Below are positions 1 through 64,000 of a stretch of DNA of 64,000 nucleotides, piece by piece. Source of the DNA: Macrostomum lignano (taxonomy: Eukaryota). The position numbers and the translations under genes were made by a program. The stretch lies in assembly GCA_002269645.1 (NCBI GenBank), contig NIVC01002334.1, forward strand, positions 1 through 64,000, in the 5' to 3' direction. The stretch's first letter is position 1, and each line of letters begins with the position of its first letter. The notes under the pieces were generated by a model. It was not told the DNA's origin, ran no database searches, and was given only the letters and a program-made list of their open reading frames with translations.

Positions 1-146
1 GATGACTCCGTTGAGCAACAGGCTCCGGCCTGAAGAACAGTCTGCCAGCCGATCTTCAAGCAGAAAACTCTTCCCACTGTTTGCAGTCGTATTTGAAGCA
101 GCAAAACTTGTTTCCTCGCGCAGAAAAGCCGAATCGACAAAGAATT

Positions 147-955
147 TTATCCTGCCTGCGGCCGTGTCCGCGGACCAACCGACAATGAAGAATCGGTCAG
201 GGTTGGCGGCGGCAGACAGATCGCGAGACAATTTTCGTGTAGTGAATTGACTTTAAGCATAGATTTAGCGATTTTCTTCTCAAAAAATTGAATTTCCTCT
301 TTGCTGGCGCTGTCAAAAGTGCCCCATGACATGTACTCCGCCTTCCGGGAGTTCTCTTCAGGTGCGGCACCCAGGTGTAGGACGCCGTGAAGTCCAGACC
401 TGTGGGGTCGTCCACCACAGCCGAGACGAACTCCGTCCATAGCGAGCGCCCTCACTCGTCCAGGTCACATTGAGCGACTTAACGGGGTTCCTCTGTCCCT
501 CGAAGCCGCACACCAGGTTCTCCAGCGCCGGTCCCCTGTCTCCGACCCACACAGCGCTGAAGTGCTCGTTCGCAGCGATCGCGTCGTACTCCGAATCCAC
601 CACGGTTCTCGCAGGTGCTCAGCGGCCACTCCCTCAGTCGGAGTAGACGAGCTGGTCAAGTTGAGCAGGCGGCACACCTCACCGAAGCGGAACAGCGCGC
701 ACTGAGGCGTCTCGCTTGTTCATCTGCACCCACGCCGATGCTGCCGAGACGGAACGACCGACTCGACATGAAGCAGTCGAGCATATGAAGAGGAGCGCCC
801 GGAGCTGATCTGCCACACCGACTTTGACTTGTTCAGGCACTGGCTAGCGCTGACAACAGCGTACTTGGCTATGGCGGAGCGGCATTCAGCGTGAACAAGC
901 AGCAGGCTCCCGAGAAGCAGGAACAGCAGCATCTGCTGATGCGGTTCGGCCATCG
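147..955 (-). pseudogene. Frameshifted putative secreted protein (signal-peptide-like N-terminus, Cys-containing region)
   Basis: MAEPHQQMLLFLLLGSLLLVHAEC looks like a signal peptide. GC-rich coding-like sequence continues across several frames (ETPQCALFRFGEVCRLLN; DSEYDAIAANEHFSAVWVG; VDDPTGLDFTASYTWVPHL). No family recognised; the frameshifts may be decay or assembly indels. Confidence 0.3.
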
Positions 956-1338
956 CGATGCGGCGAAGATTTGCAGTTTGGAAAGCGGCCCCCTGCCACC
1001 GCTTATATTTCACGTTTTTTAGCATTAGCGACAAATTGGAAATCGTCATGAAGCCTCTGATTGAGTGTTCTTGATCTAATTTTCTCAAGCGCTTGATGGG
1101 TGATTGATTGACTGATTGAAAACTATACACTTGAACTCGCCATTTTTTAATTTCATTTCTCAACAACTCACCAATTTCAAGATGTAAAATTTGTAACATC
1201 CAGATTTTCCAATAGGGAATTCAATTTTGCCTAAGTGGAAATTGATGGCCTTACCGGTAGCTACATAGTTTCCCCAGTGACCTCAGATAAGATTGATAAG
1301 GTCTAGCATTGGTGAGCACGAAGTGTTTTTGCTGGATA

Positions 1339-1618
1339 GAAGGTCAGACACAGCGGATTGAGGGTCAGACACAGCCGATTGGGAGTCAGACACAGCCGAT
1401 TGGGAGTCAGACACAGCCGATTGGGAGTCAGACACAGCGGATTGAGGGTCAGACACAGCGGATTGTGGTTCAGACACAGCGGATTGCTGGTCAGACACAG
1501 CGGATTGAGGGTCAGACACAGCCGATTGGGAGTCAGACACAGCCGATTGGGAGTCAGACACAGCGGATCGAGGGTCAGACACAGCGGATTGAGGGTCAGA
1601 CACAGCGGATTGAAGGTC
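1339..1618. repeat. 21-bp minisatellite (GAGGGTCAGACACAGCGGATT), ~13 copies
   Basis: Direct tandem copies are visible. They explain ORFs 1283..1603, 1309..1752 and 1358..1648. Confidence 0.95.
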
Positions 1619-2295
1619 TTTGCAGTTTGTTTAAAAATTGTAAAATAAAATGGTGTATAATTTTTTTAATATTCAAAACAAAGGATGTAGGAAAGTATTT
1701 AGCAGTGAGTTGGTGTATTTTGGCGATTGCAACACATCGGTTCGCAGTTTGAGGTACAAAAAAAGTCAAAATTATTGCACACTTGTTAATATTAAAAAAA
1801 ACTAGACCCCATATTGAAAAGACACAGAAGAGCTGAGCGCTGCATCAGTGCCCACCTGAGAGAGGCTGCAGACGGGACTCGAACAAAAATTAAATCTGTG
1901 TCACTTCTGCGTACCGCAAAATGGCCTTCGGCACTTTGCAGCCCCGTGCAGTGAATTACAGTAAGTTACAGAGATTTATCATGCTGTGACAGTAAGTTAC
2001 AGGGATTTTTCATGCTGTGACAGTAAAATACAGAGATTTATCGCGTTAAGCATCAAGAATTGCTAGAAACAGTCAACAGAGCGGTACGAATTTCTCACAG
2101 ATTGAGCAGTGATGAAGCGATGCGTCTGAAGTTCTCTATCAATCTTCGCTTCTGAAATGAAATCGAGGATGAGCTGAAGGCATCGAACTCAGCACGACAT
2201 TTGCAATGCCGCTGTAAAGTCAGAAACCAGCCGGTGAAAATAAAGCTAGTGAACGATCAGAATCGCAATGCAGAGAGCTAGCTGCTGATTCGAAC

Positions 2296-5164
2296 TCAGG
2301 ACTCTTCTTCGCTATCCGAGTCGCTATCGTTTCTCCTGCACCTCTGCACCAGAATATAGATGAACTCAAGCAGCTCGAAGGTGCTCACGACGCTGATGCC
2401 GAGCCAAAGTCCCAGAGCTCCACCGATCTGAGGGATTTCGAGGAGAAGTGCTCGAATTTGAGCAGATGTCTGGTTTGGGGTCTCTGCAGCTTCCTGCTGC
2501 CGTGTTGCTGTGGGGCTCGGGCACTGGTTAGCTGGGCACTGAGCACCGAGACAAAGAGGCGGCACCTTGCAAAGCGTTCGGTCACTCCGTAGTCATTCAG
2601 GAGTAAGCTGCAAGCGGATGGCCACCCGATGGTAGCTCATGCCAATTGGAGCGGGTGAGAACCCATGGGAAGACGGTAGCTCATGCCAGTTGGAGCGGGT
2701 GAGAACCCATGGGAAGACGGTAGCTCAAGCCAATTGGAGCGGGTGAGAACCCATGGGAAGACGGTAGCTCATGCCAGTTGGAGCGGGTGAGAACCCATGG
2801 GAAGACGGTAGCTCATGCCAATTGGAGCGGGTGAGAACCCATGGGAAGACGGTAGCTCATGCCAGTTGGAGCGGGTGAGAACCCATGGGAAGACGGTAGC
2901 TCATGCCAGTTGGAGCGGGTGAGAACCCATGGGAAGACGGTAGCTCATGCCAATTGGAGCGGGTGAGAACCCATGGGAAGACGGTAGCTTACTGGGAGGA
3001 CTCGCGACCCAATCGGCTCTGAGGCTCGCGCAGCTCAGTTTGCTCAACCTAATTTCTACATGTAAGCAGCTTTGTAGTGGGGCTAGCTAGCATTTTACGA
3101 GGTAAAAAAAATGGCAGATCGGAGCAGCTCAGTGTCGCTAAGGGAACCAGGGCGGGACGGAGGGGCTAAGGCCGTTTTTTAAAATGCGCATGAAAATTAG
3201 CGGGTCTAGGCGGGTCTGGTCACCTGCAGCCTGCGAGAATATTGCAACAGAAATGCAGCTCTCACCTCCGACAGAGCCTCAGTCCAGTGGTATTTGTACT
3301 TCTCTTCGTAAGCGTCCGCCGCAGGACTCTGCAAGTTGATGCTGACTGCTGCCAGGTTTTTGGACAATGAGCGACGCTGAAGGCAGTACGGTGCTGACTC
3401 GAGGTATTCTTCCAAAAGCTCGTTGAGTGTGGAAGTGTTAGTATTATCAATAGTTCTATTATAACTGAACCAAGCCGTGCAATTCCAGTAGTCCTGCTCA
3501 AGAAGATGCATTAATACATGTTCCTTTCTGGAAAAAAGTAGAAATTTTTTTATCATGTGCTGCTTTTTTCCATCCCTGCTCCGCCTGAACTTCATTCCAT
3601 GTCTGACCAGCGGCGCTATCAGTTCTTCTGAGATCTCTTGAATAGCGCTTAACGGGGGCCAGCTGCGGCTCTGCTGCCAAGGCCGTTGCTGCGTAAAATC
3701 GCACCGCATCCGGTGCTGAAACTCTTTCACCAGCTCCTGACCTCGCCTCTGTGCGTGTTCAAACCAGAGGTCATGGCAGCTGATTCTTTTGAGCACAGCA
3801 TCTGATGGGGTTATCCAATTCTGCGGTGGAGCGAAGTAACACAGGTCGCTCGTGTTCACCGAGAACGGAAGCAGGTGCGAGTAGCAGCCGCAGTTGCTTT
3901 GCAGGATGCTCTGCTGTGCCTCGAATACAAAATCTGAAATGGATTTGAAGTACTCCTTGCTAACAACGTTCGTCGAGGCGTTGGAGAAGTATCTGACGTA
4001 GTTGATGGTTTCTAAAGGAGGCTCGGAACACCTGCGACTCGGCGTCGACACGAGCCGGTTGTGGATCGGCCTGAGTTTGATGGAGGTGCTTCTGGCTGAG
4101 GCCACGTCTACGAACTCGGCGTCTGCAGTTTAGCATGGGTAAAAGGTTTTAGCGATAAAAGCTAAAGTGAGCATTTGGAATCTTTTGCTCGATGAATCGT
4201 TCATTTTTATAGAACCTTCGAAGTTTTCGAGCATTTGGAAAGTATTGCAGTTCTAAATCAAGACAATTATAAACCCTCTAAGCAAAGTAAAACCTTACTA
4301 GGCAAAAAATCTATTTTTTAAATAATACGTACCAGTCAACGGGTAGCTTTTTGCTTCGTGAAAGAAAATTCGCAATCCATTCGACTGAGGTTGGTTGTTG
4401 TTCAGCAGCCGGCTTATAGCTATCATATTGAAAGCCAATCGACCAAGACATACTAGTTTTGAAATAATATTAGAAAATTCGGGACGGTAGGTAAAACTAG
4501 AAGAGCCAATGTATCCATCGGTGAAGAGAACCATGTCCAACTTGGCTCCTCTGCCCCCAGAACCGCTGGACGACTGCTTTGGGTCCGGGTGGAACGTGTA
4601 GCAGTTCCAGAACCGGCTCGTCTGGACAAGCGAAAAGTTTTTGTAACTGCATGGCTCGTTGTTGTAGCGGCATCGCAGCAGCATGGTCTCGTCGAGGTGG
4701 GAGATGTCTCTGGTGTCGTCCGACACCCACATCACGTCTAGGACCTTCTTGCACACCGTCTCAAGTCGGCTTTCATAGCTTTCATCCGATTCTTGCGGGC
4801 GCTTCGGGGTGTCCTCTTTGAACCAGTTGACGAAATTGCCCCAGAAAGTCGGAAAGTATTTGCTTACAAGAATATTAGGACCTACGCTTGCAGAAAGGGG
4901 CTTGAAGTTGCAGATTGTGACCTCGGGAAACTGGGCTTGTTCGCTCCTCAGCTTCAGCTGCGACTCAACGGAGTGCTCGGTGAACTTCTGCACCAACTTG
5001 GCCAGGTGGACGGTGCAGCCGATCAGGGCAGCTACGAACAGAAGCAGCCAGAAGAGCCGTCTAGCTGTGCTTCTGGACAGGAATATGTGCAGCAAGCCGT
5101 GAGTTCTCGTGATGCCAGCCACCTCCTGAGCGGCACCGGTCACCGTGCGGAGTCGGGCTCGCAT
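2296..5164 (-). CDS. DEG/ENaC (amiloride-sensitive channel family) subunit, 3 exons, ~606 aa
   Basis: Exons 5164-4333, 4122-3266 and 2427-2296 join in frame via GT-AG (YPLT/D/AEFV; ALSE/IGG), total 1821 nt. Motifs: N-terminal T-x-HG, TM1 (RRLFWLLLF), FPEVTICN, CRYNNEPC, NCYTF, GLRIFFH, CGC, and TM2 IGGALGLWLGIS with the G-x-S filter. Confidence 0.93.
2628..2989. repeat. 44-bp tandem repeat, ~8 copies, in the last ENaC intron
   Basis: Unit GACGGTAGCTCATGCCA(A/G)TTGGAGCGGGTGAGAACCCATGGGAA, nearly identical copies. Confidence 0.95.
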
Positions 5165-5630
5165 TTTCGACTTCGGTTTTTAATGCAGCCTGCTAAACAA
5201 TTTTCTAAGGCAAGAATTATCAAGTTGTTTACTGGTTACTACCGAATTCTTTACTCGGTTAAGCCAGGCGGTCCTGTTCCAGCCGTGCAAACTGCATCTT
5301 ATCGGTGCCCTAGACTAAATCATGCCCATACCTGAGCTTGCGGCTTTGTTACATAGATAACATCGGGACAGCGGAAGCAAATTAAAAGTCCATGAAATAT
5401 TTCAGTCACATTATATACTGAGCTAGTTATAGCCTAGCATCTGTAGTGTAGTATCCATTTTCTATCAAAAATACCGCTCGAATGATGGACTAATTGAAGC
5501 CAAATTTTTTTTAAAATACTCGTAGAAACTTCTGATTATAGCCATGGATCCGGAAATTGTTATATACAGAATAATTCGTTCCTTGGTTGCAGATTTGTTA
5601 GAACGCTTTTAATTTAATTGCTATCTCGCG

Positions 5631-5976
5631 CAGGGGCGTCGCCAATGGGGGGACAGGGGGGACATGTGTCCCCTACCCCCCCCCCCAGTAAAAGATCTGG
5701 GGGGCATGCCAATGCTTTCTCCCCCCCCCCACCATGTGACCCGTTATGGAAATCAATAAATTTGCGTCAGGCTGGCAAAAAAATAGTGCCTGCGGTGCTA
5801 AAATGAGTGCCTGCGGCGCTAAAATGAGTGCCTGCGGCGCTAAAATGAGTGCCTGCGGCGCTAAAATGAGTGCCTGCGGCGCTAAAATGAGTGCCTGCGG
5901 CGCTAAAATGAGTGCCTGCGGCGCCAAAATGAGTGTCTGGTGCCCCCCCACCAAAAAATCCATGGCGACACCCCTG
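5631..5976. mobile_element. hAT-type MITE carrying an internal 21-bp minisatellite
   Basis: TIRs CAGGGGCGTCGCCA / TGGCGACACCCCTG and a perfect 8-bp TSD ATCTCGCG (5623-5630 and 5977-5984). Internal (AAAATGAGTGCCTGCGGCGCT)n, ~7 copies. Confidence 0.88.
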
Positions 5977-6049
5977 ATCTCGCGTATCGCCATTACTAAA
6001 GTAAATGTAGCGGATATATTGCATGCGAAGGTGTATTCAGCACGCCTGT

Positions 6050-9000
6050 GAAATATGAGACAGACCAGGCCTATGGGCTATGGTCTGCGACGCTTCACGC
6101 CTGCCCCTATCCCCTATCTATCCGCAGGTTAAGGCTGGTGGGAGGTCTGCACCCTCAATTTGCCGCTGGCAGCCGCAGACCCTCCCCCACGCTGTCTCGC
6201 AAGTAGTAGGGGTACCCAGGACCCAGGGGTACTCGTCCCCGCGTGTGTTCAAGGCAGACCCTGGGGCTGCTGGACTGACTGGGCTCCGACGCTGGCGACG
6301 CATCGAGTGGCTTCGGCCGAACTTGGGTATGCGGGTCTGGCTCGCCAGCCTGCAGGCCGTGGTACTGCTTAACGTGCCTAAGGTGTTTGACTGTGCCGAT
6401 GGGCTGGAAGGCCGGGGGGTTGTCCGGTCGCTAGCGGTCCTTCCTTTTCCTTTTTCTTCTTTCCTCTTTCCTTTGTGACTCAGCTCACTCCTTCCCGCTT
6501 TCAGCTATGGCGTTCTCCGCCTCTAAAACATAAAACTCCCGCTGAAGCCGGGGCCCCGGCAACTCCGGCCGGTGACTCTAGCACCAGCGCCGCCCCACCG
6601 GGGCAGATGGGCTTGCCACCGGCTCGGCCGGTGACATGCCCGCACGCGCACCCGGGCCCTCAGCAGAGGCCCGACGTGCCCGCAACCAACGCCGCAACGA
6701 GCGGCGACGGTGACTGCGGGATACTGCGGGCCGGCCACCGGCGGAGGGGGAACCTAGGGAGGGCGAGGCTGCCGTTGGGCCGAAAGGAGCCACAGCAACC
6801 CCTGCCCCCAGGATACAACCCCCGCTGATGAGCCACCCAGTAAACCTGCTACCAGCGCGGCCGGGCCTTCGGGAACCGCCGCCACCAACTACGCCCGTGA
6901 GCGTGGTCAAATCTACCAAGACCGACGGCTGCATCTTCATCTGGTGCAACTCGGAGGAGAGCAGCCGCAGTCTACGCGAGCTTCTGCCAAAGTTGAACAG
7001 GCTCAAGAAGCTCGGCAAGCTTGTCTTCGCCAGCGAGGGCGAGCGACAAAAGACCCAGCGCTTTTGCGTCTGGATCCCGGCCGGCAGTGCCATTAAGTCC
7101 GGGGATCAGCTTAGGCAAATCCTGCTAAAGCTGCATCCTGGCCTTGAGGTCAATGGGATACTACACCACGCCACTTCCCGCAAGGAGAAGGGGGCCACGG
7201 TGATTCTTGGGCTCTCCGACGACTGGGCTAAGCGCCTGCCGCCTAAGTCCACAATCCACCTTCGTCTGACTCAGCTGACCATCCTCCGTTGCAAGGAGCG
7301 GAAAGCTGATGAAGCCAAGCATGCCGAGGTTTCCGAAACCGGAACTGGGGCCCAGGCTCTTCCGGCAAAGAAGCTGAGGCAAACGGCCGACCCCAAGCCC
7401 AGTAAGGCAGTTCGCGCTGCTAAAACCGGATATCGCAATCGCAGACCCGCCAGGAGCACCCGGAGGTCCGGTCTGATCCAGGCCCGCGCTTCTCGTGCTC
7501 CACCCCAACAGCCAGAAGGCCGGGCTGTCGGCGGGAAGGCGCCGACCGACTGTTCGAGTCTGCGACTCACCAGGAGGCTGGCACCACCCGCATCGACCTG
7601 ACCGACGAGGCAGAGGGGACGGGCAGTGAAGCACCGAAGCACGTAGGGGAGGCGACGGTAACGTCCATGCTGGGCTCATACCCGCGGAGGACTCCGCAGC
7701 CACCCTAACTGCCGAGGACGCTGAAACTCCCATGGAGATCTGAGGGCCAACCACCCCTGAAAAGGAGGAGGATGACCTGCTCACCGATTCCCCAACTGCA
7801 TGATAATGATCAGCAGCCAGGGAATCCATTGCTAGCAGATTAATCTGCAACACTGCGTTGCAGCCTCGGTCAACCTTATGCGTCACGCCGGGCTCGACAC
7901 GCCAGGGCTCATCTTCGTCCAGGAACCCTGGACTCTTAGAGGTAAGCCTCAAAACGCCCCTGCCAGCTACAACTGTTTTTATACATACCTTCGCGAGGCC
8001 AACCAGCCTCCCAGAGCTTGCATCTTTTCGGTCAACATGTTCAGTGCGTGGCTCAGATCGGACCTGTCTAACAGGGACATCTGCGTCATCCAATCTGAGG
8101 ACCTCCTTCCTGGGAAGACCACCCTCATAGCCTCGGTCTACCTAACAGGCGATTCTGCGGTCGTCCCCACAGCCCTCGCTACGCTGGTGGAGCTCTGCTG
8201 TGCCAAAAACTACGAGCTTATGGTTGCCGGCGACATCAACGCCCACCATACTCACTGGGGCAGCACCGGCATTAATCTGGCCTCCGTCGCAGAGCTAAGA
8301 GACTCCACCGCAGAGCAACTAAAACTAAGAGCCCAGCGGACCAAACCGCCTATCATGAAGCAATCCATGAGTTGAAAAAGGCAGGTTAGGAATGCAAAGG
8401 CTCAAAAATGGCGACAATACTGCGAGGAGCTAGAGGGCTCACGCCCCACCTCCAGAATTGCGAAAGCGCTTACGCTGGACAAAATTTCTAAGCTTTCCTC
8501 AGTCAAACGCACCAACGGTACGTCCACGGACAACCCAGGGGAAACGCTTGATGAAATGCTCACTGCGTTTTTCCCCAACGAGCCAGCTAGCCCGACCACT
8601 CCGGATCACTCGGAGGGAGGTCACGCGCTGGCTGCCTCTATCATCACGGACCGCATCGTGAGAGTGGCTAACTCCTTCAAACCTTTCAAAGCCCCAGGGT
8701 CCGACGGCATCGTACCTGCCATTCTAAGAGAGGCGGTTAAATGCCCAGGCTTCCTGCGTAAACTTTGCAGCCTTTTTCGGGCGTGCATCACGCTTCGTTA
8801 TGTTCCGCAGGCATGGACCGAGGCAAAGGTGATTTTTATCCCTAAGCCAGGCCGCCCGGACTGCCATTCTATCAAATCCTTCAGACCGATCAGCCTGACC
8901 TCCTCCCTGGTCAAGCTGATGGAGAGACTGGTGCTGTGGCGCCTTCTCTCCGTAGAGCTGAAGAACAAGCCTTCCAGCGAGAACCAGCACGTCTTTCGGG

Positions 9001-12000
9001 CGGGTCGCTCCACTGAAATCGCGCTGTACGTCCTGGTCGATAACTTGAGAAGGCCGTGCTTGGTTGCGGCTTCGCTCTGGGGATCTTCCTGGACATCATT
9101 GGCGCCTTCGATAACATCCTCTTCGAGGCGTTCCGAAGAGCTCTTTGTGAGAGGCAAACGCACTCACATCTCACCAGATGGATCATGTACATGATCAGCC
9201 ATCGCACGGCCACCGCCAGTCTGCTGGACTACCAGAGGACGGTCATCGTCTGCAAAGGTAGCCCGCAAGGTATGGTGCTGTCTCCAGTTCTCTGGAATAT
9301 GGTCATCGATGAGCTCCTCCGGGATGTTCGGCCTGACCCCATTCTGAAAGTTGGATATGCGGACGATGTCACCGCGGTGGCATCTGGTCCGTCCCCTGAT
9401 ACCCTCAGGGACCTTCTTCAGAACTTCATCTACGCCGCTGAGCAATGGGCGGACCGCTGTGGTTTAAGGCTCTCTGAGACTAAGACCGCAGCGATCATGT
9501 TCACCAGCAGGACCAAGTGGCAGATTCGGCCGCTCACGCTTTACGGAAGGGAAATCCCCTTCTGCAATGGAATATTGGATACATTGCGATACGGCAAATA
9601 CGAGCCGTAGTTTAGGCCCTAGACAAACCTACTGGAGCGATTGGAGATTTTAAAACTATTAATTCCTATTGCCTATCGCGGGTAGGTGAGTCCTACCAAG
9701 CTTTCTCTAATAGTCGCAGATACGGTACAAGTAAATGAATTACGCGGTAGAAAGCAATTCCAGATGGATTTAGATTGATGATCCTAATCTGACATAAAGA
9801 CTGACTGAGACTTGAATTCTTAATATTTGATTGACTCCAAATTTTAACACAGATTAGATAACGCAATTTGCAATTGAACACTTGACAAATGAAATTAACA
9901 ACGCACTCCGGCGAGTGGATCTCAATGCTGGAAGAAGTGAAAAGGCGAAACCAGAACACAGGACCAACGGAGAAGCTTCCTACACACCCCTGGCCTAATC
10001 CCAAGGTCCTACTCTCAGAAGAGGACACTGACGGTCTGACGGTTCAGCGAATCCCTCGCCAAATCCTACCAGATATGCCTTTCAGTGAAATACTGGGGCC
10101 CTCGGGATCGAGGTCGCGTACTATGTCAAACCGACAGTTCCTACCTATACCGCGCTTGCCGACGACAAACTCTGAAAAAGGTTGTCGCGATTGTTACGCC
10201 GGCAAGGCTACTGCGGTCGGGCAGCGGAACAAGATATGGGCCGGGGCTCGACTCGATAAAAGCGCCTCAAAGCACGGCAGATGGCAAAACGGCCGGGAGA
10301 CGAAAACGATCAACCAGACGAAAAGGAGAAGAACCGGGATGTCTGTCTGGCTGACCGCTCGATAATCCAAATTGCACTGAACCCACGGCGCGCTCTCAGG
10401 CCGGGTAGAGTCGGGTTTTGACACCGGGTTCGGGGTTCGGGGTAGGCGTTCAGGTCGGGTTCGGGGTTCGGGGTAGTGTATTCGGGTTCGGGTTTCGGTT
10501 GTTCGGGTTTTGGTACCGGGTTCGGGGTTTTCGGGTTTTTTATATTTTTTACGAGTTGGAACGAAATTAAGCGTAAACTGAGTGTTTCTAGGTTTTTTCG
10601 CGTATATTTAATTTTTTAAATCGTCTTAAATATCATTCCAGTATGCTACCTTACCTTATAATGCGCAACAATTTACACAAATGATAAATTAAGGCTTCGT
10701 CAAGAATTCGTTTAGAAAAAAAATGAATTTATATAATATTATAGCCTTCTCCAAGCAAAAGAAGACCATATTGGTGCATTTGCATTGCTTGCATTATACT
10801 GAGCTGAGGAATGTCTTGACTAATATTATTATTATGCAATCATATTATTAAATAATTTATTGACAGAATCTTTAATAGTTCGCAGTGCCTTTATTTACGA
10901 ATCTGCTGATTCCAAATTCTGAGCCATGTCTCTTGGTTAAAATGAAAAATGGACTATATCAATGTGATTTTCTAAAATTTAGTTGAATTTCTGACAGTCA
11001 GCATGACTCAACAATTAATACAAATAATTTTTGAGAATACGAAATTAAAAATACGAAAAATAGTGCAACTATTTTGATTCTGATTGAGTATTGATGTTTT
11101 TTTCGGGTAGAATTTCGGGGCCGGGTCGGGTTTTGGGTCTGGGTTCGGGGTTAGAGCTTTGGGTTCGGATTCTACCCCGAACCCGAAAAATGGAAACCCG
11201 AAAGCTCCTACCAGGTTGTCGGCCCTCGGCTGATTTAACTGGTTTTGGAACGCGTCTAGTTGTTTCGCAATAATAAACTCTAACTAACAAAAAGCACTTT
11301 GAAAACAAACCCAAAAATAGAACGAAAACATTAATTAATAATTAATGACAATTAAAGGTAATTTACGTAAGATGCTCACATTAAAGCAAGCAGACTAAAT
11401 GTCTAGGTAAACCCCTGGACCACAGGCTGAACTGGTCACCCCACGTTCAAACAAAAGCCAAAAAGGCCCTCGTAGTCCTCGCGCAACTGCGCAGGGCTGT
11501 CGGCACCACCTGGGGGCTCACCCCCAAGCGCCTCTGGTGGATCTACACTGCAATGGTTAGGCCCGCTATCTCGTATGGCGGCCTGATCTGGGCTAGCGCC
11601 CTGCAGATAAAGACCTGTCTAGAGGCTCTCAGGAGAACGCATGGGCGCGCATGCCGCATGATCATGAGCGCCCCCCGTCTGCTCCCTAAGATGGCCACAA
11701 CGTTTTCCTCAACATTCCCCCGCTGGACATCTTCGTCCGCAGGGAAGCGGCTAAGACTACCCGCCGTCTAATTGACGCTGGCATTCGAATCCAGCCCCAA
11801 AGGGCCATGGCTAAGCGCAAGCTCCTGCCTCTCGCCGACCTCTGCCTCAAAGACTTGAGAGACAGCGAGCGGGCTCCACGTCTTATCTGACGGCGAACGC
11901 CGCACTCTCAACCTCTTTCAGCGCTACAAGGTCACCATCCCCTCAAAGGATGCTGCCACTGACCACTGGAACTTCCAGGAGGTCCATTGCTACACGGATG

Positions 12001-12773
12001 GATCCATCAAAGACGGCCACGCCGGCTTTGGGGTCTGCATCATCATCAACGGCCGCGTCATTTTTACGCATGCCCAGCACACTGGTAGACTCTCCACAGT
12101 CTTCCAGAACGAAGTCCTTGCCATCAGCTCCTGCGCTGCAGAGCTGAACGCCAAGGGTACGAGAGGAGAGACTTGTCATCCACTCTGAAAGCCAAGCGGC
12201 CTTACAGGCCCTTTGCCACACCACAACGAACTCCCGGACAGTCGCCGACTGCGTCCGGCAGCTCAACCTTCTCGCCAGTAGCAATACTGTTAGGCTGAAG
12301 TGGATCCCAGGGCACGCAGGGTTTCCGGGGACCCTCGCCAAGAGGGGCGGCTCTGGCTCTTTCTTTGGCCCTGCCCCCTTGGTCCTTATGCCTTCGACAG
12401 TCATCAATCTCGTGCCGTGGTTCCGTGTCTCTCTCGTAGGCTCAGAAACGTCCTTCTGAACCAAAATCAGAAGGATATTCGAGCCCTTGTCATGACCTTT
12501 ACTGGCCATGGCTACCTCGCCAGGCACTGCTTGCTCAGCACTTTGTTTGTCACTGCCCTTTCTTTACCAGAGACCGGCTACGCTACTTCGGGCCGAACCC
12601 GTCCATTGACGAGGTCTGCCAGCCCGACAGCATCCCACCACAGCTCATCCAGTTCCTTCGGGCGACAATACGAGCCACTTTCTTCCCCACGGAAGATCAC
12701 GCTGCTAGACGGACCGGCGGACCACCCTTGTAGAGATCTCCAAACATGGTAGCCTACTAGAAGTAGTAAGATA
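6050..12773 (+). mobile_element. Decayed non-LTR retrotransposon, LOA/R1-group-like (ORF1; APE endonuclease, RT, RNase H)
   Basis: ORF1 region 6475-7601 resembles the DUF4780 pattern. APE motifs QINLQH, QEPW, PRAC, GDINAHHTHWGS (7825-8275). RT motifs KAPGSDG, FRPISLTS, FLDIIGAFDN, PQGMVLSPVLWN, YADD (8690-9567). After the insertion: KCLG, LDHRLNW, WIYTAMVRP, then RNase H YTDGS, EVLAI, WIPGH (11390-12330) and TGHGYL. Multiple frameshifts and deletions; 5' boundary approximate. Confidence 0.9.
9568..11385. mobile_element. Unclassified 1.8-kb insertion splitting the LINE RT domain
   Basis: Flanked by a 4-bp duplication GCAA (9564-9567, 11386-11389). Removing it restores REIPFCKQTKCLG in frame. 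It contains CGGGTT-rich subterminal-type repeats (10400-10540, 11100-11210) like a degenerate hAT MITE. Confidence 0.75.
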
Positions 12774-12986
12774 AAATTATTAACACAAATTTAAAAATAG
12801 CTATGCGTCATACTCTATTTTTAGTAATACCAGTAATATCATGCAAACAGCGAGTGACTATGCTATTGTCCGAAAAACCGGTTCTCGACATCTATTTTTA
12901 GAACTTCCAAATACGGTAAATGTTAACCTGAATGTGACCAAAGTCTCACCCTTTTCTATTCAAAAACCCCACCGGTCAAATAATAA

Positions 12987-13407
12987 TATTCCCTTCGTGA
13001 ACTCATCAAAAAATCGGTTCTGAGCTCAAGGTCGAATCAAGGCAGACAAATTGTGTATAAATACAAAAGCAAAATTCGAGCTGAAATCTCAGACTCGGAA
13101 CAGCCTCCAAAGATCTTGGGCTTTGCAAGAGCAGCCAAACGAGGCTATATCTCTGAGGAAGAGATTAAATACCAATTGGTAAGCTTTGATTGGGTCTTCG
13201 TTATTTTGATTATTGAGAGCAATTTTATTGCCGGCCATTACTGTTCAGTTGATTTTTACTGAGTCTATTGAGTTTGAGGCCTCCCATTTTCCTAAGAGAT
13301 TGGATAGGATCTGCGGACCGATTCCGATACCCTTAGAGGATTATCGAGTTATTGATTTTGGTTATCCTAGATTAACCGATAGGAGCACACGACTCCGATT
13401 CCATTAG
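12987..13407 (+). CDS. Unknown spliced coding fragment
   Basis: Frame SLRELIKK...EEEIKYQL ends at a GTAAG donor (13179). An acceptor CAG at 13248 gives an in-frame continuation LIFTESIEF...RLRFH*. No family recognised and the start is not defined. Confidence 0.3.
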
Positions 13408-14086
13408 TTCTAGAAGAAGACGCCCTTTCTGGAGGACCTCGTATTGTTATAGAAGTTGATTTTGTTATTAGGGCGCATCGTTGACATTGATTTCTGCACT
13501 CGAGGAATACTGCGACGTCGATTTTATTGTTACGCTCTCGCTTTCGGCTGAGTTTAGACTTCAAGAAGACCACCCCGGGAGGAACAGCTCTAAGGAGACG
13601 AGCTCTACAGACACGCGCAACAAAGAAGAGGAGCCCGCAACAGTAAGTAATCAGTGATTTTGTTCCCAGGCTCAAGTGTCTGGAAGTGTGAGTTTTCGAG
13701 TGACTGATCACCACTCGATCAAATCTTCACCCTGACCGGCCCCACGCCTCTGCCTGTCTGCGGGCCTTCAGGGGCTAGCGGAATGGGCGACCCTCGCCTC
13801 CACGCTGTATCCACCCTGCAGCTAAGTCAAGTAAGTCAAGCGGATATGTAAAGGTTTAGCAGTCGAATGTTCTGTTAGTTTGAGTCAATCGAGTGATTGA
13901 AAAGGCTTAAAATAATTGCAAATCTGGTTTCGTGTATTTATAAATGAAATTGGGTTTTCCGGAAAGTTCTGGAAAAACGTGCATCGCTATAACAAAACTA
14001 AATTGTATGTACGTATTGCTTAAATAGTGATTAAGTGTTACAGTACAAGAATTCATGTAAATTAACAATTTAATATGCCTAAACGG

Positions 14087-14485
14087 TAGAGGTCGGACGG
14101 GATTGAAATCTTCGGGCGGGATCGGGATCGGGAATAATTTTTTTCTCGGGATCGGGATCGGGATCGGGATTCGGGAATCGGGATCAGGTCTTTTAGTGTA
14201 TTGTCCATGTAAAGTTAAACAAAATTGAGAAAAGATTGTCAAGATCAAGAAGTAAAACACAACGAAATTGATATGAAGTTTTGTAACCAACAAAGTAAAT
14301 AATGTAACGCGTACAAGTTGAAGCAAAATACCTTTAAGTAATCACTAATTCTATAAATTATTAATCGAAAGACCTGTTCCCGAATCTCGACTTTTTTAGG
14401 GTCGGGATTCTGGTCCCGCGGGAATTCAATTTTCCTCGGGATCCCGAGATTTCGGGATCGGGATCGGGATCCCGTCCGACCTCTA
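14087..14485. mobile_element. hAT-type MITE, 399 bp
   Basis: Perfect TIR TAGAGGTCGGACGGGAT / ATCCCGTCCGACCTCTA and 8-bp TSD CTAAACGG (14079-14086, 14486-14493). Subterminal (CGGGAT)n repeats. Confidence 0.93.
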
Positions 14486-14950
14486 CTAAACGGTGTAGAA
14501 ATAATATTATGAGCTTAATAGAAATTAGAGCTTAGAGCATAATAGAGTTAATAGCGTAGAATATTTAATAGCACAATAATCGGGAAAGTTCGCGAAGGTC
14601 ACTACAGATATTTGTTGATTTATCCACTATCTTCTGTTTACAACAGCAAATGATGGAACACGAAAACCAGTTTCAATGCCTGGGCCTGGACATTTTCCCG
14701 TAGCCTCAAGCCTACGGCCGAGCTCGGGCCTGGAGTGGAAAGATCGGTGGAGTCTCTCGGACCGATGCGCGAGTGGATTTTGGCTGCAGGGGGTGGCAGT
14801 GGCACGGTTCGATCGCACGTGCCAAAGATGCCACGCGAAGCGGGCCAGTGCCGCACTTTAACGCGCAACCTACACAGTCATTCGAGCAGGATGGTATCTC
14901 AGCATTTAAACGCTGATAGGAAATAATTAATCTCTGCATCAATTGTTTGC

Positions 14951-15790
14951 CTAGAGGGGCTGTAGCTTAATGGTAAGAGCGTCGGACTCACGACTTGAAG
15001 GGAGATGCGTCACCCTAAAGGTGAGCGAAATACGGATGCCCTCCTGGATACCGACACCCGGGACACTGTGCTTACACTTTCTTTGACAGGCCCCAGCCAT
15101 AATGATAACAGAGCCGGGTTTTGCGTCAAAGTTCGCGACTTCGCGTTGATCCGCATTATTGCGTACTAGAAATTGCCTGACGACACCGAACGAGACCATT
15201 GCTATGCATGGATCTTGACCCAGCTCGGCCTCGTCGTCGGCATGGTACGGGATGTAGTCGTCAGCTGTCTCATAGAAATTAATTAGGCAGCTGTTAAACT
15301 TAGGAGCATTCAACTCGGCATTAAATTCGAGGAAGTTGCGCATGTCCTCAACGGCTGGGTGCCAGTTCGGATTAGCATCTAATGACACACCGGATTAAGA
15401 GTAGTCTGGCCCAAACCAGACCACCTTGCGCTGCTCTGTTGGTCTATTGGCCAGCACCACTACTGGCAGGAGGTCCTTGAGTAGTCTATCATAGAGCTCG
15501 GAAGCCTCATATTAGGATAGTACTCAAGCTGGACATCATCCAAGCGCTTGATGATGCCGCCGGACTTGTCCGCATTGATTGGATAGCTTATCGGGTTATC
15601 ATATTGAATATTGCTGGCAGGTGCCTCCTCAGTCGAATCGGCATCGGATGCTGATGCGGATGCGGCTGCATTGAGGTCTTCGGTGCTGGCTGGGCCAGCA
15701 CCTTCCAACAAAGTCGCAGAGCCGCTAGCCGAGGAAATTGTTTCAGAGGATCTGTCCGAGCCTGGCTCAAGGACATGAGGCTCCAAAGGC
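14951..15790 (-). pseudogene. AlkB-family (ALKBH2/3-like) 2OG-Fe(II) dioxygenase, disrupted
   Basis: FNSCLINFY, YHADDE (HxD), KHSVP (H) and RISLTFR are intact. Upstream ELYDRLLKDLL...RKVVWFGPDYS*SG has a TAA where Tyr is expected, plus a frameshift relative to DDVQLEYYPN. Confidence 0.8.
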
Positions 15791-16407
15791 GGCGTAGTCT
15801 TCGCTGTTGCACCATATATGAGGCACCACGCATGTCAGACGATTGCCGGTTATTGGCTGGTAAAGCAAGTGGGCTTTAGCCGTTTTTAATGGCTGAGCGA
15901 CCTGCCTCGCTGCCCCCCTTTTTTATCGCCCCGACCTTGTACTTGTGCTTGTTTTTACGCGCTGTACGTACGTGCTCTGACTCAACACCCCTAATCCCCA
16001 GTGTGCGTGTGTTTTATATATACGTTGCTCAGCTCAACGCGATCGAGGGCGCTGCTGCCGCTCAAAATTTTTTATTTTCGCAACAATATACTTGAAAAAT
16101 GCGGGCCCTAATCGCTCTGGGGCCTGCCTCGCTGTACTCGATCGCCCGCTCGCTCGTCTCCGCCTCTTCGCTCCGGACATTAGTTGGCCTTTTAGCTGGC
16201 GGTTCCGCCCTTTTAACTACTTTTTTGTAGGTAGGCAATTTGTACATTTCAACTAAATTCAGCTATAAAATAGATACTAAAAGTAATATAGTATTAATAT
16301 AATATTTTTTGTACAACAAGTACACAGTATTTTTAATATTTTGGGGGCTTAAAAGTAGTCTAGCCGGCGAATCGCTGGAGTTTTTGACACTGGGCTGATT
16401 ATTCGTT

Positions 16408-16491
16408 GATTTATTTTTGGATGCTCTCGCCACGCGATTTATTTTTGGATGCTCTCGCCACGCGATTTATTTTTGGATGCTCTCGCCACGC
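16408..16491. repeat. Three exact 28-bp tandem copies
   Basis: (GATTTATTTTTGGATGCTCTCGCCACGC)x3. Confidence 0.9.
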
Positions 16492-17760
16492 GTAAAGACG
16501 GTCGGAAGAGAGAAGACTCGAAGAGAAGAAAATTAAATAACTTGCCTGTCTTAGCAAGTTATTTAATTTAAAGAAGAGCAGGAAAGCTGCTTAGCAATCC
16601 AGGTAGTAAATATGTATGGTGTAGCACGGAAATTGTCACCTTTAGAAATAAGTTTTTTACTGTATGCCAGTAATACTTGTATATTGAAATGGCTCTATGC
16701 GAGGCATACAGGGACAATCTAGTCAATGCTGGAATTGAGGAATTTTGCTTAGGGGGGGGTCTTTTAGATGGTGAGCGATCTTACTACTGATTCCCTCCTA
16801 AGCCCCAGGATTCCAAGGGAAGATATACTCGTAGATAACGGCATCTTAATTTTTTCCTCTTAGAATGGGTTTGATGCAATAGGGGATGGGGAAGTGCAGG
16901 CCCTAGAGCTCTCTTGTGGTGTACGAGAAGTTTATGCCAGCTGTGATTTTGTCCCAATACTGCTCACCCTCCTCTCTGACTCTCCTGTTGCTCCGCCTCA
17001 GCCTCCTCTCTGACTCTCCAGTGGATCCGCCTCACCCTCCGTACATCCTACGGGGACAAGGTATCGTTACTGCTATGATTATTTGGTTAAACTCGGTGAT
17101 CTTCCACTACTCTGATCCTTGACTTCGATTTCATGCGCGACAGGCGCACTCATTATTCACAGTTCATACATTTCATAAGTAAATAATTAAGTGATTGAAC
17201 AGGCAGAAGCAAACGAGATAAAAATAATAGCTAATGGCCTAAATAATTAGCCCTGAAACTTGGCCTTGACCGCTCAGTTACATGAAATTATTAAAACAGA
17301 ATTATGCATGATGTAAATATGTTAGGATTGGAAAAATTAGGAAATGATGAGCAATATGGGGAGGGAGACCGGGGTTGATTATACCCAACGGATTATACAC
17401 ATCAGAGAGAGAAATACCTTACAGAACAGAACACGGCCAACGGGCAGGGCTGCAATTGTGGCGCGGTGGTCGTCGGAAAGTCAGGGCGTCAGCTGCAGTC
17501 ACGGATGATCGACAATCCAAACGAGACACGACCGGGAGGTTTAAAGTCAATTGGGAAGTTACATGCAGCTAGCTTTCCAATGGGTGAGAAAAAAAACGGT
17601 AGAGGAAGGGGGATGCAGAGCGGACTCGTAAGTTCAGGAGTAAACGCGGGAGGGGATCAAAAGCGACCGGAGCGTGGAACGCCGGCCCCCGGACAGGGCC
17701 GGATCGACCGTTGCCGCTCAGGGCTCAAATCGATCTCTTTATAGCCCTGGGATCACGCGT

Positions 17761-17855
17761 CACGTGATCATGTGAGCGCGTGATGCGTGATATTAAAGGC
17801 CGTGTCACTTAAATCCTTGACCTCCGTTACCATAATTGCAACCCTGATGACGTCA
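17761..17855. promoter_or_regulatory. E-box (CACGTG) and CRE (TGACGTCA) palindromes ~0.8 kb upstream of SLC25A11
   Basis: CACGTG at 17761-17766 and TGACGTCA at 17848-17855 in a CpG-rich patch. Function is not shown. Confidence 0.25.
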
Positions 17856-18629
17856 CCCGTCAGCCGCGCTGTGATAGTTCATAATTAGAAACTGCCAAAT
17901 GCATACAGTGTAATGATCGATTTCAAACAAAATTTAATTAAGGTGGGATCGTCGGTGCGCGAGGGAGTGGGGTGGGCGATGAGCATGATTCGTCACAGGG
18001 AAAGAAAGGAGGGTGCGCAAAAATTAGTGGAGAAGCCCAGGGACGTGCCTACATCGAATGCATGATCATATTGCTCAACAAGCAATTGGAGGCCAAGATC
18101 AAATAGACTTCAAAACATACAATACGTATGTAAATGCAATATTTCTTATATTAGATTCACTATTCAATCGTTAAGAAAATAATATGATACATATTATCAT
18201 TAGTAAATTATAATAGTAATTATGTAATTAGTAATTAGTAATATTAGTATATTAGTAATTATGTAATTTCATCAAAACAAGGGTAAAAGAGTAAGTAATT
18301 TTTGTTAAATCGTAAAGTGCATTTGGCTGATTATGGCTCAATTTTTTTCGTAGAAATATCTCAAAAGGTTTAGTGGCCAGTGCAGTAATTGTTTTGTAAT
18401 ATTGCTGTGGTTCATTCTGGAAGGCTGAAAGCCAACGCTGTAATAAAATTTTAATGCTCTGATTTTGCAGTCCCGAGTAAATCAGACATATTGAATATAT
18501 TAACTATTGTATTAGCCTAGTGATTTACAGCATCAAAGATTCAAAGGTGACAAAGCACTGCAGGTTTGGAATTAGGTGTATTATATTCTAAACATAAAGT
18601 AAATACCGTTGTCGATTGTTTACTCCAAA

Positions 18630-21600
18630 ATGTCAAACCAGTCTAGTAAAAAAGAAATTCCTAACACTATCAAGTTTCTCTTTGGAGGCTCTGCAGGGTG
18701 AGTAAGCCTGAATAATTAATTTGAGGGTCTTAGCTTTTGGCTTAGCCTGAGCCCTGAGGCCAAAGGTATCAAACTCATTTTCATTCTGTAGTTTAAGTTT
18801 TTATTTTTTGCAATTTTACTCTAACACAGTTTAAAACAATTGATCAACTTGGATAGGCCCAGCATTCTCTATTTTATTTATAAAACTTGTAAAAGAATCA
18901 TGCCTCATGGTAGTAAATCATATATAGCTGGCTCTATTCAAAAGTATAAAGTTTCTTTGCTAGTTTGCCTTCCATATTGCTATATGTATGCCGGAAAGTA
19001 TCTGGCTATATAGTAAAGTGTACGCCAATAAAAATGCATGATTAACAAGCACAAAAACTATGAAAGAAGCATGCCAAGGCGCACATCAAAAATTACTGTA
19101 AAAAAGTAAAATTGAAAATGTACATCATTTAAAAAACAAAATAATTAGTAAAACAAAGTTTTTACATTTACTACTAGTTAAGGTACATTTTTTAAAAATA
19201 ACTTTAATATATTGTTTGAATATTCAATTTATTGTCATAACTTAGCGAAGTAACTTTATTGACTATTTAGCATAATTTACATAATGGTGTCGTACATCAA
19301 TGCTTTTGTATGCTGCGTTGAAAGCTTGAACAAGTATAGTTAAAAATTGTAAGCAGATAATTATGCTTGGAGGTTGTATTTCCTCCGGTTACGATAGATG
19401 TACGCCAGCCAAAGAATTTGTATGCCAGATGTAAGCCACTTAAAGCGTTTGTACGCCAGATGTACGCCAGCTAAAGCATTTGTACGCTGGAATTTTCCGG
19501 TGTATACTACACCTTCCGCAATATGGTTTACCTTGAGTTATTTTAGTGCTATAATGTATATTTGCAACTAAGGTCCAATTTTAAGATGCAATTTAGAAAG
19601 TCAAGATTTTTAATAGTATCCTTAATAATAATAGTAATATACATAGAAAAACTTGTACTTGTAGGCCTACAGGTTTTTTTGCTAGCATTAGGATTCAAAA
19701 TCAAATTCAGGTCTAATCAAGGACAATAGCATTTTAAAGTCAAAATGCTATTGTATTGTATCCCTATCTCAAAAAGTGAATACAATCCATTTCAATAATA
19801 GCCATTTTGGTAACTACCACTTCAATAACATAATGATGACTTTAGTCAAAAATCAGATTTACATTTGTTAACGCTATATCTTTATGGCAATTGACTTTAG
19901 CCACTTTTAGTTTATTAATTAATATGTCAAATATTGTATTGCTATATATAGTTTAATTTTCTAGTTAAACAATATTATAATTTATTTAAATGTATATATT
20001 AACTTTATAAAAAATATAAATCCTAGAAAAGAAATTGTATATTGTCATTAATTTTTGCAAACTTAAGCGTCCCTTTTTTGGGCGTCAATGTGGCAATTTG
20101 TGCCTTGAATTGTCTATGGTATTTTCTATTTCAGTAATAGAGCAAAATAGAACAACAGTATGAAACAGTGGCCAACAAATAAGAGTAGAAGTTTATGCAC
20201 TTATAAGCATGCAAAGAGAGACAATCAGTTAGTTAAATTAAATTAGTCTTTCAGGCTATAGAAATCAAACGTACAATTTCAAAATGTTCTAGAGAAATTC
20301 ACACTGACCGATGGAGCTGGCACAGCCTGCTTAACTTGTCCTTCAGCAAGACAATCTTTGCACGTAGCTACTGCTTCCTTTATCGACACCACACCAATAG
20401 GGCCCACATGTTTAATGCACACAGTCGATGCGCTGGCATCAACGCTCAGCGTCTCTGACATTGCTTGAAAGTTAGCGTCTCCTCATTCAAGAGTATTGTT
20501 CAACACTTTCCAGATTCTTATGACCGGTGCTGCTAGCAATCGCTGCATTCAAAAATCTATGCTCTTTCAAAACTGTGACGTGTGTTACACAAATGCAATG
20601 ATTCGTATAGTGTTTAGAGAGACCAAGATTTATTGACAATTGACTCATGAGTTGATCAATTATGTTCTTGCCCAGTGTACGGGAGACATAGTACCATCGC
20701 TTACTGGACATACCTTTCGAAACATTGACGCACGGCTTCGGAAAAAGTGATTCAATGTGTAGATCCGCTAGGCACTGTAGGTACATCTTCAAGGCAGCAA
20801 CAGGGCAATTCCAATTCTCAGAATCCAAATACATACAAGCTAGCTTTGCATCCTGGAACTCGGTCTTCTTTAGAGATGCCTTAGAATTCTTACTAAGAAG
20901 GTCATAGTTCAGAGTGGCATAGTCACGGCCTTCAGAACTCAGAATCCACTTGAAACACAAAACTCTCCCTCGTCAGTATTGGTAGGTTCTCCTGTCCACG
21001 CAGTCCAAAATAATAAATTAAATGGAACATGACCTCTTTATAGAGTATGTCACCACATGATCTGTCAAAGTAGCTCATGATCTTCTGGAGGTCACTTTTC
21101 TTGATCACAGCAAATCCATCTCGCGATTTTGGTTGATTGGCTAGCTTGTACATCTGATTCGCATTTGCGAAGGCCATGTCCGCAATAATGTTAATCTCTA
21201 GGCGACTGAGACAGAAGAAGCGATGCAGTCCGGCTCTAATGCAGATGAGACTTGCTAGAGCATAGTACTGCTCGTCCTTTGTTTGCAGTGTTAAATAGAA
21301 GAAATGCAAATAATTAGCCAGAATCAACTTTGGAATTCGCAGCAGATCTATTGACAGTTTCATTTTTTCCAGAAAAGTCTTGAAGCGGCTCACATTGTCC
21401 TCCATCTGCCAGGCAGAGGAGTCTGGTATTCCATCTCGTTCAAGCTGATTTAACTCTTGCATCACGTCCTCCAGAATGTCGAGAATCTCTTCTGATTCTA
21501 TCTTGTGCCCAAATTCTTTGCTCAGTTCCTCCAAATACTGGCTGTTTGACTCGGATAATATCCACGCCAGCTCTTTGGTCAACATACCGGAAACCATTTC

Positions 21601-24600
21601 TCCTGGCAGATTGGAATAATTAATTAAATGGTTGATCATTTTCAGAACTCAAGCACACCTTAGTCCTGACAGATTTGAAAAAATATATATTTAGCATTTT
21701 TCTAGCTCCTTCAGTTTTACTGTCCATCTCTAGACCTGGACCATCAAAACTTCGTCTATGACCAAGAGCTCGCAAATCAAAAGAAAGAATGGCCATAGAC
21801 ATTTCAACTGCATTCTATGTAATAACACAGAGCCTGGAATTTTTGACATTGATGCCCAGAAATTTCTTGCATTAATGACAATAATATAAACATTACTTTT
21901 TGTGGGTATCAATGTAGAATTTCTATATTAATGTTATATTAACATTATTAACATTATTGACATTAACATTATTGTAATATTAATGTTATATTAGATAAAT
22001 GAAACATTTAGGCTTTTCACAAAGATTGGTTCCTGAACTAGAATAATTCCAATTCCAGAACCAGAATCAGTAGGAAAATGAAAAGTGTCAAATTTTTCTA
22101 TTCTTTTATTACAAGCATATATTACTTCTTAAAATATAAAAACTTTTATCTAAAATATGGCCTATGCTTTTGAGTTCTTTGTATTTTTTTGAAATGTTTG
22201 AAATGTTATTTCAGAATTCAAAGTTGTCTTGTTCTTTCCATAGAAGTATAACAATTCATTTAGAAAAGTTTTTAAACCAAATTCTGATAATTGGATCATA
22301 GTTTTAGAACCAATTCTAAAAAATGGAACAGAAAATATTTAAAGCTTCAAAATGATTCTTGTTTTGAAATCAGTAATATAAAAAACCTATAATATTTTAG
22401 TTGAAGTTGAAGTAATCAATGAAGAAAAAAGTAGATATTGTTGTGAAAGGCCAGATTATAGCCTTAGTTAATCTAGTGGACAAGCACATGGATGATGTCA
22501 ATCAATTGGCTAGATTGACTTTAGACTCCATATGTGATCTCATCATGAGACTTGGTTAAACTGTCTATATGGCACAATTTGAACCCAGCCAGACCTGCAA
22601 TAAACAAGAGACACAACTCACTTTTTGACTTGACATAGCAGTGACAGTGGTAGCAATAAGAGTATACTCCAATTCTGACAGTGAATGCTTTTAAATATAT
22701 ACTGATTTTTGGTGAGTTACTGGCAATAGTATATAGAGTCTAGATTGGCACAAAGGATGGTCTCCTATACTGCCACATATGCCAACATATATATATTTTC
22801 ACTAGTTGGTTAAGCCTCGGGATATTGGTACCCCAGGCCCAGCTAACCAGAATTTCAAAATTCATAACTTACAGAACATGATAGGGTCATGATTAGAGAA
22901 AAATAGCAATTTAAGGGTGTGAAAGGTGTGATAGAGGGCACAGCCAGCCAAAGCCAGCTGGCCCAGACAGGGAGTGGGGTATATGGGGTGTACACAACTA
23001 TGTAAACAACTGAAGGGGGAAAAGTGTAATGATGGGTGCTCTGACTGCAAGCCCATTATGGCTAAGCACCAACACAACAATACTATAACTTCAAGTCACT
23101 AAATCAAGTATTCTAATATACTCAATATTTGGTCAATTATAAGATATTTCTACTACATGTATCTAATGCATCTAGAAATAAAGTATATTGGTTAAAGTTT
23201 TAAACTTTTAAATAAGTTGAACATATGTACAAGTATATACTAATTGTACAAGTATACCAATTTTTTCACTTGTTACAAAAGTGGTTGTTACTGAGTTGGT
23301 TGTTACTAAATTTGTCATCATTTGTTTTTGGAGTGGCTATTACCAAAGTAGACTATTACCAAAAAAGTTACCTAGTTCTTATGTAACTATAAATTGTATT
23401 TTTATACATACTTTTTTAAAGTATGCTTTAATTTGAATTTTAAGTTAAATAAAGAAAGATTAGCTATCTTTTGAAATTAGGAAAATTAAGTAATTATCTA
23501 TGTAGTAAAATATTAGCTTATTTGTCTTAGTTGGACTTAGTCAAGTGTTCTGATTATAGCAAATAAGCATTTTGGTAAATGGTATCTAGTGTGGAATAGT
23601 CTGGTAGGTGATAGTATGGTGTGGGAGTACGAGATCTGCTAGCCAAAGTTTGCTAGTGAAAAATTTGCTTGCCAAAATCTGTTAGCCGAAGTTTGCCAGC
23701 CAAAACTGCTAGCCGAAATCTGCTAGACAAAATCTGCTAGCCAAAGTTTGCTAGCCAAAATCTGCTAGCCAAAATCTGCTAGCCAAAATCTGCTAGCCAA
23801 AGTTTGCTAGCAAAGATTTTGCTAGCTGCCTTGCTCTTGTAGCTGTTGCATGTTATTTGCTATGTTTTGATTCTGATTTGAGCTGCTTTGATTTGTAGAA
23901 ATAAATATATAACTTATATACCATATACTGCCACTACCAGCCATTAAGACTAAAAGTTGTGTGTATAGATAAGTTTAAATTTAACTACCTGAACTATAGC
24001 TGCCTGAGCTACTTGAACTACAGCCTTACAGCTGATAATGCTAAAATATTATCAAATGTCTACGAGTAAAATAGAACAAAAAATTATAAATGATTTTGAC
24101 AATTTCCAAGTGCAGTTTTAGCATATACAGTACTTTAGCATACAATAACACACATGTTGGTGTATAGTATCTATAGCTAGATACATGTATGTCCAAGGTA
24201 CAATTTACTATAGCTATATGTATTGTTAATGTATAGATATTTTCCATCACTTATGGCACTCTGTACAAGCAAAAACTCTATGCAGGTATGGCCCACAAGC
24301 TCTTACCCTGTGATCATGGATGTAATATATTTACTTTATTCAATAGCTTGTATATGAACTTTTCAATCCACCTACATTAAAACCTAAATCTTATTTTCTT
24401 TTTGGCTATGACATTATCTACTGATTGCATTTTAACACGTACATGTACGAGAACCCACGGCAAAGGCTAGGTGGCAGATTAAATTGTCCAGATTAAGTCG
24501 TCCCCACAACAGTTTGCCTTTTTAATTTACTCTGACTACCAAGAGCGAGCAAACAAAACAACAGAGCCAACAAACTTGAAGAAAAGGTTTGATTCTTTAG

Positions 24601-27600
24601 ACCCATAATTAATTGTTTATGCTTACGTTCCAACCTAACTAGTCTTTGTAAAGGTAGTGATTTTTGAGGAGATGAAATGCCACGTTTAAAAAAATGAATA
24701 ACTAAACCAGGAAATTGGATCGCAATTAAATGATTTTTGAAACAAAACATTTTTATTATCAACTCGAACAATATTACCTTTATTATATCTTTTTTTATAA
24801 ACAGCAAAATGAGGCTTAACACTCTCAAAACAAATGCAGGTGGAAACTACGTAATGGCAATATTATTTTAATACGAGTATTATATAATACCCGTATATAG
24901 CAGCTGTTGCACTCCATTGCATATCATGAAAAAGTTGCTATTTGCTGGTTTTGGTTAGATTATCGCTGGCAGATTTCTGCTAGCAAGTCCTCGCTAGCAA
25001 GTCCTTGCTAGCAAATCCTCGCTAGCAAAATTCCTGCTAGCAAACTTCAGCTAGCAGATTTTGTCTAGCAGATTTCGGCTAGCACATTTTGGCTAGCAAA
25101 CTTTGGCTAGCAGATTTTGGCTAGCACATTTCAGCTAGCAAACTTTGGTTAGCAGATTTCGGCTAGCACATTTCGGCTAGCAAACTTCAGCTAGCAGATT
25201 TTGTCTAGCAGATTTCGGCTAGCACATTTTGGCTAGCAAACTTTGGCTAGCAGATTTTGGCTAGCACATTTCAGCTAGCAAACTTTGGTTAGCAGATTTC
25301 GGCTAGCACATTTCGGCTAGCAAACTTTGGCTAGCAGATTTCAGCAAGCAAATTTCTCGCTAGCAAACTTTGGCTAGCAGATTTCCTGCTAGCAAATTTC
25401 ATAGACCCATATGGTGTATTATAATGTTAGTATAGTGCTCTAGCATAGCATGGTTAGTATAAGGATCTTGCATATTCATGCCATACACTGCCATAAGGTC
25501 AAGTGTCTTCAATGATTGTACTTTTATTATTGCCATACTATCACTTATTGCCAATAAAAGTTAAAGTAGTGAGAATAAGACACCCAAATACCTCTGATGT
25601 TGCAGCTTTAGATATGGCTTTGACAAGACCACAAAATGATCATAATGGTTGCAAAGGTCTGTAATAGCCTATTTTGATATCTATTTGATACAATCAATTT
25701 GAATGAAAGTGCTAATGAAGTCATCAATTTAGCCCATAAGTGGATTCAGGATTTATATATTGATAACTTTTACTATTGCAAAGTTAATTATGCAACTCAA
25801 TTATATATTTGCTTTGCTTTTCTTGTGCCATATTAGGCTTTAACCATCGACAGAAACAAAGTGAAATTGCTTCATAAAAATCAATAAGGTGCAGCCATTG
25901 CCATTCACAATAAAAATTACATAGGTCCTTTTCTATATCAAGGTGATATAGATGTGCTCCAGATGCAAGTCAATGATTCTACAGCATTTCTACCATGACT
26001 CAGATAAAACTAGATAAAACTAGAAAGATTTAATACTTTCTAGACACTTCAAGGTTTAGTATAACTCTTTTACAAGAATATATCCTGTAAAAGAGATTGG
26101 CATACTCAAAAGTCACTCAAAAACCATTTATGAATTATGATCAATAGTACTGTATGAGCATAGTTGAGACAGCAGGGTCCATAGTTTACCATATAATGAG
26201 TAAGTTACATGAAATTAATTAGCTATGCTTACATATTCGGATATGGAAAATTTTCGGTTACAGTGAACATACGTGCGAAACAGTCGGCCGACCGATTTGG
26301 CGGCAAACCAAGGAAGTCGCAAAAATGCCCACCCGAAAAAATAACGTAGTAGTACTAAGTAGCTGACGAGGCATTTTGGCTTAATAAGACAGTTAAAGTT
26401 GCTCCAGCCGTTTACCCAAATTTGCTTTAGGGTTTTTTTACATCTAAGTCGCATTTTTGGCCAAAAACTACGTCGCATTTTTTTTAAAACTAAGTCGCAT
26501 GAATGACAGTGAAGATCGATGCAAAGAAAAGTTTGTTTATTGCATTAAAAATTTGTAGAATGGCGGCTACCCTGTTTGTTCAACCGTTGGATCTGGTGAA
26601 GAATCGAATGCAGCTCAGTGGTATGGGCGGCTCGCAGCGCCTCTATAACAGCTCTTTTCACGCTCTGACATCTATACTTCGAGCCGAGGGTATCACCGGG
26701 GTGTACTCCGGTCTGTCAGCTGGCCTGATGCGTCAGGCCACCTACACCACAACTAGACTTGGCGTCTATACTGCTCTATTCGATGCAGTTAGTGCTAGGA
26801 ATGATAATAAGCCACCATCCTTTGTTGTCAAGGCAACTATTGGGTTAACAGCCGGAGCAATTGGAGCTTTTGTTGGCACCCCGGCTGAGGTGGCTCTGAT
26901 CCGCATGACTGCCGATGGCAGACTGCCAGCTGATCAGAGACGCGGCTACAGCAGCGTGTTTAACGCTTTGGCTAGGATTGTACGCGAAGAAGGCTTAGTG
27001 ACCCTCTGGCGCGGCTGCGTGCCCACAGTTGCCAGGGCAATGGTGGTTAATGCTGCCCAGCTGGCCACCTATTCTCAGGCTAAGCAAACTATCATTAGCT
27101 CGGGTATTATTAGTGTGAGTTGCCTCTAGCCTGCTGTAGATTTGCGATGCTGGTTGTGACTTCCATTGTGACTTCCCCATTGTGACCCTCCCACTGTGAC
27201 TTCCATTGTGACTCTCTCAGTGTGACTCTCCCATTGTGACCCTCCCACTTTGATTCTCCCACTGTGACTCTCCCACAGTGGTTCTTCCATTGTGACTCTT
27301 TCACTGTGACCCCCCCCCCACTGTGACTACTCACATTGTGACCCTCCCACTGTGACTTCCATTGTGACTCTTTCACTGTGACTCCCCCACTGTGACTACT
27401 CACATTGTGACCCTCCCACTGTGACTTCCATTGTGACTCTCTCATTGTGACCCCCCCCCCACTGTGACTACTCACATTGTGACCCTCCCACTGTGACTTC
27501 CATTGTGACTCTCTCATTGTGACTCACATTGTGACTCTCCCACTGTGACTTCCCCATTGTGATTCCTCCATTGTGACTTCCCTTCTGTGACTGTCTCATT

Positions 27601-28487
27601 GTGACTCCTATTGTGACTCTTCAGTCTTCCATTGTGACTCTCTCACTGTAAACCTCGCTCTGTGTTTCTCCCATTGTGACTCTCATTGTGACTCTCACAT
27701 TGTGACTCCCACATTGAGACTGTGACTGTCCCATTGTGACTCTTCCATTGTGACTCTCTCACTGTGGCTCCTATTGTGACTTTCATTGTGACTCTCCCAC
27801 TGTGACTCTCATATTGTAACTTATCCATTGTGACTCTCACTGTGACCCTCGCTCTGTGACTCTCCCACTGTGACTCTCCCATTGTAACACCCAGAATCCC
27901 ATTGTGACTCTCACTTCTATCTTAGTCATGAGTATGGTATATAGTAATATATTACTATACTATACAGTATGCGAACTCAAACCGCCCACTAAAACCCACG
28001 ACAGGACGGCCTTCTGTGCCATTTCGGTGCCAGCATGATCAGCGGCCTGGTCACCACAGCGGCTTCAATGCCAGTTGACATCGTGAAGACTCGCATTCAA
28101 AATATGAAAATGATTGACGGAAAGCCGGAGTTCAATGGTATCACGGTGAGTGCTCACCAAGTGGCAGCTGCCATTCTGACGTTTAAAACTTTAAAATTCT
28201 TGGCATACTCTTTTACACTACTAAACTTATCAGTAGCGTGATTTAGTTTAAACGGATTTTTTTAAATGTTATTCTAATTGAATCGTTAATTTTATCCTCT
28301 CTTACAGGACGTTCTAGCGAAGGTGATCAGGCAGGAAGGCGTGCTGAGCCTGTGGAAAGGTTTCACTCCCTATTATTTTCGATTGGGCCCGCACACTGTG
28401 CTCACCTTCATCTTCTTGGAGCAGATGAATCGATTATATCGTGTCTACGTGCTGAAAGACAGCTCTACTGGATCCTCGTCTCTGTAG
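18630..28487 (+). CDS. SLC25A11: Mitochondrial 2-oxoglutarate/malate carrier, 4 exons, 314 aa
   Basis: Exons 18630-18697, 26559-27114, 28005-28145 and 28308-28487 (945 nt, all phases match). Sequence IKFLFGGSAGMAATLFVQPLDLVKNRMQLSG...PAEVALIRMTADG...SMPVDIVKTRIQNM...WKGFTPYYFRLGPHTVLTFIFLEQMN, with three P-x-D/E-x-x-K/R carrier motifs. Confidence 0.96.
20279..21639 (-). mobile_element. Crypton-like (DUF3504-type) tyrosine recombinase pseudogene in SLC25A11 intron 1
   Basis: Motifs YFGLRGQE, SKNSK, CPVAALKMY, LGKNII, YTNHCICVT, TGHKNLESVEQY. A frameshift at ~20940 comes from a short duplication (TTCTGAG TTCTGAA on the - strand), and the HxxR Arg is replaced by Cys. Element ends not found. Confidence 0.82.
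23623..25408. mobile_element. Foldback/MULE-like non-autonomous element with inverted arms of ~14-bp GCTAGC-core repeats
   Basis: Left arm (GCTAGCCAAAATCT)n at 23634-23826 and reverse-complement right arm at 24968-25400. GGG...CCC termini and a 9-bp near-TSD GTATGGTGT / ATATGGTGT. Confidence 0.75.
27145..27915. repeat. Degenerate minisatellite (CATTGTGACTCTCC-like) in SLC25A11 intron 2
   Basis: Dozens of TGTGAC-core units with some higher-order repetition. Explains ORFs 27110..27517 and 27643..27882. Confidence 0.9.
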
Positions 28488-29762
28488 GATTTGTGTTGTT
28501 TTATTTTTCTTGAAGTTGATTTTTTTAAAAACGGCACCGGGTCAATAAAGTTATTTTCGATACATATCGGGCTTGGACGCCAATGGAAATTATATTTATG
28601 AGTCAGGACCTGCAGCTGCTCCAAAATTAAACGAAAACTGTGTTCAATAAATTTAGTATTTTTAATAACTTAGCCATATTTTAGAAGTAGCATATTTTTC
28701 ATAGTAAATAGCTTTAATCTGTCTAATGTAATTAATTATTCTATTTTTGACTATAGTTTCAATTTGTTTATTCTCTGACCCTTGCAAATGCTTTTTAATA
28801 AACTATATAAATGCTGCATGAGTATTTTTAAGTGCCGACCACTGCTGTTTATTGTGTATTTTTTTCAACTGCTTGATTTGACAGAAATGATCGATTTCAA
28901 TATTAAGACTGAACCCTGTTTTATCCTTACTATCATGATAAACAAATAAATATATTGTATTGATGACAATTTACTTAAAAGCATAACAGAATTGCAAGTT
29001 TATTGGAAGAGAAAAGACACACACATACTGGTTAAAAGGTTAGCTTTTTATTTTACTTTGTTTAAAAACGCATTGTAGTTTAAGACATTGTTGTTAATCT
29101 CAGTAGTAAGTTTGATAGTTTATTTAGTAATTATTCTATTTTTTGGCAATAAAAATGTACAAATTCAGTTATTGATAGTCTCGCTTTTGAATTGGTGCGC
29201 TTCTTACAATATTAACTATAACAAATATTGTGTCTGAAAATTTGTTTTAATGGTATTATGTACATACTGTAAGCGCATTACGCAAAATACAATATTATAT
29301 AATATTTAGCCGCAATTTTAACAAAACTGGAGGATTGAACGGCTACATGAAATTATGAGCAACATCAAAATCAACCATTAAATTAGTTGTATCAATCATA
29401 GCGTTGGTGATTCGTTCATGCCGTCCTGTTGACAATGAAAAAGTTATAATCATATTTTCATCCTAATTCGCACCCATAATGATCCTCAATCATAATGGGA
29501 ATACCCAGAGTAATCCCCAAGGAATAGAGTGCACCACATGCCTGATGAGTTAGATAGTCGGGGCCGCTGTGTACACCCTGTGTGAGCGCGTGTCTGTGAG
29601 TGCGTGCCAGCGTACACAGTATTGGCTTAGCTTGTACATGTATATTCTCAGGAGTCGGCGGTATGGGCAGAATTGACGTCAGCGCTGATGGCGGTAGGAT
29701 GTCATGAGTGCCCATTTACAGCCTGCTTACAAATATTAATTATAATCCACCCAACCCTTAAC

Positions 29763-30095
29763 CAGGGGTCGGCAAACTTTTACCTTGATCGAGGGCCAAA
29801 TACAGACCGCTCGGGGTCTTTTGAAACTTCTTCACAATAGCAATCCGGCCCGCTCAATGTTTATCTCTTCTCTCTAATCTCAACTTTACTCTCTTTCTCT
29901 CTCCTCTCCCTTCTACTCTCTCCTTTTCTCTCCTCGTCTCCTCTCGTCTCTCCTCATTTATCTCCCCCTTCTATCTCCTGCGGGAGAGGAGGAGAGAAGA
30001 GTAGAGATGAAATAAGAGAGGAAAGAAAATTGAGCGGGCTGCTACTGTGGACGGTATCAATTAGGACCCGAGGGGCCGGAGTTTGCGGACCCCTG
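29763..30095. mobile_element. hAT/Charlie-like MITE just downstream of the SLC17 stop codon
   Basis: TIRs CAGGGGTCGGCAAAC / GTTTGCGGACCCCTG. Internal IR GCCCGCTCAAT...ATTGAGCGGGC around CT/GA-rich tracts. No matching TSD. Confidence 0.65.
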
Positions 30096-30132
30096 ACCGT
30101 CTTTGACCAGATGCTTATATTAGATGAAAATT

Positions 30133-33100
30133 CTAGCAGCTATCAAGACCCCCATCTCGATTCCAGTCTGTCTGTCTCGATCGATTTCGGCTGTGCTGTT
30201 CCGCTGTACTCCCATGAGCTGTGGTCGACTTGACCTCCGTAGCCGCCTCCGAAGAGTCAAACGTCCACGACTGCTCCTCAGCCGAAGCGAACAGTAGGTA
30301 GACTGTGCCAGCAATGAGCTGGGTGGCTGCAGCACTGCTCAAAGCGATCTGCCACTCCAGTTTCACTTGGTCAGTATCGTTGCTATTGCTGCGAACGATC
30401 ATAGCGGCTATGACTGTGGACATCATTCCTGCGGTTTGAAATTCGTTAGGAGTTCGTCAGCAATCTTGGAAAACAAAGCTATAGCTGGGTATCTTCTGCT
30501 AGCTCAATAATTCACAACTTTGAAATTTAGAAAATGTGGGTTGATCCAGTGAATGTAAATATTAATGTTTGTGTCTTTGGACAATGGTTTTGGTCCTTGG
30601 ACAACGGGTTTGTGTATTTGGACGATGATTTGGGTCTTTGAACCATCGTTTGTGTCCTTGAACAACGGTTTGTGTTTTTCGACAACGGTTTTGTGTCTTT
30701 GTACAATGGTTTATGACTTCGGACAATCGTGTGTGTCTTTAGACAGCGGTTTGTGTCTTTAGATATTAGTTTATGTCTTTGGACAATGGTTTATGTCTTT
30801 AGGGCATCAGTTTGTGTCTTTGGACATGGTTAGACAGTGTTTTAGCTCAAAAGTTTTTCTTAGCTATCAAAGGACGCTTGTTCCCCAAAAAATCATTGGA
30901 GCTAAGTGGCTCTTCCATTTACAGCTGCTGTCCGCAAGCAATCCGTTTGAAGTCACTTTGCTTGCCGTCGGCCTGCCCTGAGACTATAACAACCCGAAAA
31001 TAAACCAAAAAAGCCGACAGTGATAATAAGAGTACACGCGCGCTCATAATTGCAGCGGAATCTGTCTTCTCGTGCCTCTGCTCGCTAAATAATTGATTGC
31101 TAACTAACTTCAGTACTTCACTTTCCTATGAGAGCAGCCGTTCCTTGATGTGTGTAATCATCTTGTCGATGTTACTCGCTTTGTTGGGGAAAATTAGAGG
31201 GAGTTTGGGGCGATGCCGCTGGGATAAAACAAGTAATGTAATTGCCCTAATTAGGCAGAGTGAAGAGGCCTCAAGGGAATGAACGAAATAGGCCTGTTGC
31301 ACCTTACTTTATTTAGCTATATAGGAATTTCTCCAATCTTACCTGTGAAAGTGCTGATACTGTTGGCGAATCCCATCACTAATCCCGAAAAGTTTGGGGC
31401 CAAGTCGATCACGTTCACGGCGTAGCCCGCGACTGCCAGGCCAGAGAATCCTGAAATTTCGATTTTAATAATTGCACTGCCTTTTGCTGTCATATTTGGC
31501 CGTGAACAGGTTGCAGCTTGCAAGCACATGCGGTATTCAGGAGACGAGTCATCTATTATTTACGGAAACTGCTGCTAAAATGCTTCAGGACCAACATCAC
31601 TTCTGCCCAAGGCATGATTTGGGAAGCACATTTAAATACAAAAAGTAACATCTTCAAGACAATAGCACCAACTTCAAGACATTTAACACAAGCTTCAAGA
31701 CATTTAAGACCAGCTTCAAGACATTAACAATAACTTCAAGATAAATCAACAGCTTTAAGACACTAACAATAACAGCAACTTCAAGGCAATAATAGCAACT
31801 TCAAGGAAATTACAGAAACTTCAAGACAATAACAAAAACTTTAGGACAGTAACAACAACTTCAAGACATTTAACACCAGCTCAAGGCAATAGCATCAACT
31901 TCGAAACAGTACCAACATCAAGACATTTAACACTAACTTCAAGACAATAACAACAGCTTCAAGACAATAACAACAACTTCAAGACAGTACCAACATCAAG
32001 ACATTTTTATCACCAACTTCAAGAAAATAACAGCAACTTCAAGACAATAACAACAGCTTCAAGACAATAGCACCAACTTCAAGACATTAACAACAACTTC
32101 AAGACAGTAACAACAACTTTAAGACAGTAACAACAACTTCAAGACATTTAACACCAGCTCAAGGCAATAGCATCAACTTCGAGACAGTACCAACATCAAG
32201 ACATTTAACACCAAGTTCAAGACAATAACAGCAACTTCAAGACAATAACAACAGCTTCAAGACAATAACAACAACTTCAAGACATTAATGTCCCATCCTA
32301 GTCCAGTAACTGATTAGAATTTTGACGATTATTTACGAGGTAAGATGGGGATGAAGATAATACAACAAAAATACGGAAAAGTTCTGTCTATCTAATCTGA
32401 ATGCATACATACATTCAATGTACCAAGCCTGCAGTGCAAGTAGACCATACGAGCGTATTGGCTAAAGTACAACCATCACAGCTAACTGTGTGCCAACGCG
32501 AACAAAGCTGGAACCATGCAGTGTCATCTTACAGCATTGAGAAATTTAAGCTGCATTTTACGTGAAGGCTCGACTAAACTAAACTTAAGCTAATTCTTTT
32601 ATCTTAATAGCTAAGACCATTTCCCCTCCCAAGACCATGACGGTGTCAAGTTGGCTTGATCTACATCTGGCTGTCGACAAACGATTTCACGCTTGAACTG
32701 AAAACGCGTGGGAAGGTCTGAAGAAGAATGCTGAAATTTGACGACCTTGTTGGAGTCTTCATTTTCTTCTGTGGAACTTCCATGGAGACAAAAGCCGGAC
32801 TGTCCTTCAGTATCAATGATGTTCCGCACAAACTCTTTAAGAAACTAATCATCCAAATTTCATTCTTCTTAGTGTTCAAGGTGGTTGCGCAGCCTCCATT
32901 TTTCTTCTCCAGCTCCGAATCCTATCCAGCAGAAAGTCGCTATCATCCATGCATGCAGTGTTTGCTCCTTTTCGCTGACCACGTGTCTTAACCTGCCCGC
33001 TAATTGTATGCTTTGTCCAGCTTGTTTCCTTCAAGGACAAACCTATAGTCTATGGTATAAAATGGAGGTTTCATCTCCGGATCCTCATCTGTACAGTGTT

Positions 33101-36100
33101 CATCCTTCAAGAGCAAGAGTTTAGTCTATGGTATAGAAAGCAGGGCTTCACCTCCACAACCCCAATCTGCGCCGTGAGTGCTCCATTTACTGAAACTTTA
33201 ATAATAGTTGGTAATAAATACCCGTACATTCCCCACTTTGTTTCAATGTTCTGTGGCCGCAAACGGTTGAGGACTCGTTTATTGTCCCACTCAAACTTAT
33301 ATCCACCGTTCATAGTTTTTGGCATGTCCGTTGATATGATGCATTATGACTAATAATGCTAACTTCCTGGCTACCTGACCCCTCCAGCTCCAATGGTATT
33401 ATCTGAACGATATAGGCTGAGAGTGCACAGGCAACTATGATGAGGGTGTTGTAACCCGGGGGAGCGCCACGGCTACGCCTCAAGGATAATCTGATTGACT
33501 GCTACATCCCGTCGGACATGCAGAGTGAGGCGAGCAGAGATGGAAGAAAGAGAAGCGAACAGGGAGGAGAGTGTGAGAGCCTGTTGAGACGGCGAGATTG
33601 TTGTGGAAAAAAACCTTGAAAAGGAGCAGCCGAGAGCTACGCTGAGCAAGCAAGGGGGGGGCTGCTGGGGGCGCAGGAAGATGGGAAACGTGATTATCGC
33701 CAGGGCATCCCAACAGAGAGCCCGGGGCCTCTCTTAAGCAGGAAGTCAAAGTCAGGCAGTGAGGAAAGACTTTCAAGCCTCTATGCTCTCAGTGTAAGAC
33801 TCGGGCATTGCGGTGCGTCCCCCCTATAGTAGGGGCAATGACGCTAAGAAAAGAAATGACGCACCAATTGAAGGGGATAACCTAGGAACAAAATTGCAAA
33901 TATGACACCTCTAAAGATATATCCGAGATATTAAGAGGCAACTATGACGCAATTAAAAAATCTTTCTACGCTACTGCAAGTAGAAATGATGATATATCCT
34001 TTCACATACCCAAATGAAAAAAGTTGAACAAAATTCCCTCCCAAAAAATATCTTCCACACAAAATATAGCAAAAAGCGAAAACTGGCTCAAAAAACTAAA
34101 AGCAAATTAATATGACTGAGTGTCATTCCTAAGCTCTCCATTTGATTCTATATATTGACAGCGCTAGTTAGAGATTCTGAGAGTAGTGGGCTCTGCGTCC
34201 TCTTTGCACCTGTGTATATCAGCCCCTTGAGTGTCATTTCTAAGCTCTCCATTTGATTCTATATATTGACAGTGCTAGTTAGAGATGCTGAGAGAAGCGG
34301 GCTCTGCGTCATCTTTGCACCTGTGTATATCAGCCCCATTGAGTGTCATTTCTAAGCTCTCCATTTGATTCTATATATTGACAGTGCAAGTTAGAGATGC
34401 TGAGAGAAGCGGGCTCTGCGTCATCTTTGCACCTGTGTATATCAGCCCCATTGAGTGTCATTTCTAAGCTCTCCATTTGATTCTATATATTGACAGCGCT
34501 AGTTAGAGATTCTGAGAGTAGCGGGCTCTGCGTCATCTTTGCACCTGTGTATATTAGCCCCATTGAGTGTCATTTCTAAGCTCTCCATTTGATTCTATAT
34601 ATTGACAGTGCTAGTTAGAGATGCTGAGAGAAGCGGGCTCTGCGTCATCTTTGCACCTGTGTATATCAGCCCTATTGAGTGTCATTTCTAAGCTCTTCAT
34701 TTGATTCTATATATTGACAGCGCTAGTTAGAGATTCTGAGAGAAGCGGGCTCTGCGTCATCTTTGCACCTGTGTATATCAGCCCCATTGAGTGTCATTTC
34801 TAAGCTCTCCATTTGATTCTATACATTGACAGCGCTAGTTAGAGATTCTGAGAGTAGCGGGCTCTGCGTCATCTTTGCACCTGTGTATATCAGCCCCATT
34901 GAGTGTCATTTCTAAGCTCTCCATTTAATTCTATATATTGACAGTGCAAGTTAGAGATGCTGAGAGAAGCGGGCTCTGCGTCATCTTTGCACCTGTGTAT
35001 ATCAGCCCCATTGAGTGTCATTTCTAAGCTCTCCATTTAATTCTATATATTGACAGCGCTAGTTAGAGATTCTGAGAGAAGCAGGCTCTGCGTCATCTTT
35101 GCACCTGTGTATATCAGCCCCATTGAGTGTCATTTCTAAGCTCTCCATTTGATTCTATATATTGACAGTGCAAGTTAGAGATGCTGAGAGAAGCGGGCTC
35201 TGCGTCATCTTTGCACCTGTGTATATCAGCCCCATTGAGTGTCATTTTTAAGCTCTCCATTTAATTCTATATATTGACAGCGCAAGTTAGAGATGCTGAG
35301 AGAAGCGGGCTCTGCGTCATCTTTGAACCTGTGTATATCAGCCCCATTGAGTGTCATTTTTAAGCTCTCCATTTAATTCTATATATTGACAGCGCTAGTT
35401 AGAGATGCTGAGAGAAGCGGACCACTCTGTTTGCGGCATTCGTTGTCGGGTAAAGTGCATTATGCATGTAATGTGTATTTTTGCATTTGCTGTCAGTATT
35501 TGACAAGCGTAATAATTTGCTAAGAATAGGAATTAGGAATGTTTTTAGGAGCGTAGAAACTGAAGAAAAAGGTATATTGAATCGCCCGTTTATATTGTTG
35601 TGTTTTAAGAAGCATTTAAATTTAGTGAAAGTTATTTTGTAAAATAGGTGTTTAATACATTAAAAAAATGATGAAGCCAAGGAAGCAATTTATTTCTTTG
35701 TTATGTTTTTCCCAAGTCGTAGTATAGTAGATGCATAAGCATTTATGAGGCATAAGCAAAGGCATAGGCATACGCATAGACATAAGCATACATGTATAAG
35801 CATTTATAAGGCATAAGCAAAGGCATAGGCATACGCATAGACATAAGCATACATGTATAAGCAGAAGCATAGATTAAATTTTTGATAACACAGTTTCCAG
35901 GCGGCAGTCACGTCCCAATTTGCTCACCTCTGCCATGCGTTGGTAAGCTTGGCAGAGCTGCTTTGAAGAGTTTTTCGGAGCCGCCTCTACTCCGCTGGCG
36001 AAGCGCCACTGGTGCAGCCACGCGCTAGTAGGTGGCTCGTCAAAAAATTGGACATGAATTTGTTTCGAGCAAAAGCCCTTGGTGCACTTTTTTCCGCGCC

Positions 36101-39100
36101 GGGGTAAGCAAACCATCGCAGGCCACCAGTTGTCTCCGTTTGTTGGCCAGTAGCCGAGAACCAGCGATCCCGGTTGAATTTTTTGACGCTTGACTGCACT
36201 ATTGGCCGGAGTTGGAGCTGCTGGTCGCTTTCTAGCCAGGCGATGGCCGGGGCCAGAGGCTGCGGCGTCGCCAACAGCGGCATCGGCAGTAGAGGCTGCG
36301 GCGTCGCCAGCAGCGGCATCGGAGGCTGCGGCGTCACCAGCAGCGGCATCGGCAGTGGAGGCTGCGGCGTCGCCAGCAGCGGCATCGGCAGCGGAGGCTG
36401 CGGCGTCGCCAGCAGCGGCATCGGCAGCGGAGGCTGCGGCGTCGCCAGCAGCGGCATCGGCAGTGGAGGCTGCGGCGTCGCCAGCAGCGGCATCGGCAGC
36501 GGAGGCTGCGGCGTCGCCAGCAGCGGCATCGGCAGCGGAGGCGGAGACAGCGGCGCCATCAAATTCGCTATCGCTGTTGCCGTACAGCTGGTTTACGATC
36601 CCATTGAAATCCTCCGAGTTAAACGATACGTCAAGCAGGACGGCGTCCGACAGGGCGGTGTCAAGCAGGACGGCGCCAGGCACGGTGTCGCTAGGCACAG
36701 CGGCGGCAGACACAGCGGCGCCAGGCGCGATGTCGCAAAACACAGCGGCGGCAGACACAGCGGCGCCAGGCACGGTGTCGCTAGGCACAGCGGCGGCAGA
36801 CACAGCGGCGCCAGGCGCGATGTCGTAAAACACAGCGGCGGCAGACACAGCGGCGCCAGGCACGGTGTCGCTAGGCACAGCGGCAGCAGACACAGCGGCG
36901 CCAGGCGCGATGTCGCAAAACACAGCGGCGGCAGACACAGCGGCGCCAGGCACGGTGTCGCTAGGCACAGCGGCGGCAGATACAGCGGCCCCAGCGGCAG
37001 GCAGGATGGGAGCAGTCGGCCGACGGGTCTTCTTTGCCGCCGATGTCGATGCCGCTGCTTTTTTTTGCCATCGGCACGGCGGAGGAGCCCTGGACCCATT
37101 CGCCGATGGGCCGGCAACCGACACGGAGTCCCTGTCAGCAGACGGCGGATTGTCCATCCTATGAAGAATGCTGTCCAGGTCGTAATCTAATAGAGGAAAG
37201 ATAGAAAGTAGCAAGTTTTTTAAGCAAATTCATTTAACGGGGAGAAAACAACTAGAACTGACTTTTTTATTGCTAATGTAAATATTTTAGGTCATTTCTG
37301 ACAAAATTAGTAAATTTCATTGCATTTATAGCGCCTTTTAATTGTACAGGTTATTCGCAAATTCTAATTTCCTCAAATGTTAGCAATCATGCTGTACTCA
37401 CTGTCGCTATCGATGCCGCCGGCGAGTTCGTTGGCCGCCCTCTGCAGCCGGCTGCCTTGAATTGGAGCTCTGGCGCTCAGGGTGTCGTCTTGCAGCGCTG
37501 TCGCACTCGACACCAATTTCTTTGTTAGTTCACGGCCCTTCTTCCGCCTCTCCTTGGTCTGGCCCTGTTTAGATTTTCAGACGGGATTGCAGATTTGATG
37601 GAGTCAGATGAGTAGAATGAATGAAAAATAATACAATATATACTCATAATTGTGTTTACTACATTCCTACATTGGTGTAAGGGCTCAAATGCGCAGCTTT
37701 AATGACTGAACTATGTTATATGCATCTATTTAGTGTATTGAATTTAGTTTTTATTCAGAACTTTTTATTAACTCACAAAAGGTGCAACTGCTTTATAAAT
37801 ATTAAAATAAGTTTGAATTAGTTGCTAAGGAATCCTATTTTACACTTAAAATATGATTTTTGTCGTTTCAGAAGTCTTCAGTGACAATTATTTAGCAAAT
37901 TTAGCGATTTTACCTGGTAAAATTGGCGCTGCACACCTTCGGTGTGATTTTGGTGGTCAGCCATGAGCCGCTGTTCCTCCGCAGAGCAGTTTGACAGGCC
38001 CATAACCTCCAACCATTGCCGAAACTTGGAAACCGTGACGTTTTTGAGCAGCGGAGAATACCTTTCTCGGTACTGGTAAAACAGTCGGTCAAATGACCCG
38101 TAGGGAAACACGAGCGCTAGGTCATCGTCCTTTGGACGCTCAGCAAAGCGCTGGGCCAGCAGCTGCATGAGCAGGTCGGCGCAGGGCGCGACGCTGGCCC
38201 AGGCCGACCCATGCTTTGCGTTCGACTTGTGGCTCTGCACCTTCAGCGGCTCGTTAGGTGCTTTGAGCCAGCGCCGGGCGTCCGAGATAAGGCAAGTCGA
38301 GGCCACGCCTTGCCGGTTGGCATTACCATCGCCAAAGCAGATGACCATGCCAACGGCCAGGAATGTCACCGTCCTGTGCGGATGGAATTAGAGGTATTTA
38401 TTTATTTATAGGTAATTTTCTAAGCTGTCTCAGATTTCTGTAATTTCTGAGCTAATAAAATTTTCAATGCCATTCTGAATACCAGTGCCATATTGAATAC
38501 CAGCTAGCGCCATATTTATCCCAGTGCCATTTTGAATTCCAGCGCCATATTGAATACCAGCTAGCGCCATATTTATCCCAGTGCCATTTTGAATTCCAGC
38601 GCCATATTGAATACCAGCTAGCGCCATATTTATCCCAGTGCTATTTTGAATACAGTGCCATATTTATCCCAGCGCCATTTTTAATGCCAGTGTCATATTA
38701 AGCCCCATCAAACTTTTATACCTCGGCATAAAAAGCATTGGGAAAAAATTTAACTCACCTGTCCTTGGTTGATCGCGCTTCTGCCAGCACAGCGTCTTTC
38801 ATCTCAAAGACGGCTTTAATCTGCTCGCCTGTGAGCAATTCTTCTTCTCGGCGGTCAATAAGCTTCGCATAATATTCGGCCTTCGGCCCCATTGAACTTG
38901 CAGTCCAATTTTTTGTGGACTGCCTGTACGAGGTCAGCTGTTGTTGCATCCCACCGTCTACAATCTGCTGGAAACGGCGGGTAATTAAAAAATTACCCAC
39001 TTTCTCAAGCGCGGACACCGTTTGTTTTAGAATGGAGTAGGACAAACTGTCCAGATATTCGCTAATTCTATCGCGCATATCTTCGCTGATCAGCTGATTA

Positions 39101-42100
39101 AAGCTCATGATATCTAGACGCTGCATCAGCCGTTTGAGGTAGCAGCGGATCTCGCGGACCGTAGCCGGCTTTTTTCGTCCGCCTAAAGAGCTTGCCAGGA
39201 AGACGCAGAGTGCTTCCACGTCAACTGTCGATGGGTGCTCAGCCACTGCTGCTCTGGCTGGCACTTTGGCCCTGGCTTCGATAAGTTTCTGCTCTTTCTC
39301 GGCTCGAACTACGCTAGGGTGGCTATTTCGCTTGTGGCTGCTGAGCTGATTTGCGTTGTTCTTCCATTCGCCGCAGACTGCACACTGCAGTGCCGTCTCG
39401 GGCATCGGGCCGGCAGTTCTTTCGTGAGTATGCAGCTTAACTGCAGCTCGCAGCGCTTGCAGAGCTTTTCTCTGCAGAGCATCTGCTGGGACCTGTTCAG
39501 TTGCTGCTAGCTTTTCTTTCGTGCTTTCTAGCACAGCTGAATGAGCCCTTTTGATGTGCTCACTAAATCTGGATTGTTTAATTGGCATGCAGTTGCCAAA
39601 CGGGCAGATATACTCTTGCCCGGCCCGCGTTTTCTTTGGCTCCTGGGCGTTGGCGGGCTGCTGGGTGCTGGCGGGCTGCTGGGTGCTGGCGGGCTGCTGG
39701 GTGCTGGCGGGCTGCTGGGTGCTGGCGGGCTGCTGAGTGCTGGCCGGCTGCTGGGTGCTGGCGGGCTGCTGGGTGCTGGCGGTCTTCTGGGTGCTGGCGG
39801 GCTGCTGAGTGCTGGCGGGCTGCTGGGTGCTGGCGGTCTTCTGGGTGCTGGCGGGCTGCTGAGTGCTGGCCGGCTGCTGGGTGCTGGCGGGCTGCTGGGT
39901 GCTGGCGGGCTGCTGAGTGCTGGCGGGCTGCTGGGTGCTGGCGGGCTGCTGGGTGCTGGCGGGCTGCTGAGTGCTGGCGGGCTGCTGGGTGCTGGCGGGC
40001 TGCTGGGTGCTGGCGGGCTGCTGGGTGCTGGCGGGCTGCTGAGTGCTGGCTGGCTGCTGGGTGCTGGCGGGCTGCTGGGTGCTGGCGGTCTTCTGGGTGC
40101 TGGCGGGCTGCTGAGTGCTGGCGGGCTGCTGGGTGCTGGCGGTCTTCTGGGTGCTGGCGGGCTGCTGAATGGACGACTTTGTCCATTTTTCCCATTGCAA
40201 CAGTTTTTCAATAAATGTCTTATTCATTGCGATTGAATTGAATTGAATAGCAATTGAAGGTATGATGCGAAATAGAAATTCGAGAATTAGATTATATATG
40301 CGAGAAAAAATATGCATATGCTCAAAAATGGGGATGAAGTCAGTCGTCAACAAATCAAAGGGAAGATGAAATTTCATTGGTTGCAATCTTGACTCAACTT
40401 TGGTGACTAATTAAAGTTTACCATTTTACATATTTGGAACTGCTTGACACGATTCTTTACAATAATGGCGCAATCATAAGTTTGGTGCAACAAATTTGCT
40501 TAGATAGGTGTCTTCCACCATGAACCACCTATCACTTTCACTGAGCATTGCGCAATCTTGAGCATACTCAGAGCACGTATTTGCTTTTGAACAATCGTGA
40601 AAACTGCGATTCTTATCTTTACTCAAACTCCAGCTATGGTGGAAAGATCGGGAAAAGCGCGAATCACACCACCAAACACACCGCTGTGCATAATACAAAA
40701 CAATATATAGATAAAAAGTGGAACTCTCACAGCGGGAGACCAAACCAAAAGTGAAAGCAAAGCTAAATTGTATTTTAGAAAGAGCCTTACTAAAGAAGCT
40801 GGTGAAATAATTCTGAGCTAAACTGTCAGTCATCAAGTATCAATAAAATGTACGAGCACCGTATATTCAAACGTCGATTTAAACTATGGCAGCACTGTCA
40901 ATATATAGAATTAAATGGAGAGCTTAGAAATGACACTCAATGGGGCTGATATACACAGGTGCAAAGATGACGCAGAGCCCGCTTCTCTCAGCATCTCTAA
41001 CTTGCACTGTCAATATATAGAATTAAATGGAGAGCTTAGAAATGACACTCAATGGGGCTGATATACACAGGTGCAAAGATGACGCGGAGCCTGCTTCTCT
41101 CAGCATCTCTAACTAGCGCTGTCAATATATAGAATTAAATGGAGAGCTTAGAAATGACACCCAATGGGGCTGATATACACAGGTGCAAAGATGACGCGGA
41201 GCCCGCTTCTCTCAGCATCTCTAACTTGCACTGTCAATATATAGAATTAAATGGAGAGCTTAGAAATGACACTCAATGGGGCTGATATACACAGGTGCAA
41301 AGATGACGCAGAGCCTGCTTCTCTCAGCATCTCTAACTAGCGCTGTCAATATATAGAATTAAATGGAGAGCTTAGAAATGACACCCAATGGGGCTGATAT
41401 ACACAGGTGCAAAGATGACGCAGAGCCCGCTTCTCTCAGAATCTCTAACTAGCGCTGTCAATATATAGAATTAAATGGAGAGCTTAGAAATGACACTCAA
41501 TGGGGCTGATATACACAGGTGCAAAGATGACGCAGAGCCCGCTTCTCTCAGCATCTCTAACTAGCGCTGTCAATATATAGAATTAAATGGAGAGCTTAGA
41601 AATGACACTCAATGGGGCTGATATACACAGGTGCAAAGATGACGCAGAGCCCGCTTCTCTCAGAATCTCTAACCAGCGCTGTCAATATATAGAATCAAAT
41701 GGAGAGCTTAGAAATGACACTCAATGGGGCTGATATACACAGGTGCAAAGATGACGCGGAGCCCGCTTCTCTCAGCATCTCTAACTAGCGCTGTCAATAT
41801 ATAGAATCAAATGGAGAGCTTAGAAATGACACTCAATGGGGCTGATATACACAGGTGCAAAGATGACGCAGAGCCCGCTTCTCTCAGAATCTCTAACTAG
41901 CGCTGTCAATATATAGAATCAAATGGAGAGCTTAGAAATGACACTCAATGGGGCTGATATACACAGGTGCAAAGATGACGCAGAGCCCGCTTCTCTCAGC
42001 ATCTCTAACTTGCACTGTCAATATATAGAATCAAATGGAGAGCTTAGAAATGACACTCAATGGGGCTGATATACACAGGTGCAAAGATGACGCAGAGCCC

Positions 42101-45100
42101 GCTTCTCTCAGCATCTCTAACTAGCACTGTCAATATATAGAATTAAATGGAGAGCTTAGAAATGACACTCAATGGGGCTGATATACACAGGTGCAAAGAT
42201 GACGCAGAGCCCGCTACTCTCAGAATCTCTAACTAGCACTGTCAATATATAGAATTAAATGGAGAGCTTAGAAATGACACTCAATGGGGCTGATATACAC
42301 AGGTGCAAAGATGACGCAGAGCCCACTTCTCTCAGCATCTCTAACTAGCACTGTCAATATATAGAATTAAATAGAGAGCTTAGAAATGACACTCAATGGG
42401 GCTGATATACACAGGTGCAAAGATGACGCAGAGCCCGCTTCTCTCAGCATCTCTAACTAGCACTGTCAATATATAGAATTAAATGGAGAGCTTAGAAATG
42501 ACACTCAATGGGGCTGATATACACAGGTGCAAAGATGACGCAGAGCCCGCTTCTCTCAGCATCTCTAACTAGCACTGTCAATATATAGAATTAAATGGAG
42601 AGCTTAGAAATGACACTAAATGGGGCTGATATACACAGGTGCAAAAATGACGCAGAGCCTGCTTCTCTCAGCATCTCTAACTTGCACTGTCAATATATAG
42701 AATTAAATGGAGAGCTTAGAAATGACACTCAATGGGGCTGATATACACAGGTGCAAAGATGACGCAGAGCCCGCTTCTCTCAGAATCTCTAACTAGCGCT
42801 GTCAATATATAGAATCAAATGGAGAGCTTAGAAATGACACTCAATGGGGCTGATATACACAGGTGCAAAGATGACGCAGAGCCCGCTTCTCTCAGAATCT
42901 CTAACTAGCACTGTCAATATATAGAATCAAATGGAGAGCTTAGAAATGACACTAAATGGGGCTGATATACACAGGTGCAAAGATGACGCAGAGCCTGCTT
43001 CTCTCAGCATCTCTAACTTGCACTGTCAATATATAGAATTAAATGGAGAGCTTAGAAATGACACTAAATGGGGCTGATATACACAGGTGCAAAGATGACG
43101 CAGAGCCTGCTTCTCTCAGCATCTCTAACTTGCACTGTCAATATATAGAATTAAATGGAGAGCTTAGAAATGACACCCAATGGGGCTGATATACACAGGT
43201 GCAAAGATGACGCAGAGCCCGCTTCTCTCAGAATCTCTAACTAGCGCTGTCAATATATAGAATTAAATGGAGAGCTTAGAAATGACACTCAATGGGGCTG
43301 ATATACACAGGTGCAAAGATGACGCAGAGCCCGCTTCTCTCAGAATCTCTAACTAGCACTGTCAATATATAGAATCAAATGGAGAGCTTAGAAATGACAC
43401 TCAATGGGGCTGATATACACAGGTGCAAAGATGACGCGGAGCCCGCTTCTCTCAGCATCTCTAACTAGCGCTGTCAATATATAGAATCAAATGGAGAGCT
43501 TAGAAATGACACTCAATGGGGCTGATATACACAGGTGCAAAGATGACGCAGAGCCCGCTTCTCTCAGAATCTCTAACTAGCGCTGTCAATATATAGAATC
43601 AAATGGAGAGCTTAGAAATGACACTCAATGGGGCTGATATAAACAGGTGCAAAGATGACGCAGAGCCCGCTTCTCTCAGCATCTCTAACTTGCACTGTGA
43701 ATATATAGAATTAAATGGAGAGCTTAGAAATGACACTCAATGGGGCTGATATACACAGGTGCAAAGATGACGCAGAGCCCGCTTCTCTCAGCATCTCTAA
43801 CTAGCACTGTCAATATATAGAATTAAATGGAGAGCTTAGAAATGACACTCAATGGGGCTGATATACACAGGTGCAAAGATGACGCAGAGCCTGCTTCTCT
43901 CAGCATCTCTAACTAGCGCTGTCAATATATAGAATTAAATGGAGAGCTTAGAAATGACACCCAATGGGGCTGATATACACAGGTGCAAAGATGACGCAGA
44001 GCCCGCTTCTCTCAGAATCTCTAACTAGCGCTGTCAATATATAGAATTAAATGGAGAGCTTAGAAATGACACTCAATGGGGCTGATATACACAGGTGCAA
44101 AGATGACGCAGAGCCCGCTTCTCTCAGCATCTCTAACTAGCGCTGTCAATATATAGAATTAAATGGAGAGCTTAGAAATGACACTCAATGGGGCTGATAT
44201 ACACAGGTGCAAAGATGACGCAGAGCCCGCTTCTCTCAGAATCTCTAACCAGCGCTGTCAATATATAGAATCAAATGGAGAGCTTAGAAATGACACTCAA
44301 TGGGGCTGATATACACAGGTGCAAAGATGACGCAGAGCCCGCTTCTCTCAGCATCTCTAACTAGCGCTGTCAATATATAGAATCAAATGGAGAGCTTAGA
44401 AATGACACTCAATGGGGCTGATATACACAGGTGCAAAGATGACGCAGAGCCCGCTTCTCTCAGAATCTCTAACTAGCGCTGTCAATATATAGAATCAAAT
44501 GGAGAGCTTAGAAATGACACTCAATGGGGCTGATATACACAGGTGCAAAGATGACGCAGAGCCCGCTTCTCTCAGCATCTCTAACTTGCACTGTCAATAT
44601 ATAGAATCAAATGGAGAGCTTAGAAATGACACTCAATGGGGCTGATATACACAGGTGCAAAGATGACGCAGAGCCCGCTTCTCTCAGCATCTCTAACTAG
44701 CACTGTCAATATATAGAATTAAATGGAGAGCTTAGAAATGACACTCAATGGGGCTGATATACACAGGTGCAAAGATGACGCAGAGCCCGCTACTCTCAGC
44801 ATCTCTAACTAGCGCTGTCAATATATAGAATTAAATGGAGAGCTTAGAAATGACACTCAATGGGGCTGATATACACAGGTGCAAAGATGACGCAGAGCCC
44901 ACTTCTCTCAGCATCTCTAACTAGCACTGTCAATACATAGACTTAAATGGAGAGCTTAGAAATGACACTCAATGGGGCTGATATACACAGGTGCAAAGAT
45001 GACGCAGAGCCCGCTTCTCTCAGCATCTCTAACTAGCACTGTCAATATATAGAATTAAATGGAGAGCTTAGAAATGACACTCAATGGGGCTGATATACAC

Positions 45101-48100
45101 AGGTGCAAAGATGACGCAGAGCCCGCTTCTCTCAGCATCTCTAACTAGCACTGTCAATATATAGAATTAAATGGAGAGCTTAGAAATGACACTCAATGGG
45201 GCTGATATACACAGGTGCAAAGATGACGCAGAGCCCGCTTCTCTCAGCATCTCTAACTTGCACTGTCAATATATAGAATTAAATGGAGAGCTTAGAAATG
45301 ACACTCAATGGGGCTGATATACACAGGTGCAAAGATGACGCAGAGCCTGCTTCTCTCAGCATCTCTAACTAGCACTGTCAATATATAGAATTAAATGGAG
45401 AGCTTAGAAATGACACTCAATGGGGCCGATATACACAGGTGCAAAGATGACGCAGAGCCCGCTTCTCTCAGAATCTTTAACTAGCACTGTCAATATATAG
45501 ACTTAAATGGAGAGCTTAGAAATGACACTCAATGGGGCTGATATACACAGGTGCAAAGATGACGCAGAGCCCGCTTCTCTCAGCATCTCTAACTAGCACT
45601 GTCAATATATAGAATTAAATGGAGAGCTTAGAAATGACACTCAATGGGGCTGATATACACAGGTGCAAAGATGACGCAGAGCCCGCTTCTCTCAGCATCT
45701 CTAACTAGCACTGTCAATATATAGAATTAAATGGAGAGCTTAGAAATGACACTCAATGGGGCTGATATACACAGGTGCAAAGATGACACAGAGCCCGCTT
45801 CTCTCAGCATCTCTAACTTGCACTGTCAATATATAGAATTAAATGGAGAGCTTAGAAATGACACTCAATGGGGCTGATATACACAGGTGCAAAGATGACG
45901 CAGAGCCTGCTTCTCTCAGCATCTCTAACTTGCACTGTCAATATATAGAATTAAATGGAGAGCTTAGAAATGACACTCAATGGGGCCGATATACACAGGT
46001 GCAAAGATGACGCAGAGCCCGCTTCTCTCAGAATCTTTAACTAGCGCTGTCAATATATAGAATTAAATGGAGAGCTTAGAAATGACACCCAATGGGGCTG
46101 ATATACACAGGTGCAAAGATGACGCAGAGCCCGCTTCTCTCAGAATCTCTAACTAGCGCTGTCAATATATAGAATTAAATGGAGAGCTTAGAAATGACAC
46201 CCAATGGGGCTGATATACACAGGTGCAAATATTTTTATTTACATAGTTATTTGAATAACTATAACTTCAAATAGTTATTCGAAGGATTGTAGTTTTGTCT
46301 CTTGAAGTCAAATATGTCTTTGTTTTTCGCCTTAAAGTAGTATATCTGATTTCAGCTTAATTTTTGTTGGGATAGGGAAAATCTTGCGTTGTTTTATTGA
46401 TTTAAGTTTCGTCATTTTTTTGGGGTATATTTAGAATATATCCTCTTTTGGAACGTTAATTTTTTGCGCGTCATTTTTATTTTTTTATAGGATATATTCG
46501 ATTGTGTCATTTCTACATTTTGCGTCATCCAAACGCCCCTTTCCGACAATCTCCCGTGGAGCCCCCCCCCAGGGCAAATACGGAGCAAAATAGAGCATAA
46601 AAATGGCTTGACGCTTAAGTGGCCGGAACGCAGAGCTGAGGACGCGAGGCGAGATCGAATGTTGCTTCTCACCCAGTGAATGGAGCAAATTATATCCGTG
46701 AGATTATAAAAAAATTTCCCCCACGTTCCAGCTGAAATCCTTCCACGCTTGGGGTTTAATACAAGCCGAAATCTCTATCCTGCTCTCTCTCTTCTTCCCT
46801 TCGTCGCAACCGAATCCCATCTGGAGCCGGAAACTTCAAAGGGAAGCCGATCAAATATCCCCTATTGCTTTCGCAAGAGACGCTTGCGCCCTGCCGACAA
46901 TAGTCTAGCTGTGCAGTTTTATCCAGTTTACTTTGCACTGCAGAAACTCCCTCTCTAAATGAGACGAAATTAATTAGACTTGTTATTTGGATGTCTTTGA
47001 TATCAGATAGGTAGACAGATAGGAAATGAAGACAAGAAACTGCCACACGATATGGTGACTGTTAGTTGTGTTGCGTGGTTAGTGTCTCTTGAGTTTGACA
47101 AAAACAATTTTAAAGCTTTAATTAAAGAGAGGCCACCCGAAATGTGTCACAAATTTAGCCGTAACTTTTGAGGTAAGTGTCCAAAAGAGTTAAGATGTAG
47201 TCGTGTAGGAGCGAATAAGAGATGAAAATGTGCTGCTTTATACTTGGATTGGAATCAATGATACAGCATTGGCTTTTACGGTATGGGCCCAAGGACTACT
47301 CAAGTAACATATAACGGGTGTCCCAAAAAAAGGTAACACTTTGTGCGCTCACTGTGAGTGAGCAGTTAGGCCTATAGCACAGTAATTTAACAGGTCCACA
47401 GTAAACATTTGTAAGTTTTTCCCACAAACATTTGGTTGCGAAAAATTGCTCCAGAGGCGAGTTATTGAGCACAGAAGTGTACGCTAGCTTTTCTGCCAAG
47501 CTTTGCCATACACAGCTGCCATAGCCAATCTTTTGCTTTAAAAAATCTTAAGGAGCATAGACTCTGAGACGGTGTGTGGTCAAGTACCAGTTTATTTGAA
47601 AAATCGTTATTGATTTTTTGAGCTTGTAAGTGTACGCTAGCTTCTCTGATAAGCTTTGCCATAGACGGAGGCCATAGACAATCTTTTGCGTTAGAAAAAT
47701 GACAGAGACTCTGATACTGATCTAACGTTAAAATTTTTAAAAGTGAGCGCACAAAGTGTTACCTTTTTTTGGGACACCCGTTATATAGGACGCTACACTC
47801 GAAATCTATGGTATATGTTTTGCAGGCAACTTTTACCATAGATTTCGAGTGTTGCGTCCTTCTACTTAAGTTGCCCTTGTAATGGGCCCCAGAGTCACTA
47901 GCTACTAGCTACTTTCTGGACACTACTCATAGGTAGACAGATAGCCAGAGGACACTAAAACAGATTGGCACAGACAGACGGGCTACAGATGTCACAACTA
48001 CTAGCATGATCAGGTATACCGATAGACAGGCAGGCAAACGCACACAATAAAGTCTCTCACCTAGCGCTCCAGATAGCAGGATGGTTGCCCACACAGCGTC

Positions 48101-51100
48101 ATTAGCGAATCCCAGTGCCACAAAGAAGATCGCCTTCAAGCCGAAGCCTAAGCCAGCCAAAAGTTTCCTGATGGTGGTCCACTGTAGGCTGGTTCGCAGT
48201 TTCAAAAAGTCAGCCAGGCATCCGCCTGAAGAAATAATATAACGAATATTGAATTTAGAAACAAAATGAATCAAAGAACTCAGCATAGTTATTTGGTTGA
48301 TGCTCTGCTGGAATGGTACAATACATCTTGAAAAAACTTCTATTGGAATAAAAAAGTCAAACAGTCCGCCTGCTTGTAAGTGAAGAGACACTTCTGTTTG
48401 CTATATTTGTGCGGCTGCATTGGGAAGCTCGAGAAACAACTTCGCCCCAAGCCGCGCGTCATTGCAAAATTCATTAATTATTTATCTGCAGCTTGCATAG
48501 CTTCTTCTCCATCGTTTCTTCATCCGCTGAATAGAAGGCCTAGTTCCCGACAATATCCTTGTGTTTATACTGTGTGGTTATCGTACCAGATGTTTGTTGG
48601 AAGGGAAATGCAGAGAGGAGCATTAGTTGAACCAGCCTTCAACATCAAGTTGAACTGTAAGATTTCAATACTAGCTATAGTTGTTCGTGTAGATATTCAA
48701 TGGTTTTTTAGTCTTTTATAAACATAATAATAATAATTGATTACACCTGCCCTTAATAGGCAGATGTGAAAACGACAGCTCAGCCGCAGCTTTTGCGCGG
48801 CGCATCTGAAGACTGCGGACGGCTGTTCAGTCCAAGGACTGGGGGGTCGCCACACACCCTCAATTACATCAGAGAATGCTGGCACCCATTTTACTGCTGG
48901 GTGAACTGAAGCAATGCAGAGTTAAGTGTCTTGCTCAAGGACACAAATTGTTTCGAGTAGGTCGAGAATGGAACTTCTTACCTTTCAGTGATGAGTCCAA
49001 CGCTCTAACCACTAGGCTGCAACCCTTCTTTATCAAGGCACATGTTTTAAGTTAGCATGAGTTATTATTAGTAACGAAACTTTAACAAGAAACATCTGAC
49101 GTGTTTAATTAAGTCGAATTGCTACACTGATCGAGCTGCAAACTAGCCAAGCAAACACTCGTATAAGACCGATTGATGAAATAAAACTAAAGAGAAAATT
49201 TCTGTTCAATGTTAGTTGTTAATTTTAGTTTCAAGTTAGACAATAATGCTTTTTGTCCTGTCCTCCCACTGTGACTGTTTGTTCAGGATGCTCGCTGTTT
49301 AAACAAAAATCACACAAACCTTGTCTTGCTAAAATCCATGCCATTAACAAATTGAATGCATTCAGCACTCAATTGGTTTATCTCCAAGTTTAAAAGCCCA
49401 CTTACTGTTCAAACTACGTCGTATGACTGAAAACTAAAAATACAATAAGTACAGTGTAGTTTAAGTTATTGTCAATGTATGAGAAGGCAATAAAGTCTGA
49501 TTTTACGGTAAAACTACCATTCGGGGAATCCCACCCAGACAATTTTTTTGTTGCACCGGAACGGAGCAACGCAGGCACACGAACTTCCAGAACGCCGGCT
49601 AACTGTTTGTTGCACACCTTCTCAAACAAGAATCAAGTCACCAGCCCTGCGGACCGTCGAGATATTCGACGATTCTGCCAGAAGGTCGGAAGTTTCACTT
49701 TAGCGCTAGTGTATTTAGTTCACCCCAATCAGCATTGCGCAGCCTCGCCAAGCCTCCAAATTTCATCAGCACGTCGACCGCCTGTGTCTGCATCAGCTCT
49801 GACTCCGTTGGTCATTGGCATTCACCCAGTCAAAGCTTCTGGACCTTCAGCAGGTGACACCAGGTGACCATGGACACACTGTTGCAATCAAGCCTTGACA
49901 GTATACAAATTTCAACTGCTGGACATCCTCAGCTGGTCATCCAAAAAAAATTGTCAGGGGAAGTTCGACAGACGGAAAAATGGCTTATTATTCCTACTGT
50001 TAATCCCCTATATGCCGCAATGCCTATTGACATAAGGGTTTACTGAGTTTTCATGGATCGCATCAAAAGTACTCTCGAGACGCGGGTTGGTGGGTGTGGC
50101 ACGACAGGTACGAGAACTGAGAGTTAGCTGCGTTACTCAATAAATAAAGTCACTATTTGCATGTTCACCAACTTTTTGAGTCTACTTCGACAGTATAGAA
50201 ATGTCCACAGCAGCTGGAGCTGCATGAGTGGCAGCGGAACTTTGCAGCCATAAAAACCATCATTATCACTTTTGCTGCCATCGCTTCACTGAGAACTTCC
50301 CTGGATAAACTAGATCCGCCTCTCCCTCCCTCTCTCTCTGCCCACTTCAGACTCGTATATCATTGGGAGAATCTAGTGCAAACCGTATGCTCTGGTGAGC
50401 ACTGTACCTGTTTTAAGGCAGTTTATTGGCCTAGAATAACGTCACTTAAAATGGCAAGCCTAATATATCATATTTAAATATGCGAGAACTGAGAAAGATT
50501 TATCCGAATTTTATGCATAGATTAGCATTATTAATATCCTGATCTTATTTACAAGCGTAATTTGATTAATTGCTTGGTAAATCCCCGTCCTGCCAAGCCG
50601 ACAGTTACCGGTTTGGAGTTTTGCGTATCCGTGGCAGAAAGGTTTGCACAAAATAAATTGGCTGGCGAAAGGTTGTAAGCTGAAAAAGTGACTGATTAGC
50701 TAGTTAGTAGCACGGACAGAGTCTTACCGATTGGCACAAACAGTGACCTGGCCAGGAACGGAAACGATAGCAGGAATATGGTGTGACCAACGTCGGTTTT
50801 GTACATCTGGTGATAGTAGCTCTGCATGCACACCGAGCTGATCTGGAAGGTCCAGTCGTCTGCTGCGTACGTGAAAAATATCGCATAGACCTGTCTAGAT
50901 TTGAAAATCTCCTTCCACGGTACTCGAAGACGCCTGTGCGCGTACAGGACCTTCTTGGTGACCGTCACCTCCAAGTACTGGCGCTCCTGTTTGCCCAGGT
51001 TCTTGTCCTTCAAGGGCTTCTCGTCGATCAGTCGCCACCAGAAGATGCACCAGATCAAGCCGATGTTGGCGTAGATGTAGAACACCACCGCCCAGCCCCA

Positions 51101-51802
51101 GTGGTTCTCGATCTCCTGGCACACCGGCAGGCCGATCAGCGGACCGAGCGACACCCCGATGACGGCGAAGCAGAGCAGCGAGGATCGCTCACCTTCGGGT
51201 CCCCAGAAGCGCATCACACCAAAGACGGCCGGTATGAGGCAGCCTTCAGCCAGGCCCTGCATCAGTCGCAGCACTACAATAATCGCTATGGACGCTGAGA
51301 TATCTGCCGCGATTTGCGTAACCAAGGGCAGGAACAGGTTGAGACCGCAGGTGAGCGCCACGGAGCAGCCGAGTAGCAGGGAGCTGTCGTGATGCACCGT
51401 CAGGTAGCCGCCAACAGGGCTAGCCACCAGGTAGCCGATGAACACCGAGTTCTCAATCAGATCGTTGGCGGTGTTCTGCCAAGGCATCTGTCGGTGAGCG
51501 TTGGGCTGAAAGATTGAGGCGCTGCTGCTCGACCTAGCAACTGTGGCCGAGACGTTGGACTGCTTGTTCAAATAGTCCATGATGGCGACCATCTCCGCTC
51601 GCATGCCAATAACCACCGTCAGTCCGATGCAGCACAGCAGAGCTATCAGGTATCGTTTCCGACCGGGGCCGCAGCAGCAGAAGACGGGCCTCGATGCCGC
51701 AGCGCTGGCTGATGGCGTGTCAGCATGACCTGTGTGAGGGCAGTTCCTAGTTCTGCTAGTGCCGCTGCCGCTGTTGCTGTTGCTCTCCGCGCTCCACATC
51801 AT
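30133..51802 (-). CDS. SLC17-family (VGLUT/EAT-4-like) MFS transporter, 4 exons, ~547 aa
   Basis: Exons 51802-50728, 48225-48061, 31450-31343 and 30428-30133 (1644 nt, phase-1 junctions all match). Motifs [73 protein letters not shown]. Additional upstream exons cannot be excluded. Confidence 0.9.
30565..30830. repeat. Degenerate ~21-bp tandem repeat (GGTTTGTGTCTTTGGACAAC-like)
   Basis: Repeated TGTGTCTTT/GGACAA units in SLC17 intron 3. Confidence 0.75.
31655..32290. repeat. Degenerate ~21-bp tandem repeat (AACTTCAAGACAATAACAAC)
   Basis: About 30 TTCAAGACA-core units. Confidence 0.88.
34118..35420 (+). repeat. 112-bp satellite array, left arm, ~11.6 copies
   Basis: Unit GAGTGTCATTTCTAAGCTCTCCATTTGATTCTATATATTGACAGCGCTAGTTAGAGATTCTGAGAGAAGCGGGCTCTGCGTCATCTTTGCACCTGTGTATATCAGCCCCATT; period measured 34341 to 34453. 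Confidence 0.97.
35874..40227 (-). CDS. C2H2 zinc finger - tyrosine recombinase - PWWP fusion protein, 4 exons, ~1134 aa
   Basis: Exons 40227-38759, 38373-37914, 37564-37402 and 37186-35874 (3405 nt; phases 2, 0, 1 all match; GT-AG; no internal stops). ZnFs CPFGNC..HIKRAH and CAVC-x12-HKRNSH. YR motifs NANRQGV, HKS..KHG, SKFR, DHQNHT, QFY. PWWP-like [25 protein letters not shown]. The start ATG at 40227 is a best guess; the frame stays open to 40386. Confidence 0.85.
38465..38700. repeat. ~57-bp compound tandem repeat in intron 1 of the YR-PWWP gene
   Basis: Repeated CCAGTGCCATTTTGAATTCCAGCGCCATATTGAATACCAGCTAGCGCCATATTTATC. Confidence 0.85.
40892..46229 (-). repeat. 112-bp satellite array, right arm, ~48 copies, reverse complement of the left arm
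   Basis: Unit TGTCAATATATAGAATTAAATGGAGAGCTTAGAAATGACACTCAATGGGGCTGATATACACAGGTGCAAAGATGACGCAGAGCCCGCTTCTCTCAGCATCTCTAACTAGCGC; only a few variable positions. Confidence 0.98.
47290..47879. mobile_element. Small palindromic TIR element (CAAGGRCWACTTAAGT termini) hosting the Tc1 MITE
   Basis: CAAGGACTACTCAAGTA / TACTTAAGTTGCCCTTG ends and an internal ~26-bp hairpin (47788-47859). A relative lies at 52808-52946. Confidence 0.55.
47312..47783. mobile_element. Tc1/mariner-type MITE
   Basis: ~42-bp near-perfect TIR (TAACGGGTGTCCCAAAAAAAGGTAACACTTTGTGCGCTCACT) with TA duplicated on both sides. Confidence 0.88.
48724..49025 (-). mobile_element. tRNA-derived CORE-type SINE, full length
   Basis: Reverse complement of the 58232 copy, with a (TTA)n tail at 48724-48737. 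Confidence 0.85.
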
Positions 51803-52542
51803 TCGATTGTCCGACCTGTCTGTCTCTGATAGTCCATGCAGACTCACGATGGATCTACAGAATTGAGTAGGGAAGCATAATGATTTTAAGAACGCTGTAT
51901 CGTAGACAGAAGAAAAGCACCTTAAAGGGGAAGCGATGCTTCCATCCGACGGCTGCTCCAACCTCACACTTTCCTGCCCGAAAGTTTGAGGATTTGACTG
52001 AGTTAAGCTCAGCCAATAGTGAGAGCCTAGGCTTTAGTCTCTTGCGCAGCAGACTTCACCTAGGCCTTGTGGACACTGGATTGCTGTCGCCCCCAACCTC
52101 CTCTCTCGCAGCCTTTCTCCTTGCTTCTAGCAAAGACACACACAAACACGCGCTCACACACACGCACAAGCTCGCATGCAAACTCGCCGTCTGGTCGCTT
52201 ATCGAAGCAGAGAGTCACCAGAACTGGCGTTGCCACCCAGCGGAGCGTGACAATGAGCTTCCGCTGGGGCTCTCCTCCTCTCCCAGTGCCACCTAGGCTC
52301 TGCGTCCGCTCCCCTCTCCCCTTCGCTGTCTCCCTCTCTCTCTGCCTCTCGTTCCTCCGCCAACATAAATTACGCTTGTACAAATGCGACGCAAACGAGG
52401 GGCAAAGCTTGAGTAGTACTCGTATTAGTAGTATGTGTCCCCATAGCGTCCTGGTTTTCAAGGATAAATTTCGTGTTCCGATGCAGTCTTAATTTACGTA
52501 AAGCGATTTTCAATGAATTCGTGTTGTATATACCAGCAGCTC

Positions 52543-52803
52543 AATAATAATAATAATAATAATAATTGATTACACCTGCCCTATTGAGCAGATGTGCAAC
52601 CGACAGCTCAGCCGCAGCTATTGCGCGGCGCATCTGAAGGCTGCGTACGGCTGTTGGTTGTCGCCACACTCACCCTCAATTACCCCAGCTAATGCTGGGA
52701 CCCATTTTACAGCTGGGTGAACTGAAGCAATGCAGAGTTAAGTGTCTTGCTCAAGGACACAAATTTTTCCTAGAAGGTCGAGAATCGAACCTCCGACCTT
52801 TTA
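52543..52803 (-). mobile_element. CORE-type SINE, 5'-truncated
   Basis: (TTA)n tail, same body and CORE segment as the 48724 and 58232 copies. Confidence 0.85.
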
Positions 52804-53741
52804 GAGTACGGACTACTTAATTGTCGTAAATATAGAACGCGACACACGATTCGTGTAATTTTTTGGAGGCAGAATTTTTTTTAGCGTATACTATAGCAGG
52901 CATGAACGTTTTGTGCGTGACGTGTCCTTCTACTTAAGTAGCCCGTGTCTTTTAGTTGTAAGTCGGAATTAAGCTCCACTAGCCACTAGGACTGAAACTA
53001 AGGCAAGGACGACTAAAGTAACAATATATAAGTAGTAGTCTTCGAACTAAGACTGTGTTAGGATTGCAGAAGGCACTCGCAGAAGTATCTTTGCTGTGCT
53101 AAAACTTACCTAATAATACTGAGTTCCCGCTACTTTCTTCTCAATAGGGCAGGGAAAGCCCTTTGATAAAAGTTATTTCTCTAATAGCTGATACTGTTGG
53201 TTCTTGTCGCGCAACCCGATGCAAATCTCTAATGAGATATTGTAAATCGCTGAGAATCAAATTCACCTGTAGACTTTTCTTCAAGGACTGATTGATTTTA
53301 ATAATTTTATTTTCATGTTTGTAAATCTTCTGTCGCACGCAAAAATATAAAGACACCCGGAGATTAGAAAAATAAATTTAAAGAATTTCTAAGAAATCCG
53401 TGCATCTTTCTTGCAAATGCATCCACCCCACTGACAAAGTCTCCAAGGTCCCAATTGAACAAGGGACAAGAGAAAAACAGGACAACAACAATTCTCCTGT
53501 TGAATCACGCGAGCCAAATCTTTCAGATGTAAGATTCTAATTCCGCTTGCAATCCTGATCTGCTTTGAGCGTTTTGAGCAGCTGTGTTATTAACAAAATC
53601 TGCTGAGGCTCATTATTTTTGGCTAAGACTTGTTTAGCATTCTAGCAAATTCTTTTCTAGGGATTTTTTGCTCACATTGGAACATGCATCACATGCATAT
53701 TGTGTTATTACTTTTATGCAAAGAACTCTAATAACTCTCCT

Positions 53742-54610
53742 GCTTGTGTCACTCTAATGATTCTCACGATTGTGTCACTCTAATGACTCTTACGTTTACG
53801 TCACTCTAATGATTCCCATGCTTGTGTCACTCTAATGATTCTCATGCTTGTGTCACTCTAATGATTCTCAAGACTGTGTCACTCTAATGATTCTCATGAT
53901 TGTGTCACTCTAATGATTCTCATGACTGTGTCACTCTAATGATTCTCATGTTTGTGCCACCCTAATGACTTTCATAATTGTGTCATTCTAAGGATTCTCA
54001 TATTTGTGTGTCACTCTAATTATTCTCATGACTGTGTCACTCTAATGACTCTCACGTTTATGTCACTCTAATGACTCTCACGTTTATGTCACTCTAATGA
54101 TTCTCATGTTTGTGTCACTCTAATGATTCTCATGTGTGTGTCACTCTAATGATTCTCATTCTTGTGTCACTCTAATGATTCTAATGTGTGTGTCACTCTA
54201 ATGATTCTCATTCTTGTGTCACTCTAATGATTCTCATGCGTGTGTCACTCTAATGATTCTCAAGACTGTGTCACTCTAATGATTTTCATGATTGTGTCAC
54301 TCTAATGATTCTCATGTGTGTGTCACTCTAATGATTCTCATTCTTGTGTCACTCTAATGATTCTCACGATTGTGTCACTCTAATGACTCTTACGTTTACG
54401 TCACTCTAATGATTCCCATGCTTGTGTCACTCTAATGATTCTCATGCTTGTGTCACTCTAATGATTCTCATGACTGTGTCACTCTAATGATTCTCATGAC
54501 TGTGTCACTCTAATGATTCTCATGTTTGTGCCACCCTAATGATTTTTACGAGTGTGTCACTCTAATGATTCTCACGCTTGTGTCACTCTAATTATTCTCA
54601 TGTTTGTGTC
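53742..54610. repeat. 26-bp minisatellite (CTTGTGTCACTCTAATGATTCTCATG), ~33 copies
   Basis: Direct tandem copies; period measured 53821 to 53847. Confidence 0.95.
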
Positions 54611-55140
54611 ATGATGCAAATGCAAAGTGCATAGAGAAATGCATAGAGTACTCTTAAAACGCAAAAAGTACAGGTTCAACTTAAAGAACTAGCAGGAAGG
54701 GAATGAAAACCAGCCCAAGACAGACGCAGCTTAGATTAGATTAGTCAGAGCTTAGAAATTTCGATTAGAGAAACAGATTAAGCCTATTACTATATAGATG
54801 CTTTCTAATTAATGCATTCGCACATCTGCGATACTCACTCACCCCGGGGGCTTAAGGTTTCCTGCCAAGCTCCCGAGCTTCATCAACCCGCATCCTTATC
54901 ATCCAAGGCTTCCTATTCCATCGAAAAGCAGAGCTACTCAATCAACCTTTAGAATGCGCTCACTGATTGCCTGCATGGGTTTTGTTCGGGTTTTGCTCGG
55001 AAGACATTAAATAAATGAATTGATTTGATTTTTTAGCCAAATTTTATCAGAAAAATCTCTGCTAATGCTAATGCCAAATGCACTTTGTACAGCTTGAATT
55101 TTTCGTTCACATTTGGATGCTTTCTAGCTTTGTTGAATTT

Positions 55141-55552
55141 CTGGCGCCCCTGGTGCTGGCGCCCCTGGAGCTGGCGCCCCTGGTGCTGGCGCCCCTGGAG
55201 CTGGCGCCCCTGGTGCTGGCGCCCCTGGAGCTGGCGCCCCTGGAGCTGGCGCCCCTGGAGCTGGCGCCCCTGGAGCTGGCGCCCCTGGAGCTGGCGCCCC
55301 TGGAGCTGGCCTCCTGGAGCTGGCGCCCCTGGAGCTGGCGCCCCTGGAGCTGGCGCCCCTGGTGCTAAAGCCCCTGGTACTAAAGCCCCTGGTGCTAAAG
55401 CCCCTGGTGCTAAAGCCCTGGTGCTAAAGCCCCAGGTGCTGGCGCCCCTGGTGCTAAAGCCCCTGGTACTAAAGCCCCTGGTGCTAAAGCCTCTGGTGCT
55501 AAAGCCCCTGGTGCTAAAGCCCCAGGTGCTAAAGCCCCTGGTGCTAAAGCCA
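55141..55552. repeat. 15-bp minisatellite (GGCGCCCCTGGAGCT grading into GCTAAAGCCCCTGGT)
   Basis: Tandem copies. The same family occurs reverse-complemented at 61647-61818. Confidence 0.93.
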
Positions 55553-56335
55553 CATTTAAACAAATCAGACTGCCTCAGAAATGAGATGAGCTTTATTTGC
55601 TTTTGGGTAAAGTTATTTCATTTTTATAAGTCTTGATGGCATAGAATCTCCTAGTATAATAACTATTCTGCGTACAGTCAAACCGAACGCGGGTGTTGGT
55701 CGAGGAAACGCAGCGGCAGTGCAGTGCTGGTTCTTTCCCCTATAATTCTATCTCTGCTATTTTTTGCACAGTCGCGTACGTGCACGTGACCGGTTCTGTC
55801 GACCTTAGTCTCTCTCCCCCGCTCCGCTCAGGGCTGCGCATACCTTCTCTCTATTATGCCTCATGCACCTCACCCACCTCAGGCCAAGTACAAGCCACGA
55901 TACTGAGCATAGAGTTGTACGTATTATGCCTGCAGATTTTTACAAGGCAAGGGCAAGACAAGGTCGAGGTTCTTAGGGGTGGGTAGTTACTCCAGTGTTC
56001 TTCTCCTCTCCTCTGTCTGTGACTCTCTCTCTCTACTTCTCTTCCGCAGTGTACAGCGGGGAGTGGCGTCAGAGTTCTGTGTCTTTTTCCTATAGCTAGC
56101 TACAGTTTGGATAAAACATACCGTTTAACAACGCACAACTTTTATTATACAGCTCTTCCTGTGTTGTCCAATTTGGCTTGATACTTGTAGCTCGTAGTAG
56201 ATCAAAACTCAAAAGCGTCTGGAAAATAAATTAGCATTCAATGTGCCTGGCGTCTGCTGAACCAGCTATCGCGTTGCATTTCATCAATCAATCTAAAAAG
56301 CTGCACTAATCTGGTTGGCATAGTTAATATCGAAG

Positions 56336-59300
56336 ATGCCCAAGTTTTCCCAGATATCTGGTAAGTGTTCATAATAATACTTCAGAAGTAACTGCGTCAT
56401 GAGTTTTTACTATTAATCTTGATTCCGAAATTATATTCATTAGATAAATTATATCAAATAACTCGCGCAATTACAATTCAATTCGCAATGTCATCGCCAC
56501 ATAGGCAAGCAGGCAAGCAGCGATGAGTCTTCTGAGCAGAAGACCGCTGTAGGAGACTCAGTCAAGGGAAGAGGTGAGGTCGAAAATTTAAGCAAGAGAC
56601 GTTTGTATAGCTGAGGAAAAACACAGTGTAAAAAAGCACGACCCCGTGGTTCGATTCTGTGAGCGACCACGTAAATTCTGGGTTAGTGTGTGCACGAAAA
56701 TTGGATAATGGGTTGTGGGACTCGTGGAACCCTACCGACAATCGTCAGCGCCGGTTGTGGGACCATGTTGCCGAATGCGTTGCACTTTTCAGGCCCACAA
56801 CCAGCCTGCAAATCATCTGCTTTTAATTTATAATATAGGCGCATGTAAGAATTGAGGCATCTTAGCTAGCTGACTGCGCAAAAGGCAAATCAATTTATAA
56901 CATGCCACGTAAAACCGCGCGAAGACAGTCGGCGGTGCCCACTAGCTAGGAGACTTGCGAGGAAATGCTTTCTATTTCTTTCTTTCTTTTCTTTCTATTA
57001 ATCGGCCGAGAAATCAAATCGAAACTTATTCAAATTTGTACTTCTGACTCGGCTTCGCTGATCTCACTAAAAGATTTTTGTTATAACGTCTCCTGCTTCA
57101 CGTTGCATGCGTGAGTCATCCAGTGATTTTACAATGACTTTTCAAAGCCTTTGAAATCTGATAAAAACACTAACGCGGAATGCTGCCGATTGGCATCAAG
57201 AATGTTTTTTGTGAATAATATTTATCGAAGTTGACGAGCACTTACTTAACAGGTTGAAGTTCATAATGTCATGAGGTAACAGTCTATTTGTCGAATAGTT
57301 GCCTCATTGAATGCATTTACATTGTTGGTATTTCCAGAGCGCTTCCAACGGCTCAAGGCGTATTGGGAAGATCTGGGGGCATCTTCGACATCGCCAACTG
57401 CCAGAGGAGCTGAAGGCTACACGGGATTGTAAGAAGTTATTATGCTGTAAAATTTGAGTTTTACAAAGTAGTTAAGTATAAGAAATTCTATGGATAAGTG
57501 AAATACCGACCTCAAACCCATAGAATATCTTATTTAAACTACTTTAATCTTGCGGGATGTATTCAGATAAATCCCGCAGCCATACTTGTATGTCTATGGT
57601 TGAAGTTGGGGATGGGGGTGTGGGGGCAAAGCCCCCGCATTCTTACCATAGACAAAATTTCATTAAGAAAGTTCTCGTGTCACGAAGGAAGAGAAGAGAG
57701 GAGCTCGCTTATTTAGAAACATACATTAATCCTTGCAATATGTCCGGGAAAGTGATCGATTAAATTCCACAAAAGAAAATCTATGTCAATAACCTCCCTG
57801 AAAGTGAGCTTTAAAGTGGTTTAAGAGTGCTTGTTTGTTTGGAGTTCTTAAATGACTGAATTAGTCCTACTCATACGACCGCGATTTTATACCTGACTGA
57901 TCTAAGCCTTTCATAAATTAATCATCTACATGGTATTTTGACTTTCAGCGGATCAACTCACCGTCTCGCCCCTGCTGGTGGCAGTTTGCGAAAGTACTCA
58001 AATCATGCAACCAGTTCCTCTGGTGATCAAAGGCCTCAGCATGAGATGGTGGCTTCTACAGGTGAGTGAAACTGAGCACGCAACATCAAAACAATTACAG
58101 TGCAACTCAATTGTCGCACTGTGATGTTGAACCATCGTCGTTGCCCTACTGGATTCAGTAGGGCGTGGAGACAAAACCAAAAGTTATAAACGAGAACTGA
58201 TTTTGGTGCCTCAGGCCAGTGGTTGTGAGTAGGGGTTGTAGCCTAGTGGTTAGAGCGTCGGACTCACCACTGATAGGTCCGGGGTTCGATTCTCGACCCA
58301 CTCGGAACAATTTGTGTCCTTGAGCAAGACACTTAACTCTGCATTGCTTCAGTTCTACAAGCTGTAAAATGGGTGCCAGCATTCTCTGGTGTAATTGAGG
58401 GCCGGTGTGTGGCGACCCCCCAGTCCTTGGACTGAACAGCCGTACGCAGCCTTCAGATGCGCCGCGCAATAGCTGCGGCTGAGCTGTCGGTTGCACATCT
58501 GCCCACTGGGGCTGGGATAATCAATTATTTTATTACTATTATCAATACTCAGGCCAGACTAAAGCATCTGATGCTCATTTTGGCGCAAGGACCAATTCAG
58601 AATTTTCTAATTGGTCCTTGAAATTTTGGTCTTTTGAAGTCCTCCATAGCGCTAAATGGGGTTTTGTGATAGAAAAATTGGGTGGAGAAGAGAATTAATT
58701 AATCAGAGTAAATTCACTAGCAATGCTAAAAATATACGTTCTTTTCCGACCTCATCTCATTTCTAAGAAAGTCGAGTGCACCACCTTTCTGCTGCAGTTT
58801 CCATGCTTTGCTTTGGTCAAATTTTAACCCCCTGAGGTTGAAGTATAGATGAAAGCAAACTGATATTTTTCAGGCAGTTCCTGGTGTCCTAAATAGTTGG
58901 ATAATTAACTCTTTCACTCTGATGATGACGGATGTGCACTACTCCCCCCCGCCCTACCTGCAAAGAGGAACACTTTTCAATTACCCTAATTAAAGGAGCT
59001 TAAAGCCTTGTTTTGAGGTGTCCAAAAAGTTCTTCTTTGTCATCTTAGTCCGGTGCTTTCAGAAGCTTTTAATAAAATAATTGCATGCACTAAATAAATT
59101 CACGTTGGAAACCAAATGCTAGTATAATTTCGGGATGCAATGGTGAATTTACTGCGGAGCAAATTTATTAGCAATATTTGAATCGCGCAATACGAAATTT
59201 AATATTTTGCTCGTATTGTAACAACCAAATATGGCTTGGAGCTGGTTTTCTGTCAGTTGCAAATGGTTAACGGGGCTTTTATTGCACAATTTATATGCAG

Positions 59301-62098
59301 TCTTTCGTATTGGCTGCTACACCCACTGCCAGCGACACGAAATGCTGCGATTATTATCTTGATTGCTTGAAGCACAGCTACGCTTGCAGCAACTCTCAGC
59401 TCGAGATATTCCGCTCAAACTCTATCGAGTCAAGCGGCTCTATAGGGCTTGAAGGCAGTCACGTGACTTGAGTCATTAAATTTTGAAGCCTGTTACGTCC
59501 AGTTCGAATTCGTTATGGAGCTGGTCCGCGCGATTAAGTCAATAATGCATCCAGAAAGAGAGATTATAGACTGGACTGAAACTGTGCTTTACGACTCAAA
59601 AAAGATAATTTTGAGTCAATAAATTCAGCTCGGGTTTGACTTTGATAGGGGCCTGTTGGATGCCTCGGGGCTCGAATGGACTCACTCCCACACTGCAGGG
59701 GTGCATTCGTATTTAATGGTCGGGGCGAGTTTGCCGTGTGGAAATCGATATTTAGCTTTGTCGATTTTTGAATCCATCGGTTTGTTTTAAATTTGTTTTA
59801 CCAGACTGCCTCAGCGGGCAATACGGCAATTCCGAACTGGTCCGAGCTCTGGGGCCCAGCAAAGGTGCTCGCGCAAGCGGCCGAGGAACCGTCAAGCAGG
59901 GCATTCGAAAGCGTTTCGAAAGTAAGTCACCAATGCGAAATTCCGACATCCATTGACGTACCAGATGTCAATGTCACATGTGTATTTTTTACAATGTCTA
60001 CCATTTTTTCAATGGATGTCGAAAGTATTCATGTGTCATCGACATTAAGACTCTACTTAGAAGCTTCTACTATCTTTCTCTCTCCACTGATTTATTTTTT
60101 TATTTTAGTCTTCGAGGACATGGCTAGCAACGGAGGGTAAGCTTGAGGCCAACTGTGTTGAATGTTAATTTGAATTTTACAAATACCAGCACTAGCGCGC
60201 ACATGAAATAGTTTATGATATTTTCCGCAATCCAAATATTTCAGCCTGGACAGCCGAAAAGGCAGCTTCTCTGATGAGACAAAAGCGGAAAGAGCCGAGA
60301 TATTTCTGAGAGTGAGTTCAAATACAGAAGGCGTTTAGAAAGCTAGAGAGAAGTCTTAAGCTTTAGCTTGCGATAATAATAAGATTATTTGTGAAAACCT
60401 TCCATTCATCCTTAATTGGATGTTATAACTGGGCACTTAAAACAAATTAATCTGCAGTACCAAGCCGAGAAGCTGCAAGATCGTAGCAAATACAAGTCGG
60501 TTTTCTACGATCGAGTTGGGCCGGAGTTCGAAGATCCAACTGCGAGACTGAGTAAGACTACATTTTTTATGCCAAACCAGCCCTATCAATTGTCTTTTTA
60601 AAATCGAAGAGAATGAAATGTAAAACAAAGGACTACTTAACAACAAGTAGTGCTGGGAGAAGGTCGCCACGGTTATCCCTCCAGACACGATGCAGTAGCC
60701 GTAGCTAGAGGCGGAGTTGATTTGGGATCCGTCAGTGAAGCAGTGGATTTCATGGGGCTTCCAGTTGTCTCTGGCCTCATGACGTCGTGGAATGCTGGTT
60801 TTGAATTTGAGCCGAGGGCAGAGCGTGGATGGGATTCCGTCCGAGAGGGTCAGCAGGCCTCCCGCTGCTTTCAGATCACGCCGTGCGGACGGAGGTTCCG
60901 CTTTCTGAAAGCGTCGAGCAGACGGCGGGTGGTCTTCATTGCCTCCCCTCTGACAAAGAGGTCAAGAGGGGATGTCCAGGAAGTAGTTCATGCCAGCAAA
61001 GGGCGTAGAGGGAGTCGTGCAATGGCAGTATATAGCTCGACAAGCGCGGCCTTGCACCCTGTTAAGAGCTTCAAGAACCCCTTTCACCTCTAGAGCACTG
61101 TTCCAGATGAAGCCGGCGAAGGAGCTGGTCTGGTCTAACAATGGCAGTGTAAACCCACCAGAGGCGGCGGGAGGAGAGGCCGCAGTTTTTAAGTAGTCCT
61201 TGTGTAAATCACGCGTCTCGGAGTTTCCGCTTATTGTAGTTTTGTTTAATCGATACTTCAGGCGCGTTACAGACGTCGGATAGTGAGGGCGATCTTCATG
61301 AGAATCACGGATCTGCTGCTACAACATCAGCCACTTCTGTTGGTGCAACGAATAACCGAAGTTCAGCTTTAAGATTAGCCGAACAGTCAGGAAACTTGTC
61401 AGACGAGTCGCAGCAGCCGCAGCCGCAAGACCAGCGAGGCGGTGAGCTGGCCGGAAGGCTGACCAGCAGCGGGCCCAGCCGAACTCTCTGGCGAAACATG
61501 CCGGAAGTTGCCGAAGCTGGACTGTTGGAATCGCTGTCTAAGGATGAGGTCAAGCTGAAGGAGGTACGTTGCTTTGAAAAACAAGTACAAAAAACAAGTT
61601 GTAACTAGCTTGTAGTAGAGACAGGATTTCTCATATGGTTAGGGATTTAACACCAGGGGCTTTAGCACCAGGGGCTTTAGCACCAGGGGCTTTAGCACCA
61701 AGTGCTTTAGCACCCGGGGCTTTAGCACCAGGGGCTTTAGCACCAGGGGCTTTAGCACCAGGGGCTTTAGCACCAGGGGCTTTAGCACCAGGAAGGGGCT
61801 TTAGCACTGGGTGCGCCCTAGCTACAAACTACGACCTTGCTAATGTATGCATCTACCAAACATATTGATTCAATTAGCAAAATGCATCTGAAAAATCGAT
61901 CTGATTTTCAACATAATTTCAGGCCCAGTTCGAATTCATCACTTCGGAGGCGTCTTACTACAAAAACTTGCTGGTCTTAGTTGACGTGTTCTACAACAGT
62001 TCCCTGTTTGATCACACACGCCAAAATGCACTGGTTAAGGCTCTGGATAAGCACCATCTGTTCTCAAATATCGTGGACATCATTGAGTGCTCAACCTC
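56336..62098 (+). CDS. Ephexin/SGEF-type RhoGEF, 5' part (DH domain begins; gene continues beyond the window)
   Basis: Phase-consistent exon chain 56336-56360, 56505-56573, 57338-57428, 57949-58061, 59805-59921, 60109-60136, 60245-60311, 60458-60551, 61262-61563, 61923-62098. The last two give LWRNMPEVAEAGLLESLSKDEVKLKE/AQFEFITSEASYYKNL..HHLFSNI, the ephexin pre-DH/DH signature. The N-terminal exons rest on splice phase only. Confidence 0.8.
58232..58542 (+). mobile_element. tRNA-derived CORE-type SINE, full length
   Basis: A box TAGCCTAGTGG and B box GGTTCGATTC. CORE-like TGTGTCCTTGAGCAAGACACTTAACTCTGCATTGCTTCAGT...CTGTAAAATGGG and a TTA-rich tail. Confidence 0.88.
60625..61203 (-). mobile_element. 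TIR-bounded element whose interior is a LINE post-RT/RNase H fragment
   Basis: TIRs ACAAAGGACTACTTAACAAC / GTTTTTAAGTAGTCCTTGT and a direct repeat GTAAA on both sides. The - strand interior reads RRLWWVYTAIVRP...ALNRVQGRACR...DLFVRGEA...HCFTDGS. Confidence 0.75.
61647..61818. repeat. 15-bp minisatellite (ACCAGGGGCTTTAGC) in a RhoGEF intron
   Basis: About 10 tandem copies. Confidence 0.92.
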
Positions 62099-62434
62099 GT
62101 AAGTGAACTGTTGGATTTTTTTAATTAGATACATGCGTCAAGACCCAAGCAACTTCATCACATGGCAGCCAACATCTTGACTTTGTACGATTATATGGAA
62201 CTATAAGGAATGAAAAATAAAAAAAAATCGGTTGCTGAAAAGTTTTCCAGATTTCCATTGGATTCAGACAAACAGATTTTTTGGAAAAAAAACCCAATAT
62301 TTAACAAAGTTGACAAGAAACAGAGAGATTTTGAAAGTATGACAAACTTTCACAGGAAAATTCTGATAGTTTTCTGGTCTAAAATTGTGTTCAATGCGTG
62401 TATAGGCTATACAACAAGTGTCTACGAAAATTCA

Positions 62435-63247
62435 CAGGCACGTCGCCAACTGGGGGGACAGGGGGGACATGTCCCCCTCAGTAAAAGCTATGGGGGTGGG
62501 GGGGACATGCAAATGCTTTGTCCCGGCCCATCCCACCCCACTTTGTGACCTGCTGTGGCAATCAATAAGTTTTCTTCAGGGCGCCAAAGAAAAAATGAGT
62601 GTCTGTGGCACTAAAAGTAATGCCTATGGCGCCGAAATGAGTGCCTGCGGCGCCAAAATGAGTGCCTGCGGCGCCAAAATGAGTGCCTGCGGCGCCAAAA
62701 TGAGTGCCTGCGGCAATAAAAGGAGTGCCTATGGCGCCGAAATGAGTGCCTGCGGCGCCAAAATGAGTGCCTGCGGCGCCAAAATGAGTGCCTGCGGCAA
62801 TAAAAGTAATGCCTATGGCGCTGAAATGAGTGCCTGCGGCGCCAAAATGAGTGCCTGCGGCGCCAAAATGAGTGCCTGCGGCAATAAAAGGAATGCCTAT
62901 GGCGCCGAAATGAGTGCCTGCGGCGCCAAAATGAGTGCCTGCGGCGCCAAAATGAGTGCCTGCGGCGCTAAAATGAGTGCCTGCGGCAATAAAAGGAATG
63001 CCTATGGCGCCGAAATGAGTGCCTGTGGCGCCAAAATGAATTCCTGCGGCGCCAAGATGAGTGCCTACAGCGCTAAAATGAATGCCTGTGGCGCCGAAAT
63101 GAGTGCCTGTGGCACTAAAATGAGTGCCTGCGGCGCCAAAATGAATGCCTGCGGCGCCGAAATGAATGCCTGCGGCGCTAAAAGGAATGCCTGTGCCATT
63201 CCATAAAATGCACAAAATCCACCATAAAATCCTTAGCGACGCCCCTG
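62435..63247. mobile_element. Second copy of the hAT-type MITE with an expanded 21-bp minisatellite
   Basis: TIRs CAGGCACGTCGCCA / TAGCGACGCCCCTG and a degenerate 8-bp TSD AAAATTCA / AATAGTCA. About 29 minisatellite units. Confidence 0.85.
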
Positions 63248-63539
63248 AATAGTCATAACGTTCCTATACCTGTTCCCAGCTCATTTCTAAGAAAGTCGAG
63301 TGTAGTGTCCTACTTGAACTGTTCATATACTGCTAGTGTGGCGCGAAAATCGCATTAGTGTGCAACCATGCGAGCGACACGCGTTCCATCAAGTCTTATC
63401 TACCAGAGTGTTTACCCTTGACATGCACTTGACAGCATAGATGTCAGTTTCTCGGTCAATGTTTCTCCGAATAAAATAGCTTCGCCACTTCATCGATTCT
63501 AATTAGATATTATCTCTGCCTGTTTATGAGTGCTAATAG

Positions 63540-63675
63540 AAAAAATAATAATTGATTATTAAACCTACCCTAATGTACTGATGTGACACCGACAGCTTAA
63601 AGACAGTGTACGGCTGTATAGTCCAAGGAGTGGGGGGGGGTGGGATCGCTTCACGCAACCTCAATTATCCCCAGC
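63540..63675 (-). mobile_element. 3' remnant of the CORE-type SINE, interrupted by a LINE
   Basis: TAATAATTGATT tail and SINE body, matching the 52543 copy up to CCTCAATTA(T)CCCCAGCTA. Confidence 0.65.

Positions 63676-64000
<325 letters not shown>

Follow-up and report, generated by a model that had tools for sequence, protein, structure and literature searches.

A predicted four-exon gene probably couples a Crypton-like tyrosine recombinase to a PWWP domain

The minus strand of the window, the 64-kb stretch of DNA analysed here, contains a four-exon gene which, as read from its sequence, probably encodes a transposon-type recombinase with its own PWWP chromatin-binding module. We lean slightly towards the view that this is the recombinase of a Crypton-like DNA transposon, or of a very recent derivative, belonging to a family previously unclassified, and the overall interpretation of the first-pass annotation is partly supported. 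We could not find a description of a tyrosine recombinase fused with a PWWP domain.

Gene model and predicted splicing

The four exons (40227-38759, 38373-37914, 37564-37402 and 37186-35874, minus strand) total 3405 nt, or 1134 codons and a final TAA, and a stop-free 1134-aa frame joined at matching-phase GT-AG sites is confirmed, with the splicing itself being predicted. The first-pass annotation had assembled three ORF pieces and a 163-nt exon into a frame of ~1134 aa, and this was rebuilt from the window with the same junctions, which translate as ..KD-R-TVTF, ..FYQ-GQTK and ..IDSD-N-YDL. Its observation that exon 3 is absent from the ORF list also holds, with only a TTG-started fragment (37373-37516) being listed there. 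The features of the gene, in order of transcription, are:

38759..40227, minus strand: exon 1, aa 1-489 + 2 nt, with QQPAST repeat, two zinc fingers and N-terminal helical (core-binding-like) domain
39638..40167, minus strand: tandem repeat (QQPAST)n, in-frame 18 bp, 29.4 copies, 92% matches
39541..39612, minus strand: zinc finger 1, aa 206-229, C-x4-C-x10-H-x4-H, atypical
39319..39390, minus strand: zinc finger 2, aa 280-303, canonical C2H2, C-x2-C-x12-H-x4-H
38842..39225, minus strand: N-terminal helical domain, aa 335-462, preceding the catalytic domain
38374..38758, minus strand: intron 1, 385 nt, GT..AG
37914..38373, minus strand: exon 2, aa 490-643, catalytic core
37565..37913, minus strand: intron 2, 349 nt, GT..AG
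37402..37564, minus strand: exon 3, 163 nt, aa 644-697 + 1 nt, post-catalytic helix and linker
37187..37401, minus strand: intron 3, 215 nt, GT..AG, strong pyrimidine tract
35874..37186, minus strand: exon 4, aa 698-1134 + TAA, low-complexity linker with in-frame repeats, then PWWP
35877..36173, minus strand: PWWP domain, aa 1036-1134, motif NWWP, cage positions D1049, W1052 and F1078
35689..35694, minus strand: possible polyadenylation signal AATAAA, ~180 nt past the stop codon

Introns 1, 2 and 3 have the donors AG/GTGAGT, AG/GTAAAA and AG/GTGAGT and the acceptors CAG/G, CAG/G and TAG/A, the last being preceded by the pyrimidine tract. Exon 1 falls within ORF 38755-40386, and since there is an upstream in-frame ATG at 40376 the start codon of the gene is uncertain. 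Intron 1 holds a 57-bp repeat (3.5 copies, 38468-38664), while the in-frame repeats of exon 4 have periods of 90/45 bp (36671-36994) and 36 bp (36256-36542). The PWWP coding sequence lies 3' of the recombinase and its frame can be reached via two canonical introns, with exon 3 moving the phase from 0 to 1 and so opening that frame; skipping of exon 3 would give a frame ending at 36593 that excludes the PWWP domain.

The three joins are supported to different degrees. Independent support for the predicted exon 1-2 join comes from five relatives, intronless or single-exon, whose alignment with the window protein runs colinearly through it, and unspliced exon 1 terminates directly after KDR. There is modest support for the exon 2-3 join, as both the relatives and an AlphaFold model place a helix right after the catalytic Tyr, while the exon 3-4 join, predicted from phase, splice signals and frame, is weakly constrained.

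The recombinase and its relatives

A phmmer search with exon 2 against 1.84 billion representatives returned six matches (E 2.5e-13 to 9e-4), and the relatives include PAA91811.1 / PAA87763.1 (Mlig028483) from Macrostomum lignano and four metagenome proteins, P0001-P0004. These sequences suggest a rare, eukaryotic tyrosine-recombinase family that was previously unclassified. All full-length members have an atypical finger, a C2H2 finger, the helical N-domain and the catalytic domain, and the linkers of the relatives, like those of the window protein, contain in-frame tandem repeats, although identity with the window protein is low (21-25% over the aligned region and 23-34% over exon 2) and the core of the relatives is not split by introns. 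The first-pass annotation had proposed looking for homologues with the same domain order and, while the fingers, N-domain and catalytic domain are shared, a PWWP domain was found in none of the five full-length relatives, so the fusion is observed once. Its view that this architecture has not been described also stands, with no example among the relatives and no paper joining a Crypton with a PWWP domain in the searchable literature.

The catalytic residues R510 (38313-38315), K539 (38226-38228), R608 (38019-38021), H633 (37944-37946) and Y642 (37917-37919), all on the minus strand, are invariant throughout the six-member family and lie among the family-invariant motifs GNAxR, HK, G, xxxR..E, H and Y. 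An R-K-(H)-R-H/W-Y set had been assigned on the first reading and the R, K, R, H and Y are indeed present, but in place of His the HxxR box has Ser in the window protein and Thr in most relatives, and the catalytic set therefore reads R-K-(S/T)-R-H-Y. Catalytic spacing in the window protein is 29/69/25/9, with XerD having 24/75/23/9 and Cre having 28 (R-K), 23 (R-W) and 9 (W-Y).

An AlphaFold2 model built from the 6-sequence family alignment (mean pLDDT 76.2) placed the Lys on a β-hairpin and the Tyr on a helix. When compared with viral predicted structures using Foldseek, its best matches were tyrosine (phage) integrases, with six of the top 10 so named and three more unnamed (probability 0.84-1.00; E from 3.9e-3; target-normalised TM ≤0.54 over 315 columns), and baculovirus VLF-1 at rank 13. 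The region aligned with whole phage integrases includes the helical N-terminal domain, which has a pLDDT of 84-92 across most of its length. Structure prediction had been proposed as a check on exon 2, and while this match to tyrosine integrases agrees with the expected fold, Foldseek gave no significant match for the recombinase model in the PDB. Likewise, the middle part of the protein matched neither a Pfam family nor a PDB sequence, PDB sequence and profile searches returned no tyrosine recombinase, Pfam gave no Phage_integrase (PF00589) or DUF3504 (PF12012) match, and an hhalign comparison with 21 aligned CryptonA/DUF3504 sequences gave a probability of <1%. Nevertheless, the family-invariant motifs and the structure match together support the predicted tyrosine-recombinase fold and the catalytic set.

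Zinc fingers are present, as first annotated, and number two, based on family-invariant residues and the model. In zinc finger 1 both His are invariant across the family, with relatives having His in place of the second Cys, and Pfam gave only weak zf-Di19 and zf-C2H2 matches under the cut-off. In zinc finger 2, C77, C80, H93 and H98 (family-alignment numbering) are invariant, the model shows a β-hairpin and helix, and local Foldseek matched the fingers of CTCF and BCL11A (probability ~0.69).

The PWWP domain

The C-terminal PWWP assignment is borne out by a Pfam PF00855 score of 28.2 bits (cut-off 25.6) and by matches to MSH6 (E 6.6e-6), NSD3 (5.7e-5) and NSD2 (1.3e-4) in the PDB. These three are the best sequence matches and align through the FF(D/G) strand, with a WWP motif in the window domain, whose cage keeps two of its three aromatics (W1052 and F1078). 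However, the first cage position is Asp (D1049), which corresponds to the Tyr of 'GYPWWP' in MSH6, and the β1-β2 loop is two residues longer than in MSH6, NSD2 and NSD3. The H3K36me reading suggested on the first pass is therefore best called putative. Furthermore, unlike these proteins, the window domain is carried by a recombinase.

Mobility, genomic surroundings and alternative explanations

The PAA91811.1 / PAA87763.1 relative sits on a 7.5-8.4 kb unit as its only large gene, and three copies of this M. lignano unit are at least 99% identical, with identical sharp ends in unrelated contexts. Examination of the ends revealed no TIR and no LTR, and the unit is flanked by direct repeats of CCAT, CCCAT or GCCCCAT, which matches the published description of Cryptons (PMC3212892, PMC13465315). 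As the closest named relative belongs to a mobile unit whose ends are of the Crypton type, the earlier 'Crypton-like' label gains support, although comparison with CryptonA/DUF3504 profiles was negative; mobility is shown for the relative's unit, with the window copy being a candidate. Cryptons (Goodwin et al. 2003; Kojima & Jurka 2011, PMC3212892) resemble the window gene in being recombinase-only coding units without RT, resemble the M. lignano relative in lacking terminal inverted or long direct repeats and in having 4-7 bp direct repeats at their ends, and also share a low copy number. In contrast, no sequence or profile similarity to their CryptonA/DUF3504 recombinases was detected, the HxxR box of the window protein is (S/T)xxR, and three introns and inverted satellite flanks are atypical of described animal Cryptons. 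Crypton accessory domains differ between groups (PMC13465315), and those reported are GCR1_C, C48 peptidase, HTH and DDE, with no PWWP or histone reader (PMC3212892, PMC13465315).

The whole gene lies inside a unique segment bordered by satellite arrays:

35421..40890: unique segment, 5470 bp
40875..40889, minus strand: edge motif CCATAGTTTAAATCG, at the outermost 5' end of this segment
34117..35420: left satellite array, 112-bp unit, 11.7 copies, in opposite orientation to the right array
40891..46229: right satellite array, same 112-bp unit, 47.7 copies

Apart from the gene, the segment has no sizeable non-repeat ORF, nor does it contain an RT or DDE ORF, and no second gene copy was found within the 64-kb window. 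The motif CCATAGTTTAAATCG resembles the 5' terminus CCATACTTTCCAAATCG of the M. lignano element, sharing CCATA(C/G)TTT..AAATCG, and 7/20000 shuffles of the first 20 nt reached the observed score; this likeness is suggestive, though short of proof. The inverted satellite arrays around the gene were absent from the first-pass annotation.

The fusion could be an artefact of the gene model, with the recombinase ending after exon 2 or 3 and the PWWP domain being a separate product, a second gene of the same unit or a decaying fragment. The relatives all lack a PWWP domain and stop 25-190 aa past the catalytic Tyr, read-through of intron 2 or retention of intron 3 would give short natural ends (12 codons past the Tyr box and before the PWWP domain, respectively), and an in-frame ATG (MDNPP...) 11 codons into exon 4 is a possible separate PWWP start. 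In addition, the ~330 codons between the exon 3-4 join and the PWWP domain are GC-rich tandem repeats in which several frames are open, and 31 other single-intron in-frame routes lead from exon 2 to the PWWP frame. However, every acceptor on those routes is poorer, all three introns have consensus donors, the intron 3 acceptor is the best of the region, and the 163-nt exon 3 gives exactly the required +1 phase shift. Across the full 1.3 kb the PWWP frame alone stays open, the coding repeat periods (18, 36 and 45/90 bp) and indels are all multiples of three, and the PWWP domain lies on the same strand and in the same unique segment as the recombinase, so that we regard an artefact as unlikely, if the strongest of the alternatives. 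Rather doubtful too is a domesticated host gene, in which a captured Crypton-derived recombinase acquired introns together with a PWWP exon and today acts, immobile, as a chromatin-bound DNA-binding or recombination factor. Its single copy in the window, its three introns, where relatives lack introns or keep the core within a single exon, and its long, host-like low-complexity linkers would fit, and the multi-exon DUF3504 genes (ZMYM2/3/4, QRICH1, KCTD1, KIAA1958 and WOC), most of them cited as Crypton-derived precedents, likewise join a recombinase-derived domain to other, nuclear domains (PMC3212892). Those genes have lost catalytic residues, including the Tyr and Arg (PMC3212892), whereas all five family-conserved residues are kept in the window protein, and profile comparison places them in a different recombinase lineage. 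Also against domestication, no orthologue was found among the 1.84 billion representatives, the distribution is patchy, one relative is demonstrably mobile, and the edge motif resembles the M. lignano element terminus.

We consider it improbable that the gene belongs to a larger unit, either a foldback-type element with satellite arms and a gene loop, or a segment flanked by inverted sites that the recombinase flips in the manner of FLP on the yeast 2-micron plasmid. A tyrosine recombinase is paired with inverted repeats both in that plasmid and in ciliate Tec elements, and the arms of Drosophila FB elements are unequal and built of tandem repeats. Consistent with this, the satellite arrays directly adjoin the segment, are unequal (1.3 and 5.3 kb) and 96-98% complementary, and their monomer contains AGCCCCATTG, which is also the sequence of the M. 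lignano element's circle junction and of one of its targets. However, the inner ends of the left and right arrays differ in phase by 24 nt, with neither at the CCAT site, the outer ends share neither phase nor target duplication, and the M. lignano relative lacks inverted arms and inverted satellite flanks. This is also a single instance, for which a local inversion or fold-back satellite duplication around an inserted element is equally possible.

If the gene is instead the recombinase of a Crypton-like transposon, its four exons would be spliced to produce a single 1134-aa protein, which would excise the element as a circle and, through site-specific recombination, re-insert it at a short core. 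Recognition of the element ends may fall to the zinc fingers and N-terminal domain, for which the CCATAGTTTAAATCG edge motif is a candidate site, while the PWWP domain, on its long flexible repeat linker, could bias where recombination occurs by tethering the enzyme to a methyl-lysine mark or to nucleosomal DNA. Such tethering would compare with chromodomain integrases (Ty3/Gypsy, Tf1) or with LEDGF/p75 for lentiviral integrase, including that of HIV, where an enzyme is also coupled to a Royal-family reader, although the function of the window PWWP domain is predicted and its cage is incomplete. Chromovirus and lentiviral integrases are DDE enzymes and not tyrosine recombinases, and in the LEDGF case the PWWP domain belongs to a host cofactor and not to the enzyme itself. 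In both of these systems the chromatin reader biases the insertion site (review: PMC4176367).

Gene model and accessory domains

Rebuilding the model directly from the window gave minus-strand exons at 40227-38759, 38373-37914, 37564-37402 and 37186-35874, which sum to 3405 nt and splice into a frame of 1134 codons plus TAA with no internal stops. The introns are 385, 349 and 215 nt long, with donors AG/GTGAGT, AG/GTAAAA and AG/GTGAGT and acceptors CAG/G, CAG/G and TAG/A. The first-pass annotation had claimed a stop-free four-exon splice with particular junction peptides, and since exons, phases and junction peptides were all reproduced exactly from the window sequence, that claim is confirmed in its mechanical part. 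Homology backs the predicted exon 1-2 join, with relatives encoded without that intron aligning colinearly across it, and unspliced exon 1 terminates at KDR*. The proposed exon 2-3 join has modest support from the relatives and from the structure model, both of which place a helix directly after the catalytic Tyr, and read-through here stops after 12 codons. The coding repeats all have periods of 18, 36 or 45/90 bp, and their indels preserve the frame. Non-coding tandem repeats were also seen in intron 1 (57 bp, 3.5 copies, window 38468-38664) and just past the stop codon (61 bp, 2.2 copies, window 35731-35863), and short tandem or direct repeats likewise adjoin the ORF at L003 and L004, two loci of other relatives.

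The C-terminal domain had been assigned as a PWWP, and profile searches bore this out. Pfam PF00855 scored 28.2 bits when the last 126 aa were taken alone and 25.9 bits for the whole protein, above the gathering cut-off of 25.6, and phmmer against PDB sequences matched the PWWP domains of MSH6 (E 6.6e-6), NSD3 (5.7e-5) and NSD2 (1.3e-4), in alignments that start at GSLVLGYW and pass through NWWPAMV. Judged by these sequence matches the PWWP domain is real, and its reading of methyl-lysine is not guaranteed. When aligned to MSH6 and NSD3, two of the three aromatic cage residues are kept (W1052 and F1078) and Asp1049 stands at the Tyr of 'GYPWWP', in a loop that is two residues longer than in MSH6/NSD3, so that the cage alignment is uncertain there.

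Two zinc fingers are present, as had been proposed. Finger 2 (aa 280-303) is a canonical C2H2 finger of pattern C-x2-4-C-x12-H-x3-5-H, with ligands invariant across the family and a beta-beta-alpha fold in the AlphaFold2 model that gave local Foldseek matches to CTCF and BCL11A fingers. Finger 1 (aa 206-229) is atypical (C-x4-C-x10-H-x4-H), and relatives have His for its second Cys. Against Pfam, zinc-finger scores were under the cut-off.

The recombinase core and its family

When 1.84 billion representatives were searched exhaustively by phmmer, exon 2 matched six proteins. The named family member is a Macrostomum lignano hypothetical protein (PAA91811.1, PAA87763.1); the others are ORFs without a name from metagenomes or read assemblies, and two of these share a sample. 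Word-indexed homologue searches found nothing with the 505-aa middle of the protein and only the metagenome member P0001 with the family profile A2, and no match came from exact look-ups of the spliced protein and exon 1 ORF, or from scans in which the window protein or an alignment of three members was run against metagenome loci.

The catalytic residues R510, K539, R608, H633 and Y642 are invariant across the six family members and are spaced 29/69/25/9, much as in XerD and Cre. Every full-length member has both fingers and a helical N-domain, along with a C-domain in which GNAxR, HK..G, xxxR..E, H and Y never vary. The domain content and conserved catalytic set of the window protein count as shown. 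The tyrosine recombinase (YR) set R-K-(H)-R-H/W-Y had been read in the protein at first pass; these five residues stood but the first His of HxxR did not, being Ser in the window protein and Thr in most relatives. Loss of this His is tolerated in some active recombinases and type IB topoisomerases.

A YR fold had also been expected, and structure prediction agrees with it. AlphaFold of aa 333-663 from the single sequence gave a pLDDT of 37 and no usable fold, and AlphaFold2 with a six-sequence alignment reached a pLDDT of 76.2 and modelled the two-domain YR fold, with a helical N-terminal and a catalytic domain, in which a beta-hairpin carries the Lys and a C-terminal helix the Tyr. Phage tyrosine integrases were the best Foldseek matches in BFVD (top five: probability 1.00, E 3.9e-3 to 1.3e-2), with a target TM of up to 0.54 over 315 columns and no E-value <1e-3, and baculovirus VLF-1 was also among the matches. 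Foldseek of the whole model against PDB gave no YR and nothing significant, only local zinc-finger matches, while PDB profile searches with the family profiles A2 and A5 returned no YR, only zinc fingers and spurious hits, La protein among them, and neither PF00589 nor PF12012 matched the window protein or any relative in Pfam. The recombinase assignment is well supported by motif and predicted fold, and has no support from sequence statistics.

We compared the family by hhalign with 21 CryptonA/DUF3504 proteins, locally and globally, and obtained probabilities <1%; of the described Crypton lineages F, S, A and I, this comparison covers CryptonA/DUF3504. The likeness is a motif-level echo only, TNTxxR in the family vs TNHxxR in CryptonA, and on this evidence the family is not detectably related to CryptonA/DUF3504 recombinases. 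The 21 proteins were gathered with the window's own degenerate CryptonA-like ORF (20487-21639, minus strand). This is a second, unrelated YR relic, formed by a CryptonA/DUF3504-like ORF pair that is split by a frameshift and has its HxxR degraded to HCIC, with 36-52% identity to many ~450-aa proteins that carry PF00589 and PF12012 on ~2-kb metagenome contigs.

A Crypton-like unit in Macrostomum lignano

The gene of the Macrostomum relative lies at three loci in GCA_002269645.1, within a unit whose copies are at least 99% identical in pairwise megablast comparisons:

L002, 8481-16903: Macrostomum unit copy
L005, 7692-15640: Macrostomum unit copy
L006, 4399-11902: Macrostomum unit copy

The three copies have identical sharp ends (5' CCATACTTTCC.., 3' ..GGAAAAGCC) with no similarity beyond them, and their contexts are unrelated: one has a Miff gene nearby, and the other two sit within a UQ_con gene and a TRAM_LAG1 gene. 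The unit contains one large ORF, has neither a TIR nor a terminal direct repeat, and ranges from 7.5 to 8.4 kb with the number of internal 445-bp repeats. On either side stands a short direct repeat of 4-7 bp with a CCAT core (CCAT, CCCAT or GCCCCAT). The Macrostomum relative is therefore mobile, with Crypton-type ends.

Cryptons are recognised by a YR as their only enzyme, lack of TIRs and low copy number, with direct repeats of 4-6 bp that reflect microhomology with the target, and for their transposition there is only a tentative model by analogy with prokaryotic elements (PMC3212892, PMC13465315). Since the Macrostomum unit matches this published signature, the family behaves as a Crypton-like transposon, and the unit looks like an undescribed, apparently recently active one. 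The suggestion of a Crypton-like element in the first-pass annotation thus gained support from the mobility and ends of this relative, but not from any match to CryptonA/DUF3504.

With three near-identical copies and exactly definable ends, the Macrostomum member would make Crypton-type excision and integration directly testable, and M. lignano is a flatworm with established transgenesis. Regardless of the PWWP, a rare unclassified family is defined, with two zinc fingers and a YR core in which (S/T)xxR replaces HxxR.

The annotated Macrostomum protein is 5'-partial, and its ORF continues upstream to MAHRHKTRVLVYWQDQTEGECHYVFKEDL..SWIGCVGK (L002, about 9870-10120), which adds some 65 beta-rich residues at the N-terminus. 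We considered that this part (MAHRHKTRVLVYWQD..SWIGCVGK) might be a reader-like beta domain and rejected the idea, since neither Pfam nor the PDB gave a match. A search of the short metagenome contigs did not show the terminal motif CCATA[CG]TTT ahead of the genes.

The window copy and its possible readings

The window gene is contained in a 5470-bp unique segment (35421-40890) with no other sizeable non-repeat ORF, between two arrays of a 112-bp satellite that both adjoin it and whose arms are 96-98% complementary:

34117-35420: 112-bp satellite array, 11.7 copies, inverted relative to the other array
40891-46229: 112-bp satellite array, 47.7 copies

As in Cryptons, this 5.47-kb segment encodes a YR gene alone, with no reverse transcriptase. 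In gene orientation it starts G/CCATAGTTTAAATCG, compared with CCATACTTTCCAAATCG for the Macrostomum unit, and over the first 20 nt the similarity score was reached by only 7 of 20000 shuffles, which is suggestive of a true element end at 40889/40890. No resemblance was seen between the 3' end of the window segment and that of the Macrostomum element, and no short direct repeat was found flanking the window segment, which adjoins the inverted satellite arrays.

Unlike the accessory domains reported for Cryptons, which are GCR1_C, C48 peptidase, HTH and DDE transposase (PMC3212892, PMC13465315), the accessory domain of the predicted window protein is a PWWP. None of the five full-length relatives carries one, the literature searched held no Crypton together with a PWWP, and the papers listed there for tyrosine recombinase and PWWP had the two in unrelated passages or were, by title, on unrelated topics; the earlier supposition that no YR-PWWP protein had been described thus survived within this scope. 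The window gene, as we read it, is a Crypton-like element whose recombinase family is unclassified and whose accessory domain is new. For DDE integrases, chromatin-guided insertion is well documented, via chromodomains, LEDGF and BET proteins, and we found no report of it for tyrosine-recombinase elements.

Our leading interpretation, favoured moderately, is the recombinase gene of a Crypton-like transposon or of a very recent derivative. The four exons would yield one protein, whose zinc fingers and N-domain would bind the element ends; Y642 would cleave and rejoin DNA at a short core through a circular intermediate, and the PWWP, on a long repeat linker, would tether the enzyme to nucleosomes or DNA and so bias target choice. 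A bolder and less likely reading is a transposon that is still active and whose YR uses its built-in PWWP to choose insertion sites. Neither a natural YR nor a DNA element of the cut-and-paste type would have been seen before with a histone or nucleosome reader of its own, and it would belong to a new zinc-finger YR superfamily still mobile in flatworms. A recombinase to which a PWWP is covalently joined would offer nature's own test of how chromatin can direct site-specific recombination, and would be a template for chromatin-directed recombinase tools.

The fusion turns on the exon 3-4 join, which is predicted from phase, splice-signal quality and frame. Exon 3 gives the +1 shift required for the PWWP frame, and when it is skipped the frame dies at 36593; the 31 alternative in-frame single-intron routes all have a weaker acceptor. 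From the exon 4 acceptor to the PWWP run ~330 codons of GC-rich tandem repeats in which several frames are open, and an ATG is present 11 codons into exon 4. A recombinase that ends as its relatives do, with the PWWP separate and no fusion, is accordingly a possibility to be entertained, if a doubtful one. We consider it unlikely that the gene is a domesticated host gene: the intact catalytic set and the 5' end resembling that of the mobile unit speak against it, and the lack of a second copy in the window speaks for it.

The satellite arms bear on a further reading, a larger foldback or inversion unit that takes them in, which we hold to be distinctly improbable and which is partly compatible with a Crypton-like transposon. 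Simple insertion of the segment into a satellite array is ruled out by the inverted, out-of-phase arrays, whose inner ends are offset in phase by 24 nt and whose outer ends share no phase. The inverted arrangement, of which there is one instance, may be a foldback-like structure, the product of an inversion at a later time, or chance. Each satellite monomer in both arrays contains AGCCCCATTG, at every 112 bp from window 34333, a sequence identical to the circle junction predicted for the Macrostomum element (AGCC^CCAT) and to one of the sites where that element has inserted (gcc^ccattg). The satellite GCCCCAT site was rejected as the cause of the array boundaries, inner and outer breakpoints not lying there consistently.

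Host genes near the window gene encode an ASIC-type channel, a mitochondrial carrier and an MFS transporter, and a retrotransposon fragment is also present:

4298-5164, minus strand: amiloride-sensitive sodium channel exons (PF00858)
26503-27129, plus strand: mitochondrial carrier exons (PF00153)
50696-51967, minus strand: MFS transporter exons (PF07690)
7878-9610, plus strand: non-LTR retrotransposon fragment, endonuclease (PF14529) and reverse transcriptase (PF00078) ORFs in shifted frames

Interspersed repeats at window 5631-5829, 62435-62616, 26314-26478 and 29814-29935 have 69-74% nucleotide identity with the M. lignano locus L002, so that the window probably derives from Macrostomum or a flatworm related to it. 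Arrays of a ~21-bp repeat (ACTCATTTTAGCGCCGCAGGC) at window 5815-5934 and 62418-63215 adjoin a conserved ~150-bp sequence that also occurs at L002 21184-21372, and the two together are probably a shared repeat family.

Follow-up and report, generated by a model that had tools for sequence, protein, structure and literature searches.

A tyrosine-recombinase element with inverted internal satellite arrays in Macrostomum lignano, probably a Crypton-class transposon

In a 64-kb stretch of Macrostomum lignano DNA (hereafter, the window), a single tyrosine recombinase (YR) gene stands between two inverted arrays of a 112-bp satellite, which raises the question of whether these arrays are the working ends of a foldback-like transposon or repeats inside an element of another class. 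The original prediction allowed for a new element type that combines YR chemistry with satellite arms, or for a mobile cassette that seeds satellite DNA. Our analysis supports this prediction in part and favours, with reasonable confidence, a reading of 33821–46539 (12.7 kb) as one Crypton-class DNA transposon in which the inverted satellite layout is secondary and the arrays do not act as long terminal inverted repeats (TIRs). The element lies in a 16.6-kb intron of a host gene for a vesicular glutamate transporter (VGLUT) and shares the strand of that gene; the exons downstream (31341–31451, minus strand) and upstream (48059–48340, minus strand) of the intron were located by tblastn with P0017 and P0020. 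The position in a host intron agrees with the prediction, as does the mobility seen in relatives of the element, and the earlier coordinates, 33831–46540, fall about 10 bp or less from the termini inferred here. This particular element was examined as a single copy, in the window, and an exact look-up of its ORFs gave no match.

The interval between the arrays (35421–40890, 5470 bp) contains one intact gene, on the minus strand, with four predicted exons encoding 1134 amino acids. As originally described, only the 5.5-kb YR–PWWP cassette lies between the arrays: a Pfam scan found no further domains in interior or flanking ORFs, leaving the YR gene as the sole gene between the termini. Reading along the minus strand, a presumed promoter region (40228–40890), with a 120-aa ORF that has no Pfam domain, is followed by exon 1 (38759–40227), comprising the start codon, an 18-bp repeat in 29 copies that encodes QQPAST in frame, two C2H2-type fingers conserved among aligned homologues and a helical N-terminal domain, modelled at high pLDDT ahead of the catalytic domain. 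Intron 1 (38374–38758) has GT..AG boundaries and contains 3.5 copies of a 57-bp tandem repeat, and exon 2 (37914–38373) encodes the YR catalytic domain (NANR .. HK .. FRQW .. H .. QFY). A predicted exon 3 (37402–37564; AG/GT boundaries, open frame) would add a basic linker after the catalytic Tyr, and exon 4 (35874–37186), predicted by the splice model, would contribute Ala-rich in-frame tandem repeats, the PWWP domain and the stop codon; the downstream region (35421–35873) includes a 61-bp repeat of 2.2 copies at 35731–35863. The C-terminal PWWP domain (about 36003–36143) matches PF00855 at E=7.3e-6 (26.8 bits, with a cut-off of 25.6) and, among PDB sequences, the PWWP domains of MSH6, NSD2 and NSD3 (best E=6.6e-6). 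Predicted GT–AG splicing would join the YR exons and the PWWP exon in one protein.

No YR family (Phage_integrase, DUF3504) was returned by Pfam scans of this protein and 13 family members, and PDB profile searches matched no YR; to judge from its sequence, the YR lineage is unrecognised by current domain libraries. Twelve homologues were found (best E=4.8e-30), and across eight aligned family members the residues R, HK, R, H and Y do not vary. Five of the six catalytic residues are present; the HxxR box has lost its His and reads S/T-x-Y/F-R. Aligned with known YRs by hhalign, the catalytic boxes fall in register (P=4.5e-5). An AF2 model of exon 2 (pLDDT 82.9, pTM 0.77) was compared with the PDB by Foldseek, and the six best matches are all YR or YR-like (XerA, Xer, Tn1549 Int, YopR), with XerA at the top (probability 0.99, E=0.025, TMq 0.57) and type IB topoisomerases ranked below all six. 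The catalytic residues and the modelled fold of exon 2 are those of a YR, and together with the PF00855 match they agree with the prediction that the locus encodes a tyrosine recombinase with a PWWP domain.

Where the element ends is the next issue, and the same four base pairs, CCCC, occur as a direct repeat at its left (33821–33824, plus strand; presumed crossover or target core) and right (46536–46539, plus strand) termini. No target-site duplication (TSD) is present at 33821/46539, where the shared CCCC is found instead, in line with the prediction that none would be visible. The left terminal region (33825–34116, plus strand), defined from the sequence and a four-end alignment, contains TATAGTA, a core arm GGGGC and four forward copies of ATGAC[GA]C (hereafter, ATGACRC) at 33838, 33856, 33902 and 33944; the right one (46230–46535, plus strand), from the same alignment, has three reverse copies (upper coordinates 46474, 46510 and 46528) and the arm GCGTCAT-CCAAAC-GCCCC. 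The ends, of the form CCCC-TATAG..GGGGC..ATGAC and GTCAT..GCCCC-CCCC, agree with the ends of multicopy relatives from M. lignano. In the window, CCCC is followed by TATAGTAGGGGCAATGAC on the left and preceded by GTCATCCAAACG on the right, and in the M. lignano copies the corresponding sequences next to CCCC are TATAGGCACGTTTATGAC and GTCATAAACGTG. Two M. lignano copies with different flanks share the start CCCC-TATAG, and their ends read ..GTGCCCC; CCCCTATAG occurs once in the 64 kb, exactly at the element boundary. On this sequence evidence, the termini of the window element are homologous to those of the M. lignano copies over short strings of 9 nt and about 10 nt. The true termini are about 300 bp farther out than the arrays, which sets aside the idea that the arrays are themselves the element's terminal inverted repeats.

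The two outer regions resemble each other only in the short core arm and in the motif clusters. The ATGACRC motif is present in four forward and no reverse copies on the left and in no forward and three reverse copies on the right; the ~51 kb of the window beyond the element hold 11 sites, counting both strands, for an expectation of about 0.1 per 420 bp. The degenerate inverted similarity predicted for these ~300-bp regions holds in the form of such oriented clusters, but not as an alignment: the best local alignment of one region to the other reaches z=2.1 against shuffles, and the two are not alignable. AATGAC is likewise enriched in the ends of the M. lignano copies and in both of their arrays, the units of which are otherwise unrelated. 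Joining the ends of an M. lignano relative yields a lox-like, perfect 14-6-14 palindrome, and the joined window ends read GCGTCAT..GCCCC-TATAGTA-GGGGC.ATGACGC.

Both predicted arrays, of ~11.6 and ~48 copies, were recovered by TRF as a short one of 11.7 copies (34117–35420, plus strand, 96% matches) and a long one of 47.7 copies (40891–46229, minus strand, 97%), with lengths of 1.3 and 5.3 kb and consensus units that are reverse complements of each other. The inverted arms extend over about 1198 nt at 96–98% complementarity, and no other long-range repeats were found in the element after the arrays were masked. Every unit carries two ATGACRC motifs, reverse-oriented in the short array and forward on the plus strand in the long one, so that the motif polarity of each array is opposite to that of the adjoining element end. 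Polymorphic unit positions 1, 4, 22 and 102 segregate in both arms. At the inner edges, which show no terminus-like strings or short direct repeats, the left array stops at unit phase 73 and the right one resumes at phase 87; this 13-nt gap is a weak sign of phase continuity across the proposed inversion breakpoints (chance about 0.1–0.2). The outer edges are about 26 nt out of phase. Tandem repeats are extremely abundant throughout the window (TRF), which also holds a gene-less foldback structure with inverted 14-bp arrays at 23626–23826 and 24959–25400.

Three related families with defined ends, two from M. lignano and one from a barnacle, provide a comparison. Copies at L001 (7203–16586) and L003 (7187–17691) match at 99% and have unrelated flanks, and the same holds for L002/L004 and for L005, L006 and L007, at 99% identity. 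None of the three families has an inverted pair of arrays. In an M. lignano relative, two arrays of different kinds lie together on one side of the gene, and two copies of this relative at different loci differ in repeat number (80-bp array, 12.1 and 16.1 copies; 190-bp array, 5.2 and 8.8 copies). Internal arrays with the motif are present in the relatives and move along with the element. The proposed role as a mobile cassette, carrying or seeding satellite DNA, therefore holds, since in these M. lignano copies the 80-bp and 190-bp arrays travel inside the elements.

The foldback appearance of the window element is probably secondary, arising by internal inversion or exchange and not as a true long TIR, because the internal arrays of its relatives are not in inverted pairs. 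Such an origin is also suggested by the orientation of the window gene, which is flipped relative to the TATAG end when compared with the M. lignano relative, by the polymorphic positions shared between the arms, and by the contrast between outer regions that are unalignable (z=2.1) and arrays with about 97% similarity. The shared polymorphisms could equally well reflect gene conversion between functional arms. That possibility belongs to a reading we regard as unlikely, in which the inverted arrays are functional long terminal repeats needed for synapsis or mobilisation and the element is a YR foldback element. Its appeal is that the arms are 96–98% alike and unequal, as in Drosophila FB and Tetris (PMC4079207), that the terminus motif recurs twice per unit with a polarity opposite to the neighbouring end, and that concerted evolution of functional arms could explain the arm-shared polymorphisms. 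Yet the arrays stop short of the termini, the ~300-bp terminal regions cannot be aligned, the outer array edges are out of phase, and the three related families move without inverted arrays, one M. lignano relative having both of its arrays on the same side of the gene.

The remaining alternatives are far less probable. A small YR–PWWP Crypton might have inserted into a pre-existing non-autonomous foldback or satellite element, as the gene-less foldback in the same window and the wealth of tandem repeats there could suggest; this nested arrangement is very unlikely, given that the matches to M. lignano YR-element termini lie outside the arrays and not between arrays and gene, that the arrays are built on the same ATGACRC motif as the termini, and that the inner array edges lack terminus-like strings. 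A mis-join or long-read foldback chimera within one satellite array is harder still to credit. Long satellite arrays are error-prone in assemblies, but here the arms differ in length, the palindrome is imperfect (best arm-to-arm match 98%), 5.5 kb of unique sequence with an intact gene, spliced by prediction, separates them, and the unique terminal regions next to the two arms differ, one matching the left and the other the right terminus expected for the family. We give equally little credence to a host-retained, recombinase-derived chromatin protein with incidental repeats around it. The fusion to a PWWP chromatin reader and zinc fingers and the presence of introns would suit domestication, and ZMYM and KCTD1 are Crypton-derived host proteins. 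Crypton domestication is well documented (PMC3212892), but the catalytic residues, which most domesticated DUF3504 proteins have not kept (PMC3212892, PMC13465315), are retained here, the gene sits within another gene's intron between transposon-type termini, and relatives are multicopy at 99% identity. Moreover, YR–PWWP is not a conserved host gene architecture, because no homologue scanned with Pfam has a PWWP domain.

Under the preferred Crypton-class reading, the recombinase would act on the 4-bp CCCC repeat, where an exchange would release the element in circular form and create a lox-like junction site; re-integration of the circle into a target that contains CCCC would leave no TSD. The ATGACRC motifs would be putative accessory sites, bound by the zinc fingers or the N-terminal domain, and the 112-bp satellite an amplified internal segment carrying two of them. 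The split into two arrays may go back to an inversion, one of whose breakpoints fell within an array that was single before, or to flipping through recombination between the arms. Through its PWWP domain the enzyme could be tethered to gene bodies methylated at H3K36, in keeping with the position in an intron. In a broader and rather unlikely version, the element belongs to a superfamily-level new metazoan YR lineage that would span flatworms, barnacles and metagenomic eukaryotes, with a recombinase that uses lox-like ends and arrays of accessory binding motifs; inverted motif arrays would make the gene cassette invertible or amplifiable, in analogy to Flp and the 2-micron plasmid, such elements would seed satellite DNA systematically in the genomes of macrostomids, and the PWWP fusion would steer them into transcribed gene bodies. 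The element shows how YR transposons can carry and spread satellite DNA.

Several known systems share part of this architecture. DIRS-like elements (DIRS1, Ngaro, PAT) are, like the window element, eukaryotic mobile elements that encode a YR, and DIRS1, which has inverted terminal repeats, presumably passes through a circular intermediate. Membership was rejected: the Pfam scan found no reverse transcriptase (RT) or RNase H in the element ORFs, neither inverted terminal repeats with an internal complementary region nor split direct repeats emerged after array masking, and the YR is unrelated at the sequence level. Mobilisation of Foldback (FB) elements and Tetris is linked to a DDE-type, cut-and-paste mechanism that makes TSDs. 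Unequal inverted tandem-repeat arms and element-borne repeats that can seed satellite DNA link the window element to FB and Tetris. Tetris of D. virilis, which is non-autonomous, has tandem-repeat arms and a unique terminal domain outside the repeats (PMC4079207), and such a domain recurs here. The window element differs in its YR, its lack of a TSD, unique terminal regions that are not inverted copies, and relatives without the inverted arrangement; Foldback membership was rejected on arrays that are inverted but internal, with edges out of phase, on the absent TSD and on the YR as sole enzyme.

Site-specific recombination systems offer closer parallels for the ends. The loxP and FRT sites are 13-8-13, and the joined ends of the M. 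lignano relative have a similar arrangement, 14-6-14, with a short asymmetric spacer between the inverted arms. In the 2-micron plasmid, recombination between long inverted repeats flips the intervening segment; a YR gene between long inverted repeats is found here as well, but in a chromosomal metazoan transposon, with satellite arrays that have no complete core site as the repeats and with inversion or amplification as a proposal only. The hAT, CACTA and P elements combine subterminal repeat clusters with DDE transposases, and lambda Int and Xer/cer use arm-type or accessory sites with host factors or an extra Int domain. As in these systems, the window element has oriented copies of a short motif within a few hundred bp of each end, separate from the cleavage or crossover site, which suggests accessory binding that may help end pairing; unlike in them, the motif is additionally amplified into kilobase arrays.

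Closest overall are the Crypton DNA transposons (Goodwin 2003; Kojima & Jurka 2011, PMC3212892), of which CryptonF-1_cRei is active (PMC9977147). Cryptons are described without TSDs, long TIRs or LTRs and with direct terminal repeats of 4–6 bp (PMC3212892), and a recombination model and active members with short terminal and target repeats have been reported (PMC3212892, PMC9977147). The window element shares with them a YR as its only enzyme, the absence of RT, the presence of introns, the lack of a TSD, a terminal CCCC comparable to the 4–6-bp repeats and to CACCG/CAYCG, the end and target of CryptonF-1_cRei, and an inferred circular intermediate followed by site-specific integration. CryptonA, I, F and S lineages were rejected as its home, as the family profile has no detectable similarity to them: an hmmsearch against 20 representative domains (Additional file 4 of PMC3212892) reached no E-value lower than 0.019 in this 20-sequence database, and its best hit was Tn916. 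The window holds a second YR gene (20487–20960), which served as positive control and hit CryptonA at 3e-14. CryptonV (Repbase) is named in PMC5753468 and PMC4455052, and our lineage comparison covered CryptonA, I, F and S. Whereas Cryptons are described without TIRs, the window element combines short inverted core arms with clusters of subterminal motifs and with internal satellite arrays of kilobase length, and it adds N-terminal C2H2 fingers and a C-terminal PWWP domain. With arrays that are not termini and relatives that lack inverted arrays, it does not bear out the predicted new type uniting YR chemistry with satellite arms, and fits best among the Crypton-class YR DNA transposons, as a new lineage or variant of these and not in a hybrid class of YR and Foldback elements.

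The recombinase gene sits between two tandem arrays of a 112-bp unit that face in opposite directions. Tandem Repeats Finder delimits a short array at 34117–35420 (11.7 copies, 96% matches) and a long array at 40891–46229 (47.7 copies, 97% matches), whose consensus units are mutual reverse complements, and a repeat search of the window pairs them as inverted arms of ~1198 nt with 96–98% complementarity. The 5470-bp spacer between them (35421–40890) holds one minus-strand gene. The original prediction, which described a foldback-like bracketing of the gene, is therefore correct in its copy numbers, orientation, spacing and coordinates, and the inverted-array structure is real and unusual. The element is known from one copy only, and an assembly artefact behind the arrays is unlikely: the arms are unequal in length and non-identical, the sequence separating them is unique, and their flanks differ from each other and are terminus-like. 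An Rfam search of 31–49 kb matched no RNA family.

Three long minus-strand ORFs and one short exon can be joined through canonical GT-AG introns into a four-exon gene of 1134 aa. Exon 1 (40227–38759) contains an in-frame 18-bp × 29 repeat, two C2H2-type fingers and a helical domain; exon 2 (38373–37914) contains the putative catalytic domain; exon 3 (37564–37402) is predicted; and exon 4 (37186–35874) combines Ala-rich repeats with a PWWP domain. The junctions to the last two exons are predicted from the GT-AG boundaries. The PWWP domain anticipated in the recombinase gene is borne out by a match to Pfam PF00855 above the gathering threshold (E = 7.3e-6) and by PDB sequence matches to the PWWP domains of MSH6, NSD2 and NSD3 (best E = 6.6e-6).

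Neither Pfam nor sequence and profile searches of the PDB returned a tyrosine-recombinase (YR) match for the gene or its family, and word-indexed protein homology searches with the spliced core and the family alignment gave zero matches. Relatives surfaced only when 1.84 billion representatives were scanned exhaustively with HMMER; this recovered 12 (best E = 4.8e-30), including the hypothetical proteins PAA84835, PAA66829, PAA91811 and PAA87763 from Macrostomum lignano and XP_043206974 and others from the barnacle Amphibalanus amphitrite. Alignments show R, H-K, R, H and Y to be invariant family-wide and to follow one another as tyrosine recombinases require. With the exon-2 domain modelled by AlphaFold2 (pLDDT 82.9, pTM 0.77), the best six PDB fold matches are all tyrosine recombinases or YR-like, with XerA at the top (prob 0.99, E = 0.025, TMq 0.57) and archaeal Xer, Tn1549 integrase and YopR among them; type IB topoisomerases rank lower. 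The fold assignment rests on this single-domain model; a longer model of 496 aa covering several domains gave no informative matches (lambda Int third, prob 0.33). Profile–profile alignment with known YR domains places the catalytic boxes in register (P = 4.5e-5). Given the invariant residues, the predicted XerA-like fold and the aligned boxes, we accept the assignment of the cassette gene as a YR, as originally proposed, with the caveat that the His of the family's HxxR box is replaced.

In-frame tandem repeats occupy the long exons of the gene (36256–36994 and 39638–40167; units of 18, 36 and 45/90 bp) and likewise those of its M. lignano homologues, with units of 24, 57 and 75 bp (10248–10574 and 12635–13210 in locus L001; 10448–13602 and 15289–15641 in locus L002, where a 451-bp × 7 repeat crosses exon and intron). 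A tendency to internal tandem duplication seems to characterise the family, these genomes, or both.

The relatives define the ends of the transposed unit. In M. lignano family 1, the PAA84835/PAA66829 gene lies within a 9.4–10.5-kb unit whose copies (L001 7203–16586 and L003 7187–17691) are 99% identical and have unrelated flanks; PAA66829 is encoded in one exon. The unit begins CCCC-TATAGGCACGTTTATGAC... and ends ...GTCATAAACGTG-CCCC, with 14-bp inverted arms, so there is no target-site duplication (TSD) and both termini share CCCC. Joined over one CCCC, these ends form GTCATAAACGTGCC-CCTATA-GGCACGTTTATGAC, a perfect 14-6-14 palindrome of the same type as loxP and FRT. The same end design recurs in M. 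lignano family 2 (L002 8481–16903 = L004 7692–15640) with the motif TTACAGG, and in the barnacle family (L005–L007) with the motif AAGCGCA, described for the right terminus alone as contig ends cut the left ends. The short metagenomic contigs L008 and L009, which carry the closest homologues, had no informative ends or arrays.

The window element starts with CCCC-TATAGTAGGGGCAATGACGC (33821...) and ends with ...TGCGTCATCCAAACG-CCCC (...46539). Its terminal strings are CCCCTATAGTAGGGGCAATGACGC and TGCGTCATCCAAACGCCCC, and CCCCTATAG occurs once in the 64 kb, precisely at the left boundary. A four-way alignment of the window and M. lignano ends yields the common core GGGGC/GGCAC..ATGAC. This match of termini lying outside the arrays indicates that the whole 12.7 kb of 33821–46539 is one element and that the arrays are internal to it. 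The TSD absence noted originally holds, with the same CCCC at both termini. This layout is in line with the Crypton model, in which recombination acts on short terminal direct repeats, a circular intermediate forms and the circle integrates into a short target that is similar (PMC3212892). Cryptons that are active and behave in this way have been observed (PMC9977147). The circular intermediate would carry the junction ...TTGCGTCATCCAAACG-CCCC-TATAGTAGGGGCAATGACGC..., and the pre-insertion (empty) site would read ...GCGGTGCGTCC-CCCC-TTTCCGACAA...

The spacing from core arm to first motif is 1 nt at the left end of the window element (33830–33845, GGGGC-A-ATGACGC) and 6 nt at the right (46521–46539, GCGTCAT-CCAAAC-GCCCC). 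Decay of the left end was ruled out as the cause, since M. lignano family 2 has the same 1/6 asymmetry (L002 8481–8510, CTGTAA-T-GGAAAAG, versus 16880–16903, CTTTCC-AAATCG-TTACAG); in family 1 the spacing is symmetric (4 and 4). In the barnacle loci, a 340-bp self-complementary segment lies directly downstream of the recombinase gene (L005 9763–10102, L006 8551–8890, L007 8490–8829), followed by a 96-bp × 2.8 tandem repeat.

The terminal regions are marked by strand-pure clusters of ATGAC[GA]C, with four forward and no reverse copies on the left and three reverse and no forward copies on the right. Each 112-bp unit contains the motif twice, in reverse orientation within the left array and in forward orientation within the right one, and the ~51 kb outside the element contain only 11 copies, on both strands. 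Beyond this motif, the unit has no significant similarity to either outer region. A local alignment between the terminal regions does not reach significance against shuffles (z = 2.1), and the candidate reading of the outer flanks as diverged terminal inverted repeats (TIRs) was rejected on this score. The 'degenerate inverted similarity' reported outside the arrays thus survives as oriented motif clusters plus the core arm and fails as an alignment.

In M. lignano family 1, AATGAC is likewise concentrated at both ends and within two internal arrays, reverse in an 80-bp array and forward, at two to three per unit, in a 190-bp array. The motif aside, neither of these units is related to the 112-bp unit. 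Both arrays are part of the transposed unit, with 12.1 versus 16.1 copies (80-bp) and 5.2 versus 8.8 copies (190-bp) at the two loci. The presence of AATGAC-bearing arrays inside a unit that has transposed makes motif-bearing satellite arrays a family trait, and the earlier suggestion of a mobile cassette that seeds satellite DNA is supported by arrays that move with that unit. The ATGACRC motifs are putative accessory binding sites for the recombinase, and its zinc fingers would be the obvious candidate binders.

The inverted arrays invite a reading as the functional long TIRs of a foldback element, and this is probably not what they are. They stop short of the termini, their edges are out of matching phase, the unique terminal regions cannot be aligned whereas the arrays are ~97% identical, and inverted arrays are absent from all three of the related families examined. 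Both arms segregate the same variants at four positions of the unit (1 A/T, 4 A/G, 22 T/C and 102 C/A); therefore, the arms were once a single array or sequence has been exchanged between them. Relative to the asymmetric termini, which are conserved, the gene runs towards the TATAG end in the window and away from it in M. lignano. Read in a single orientation, the left array ends at phase 73 and the outer edge of the right array restarts at phase 87, and this 13-nt gap hints weakly at one original array (chance probability ~0.1–0.2). An inversion of 35.4–46.2 kb with one breakpoint inside a single ~59-unit array would explain the shared polymorphisms, the gene flip and the phase gap, and undoing it would restore the family's gene orientation. 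Alternatively, recombination between arms that were already inverted could have flipped the segment, which would explain the shared polymorphisms and the gene flip. The evidence against TIRs, together with these signs of secondary origin, leads us to read the foldback look, with moderate confidence, as a rearrangement inside one Crypton-class element. Of the 'new element type' first envisaged, a YR transposon with satellite arrays stands, and its arms, being internal to unalignable terminal regions, are probably not TIRs.

The sequence just inside the left array was also considered as a continuation of the unit with a 7-nt deletion and dropped, being no better than shuffles. An AT-rich 8-2-8 palindrome (TAGTTATT-TG-AATAACTA, 46244–46261) lies 15 bp beyond the outer edge of the long array and may be a fragile or template-switch site at one of the proposed inversion breakpoints. 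Elsewhere in the window, a gene-less foldback (23626–23826 and 24959–25400) consists of inverted arrays of a 14-bp unit, TGCTAGCCAAAATC, around a 1.2-kb spacer, with arms of up to 120 nt and 91% complementarity; therefore, this genome has inverted tandem-repeat arms that enclose no recombinase.

An ORF at 50696–51967 has 78% identity to an M. lignano MFS protein, and its other matches are flatworm vesicular glutamate transporters (VGLUT); on this basis the window is assigned to a flatworm that is a relative of M. lignano and distinct from it. The tblastn search places VGLUT exons on the minus strand at 51739–50714, 48340–48059, 31451–31341 and 30429–30235, and the whole array–gene block thus lies inside a 16.6-kb intron and shares its strand with VGLUT. 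Exact look-ups of the M. lignano VGLUT protein and of six window ORF variants found no match. If the VGLUT pre-mRNA spans the element, the inverted arrays would give a ~1.3-kb RNA hairpin, which, if formed, could feed small-RNA silencing or disrupt splicing of a neuronal transporter gene. The same intron contains, outside the element, a perfect 45-bp inverted repeat (47309–47353 and 47742–47786) followed by a 74-bp palindrome (47787–47860), which may be a MITE. Other features of the window are an amiloride-sensitive sodium channel (ASC family) exon (4298–5164, minus strand) with a further ORF beside it that has no Pfam match (3206–4105, minus strand); a non-LTR retrotransposon remnant (7878–9610, plus strand) with Exo_endo_phos_2 endonuclease and RVT_1 reverse transcriptase ORFs in several frames; a mitochondrial carrier (Mito_carr) exon (26503–27129, plus strand); and two plus-strand arrays of a shared 21-bp unit, AAAATGAGTGCCTGCGGCGCY, 57 kb apart (5780–5939, 7.7 copies; 62592–63193, 28.7 copies), which may be a dispersed minisatellite or a piece of another repeat family.

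No class of eukaryotic DNA transposon is understood less well than Cryptons: their ends are hard to define, and recombination sites are not known for them. The sharp ends of this family combine to form a lox-like palindrome, which can be tested directly as the substrate of a metazoan YR transposase and might serve as a new tool for site-specific recombination. Kilobase arrays of a putative binding motif travel in a YR transposon, which extends the idea of satellite seeding by transposons past DDE, Helitron and foldback elements. From the PWWP fusion it may be that chromatin guides the targeting of this DNA transposon, much as LEDGF guides retroviral integration.

With a profile of the family, no similarity was detected to CryptonA, I, F, S, DIRS or bacterial YR domains (Additional file 4 of PMC3212892); in the same comparison set, the window's other YR gene matches CryptonA (20487–20960, E = 3e-14). 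This second, unrelated gene (20487–21639, minus strand), within an AT-rich block at 18–26 kb (GC 30–39%), comprises ORFs at 20932–21639 and 20487–20960 whose overlap points to a frameshift or short intron, and its C-terminal part matches the CryptonA domains CryA2_SP (E = 3e-14) and KCTD1 (1e-12). Repbase has a further group, CryptonV (PMC5753468). The window element has neither RT nor RNase H, and neither an ICR nor split repeats, so it is not DIRS-like. Set against the lineages compared here, the element is a new lineage or variant among YR-only (Crypton-class) DNA transposons; it combines lox-like ends that can be defined with motif clusters, a PWWP fusion and satellite arrays carried by the transposon. 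It probably works as a Crypton does, with lox-like ends and accessory-site clusters, and such clusters resemble the arm sites of lambda Int or the subterminal repeats found in hAT and CACTA elements. From Foldback/Tetris (PMC4079207) it differs in its enzyme, in the absence of TSDs and in terminal regions that are non-repetitive and do not match each other.
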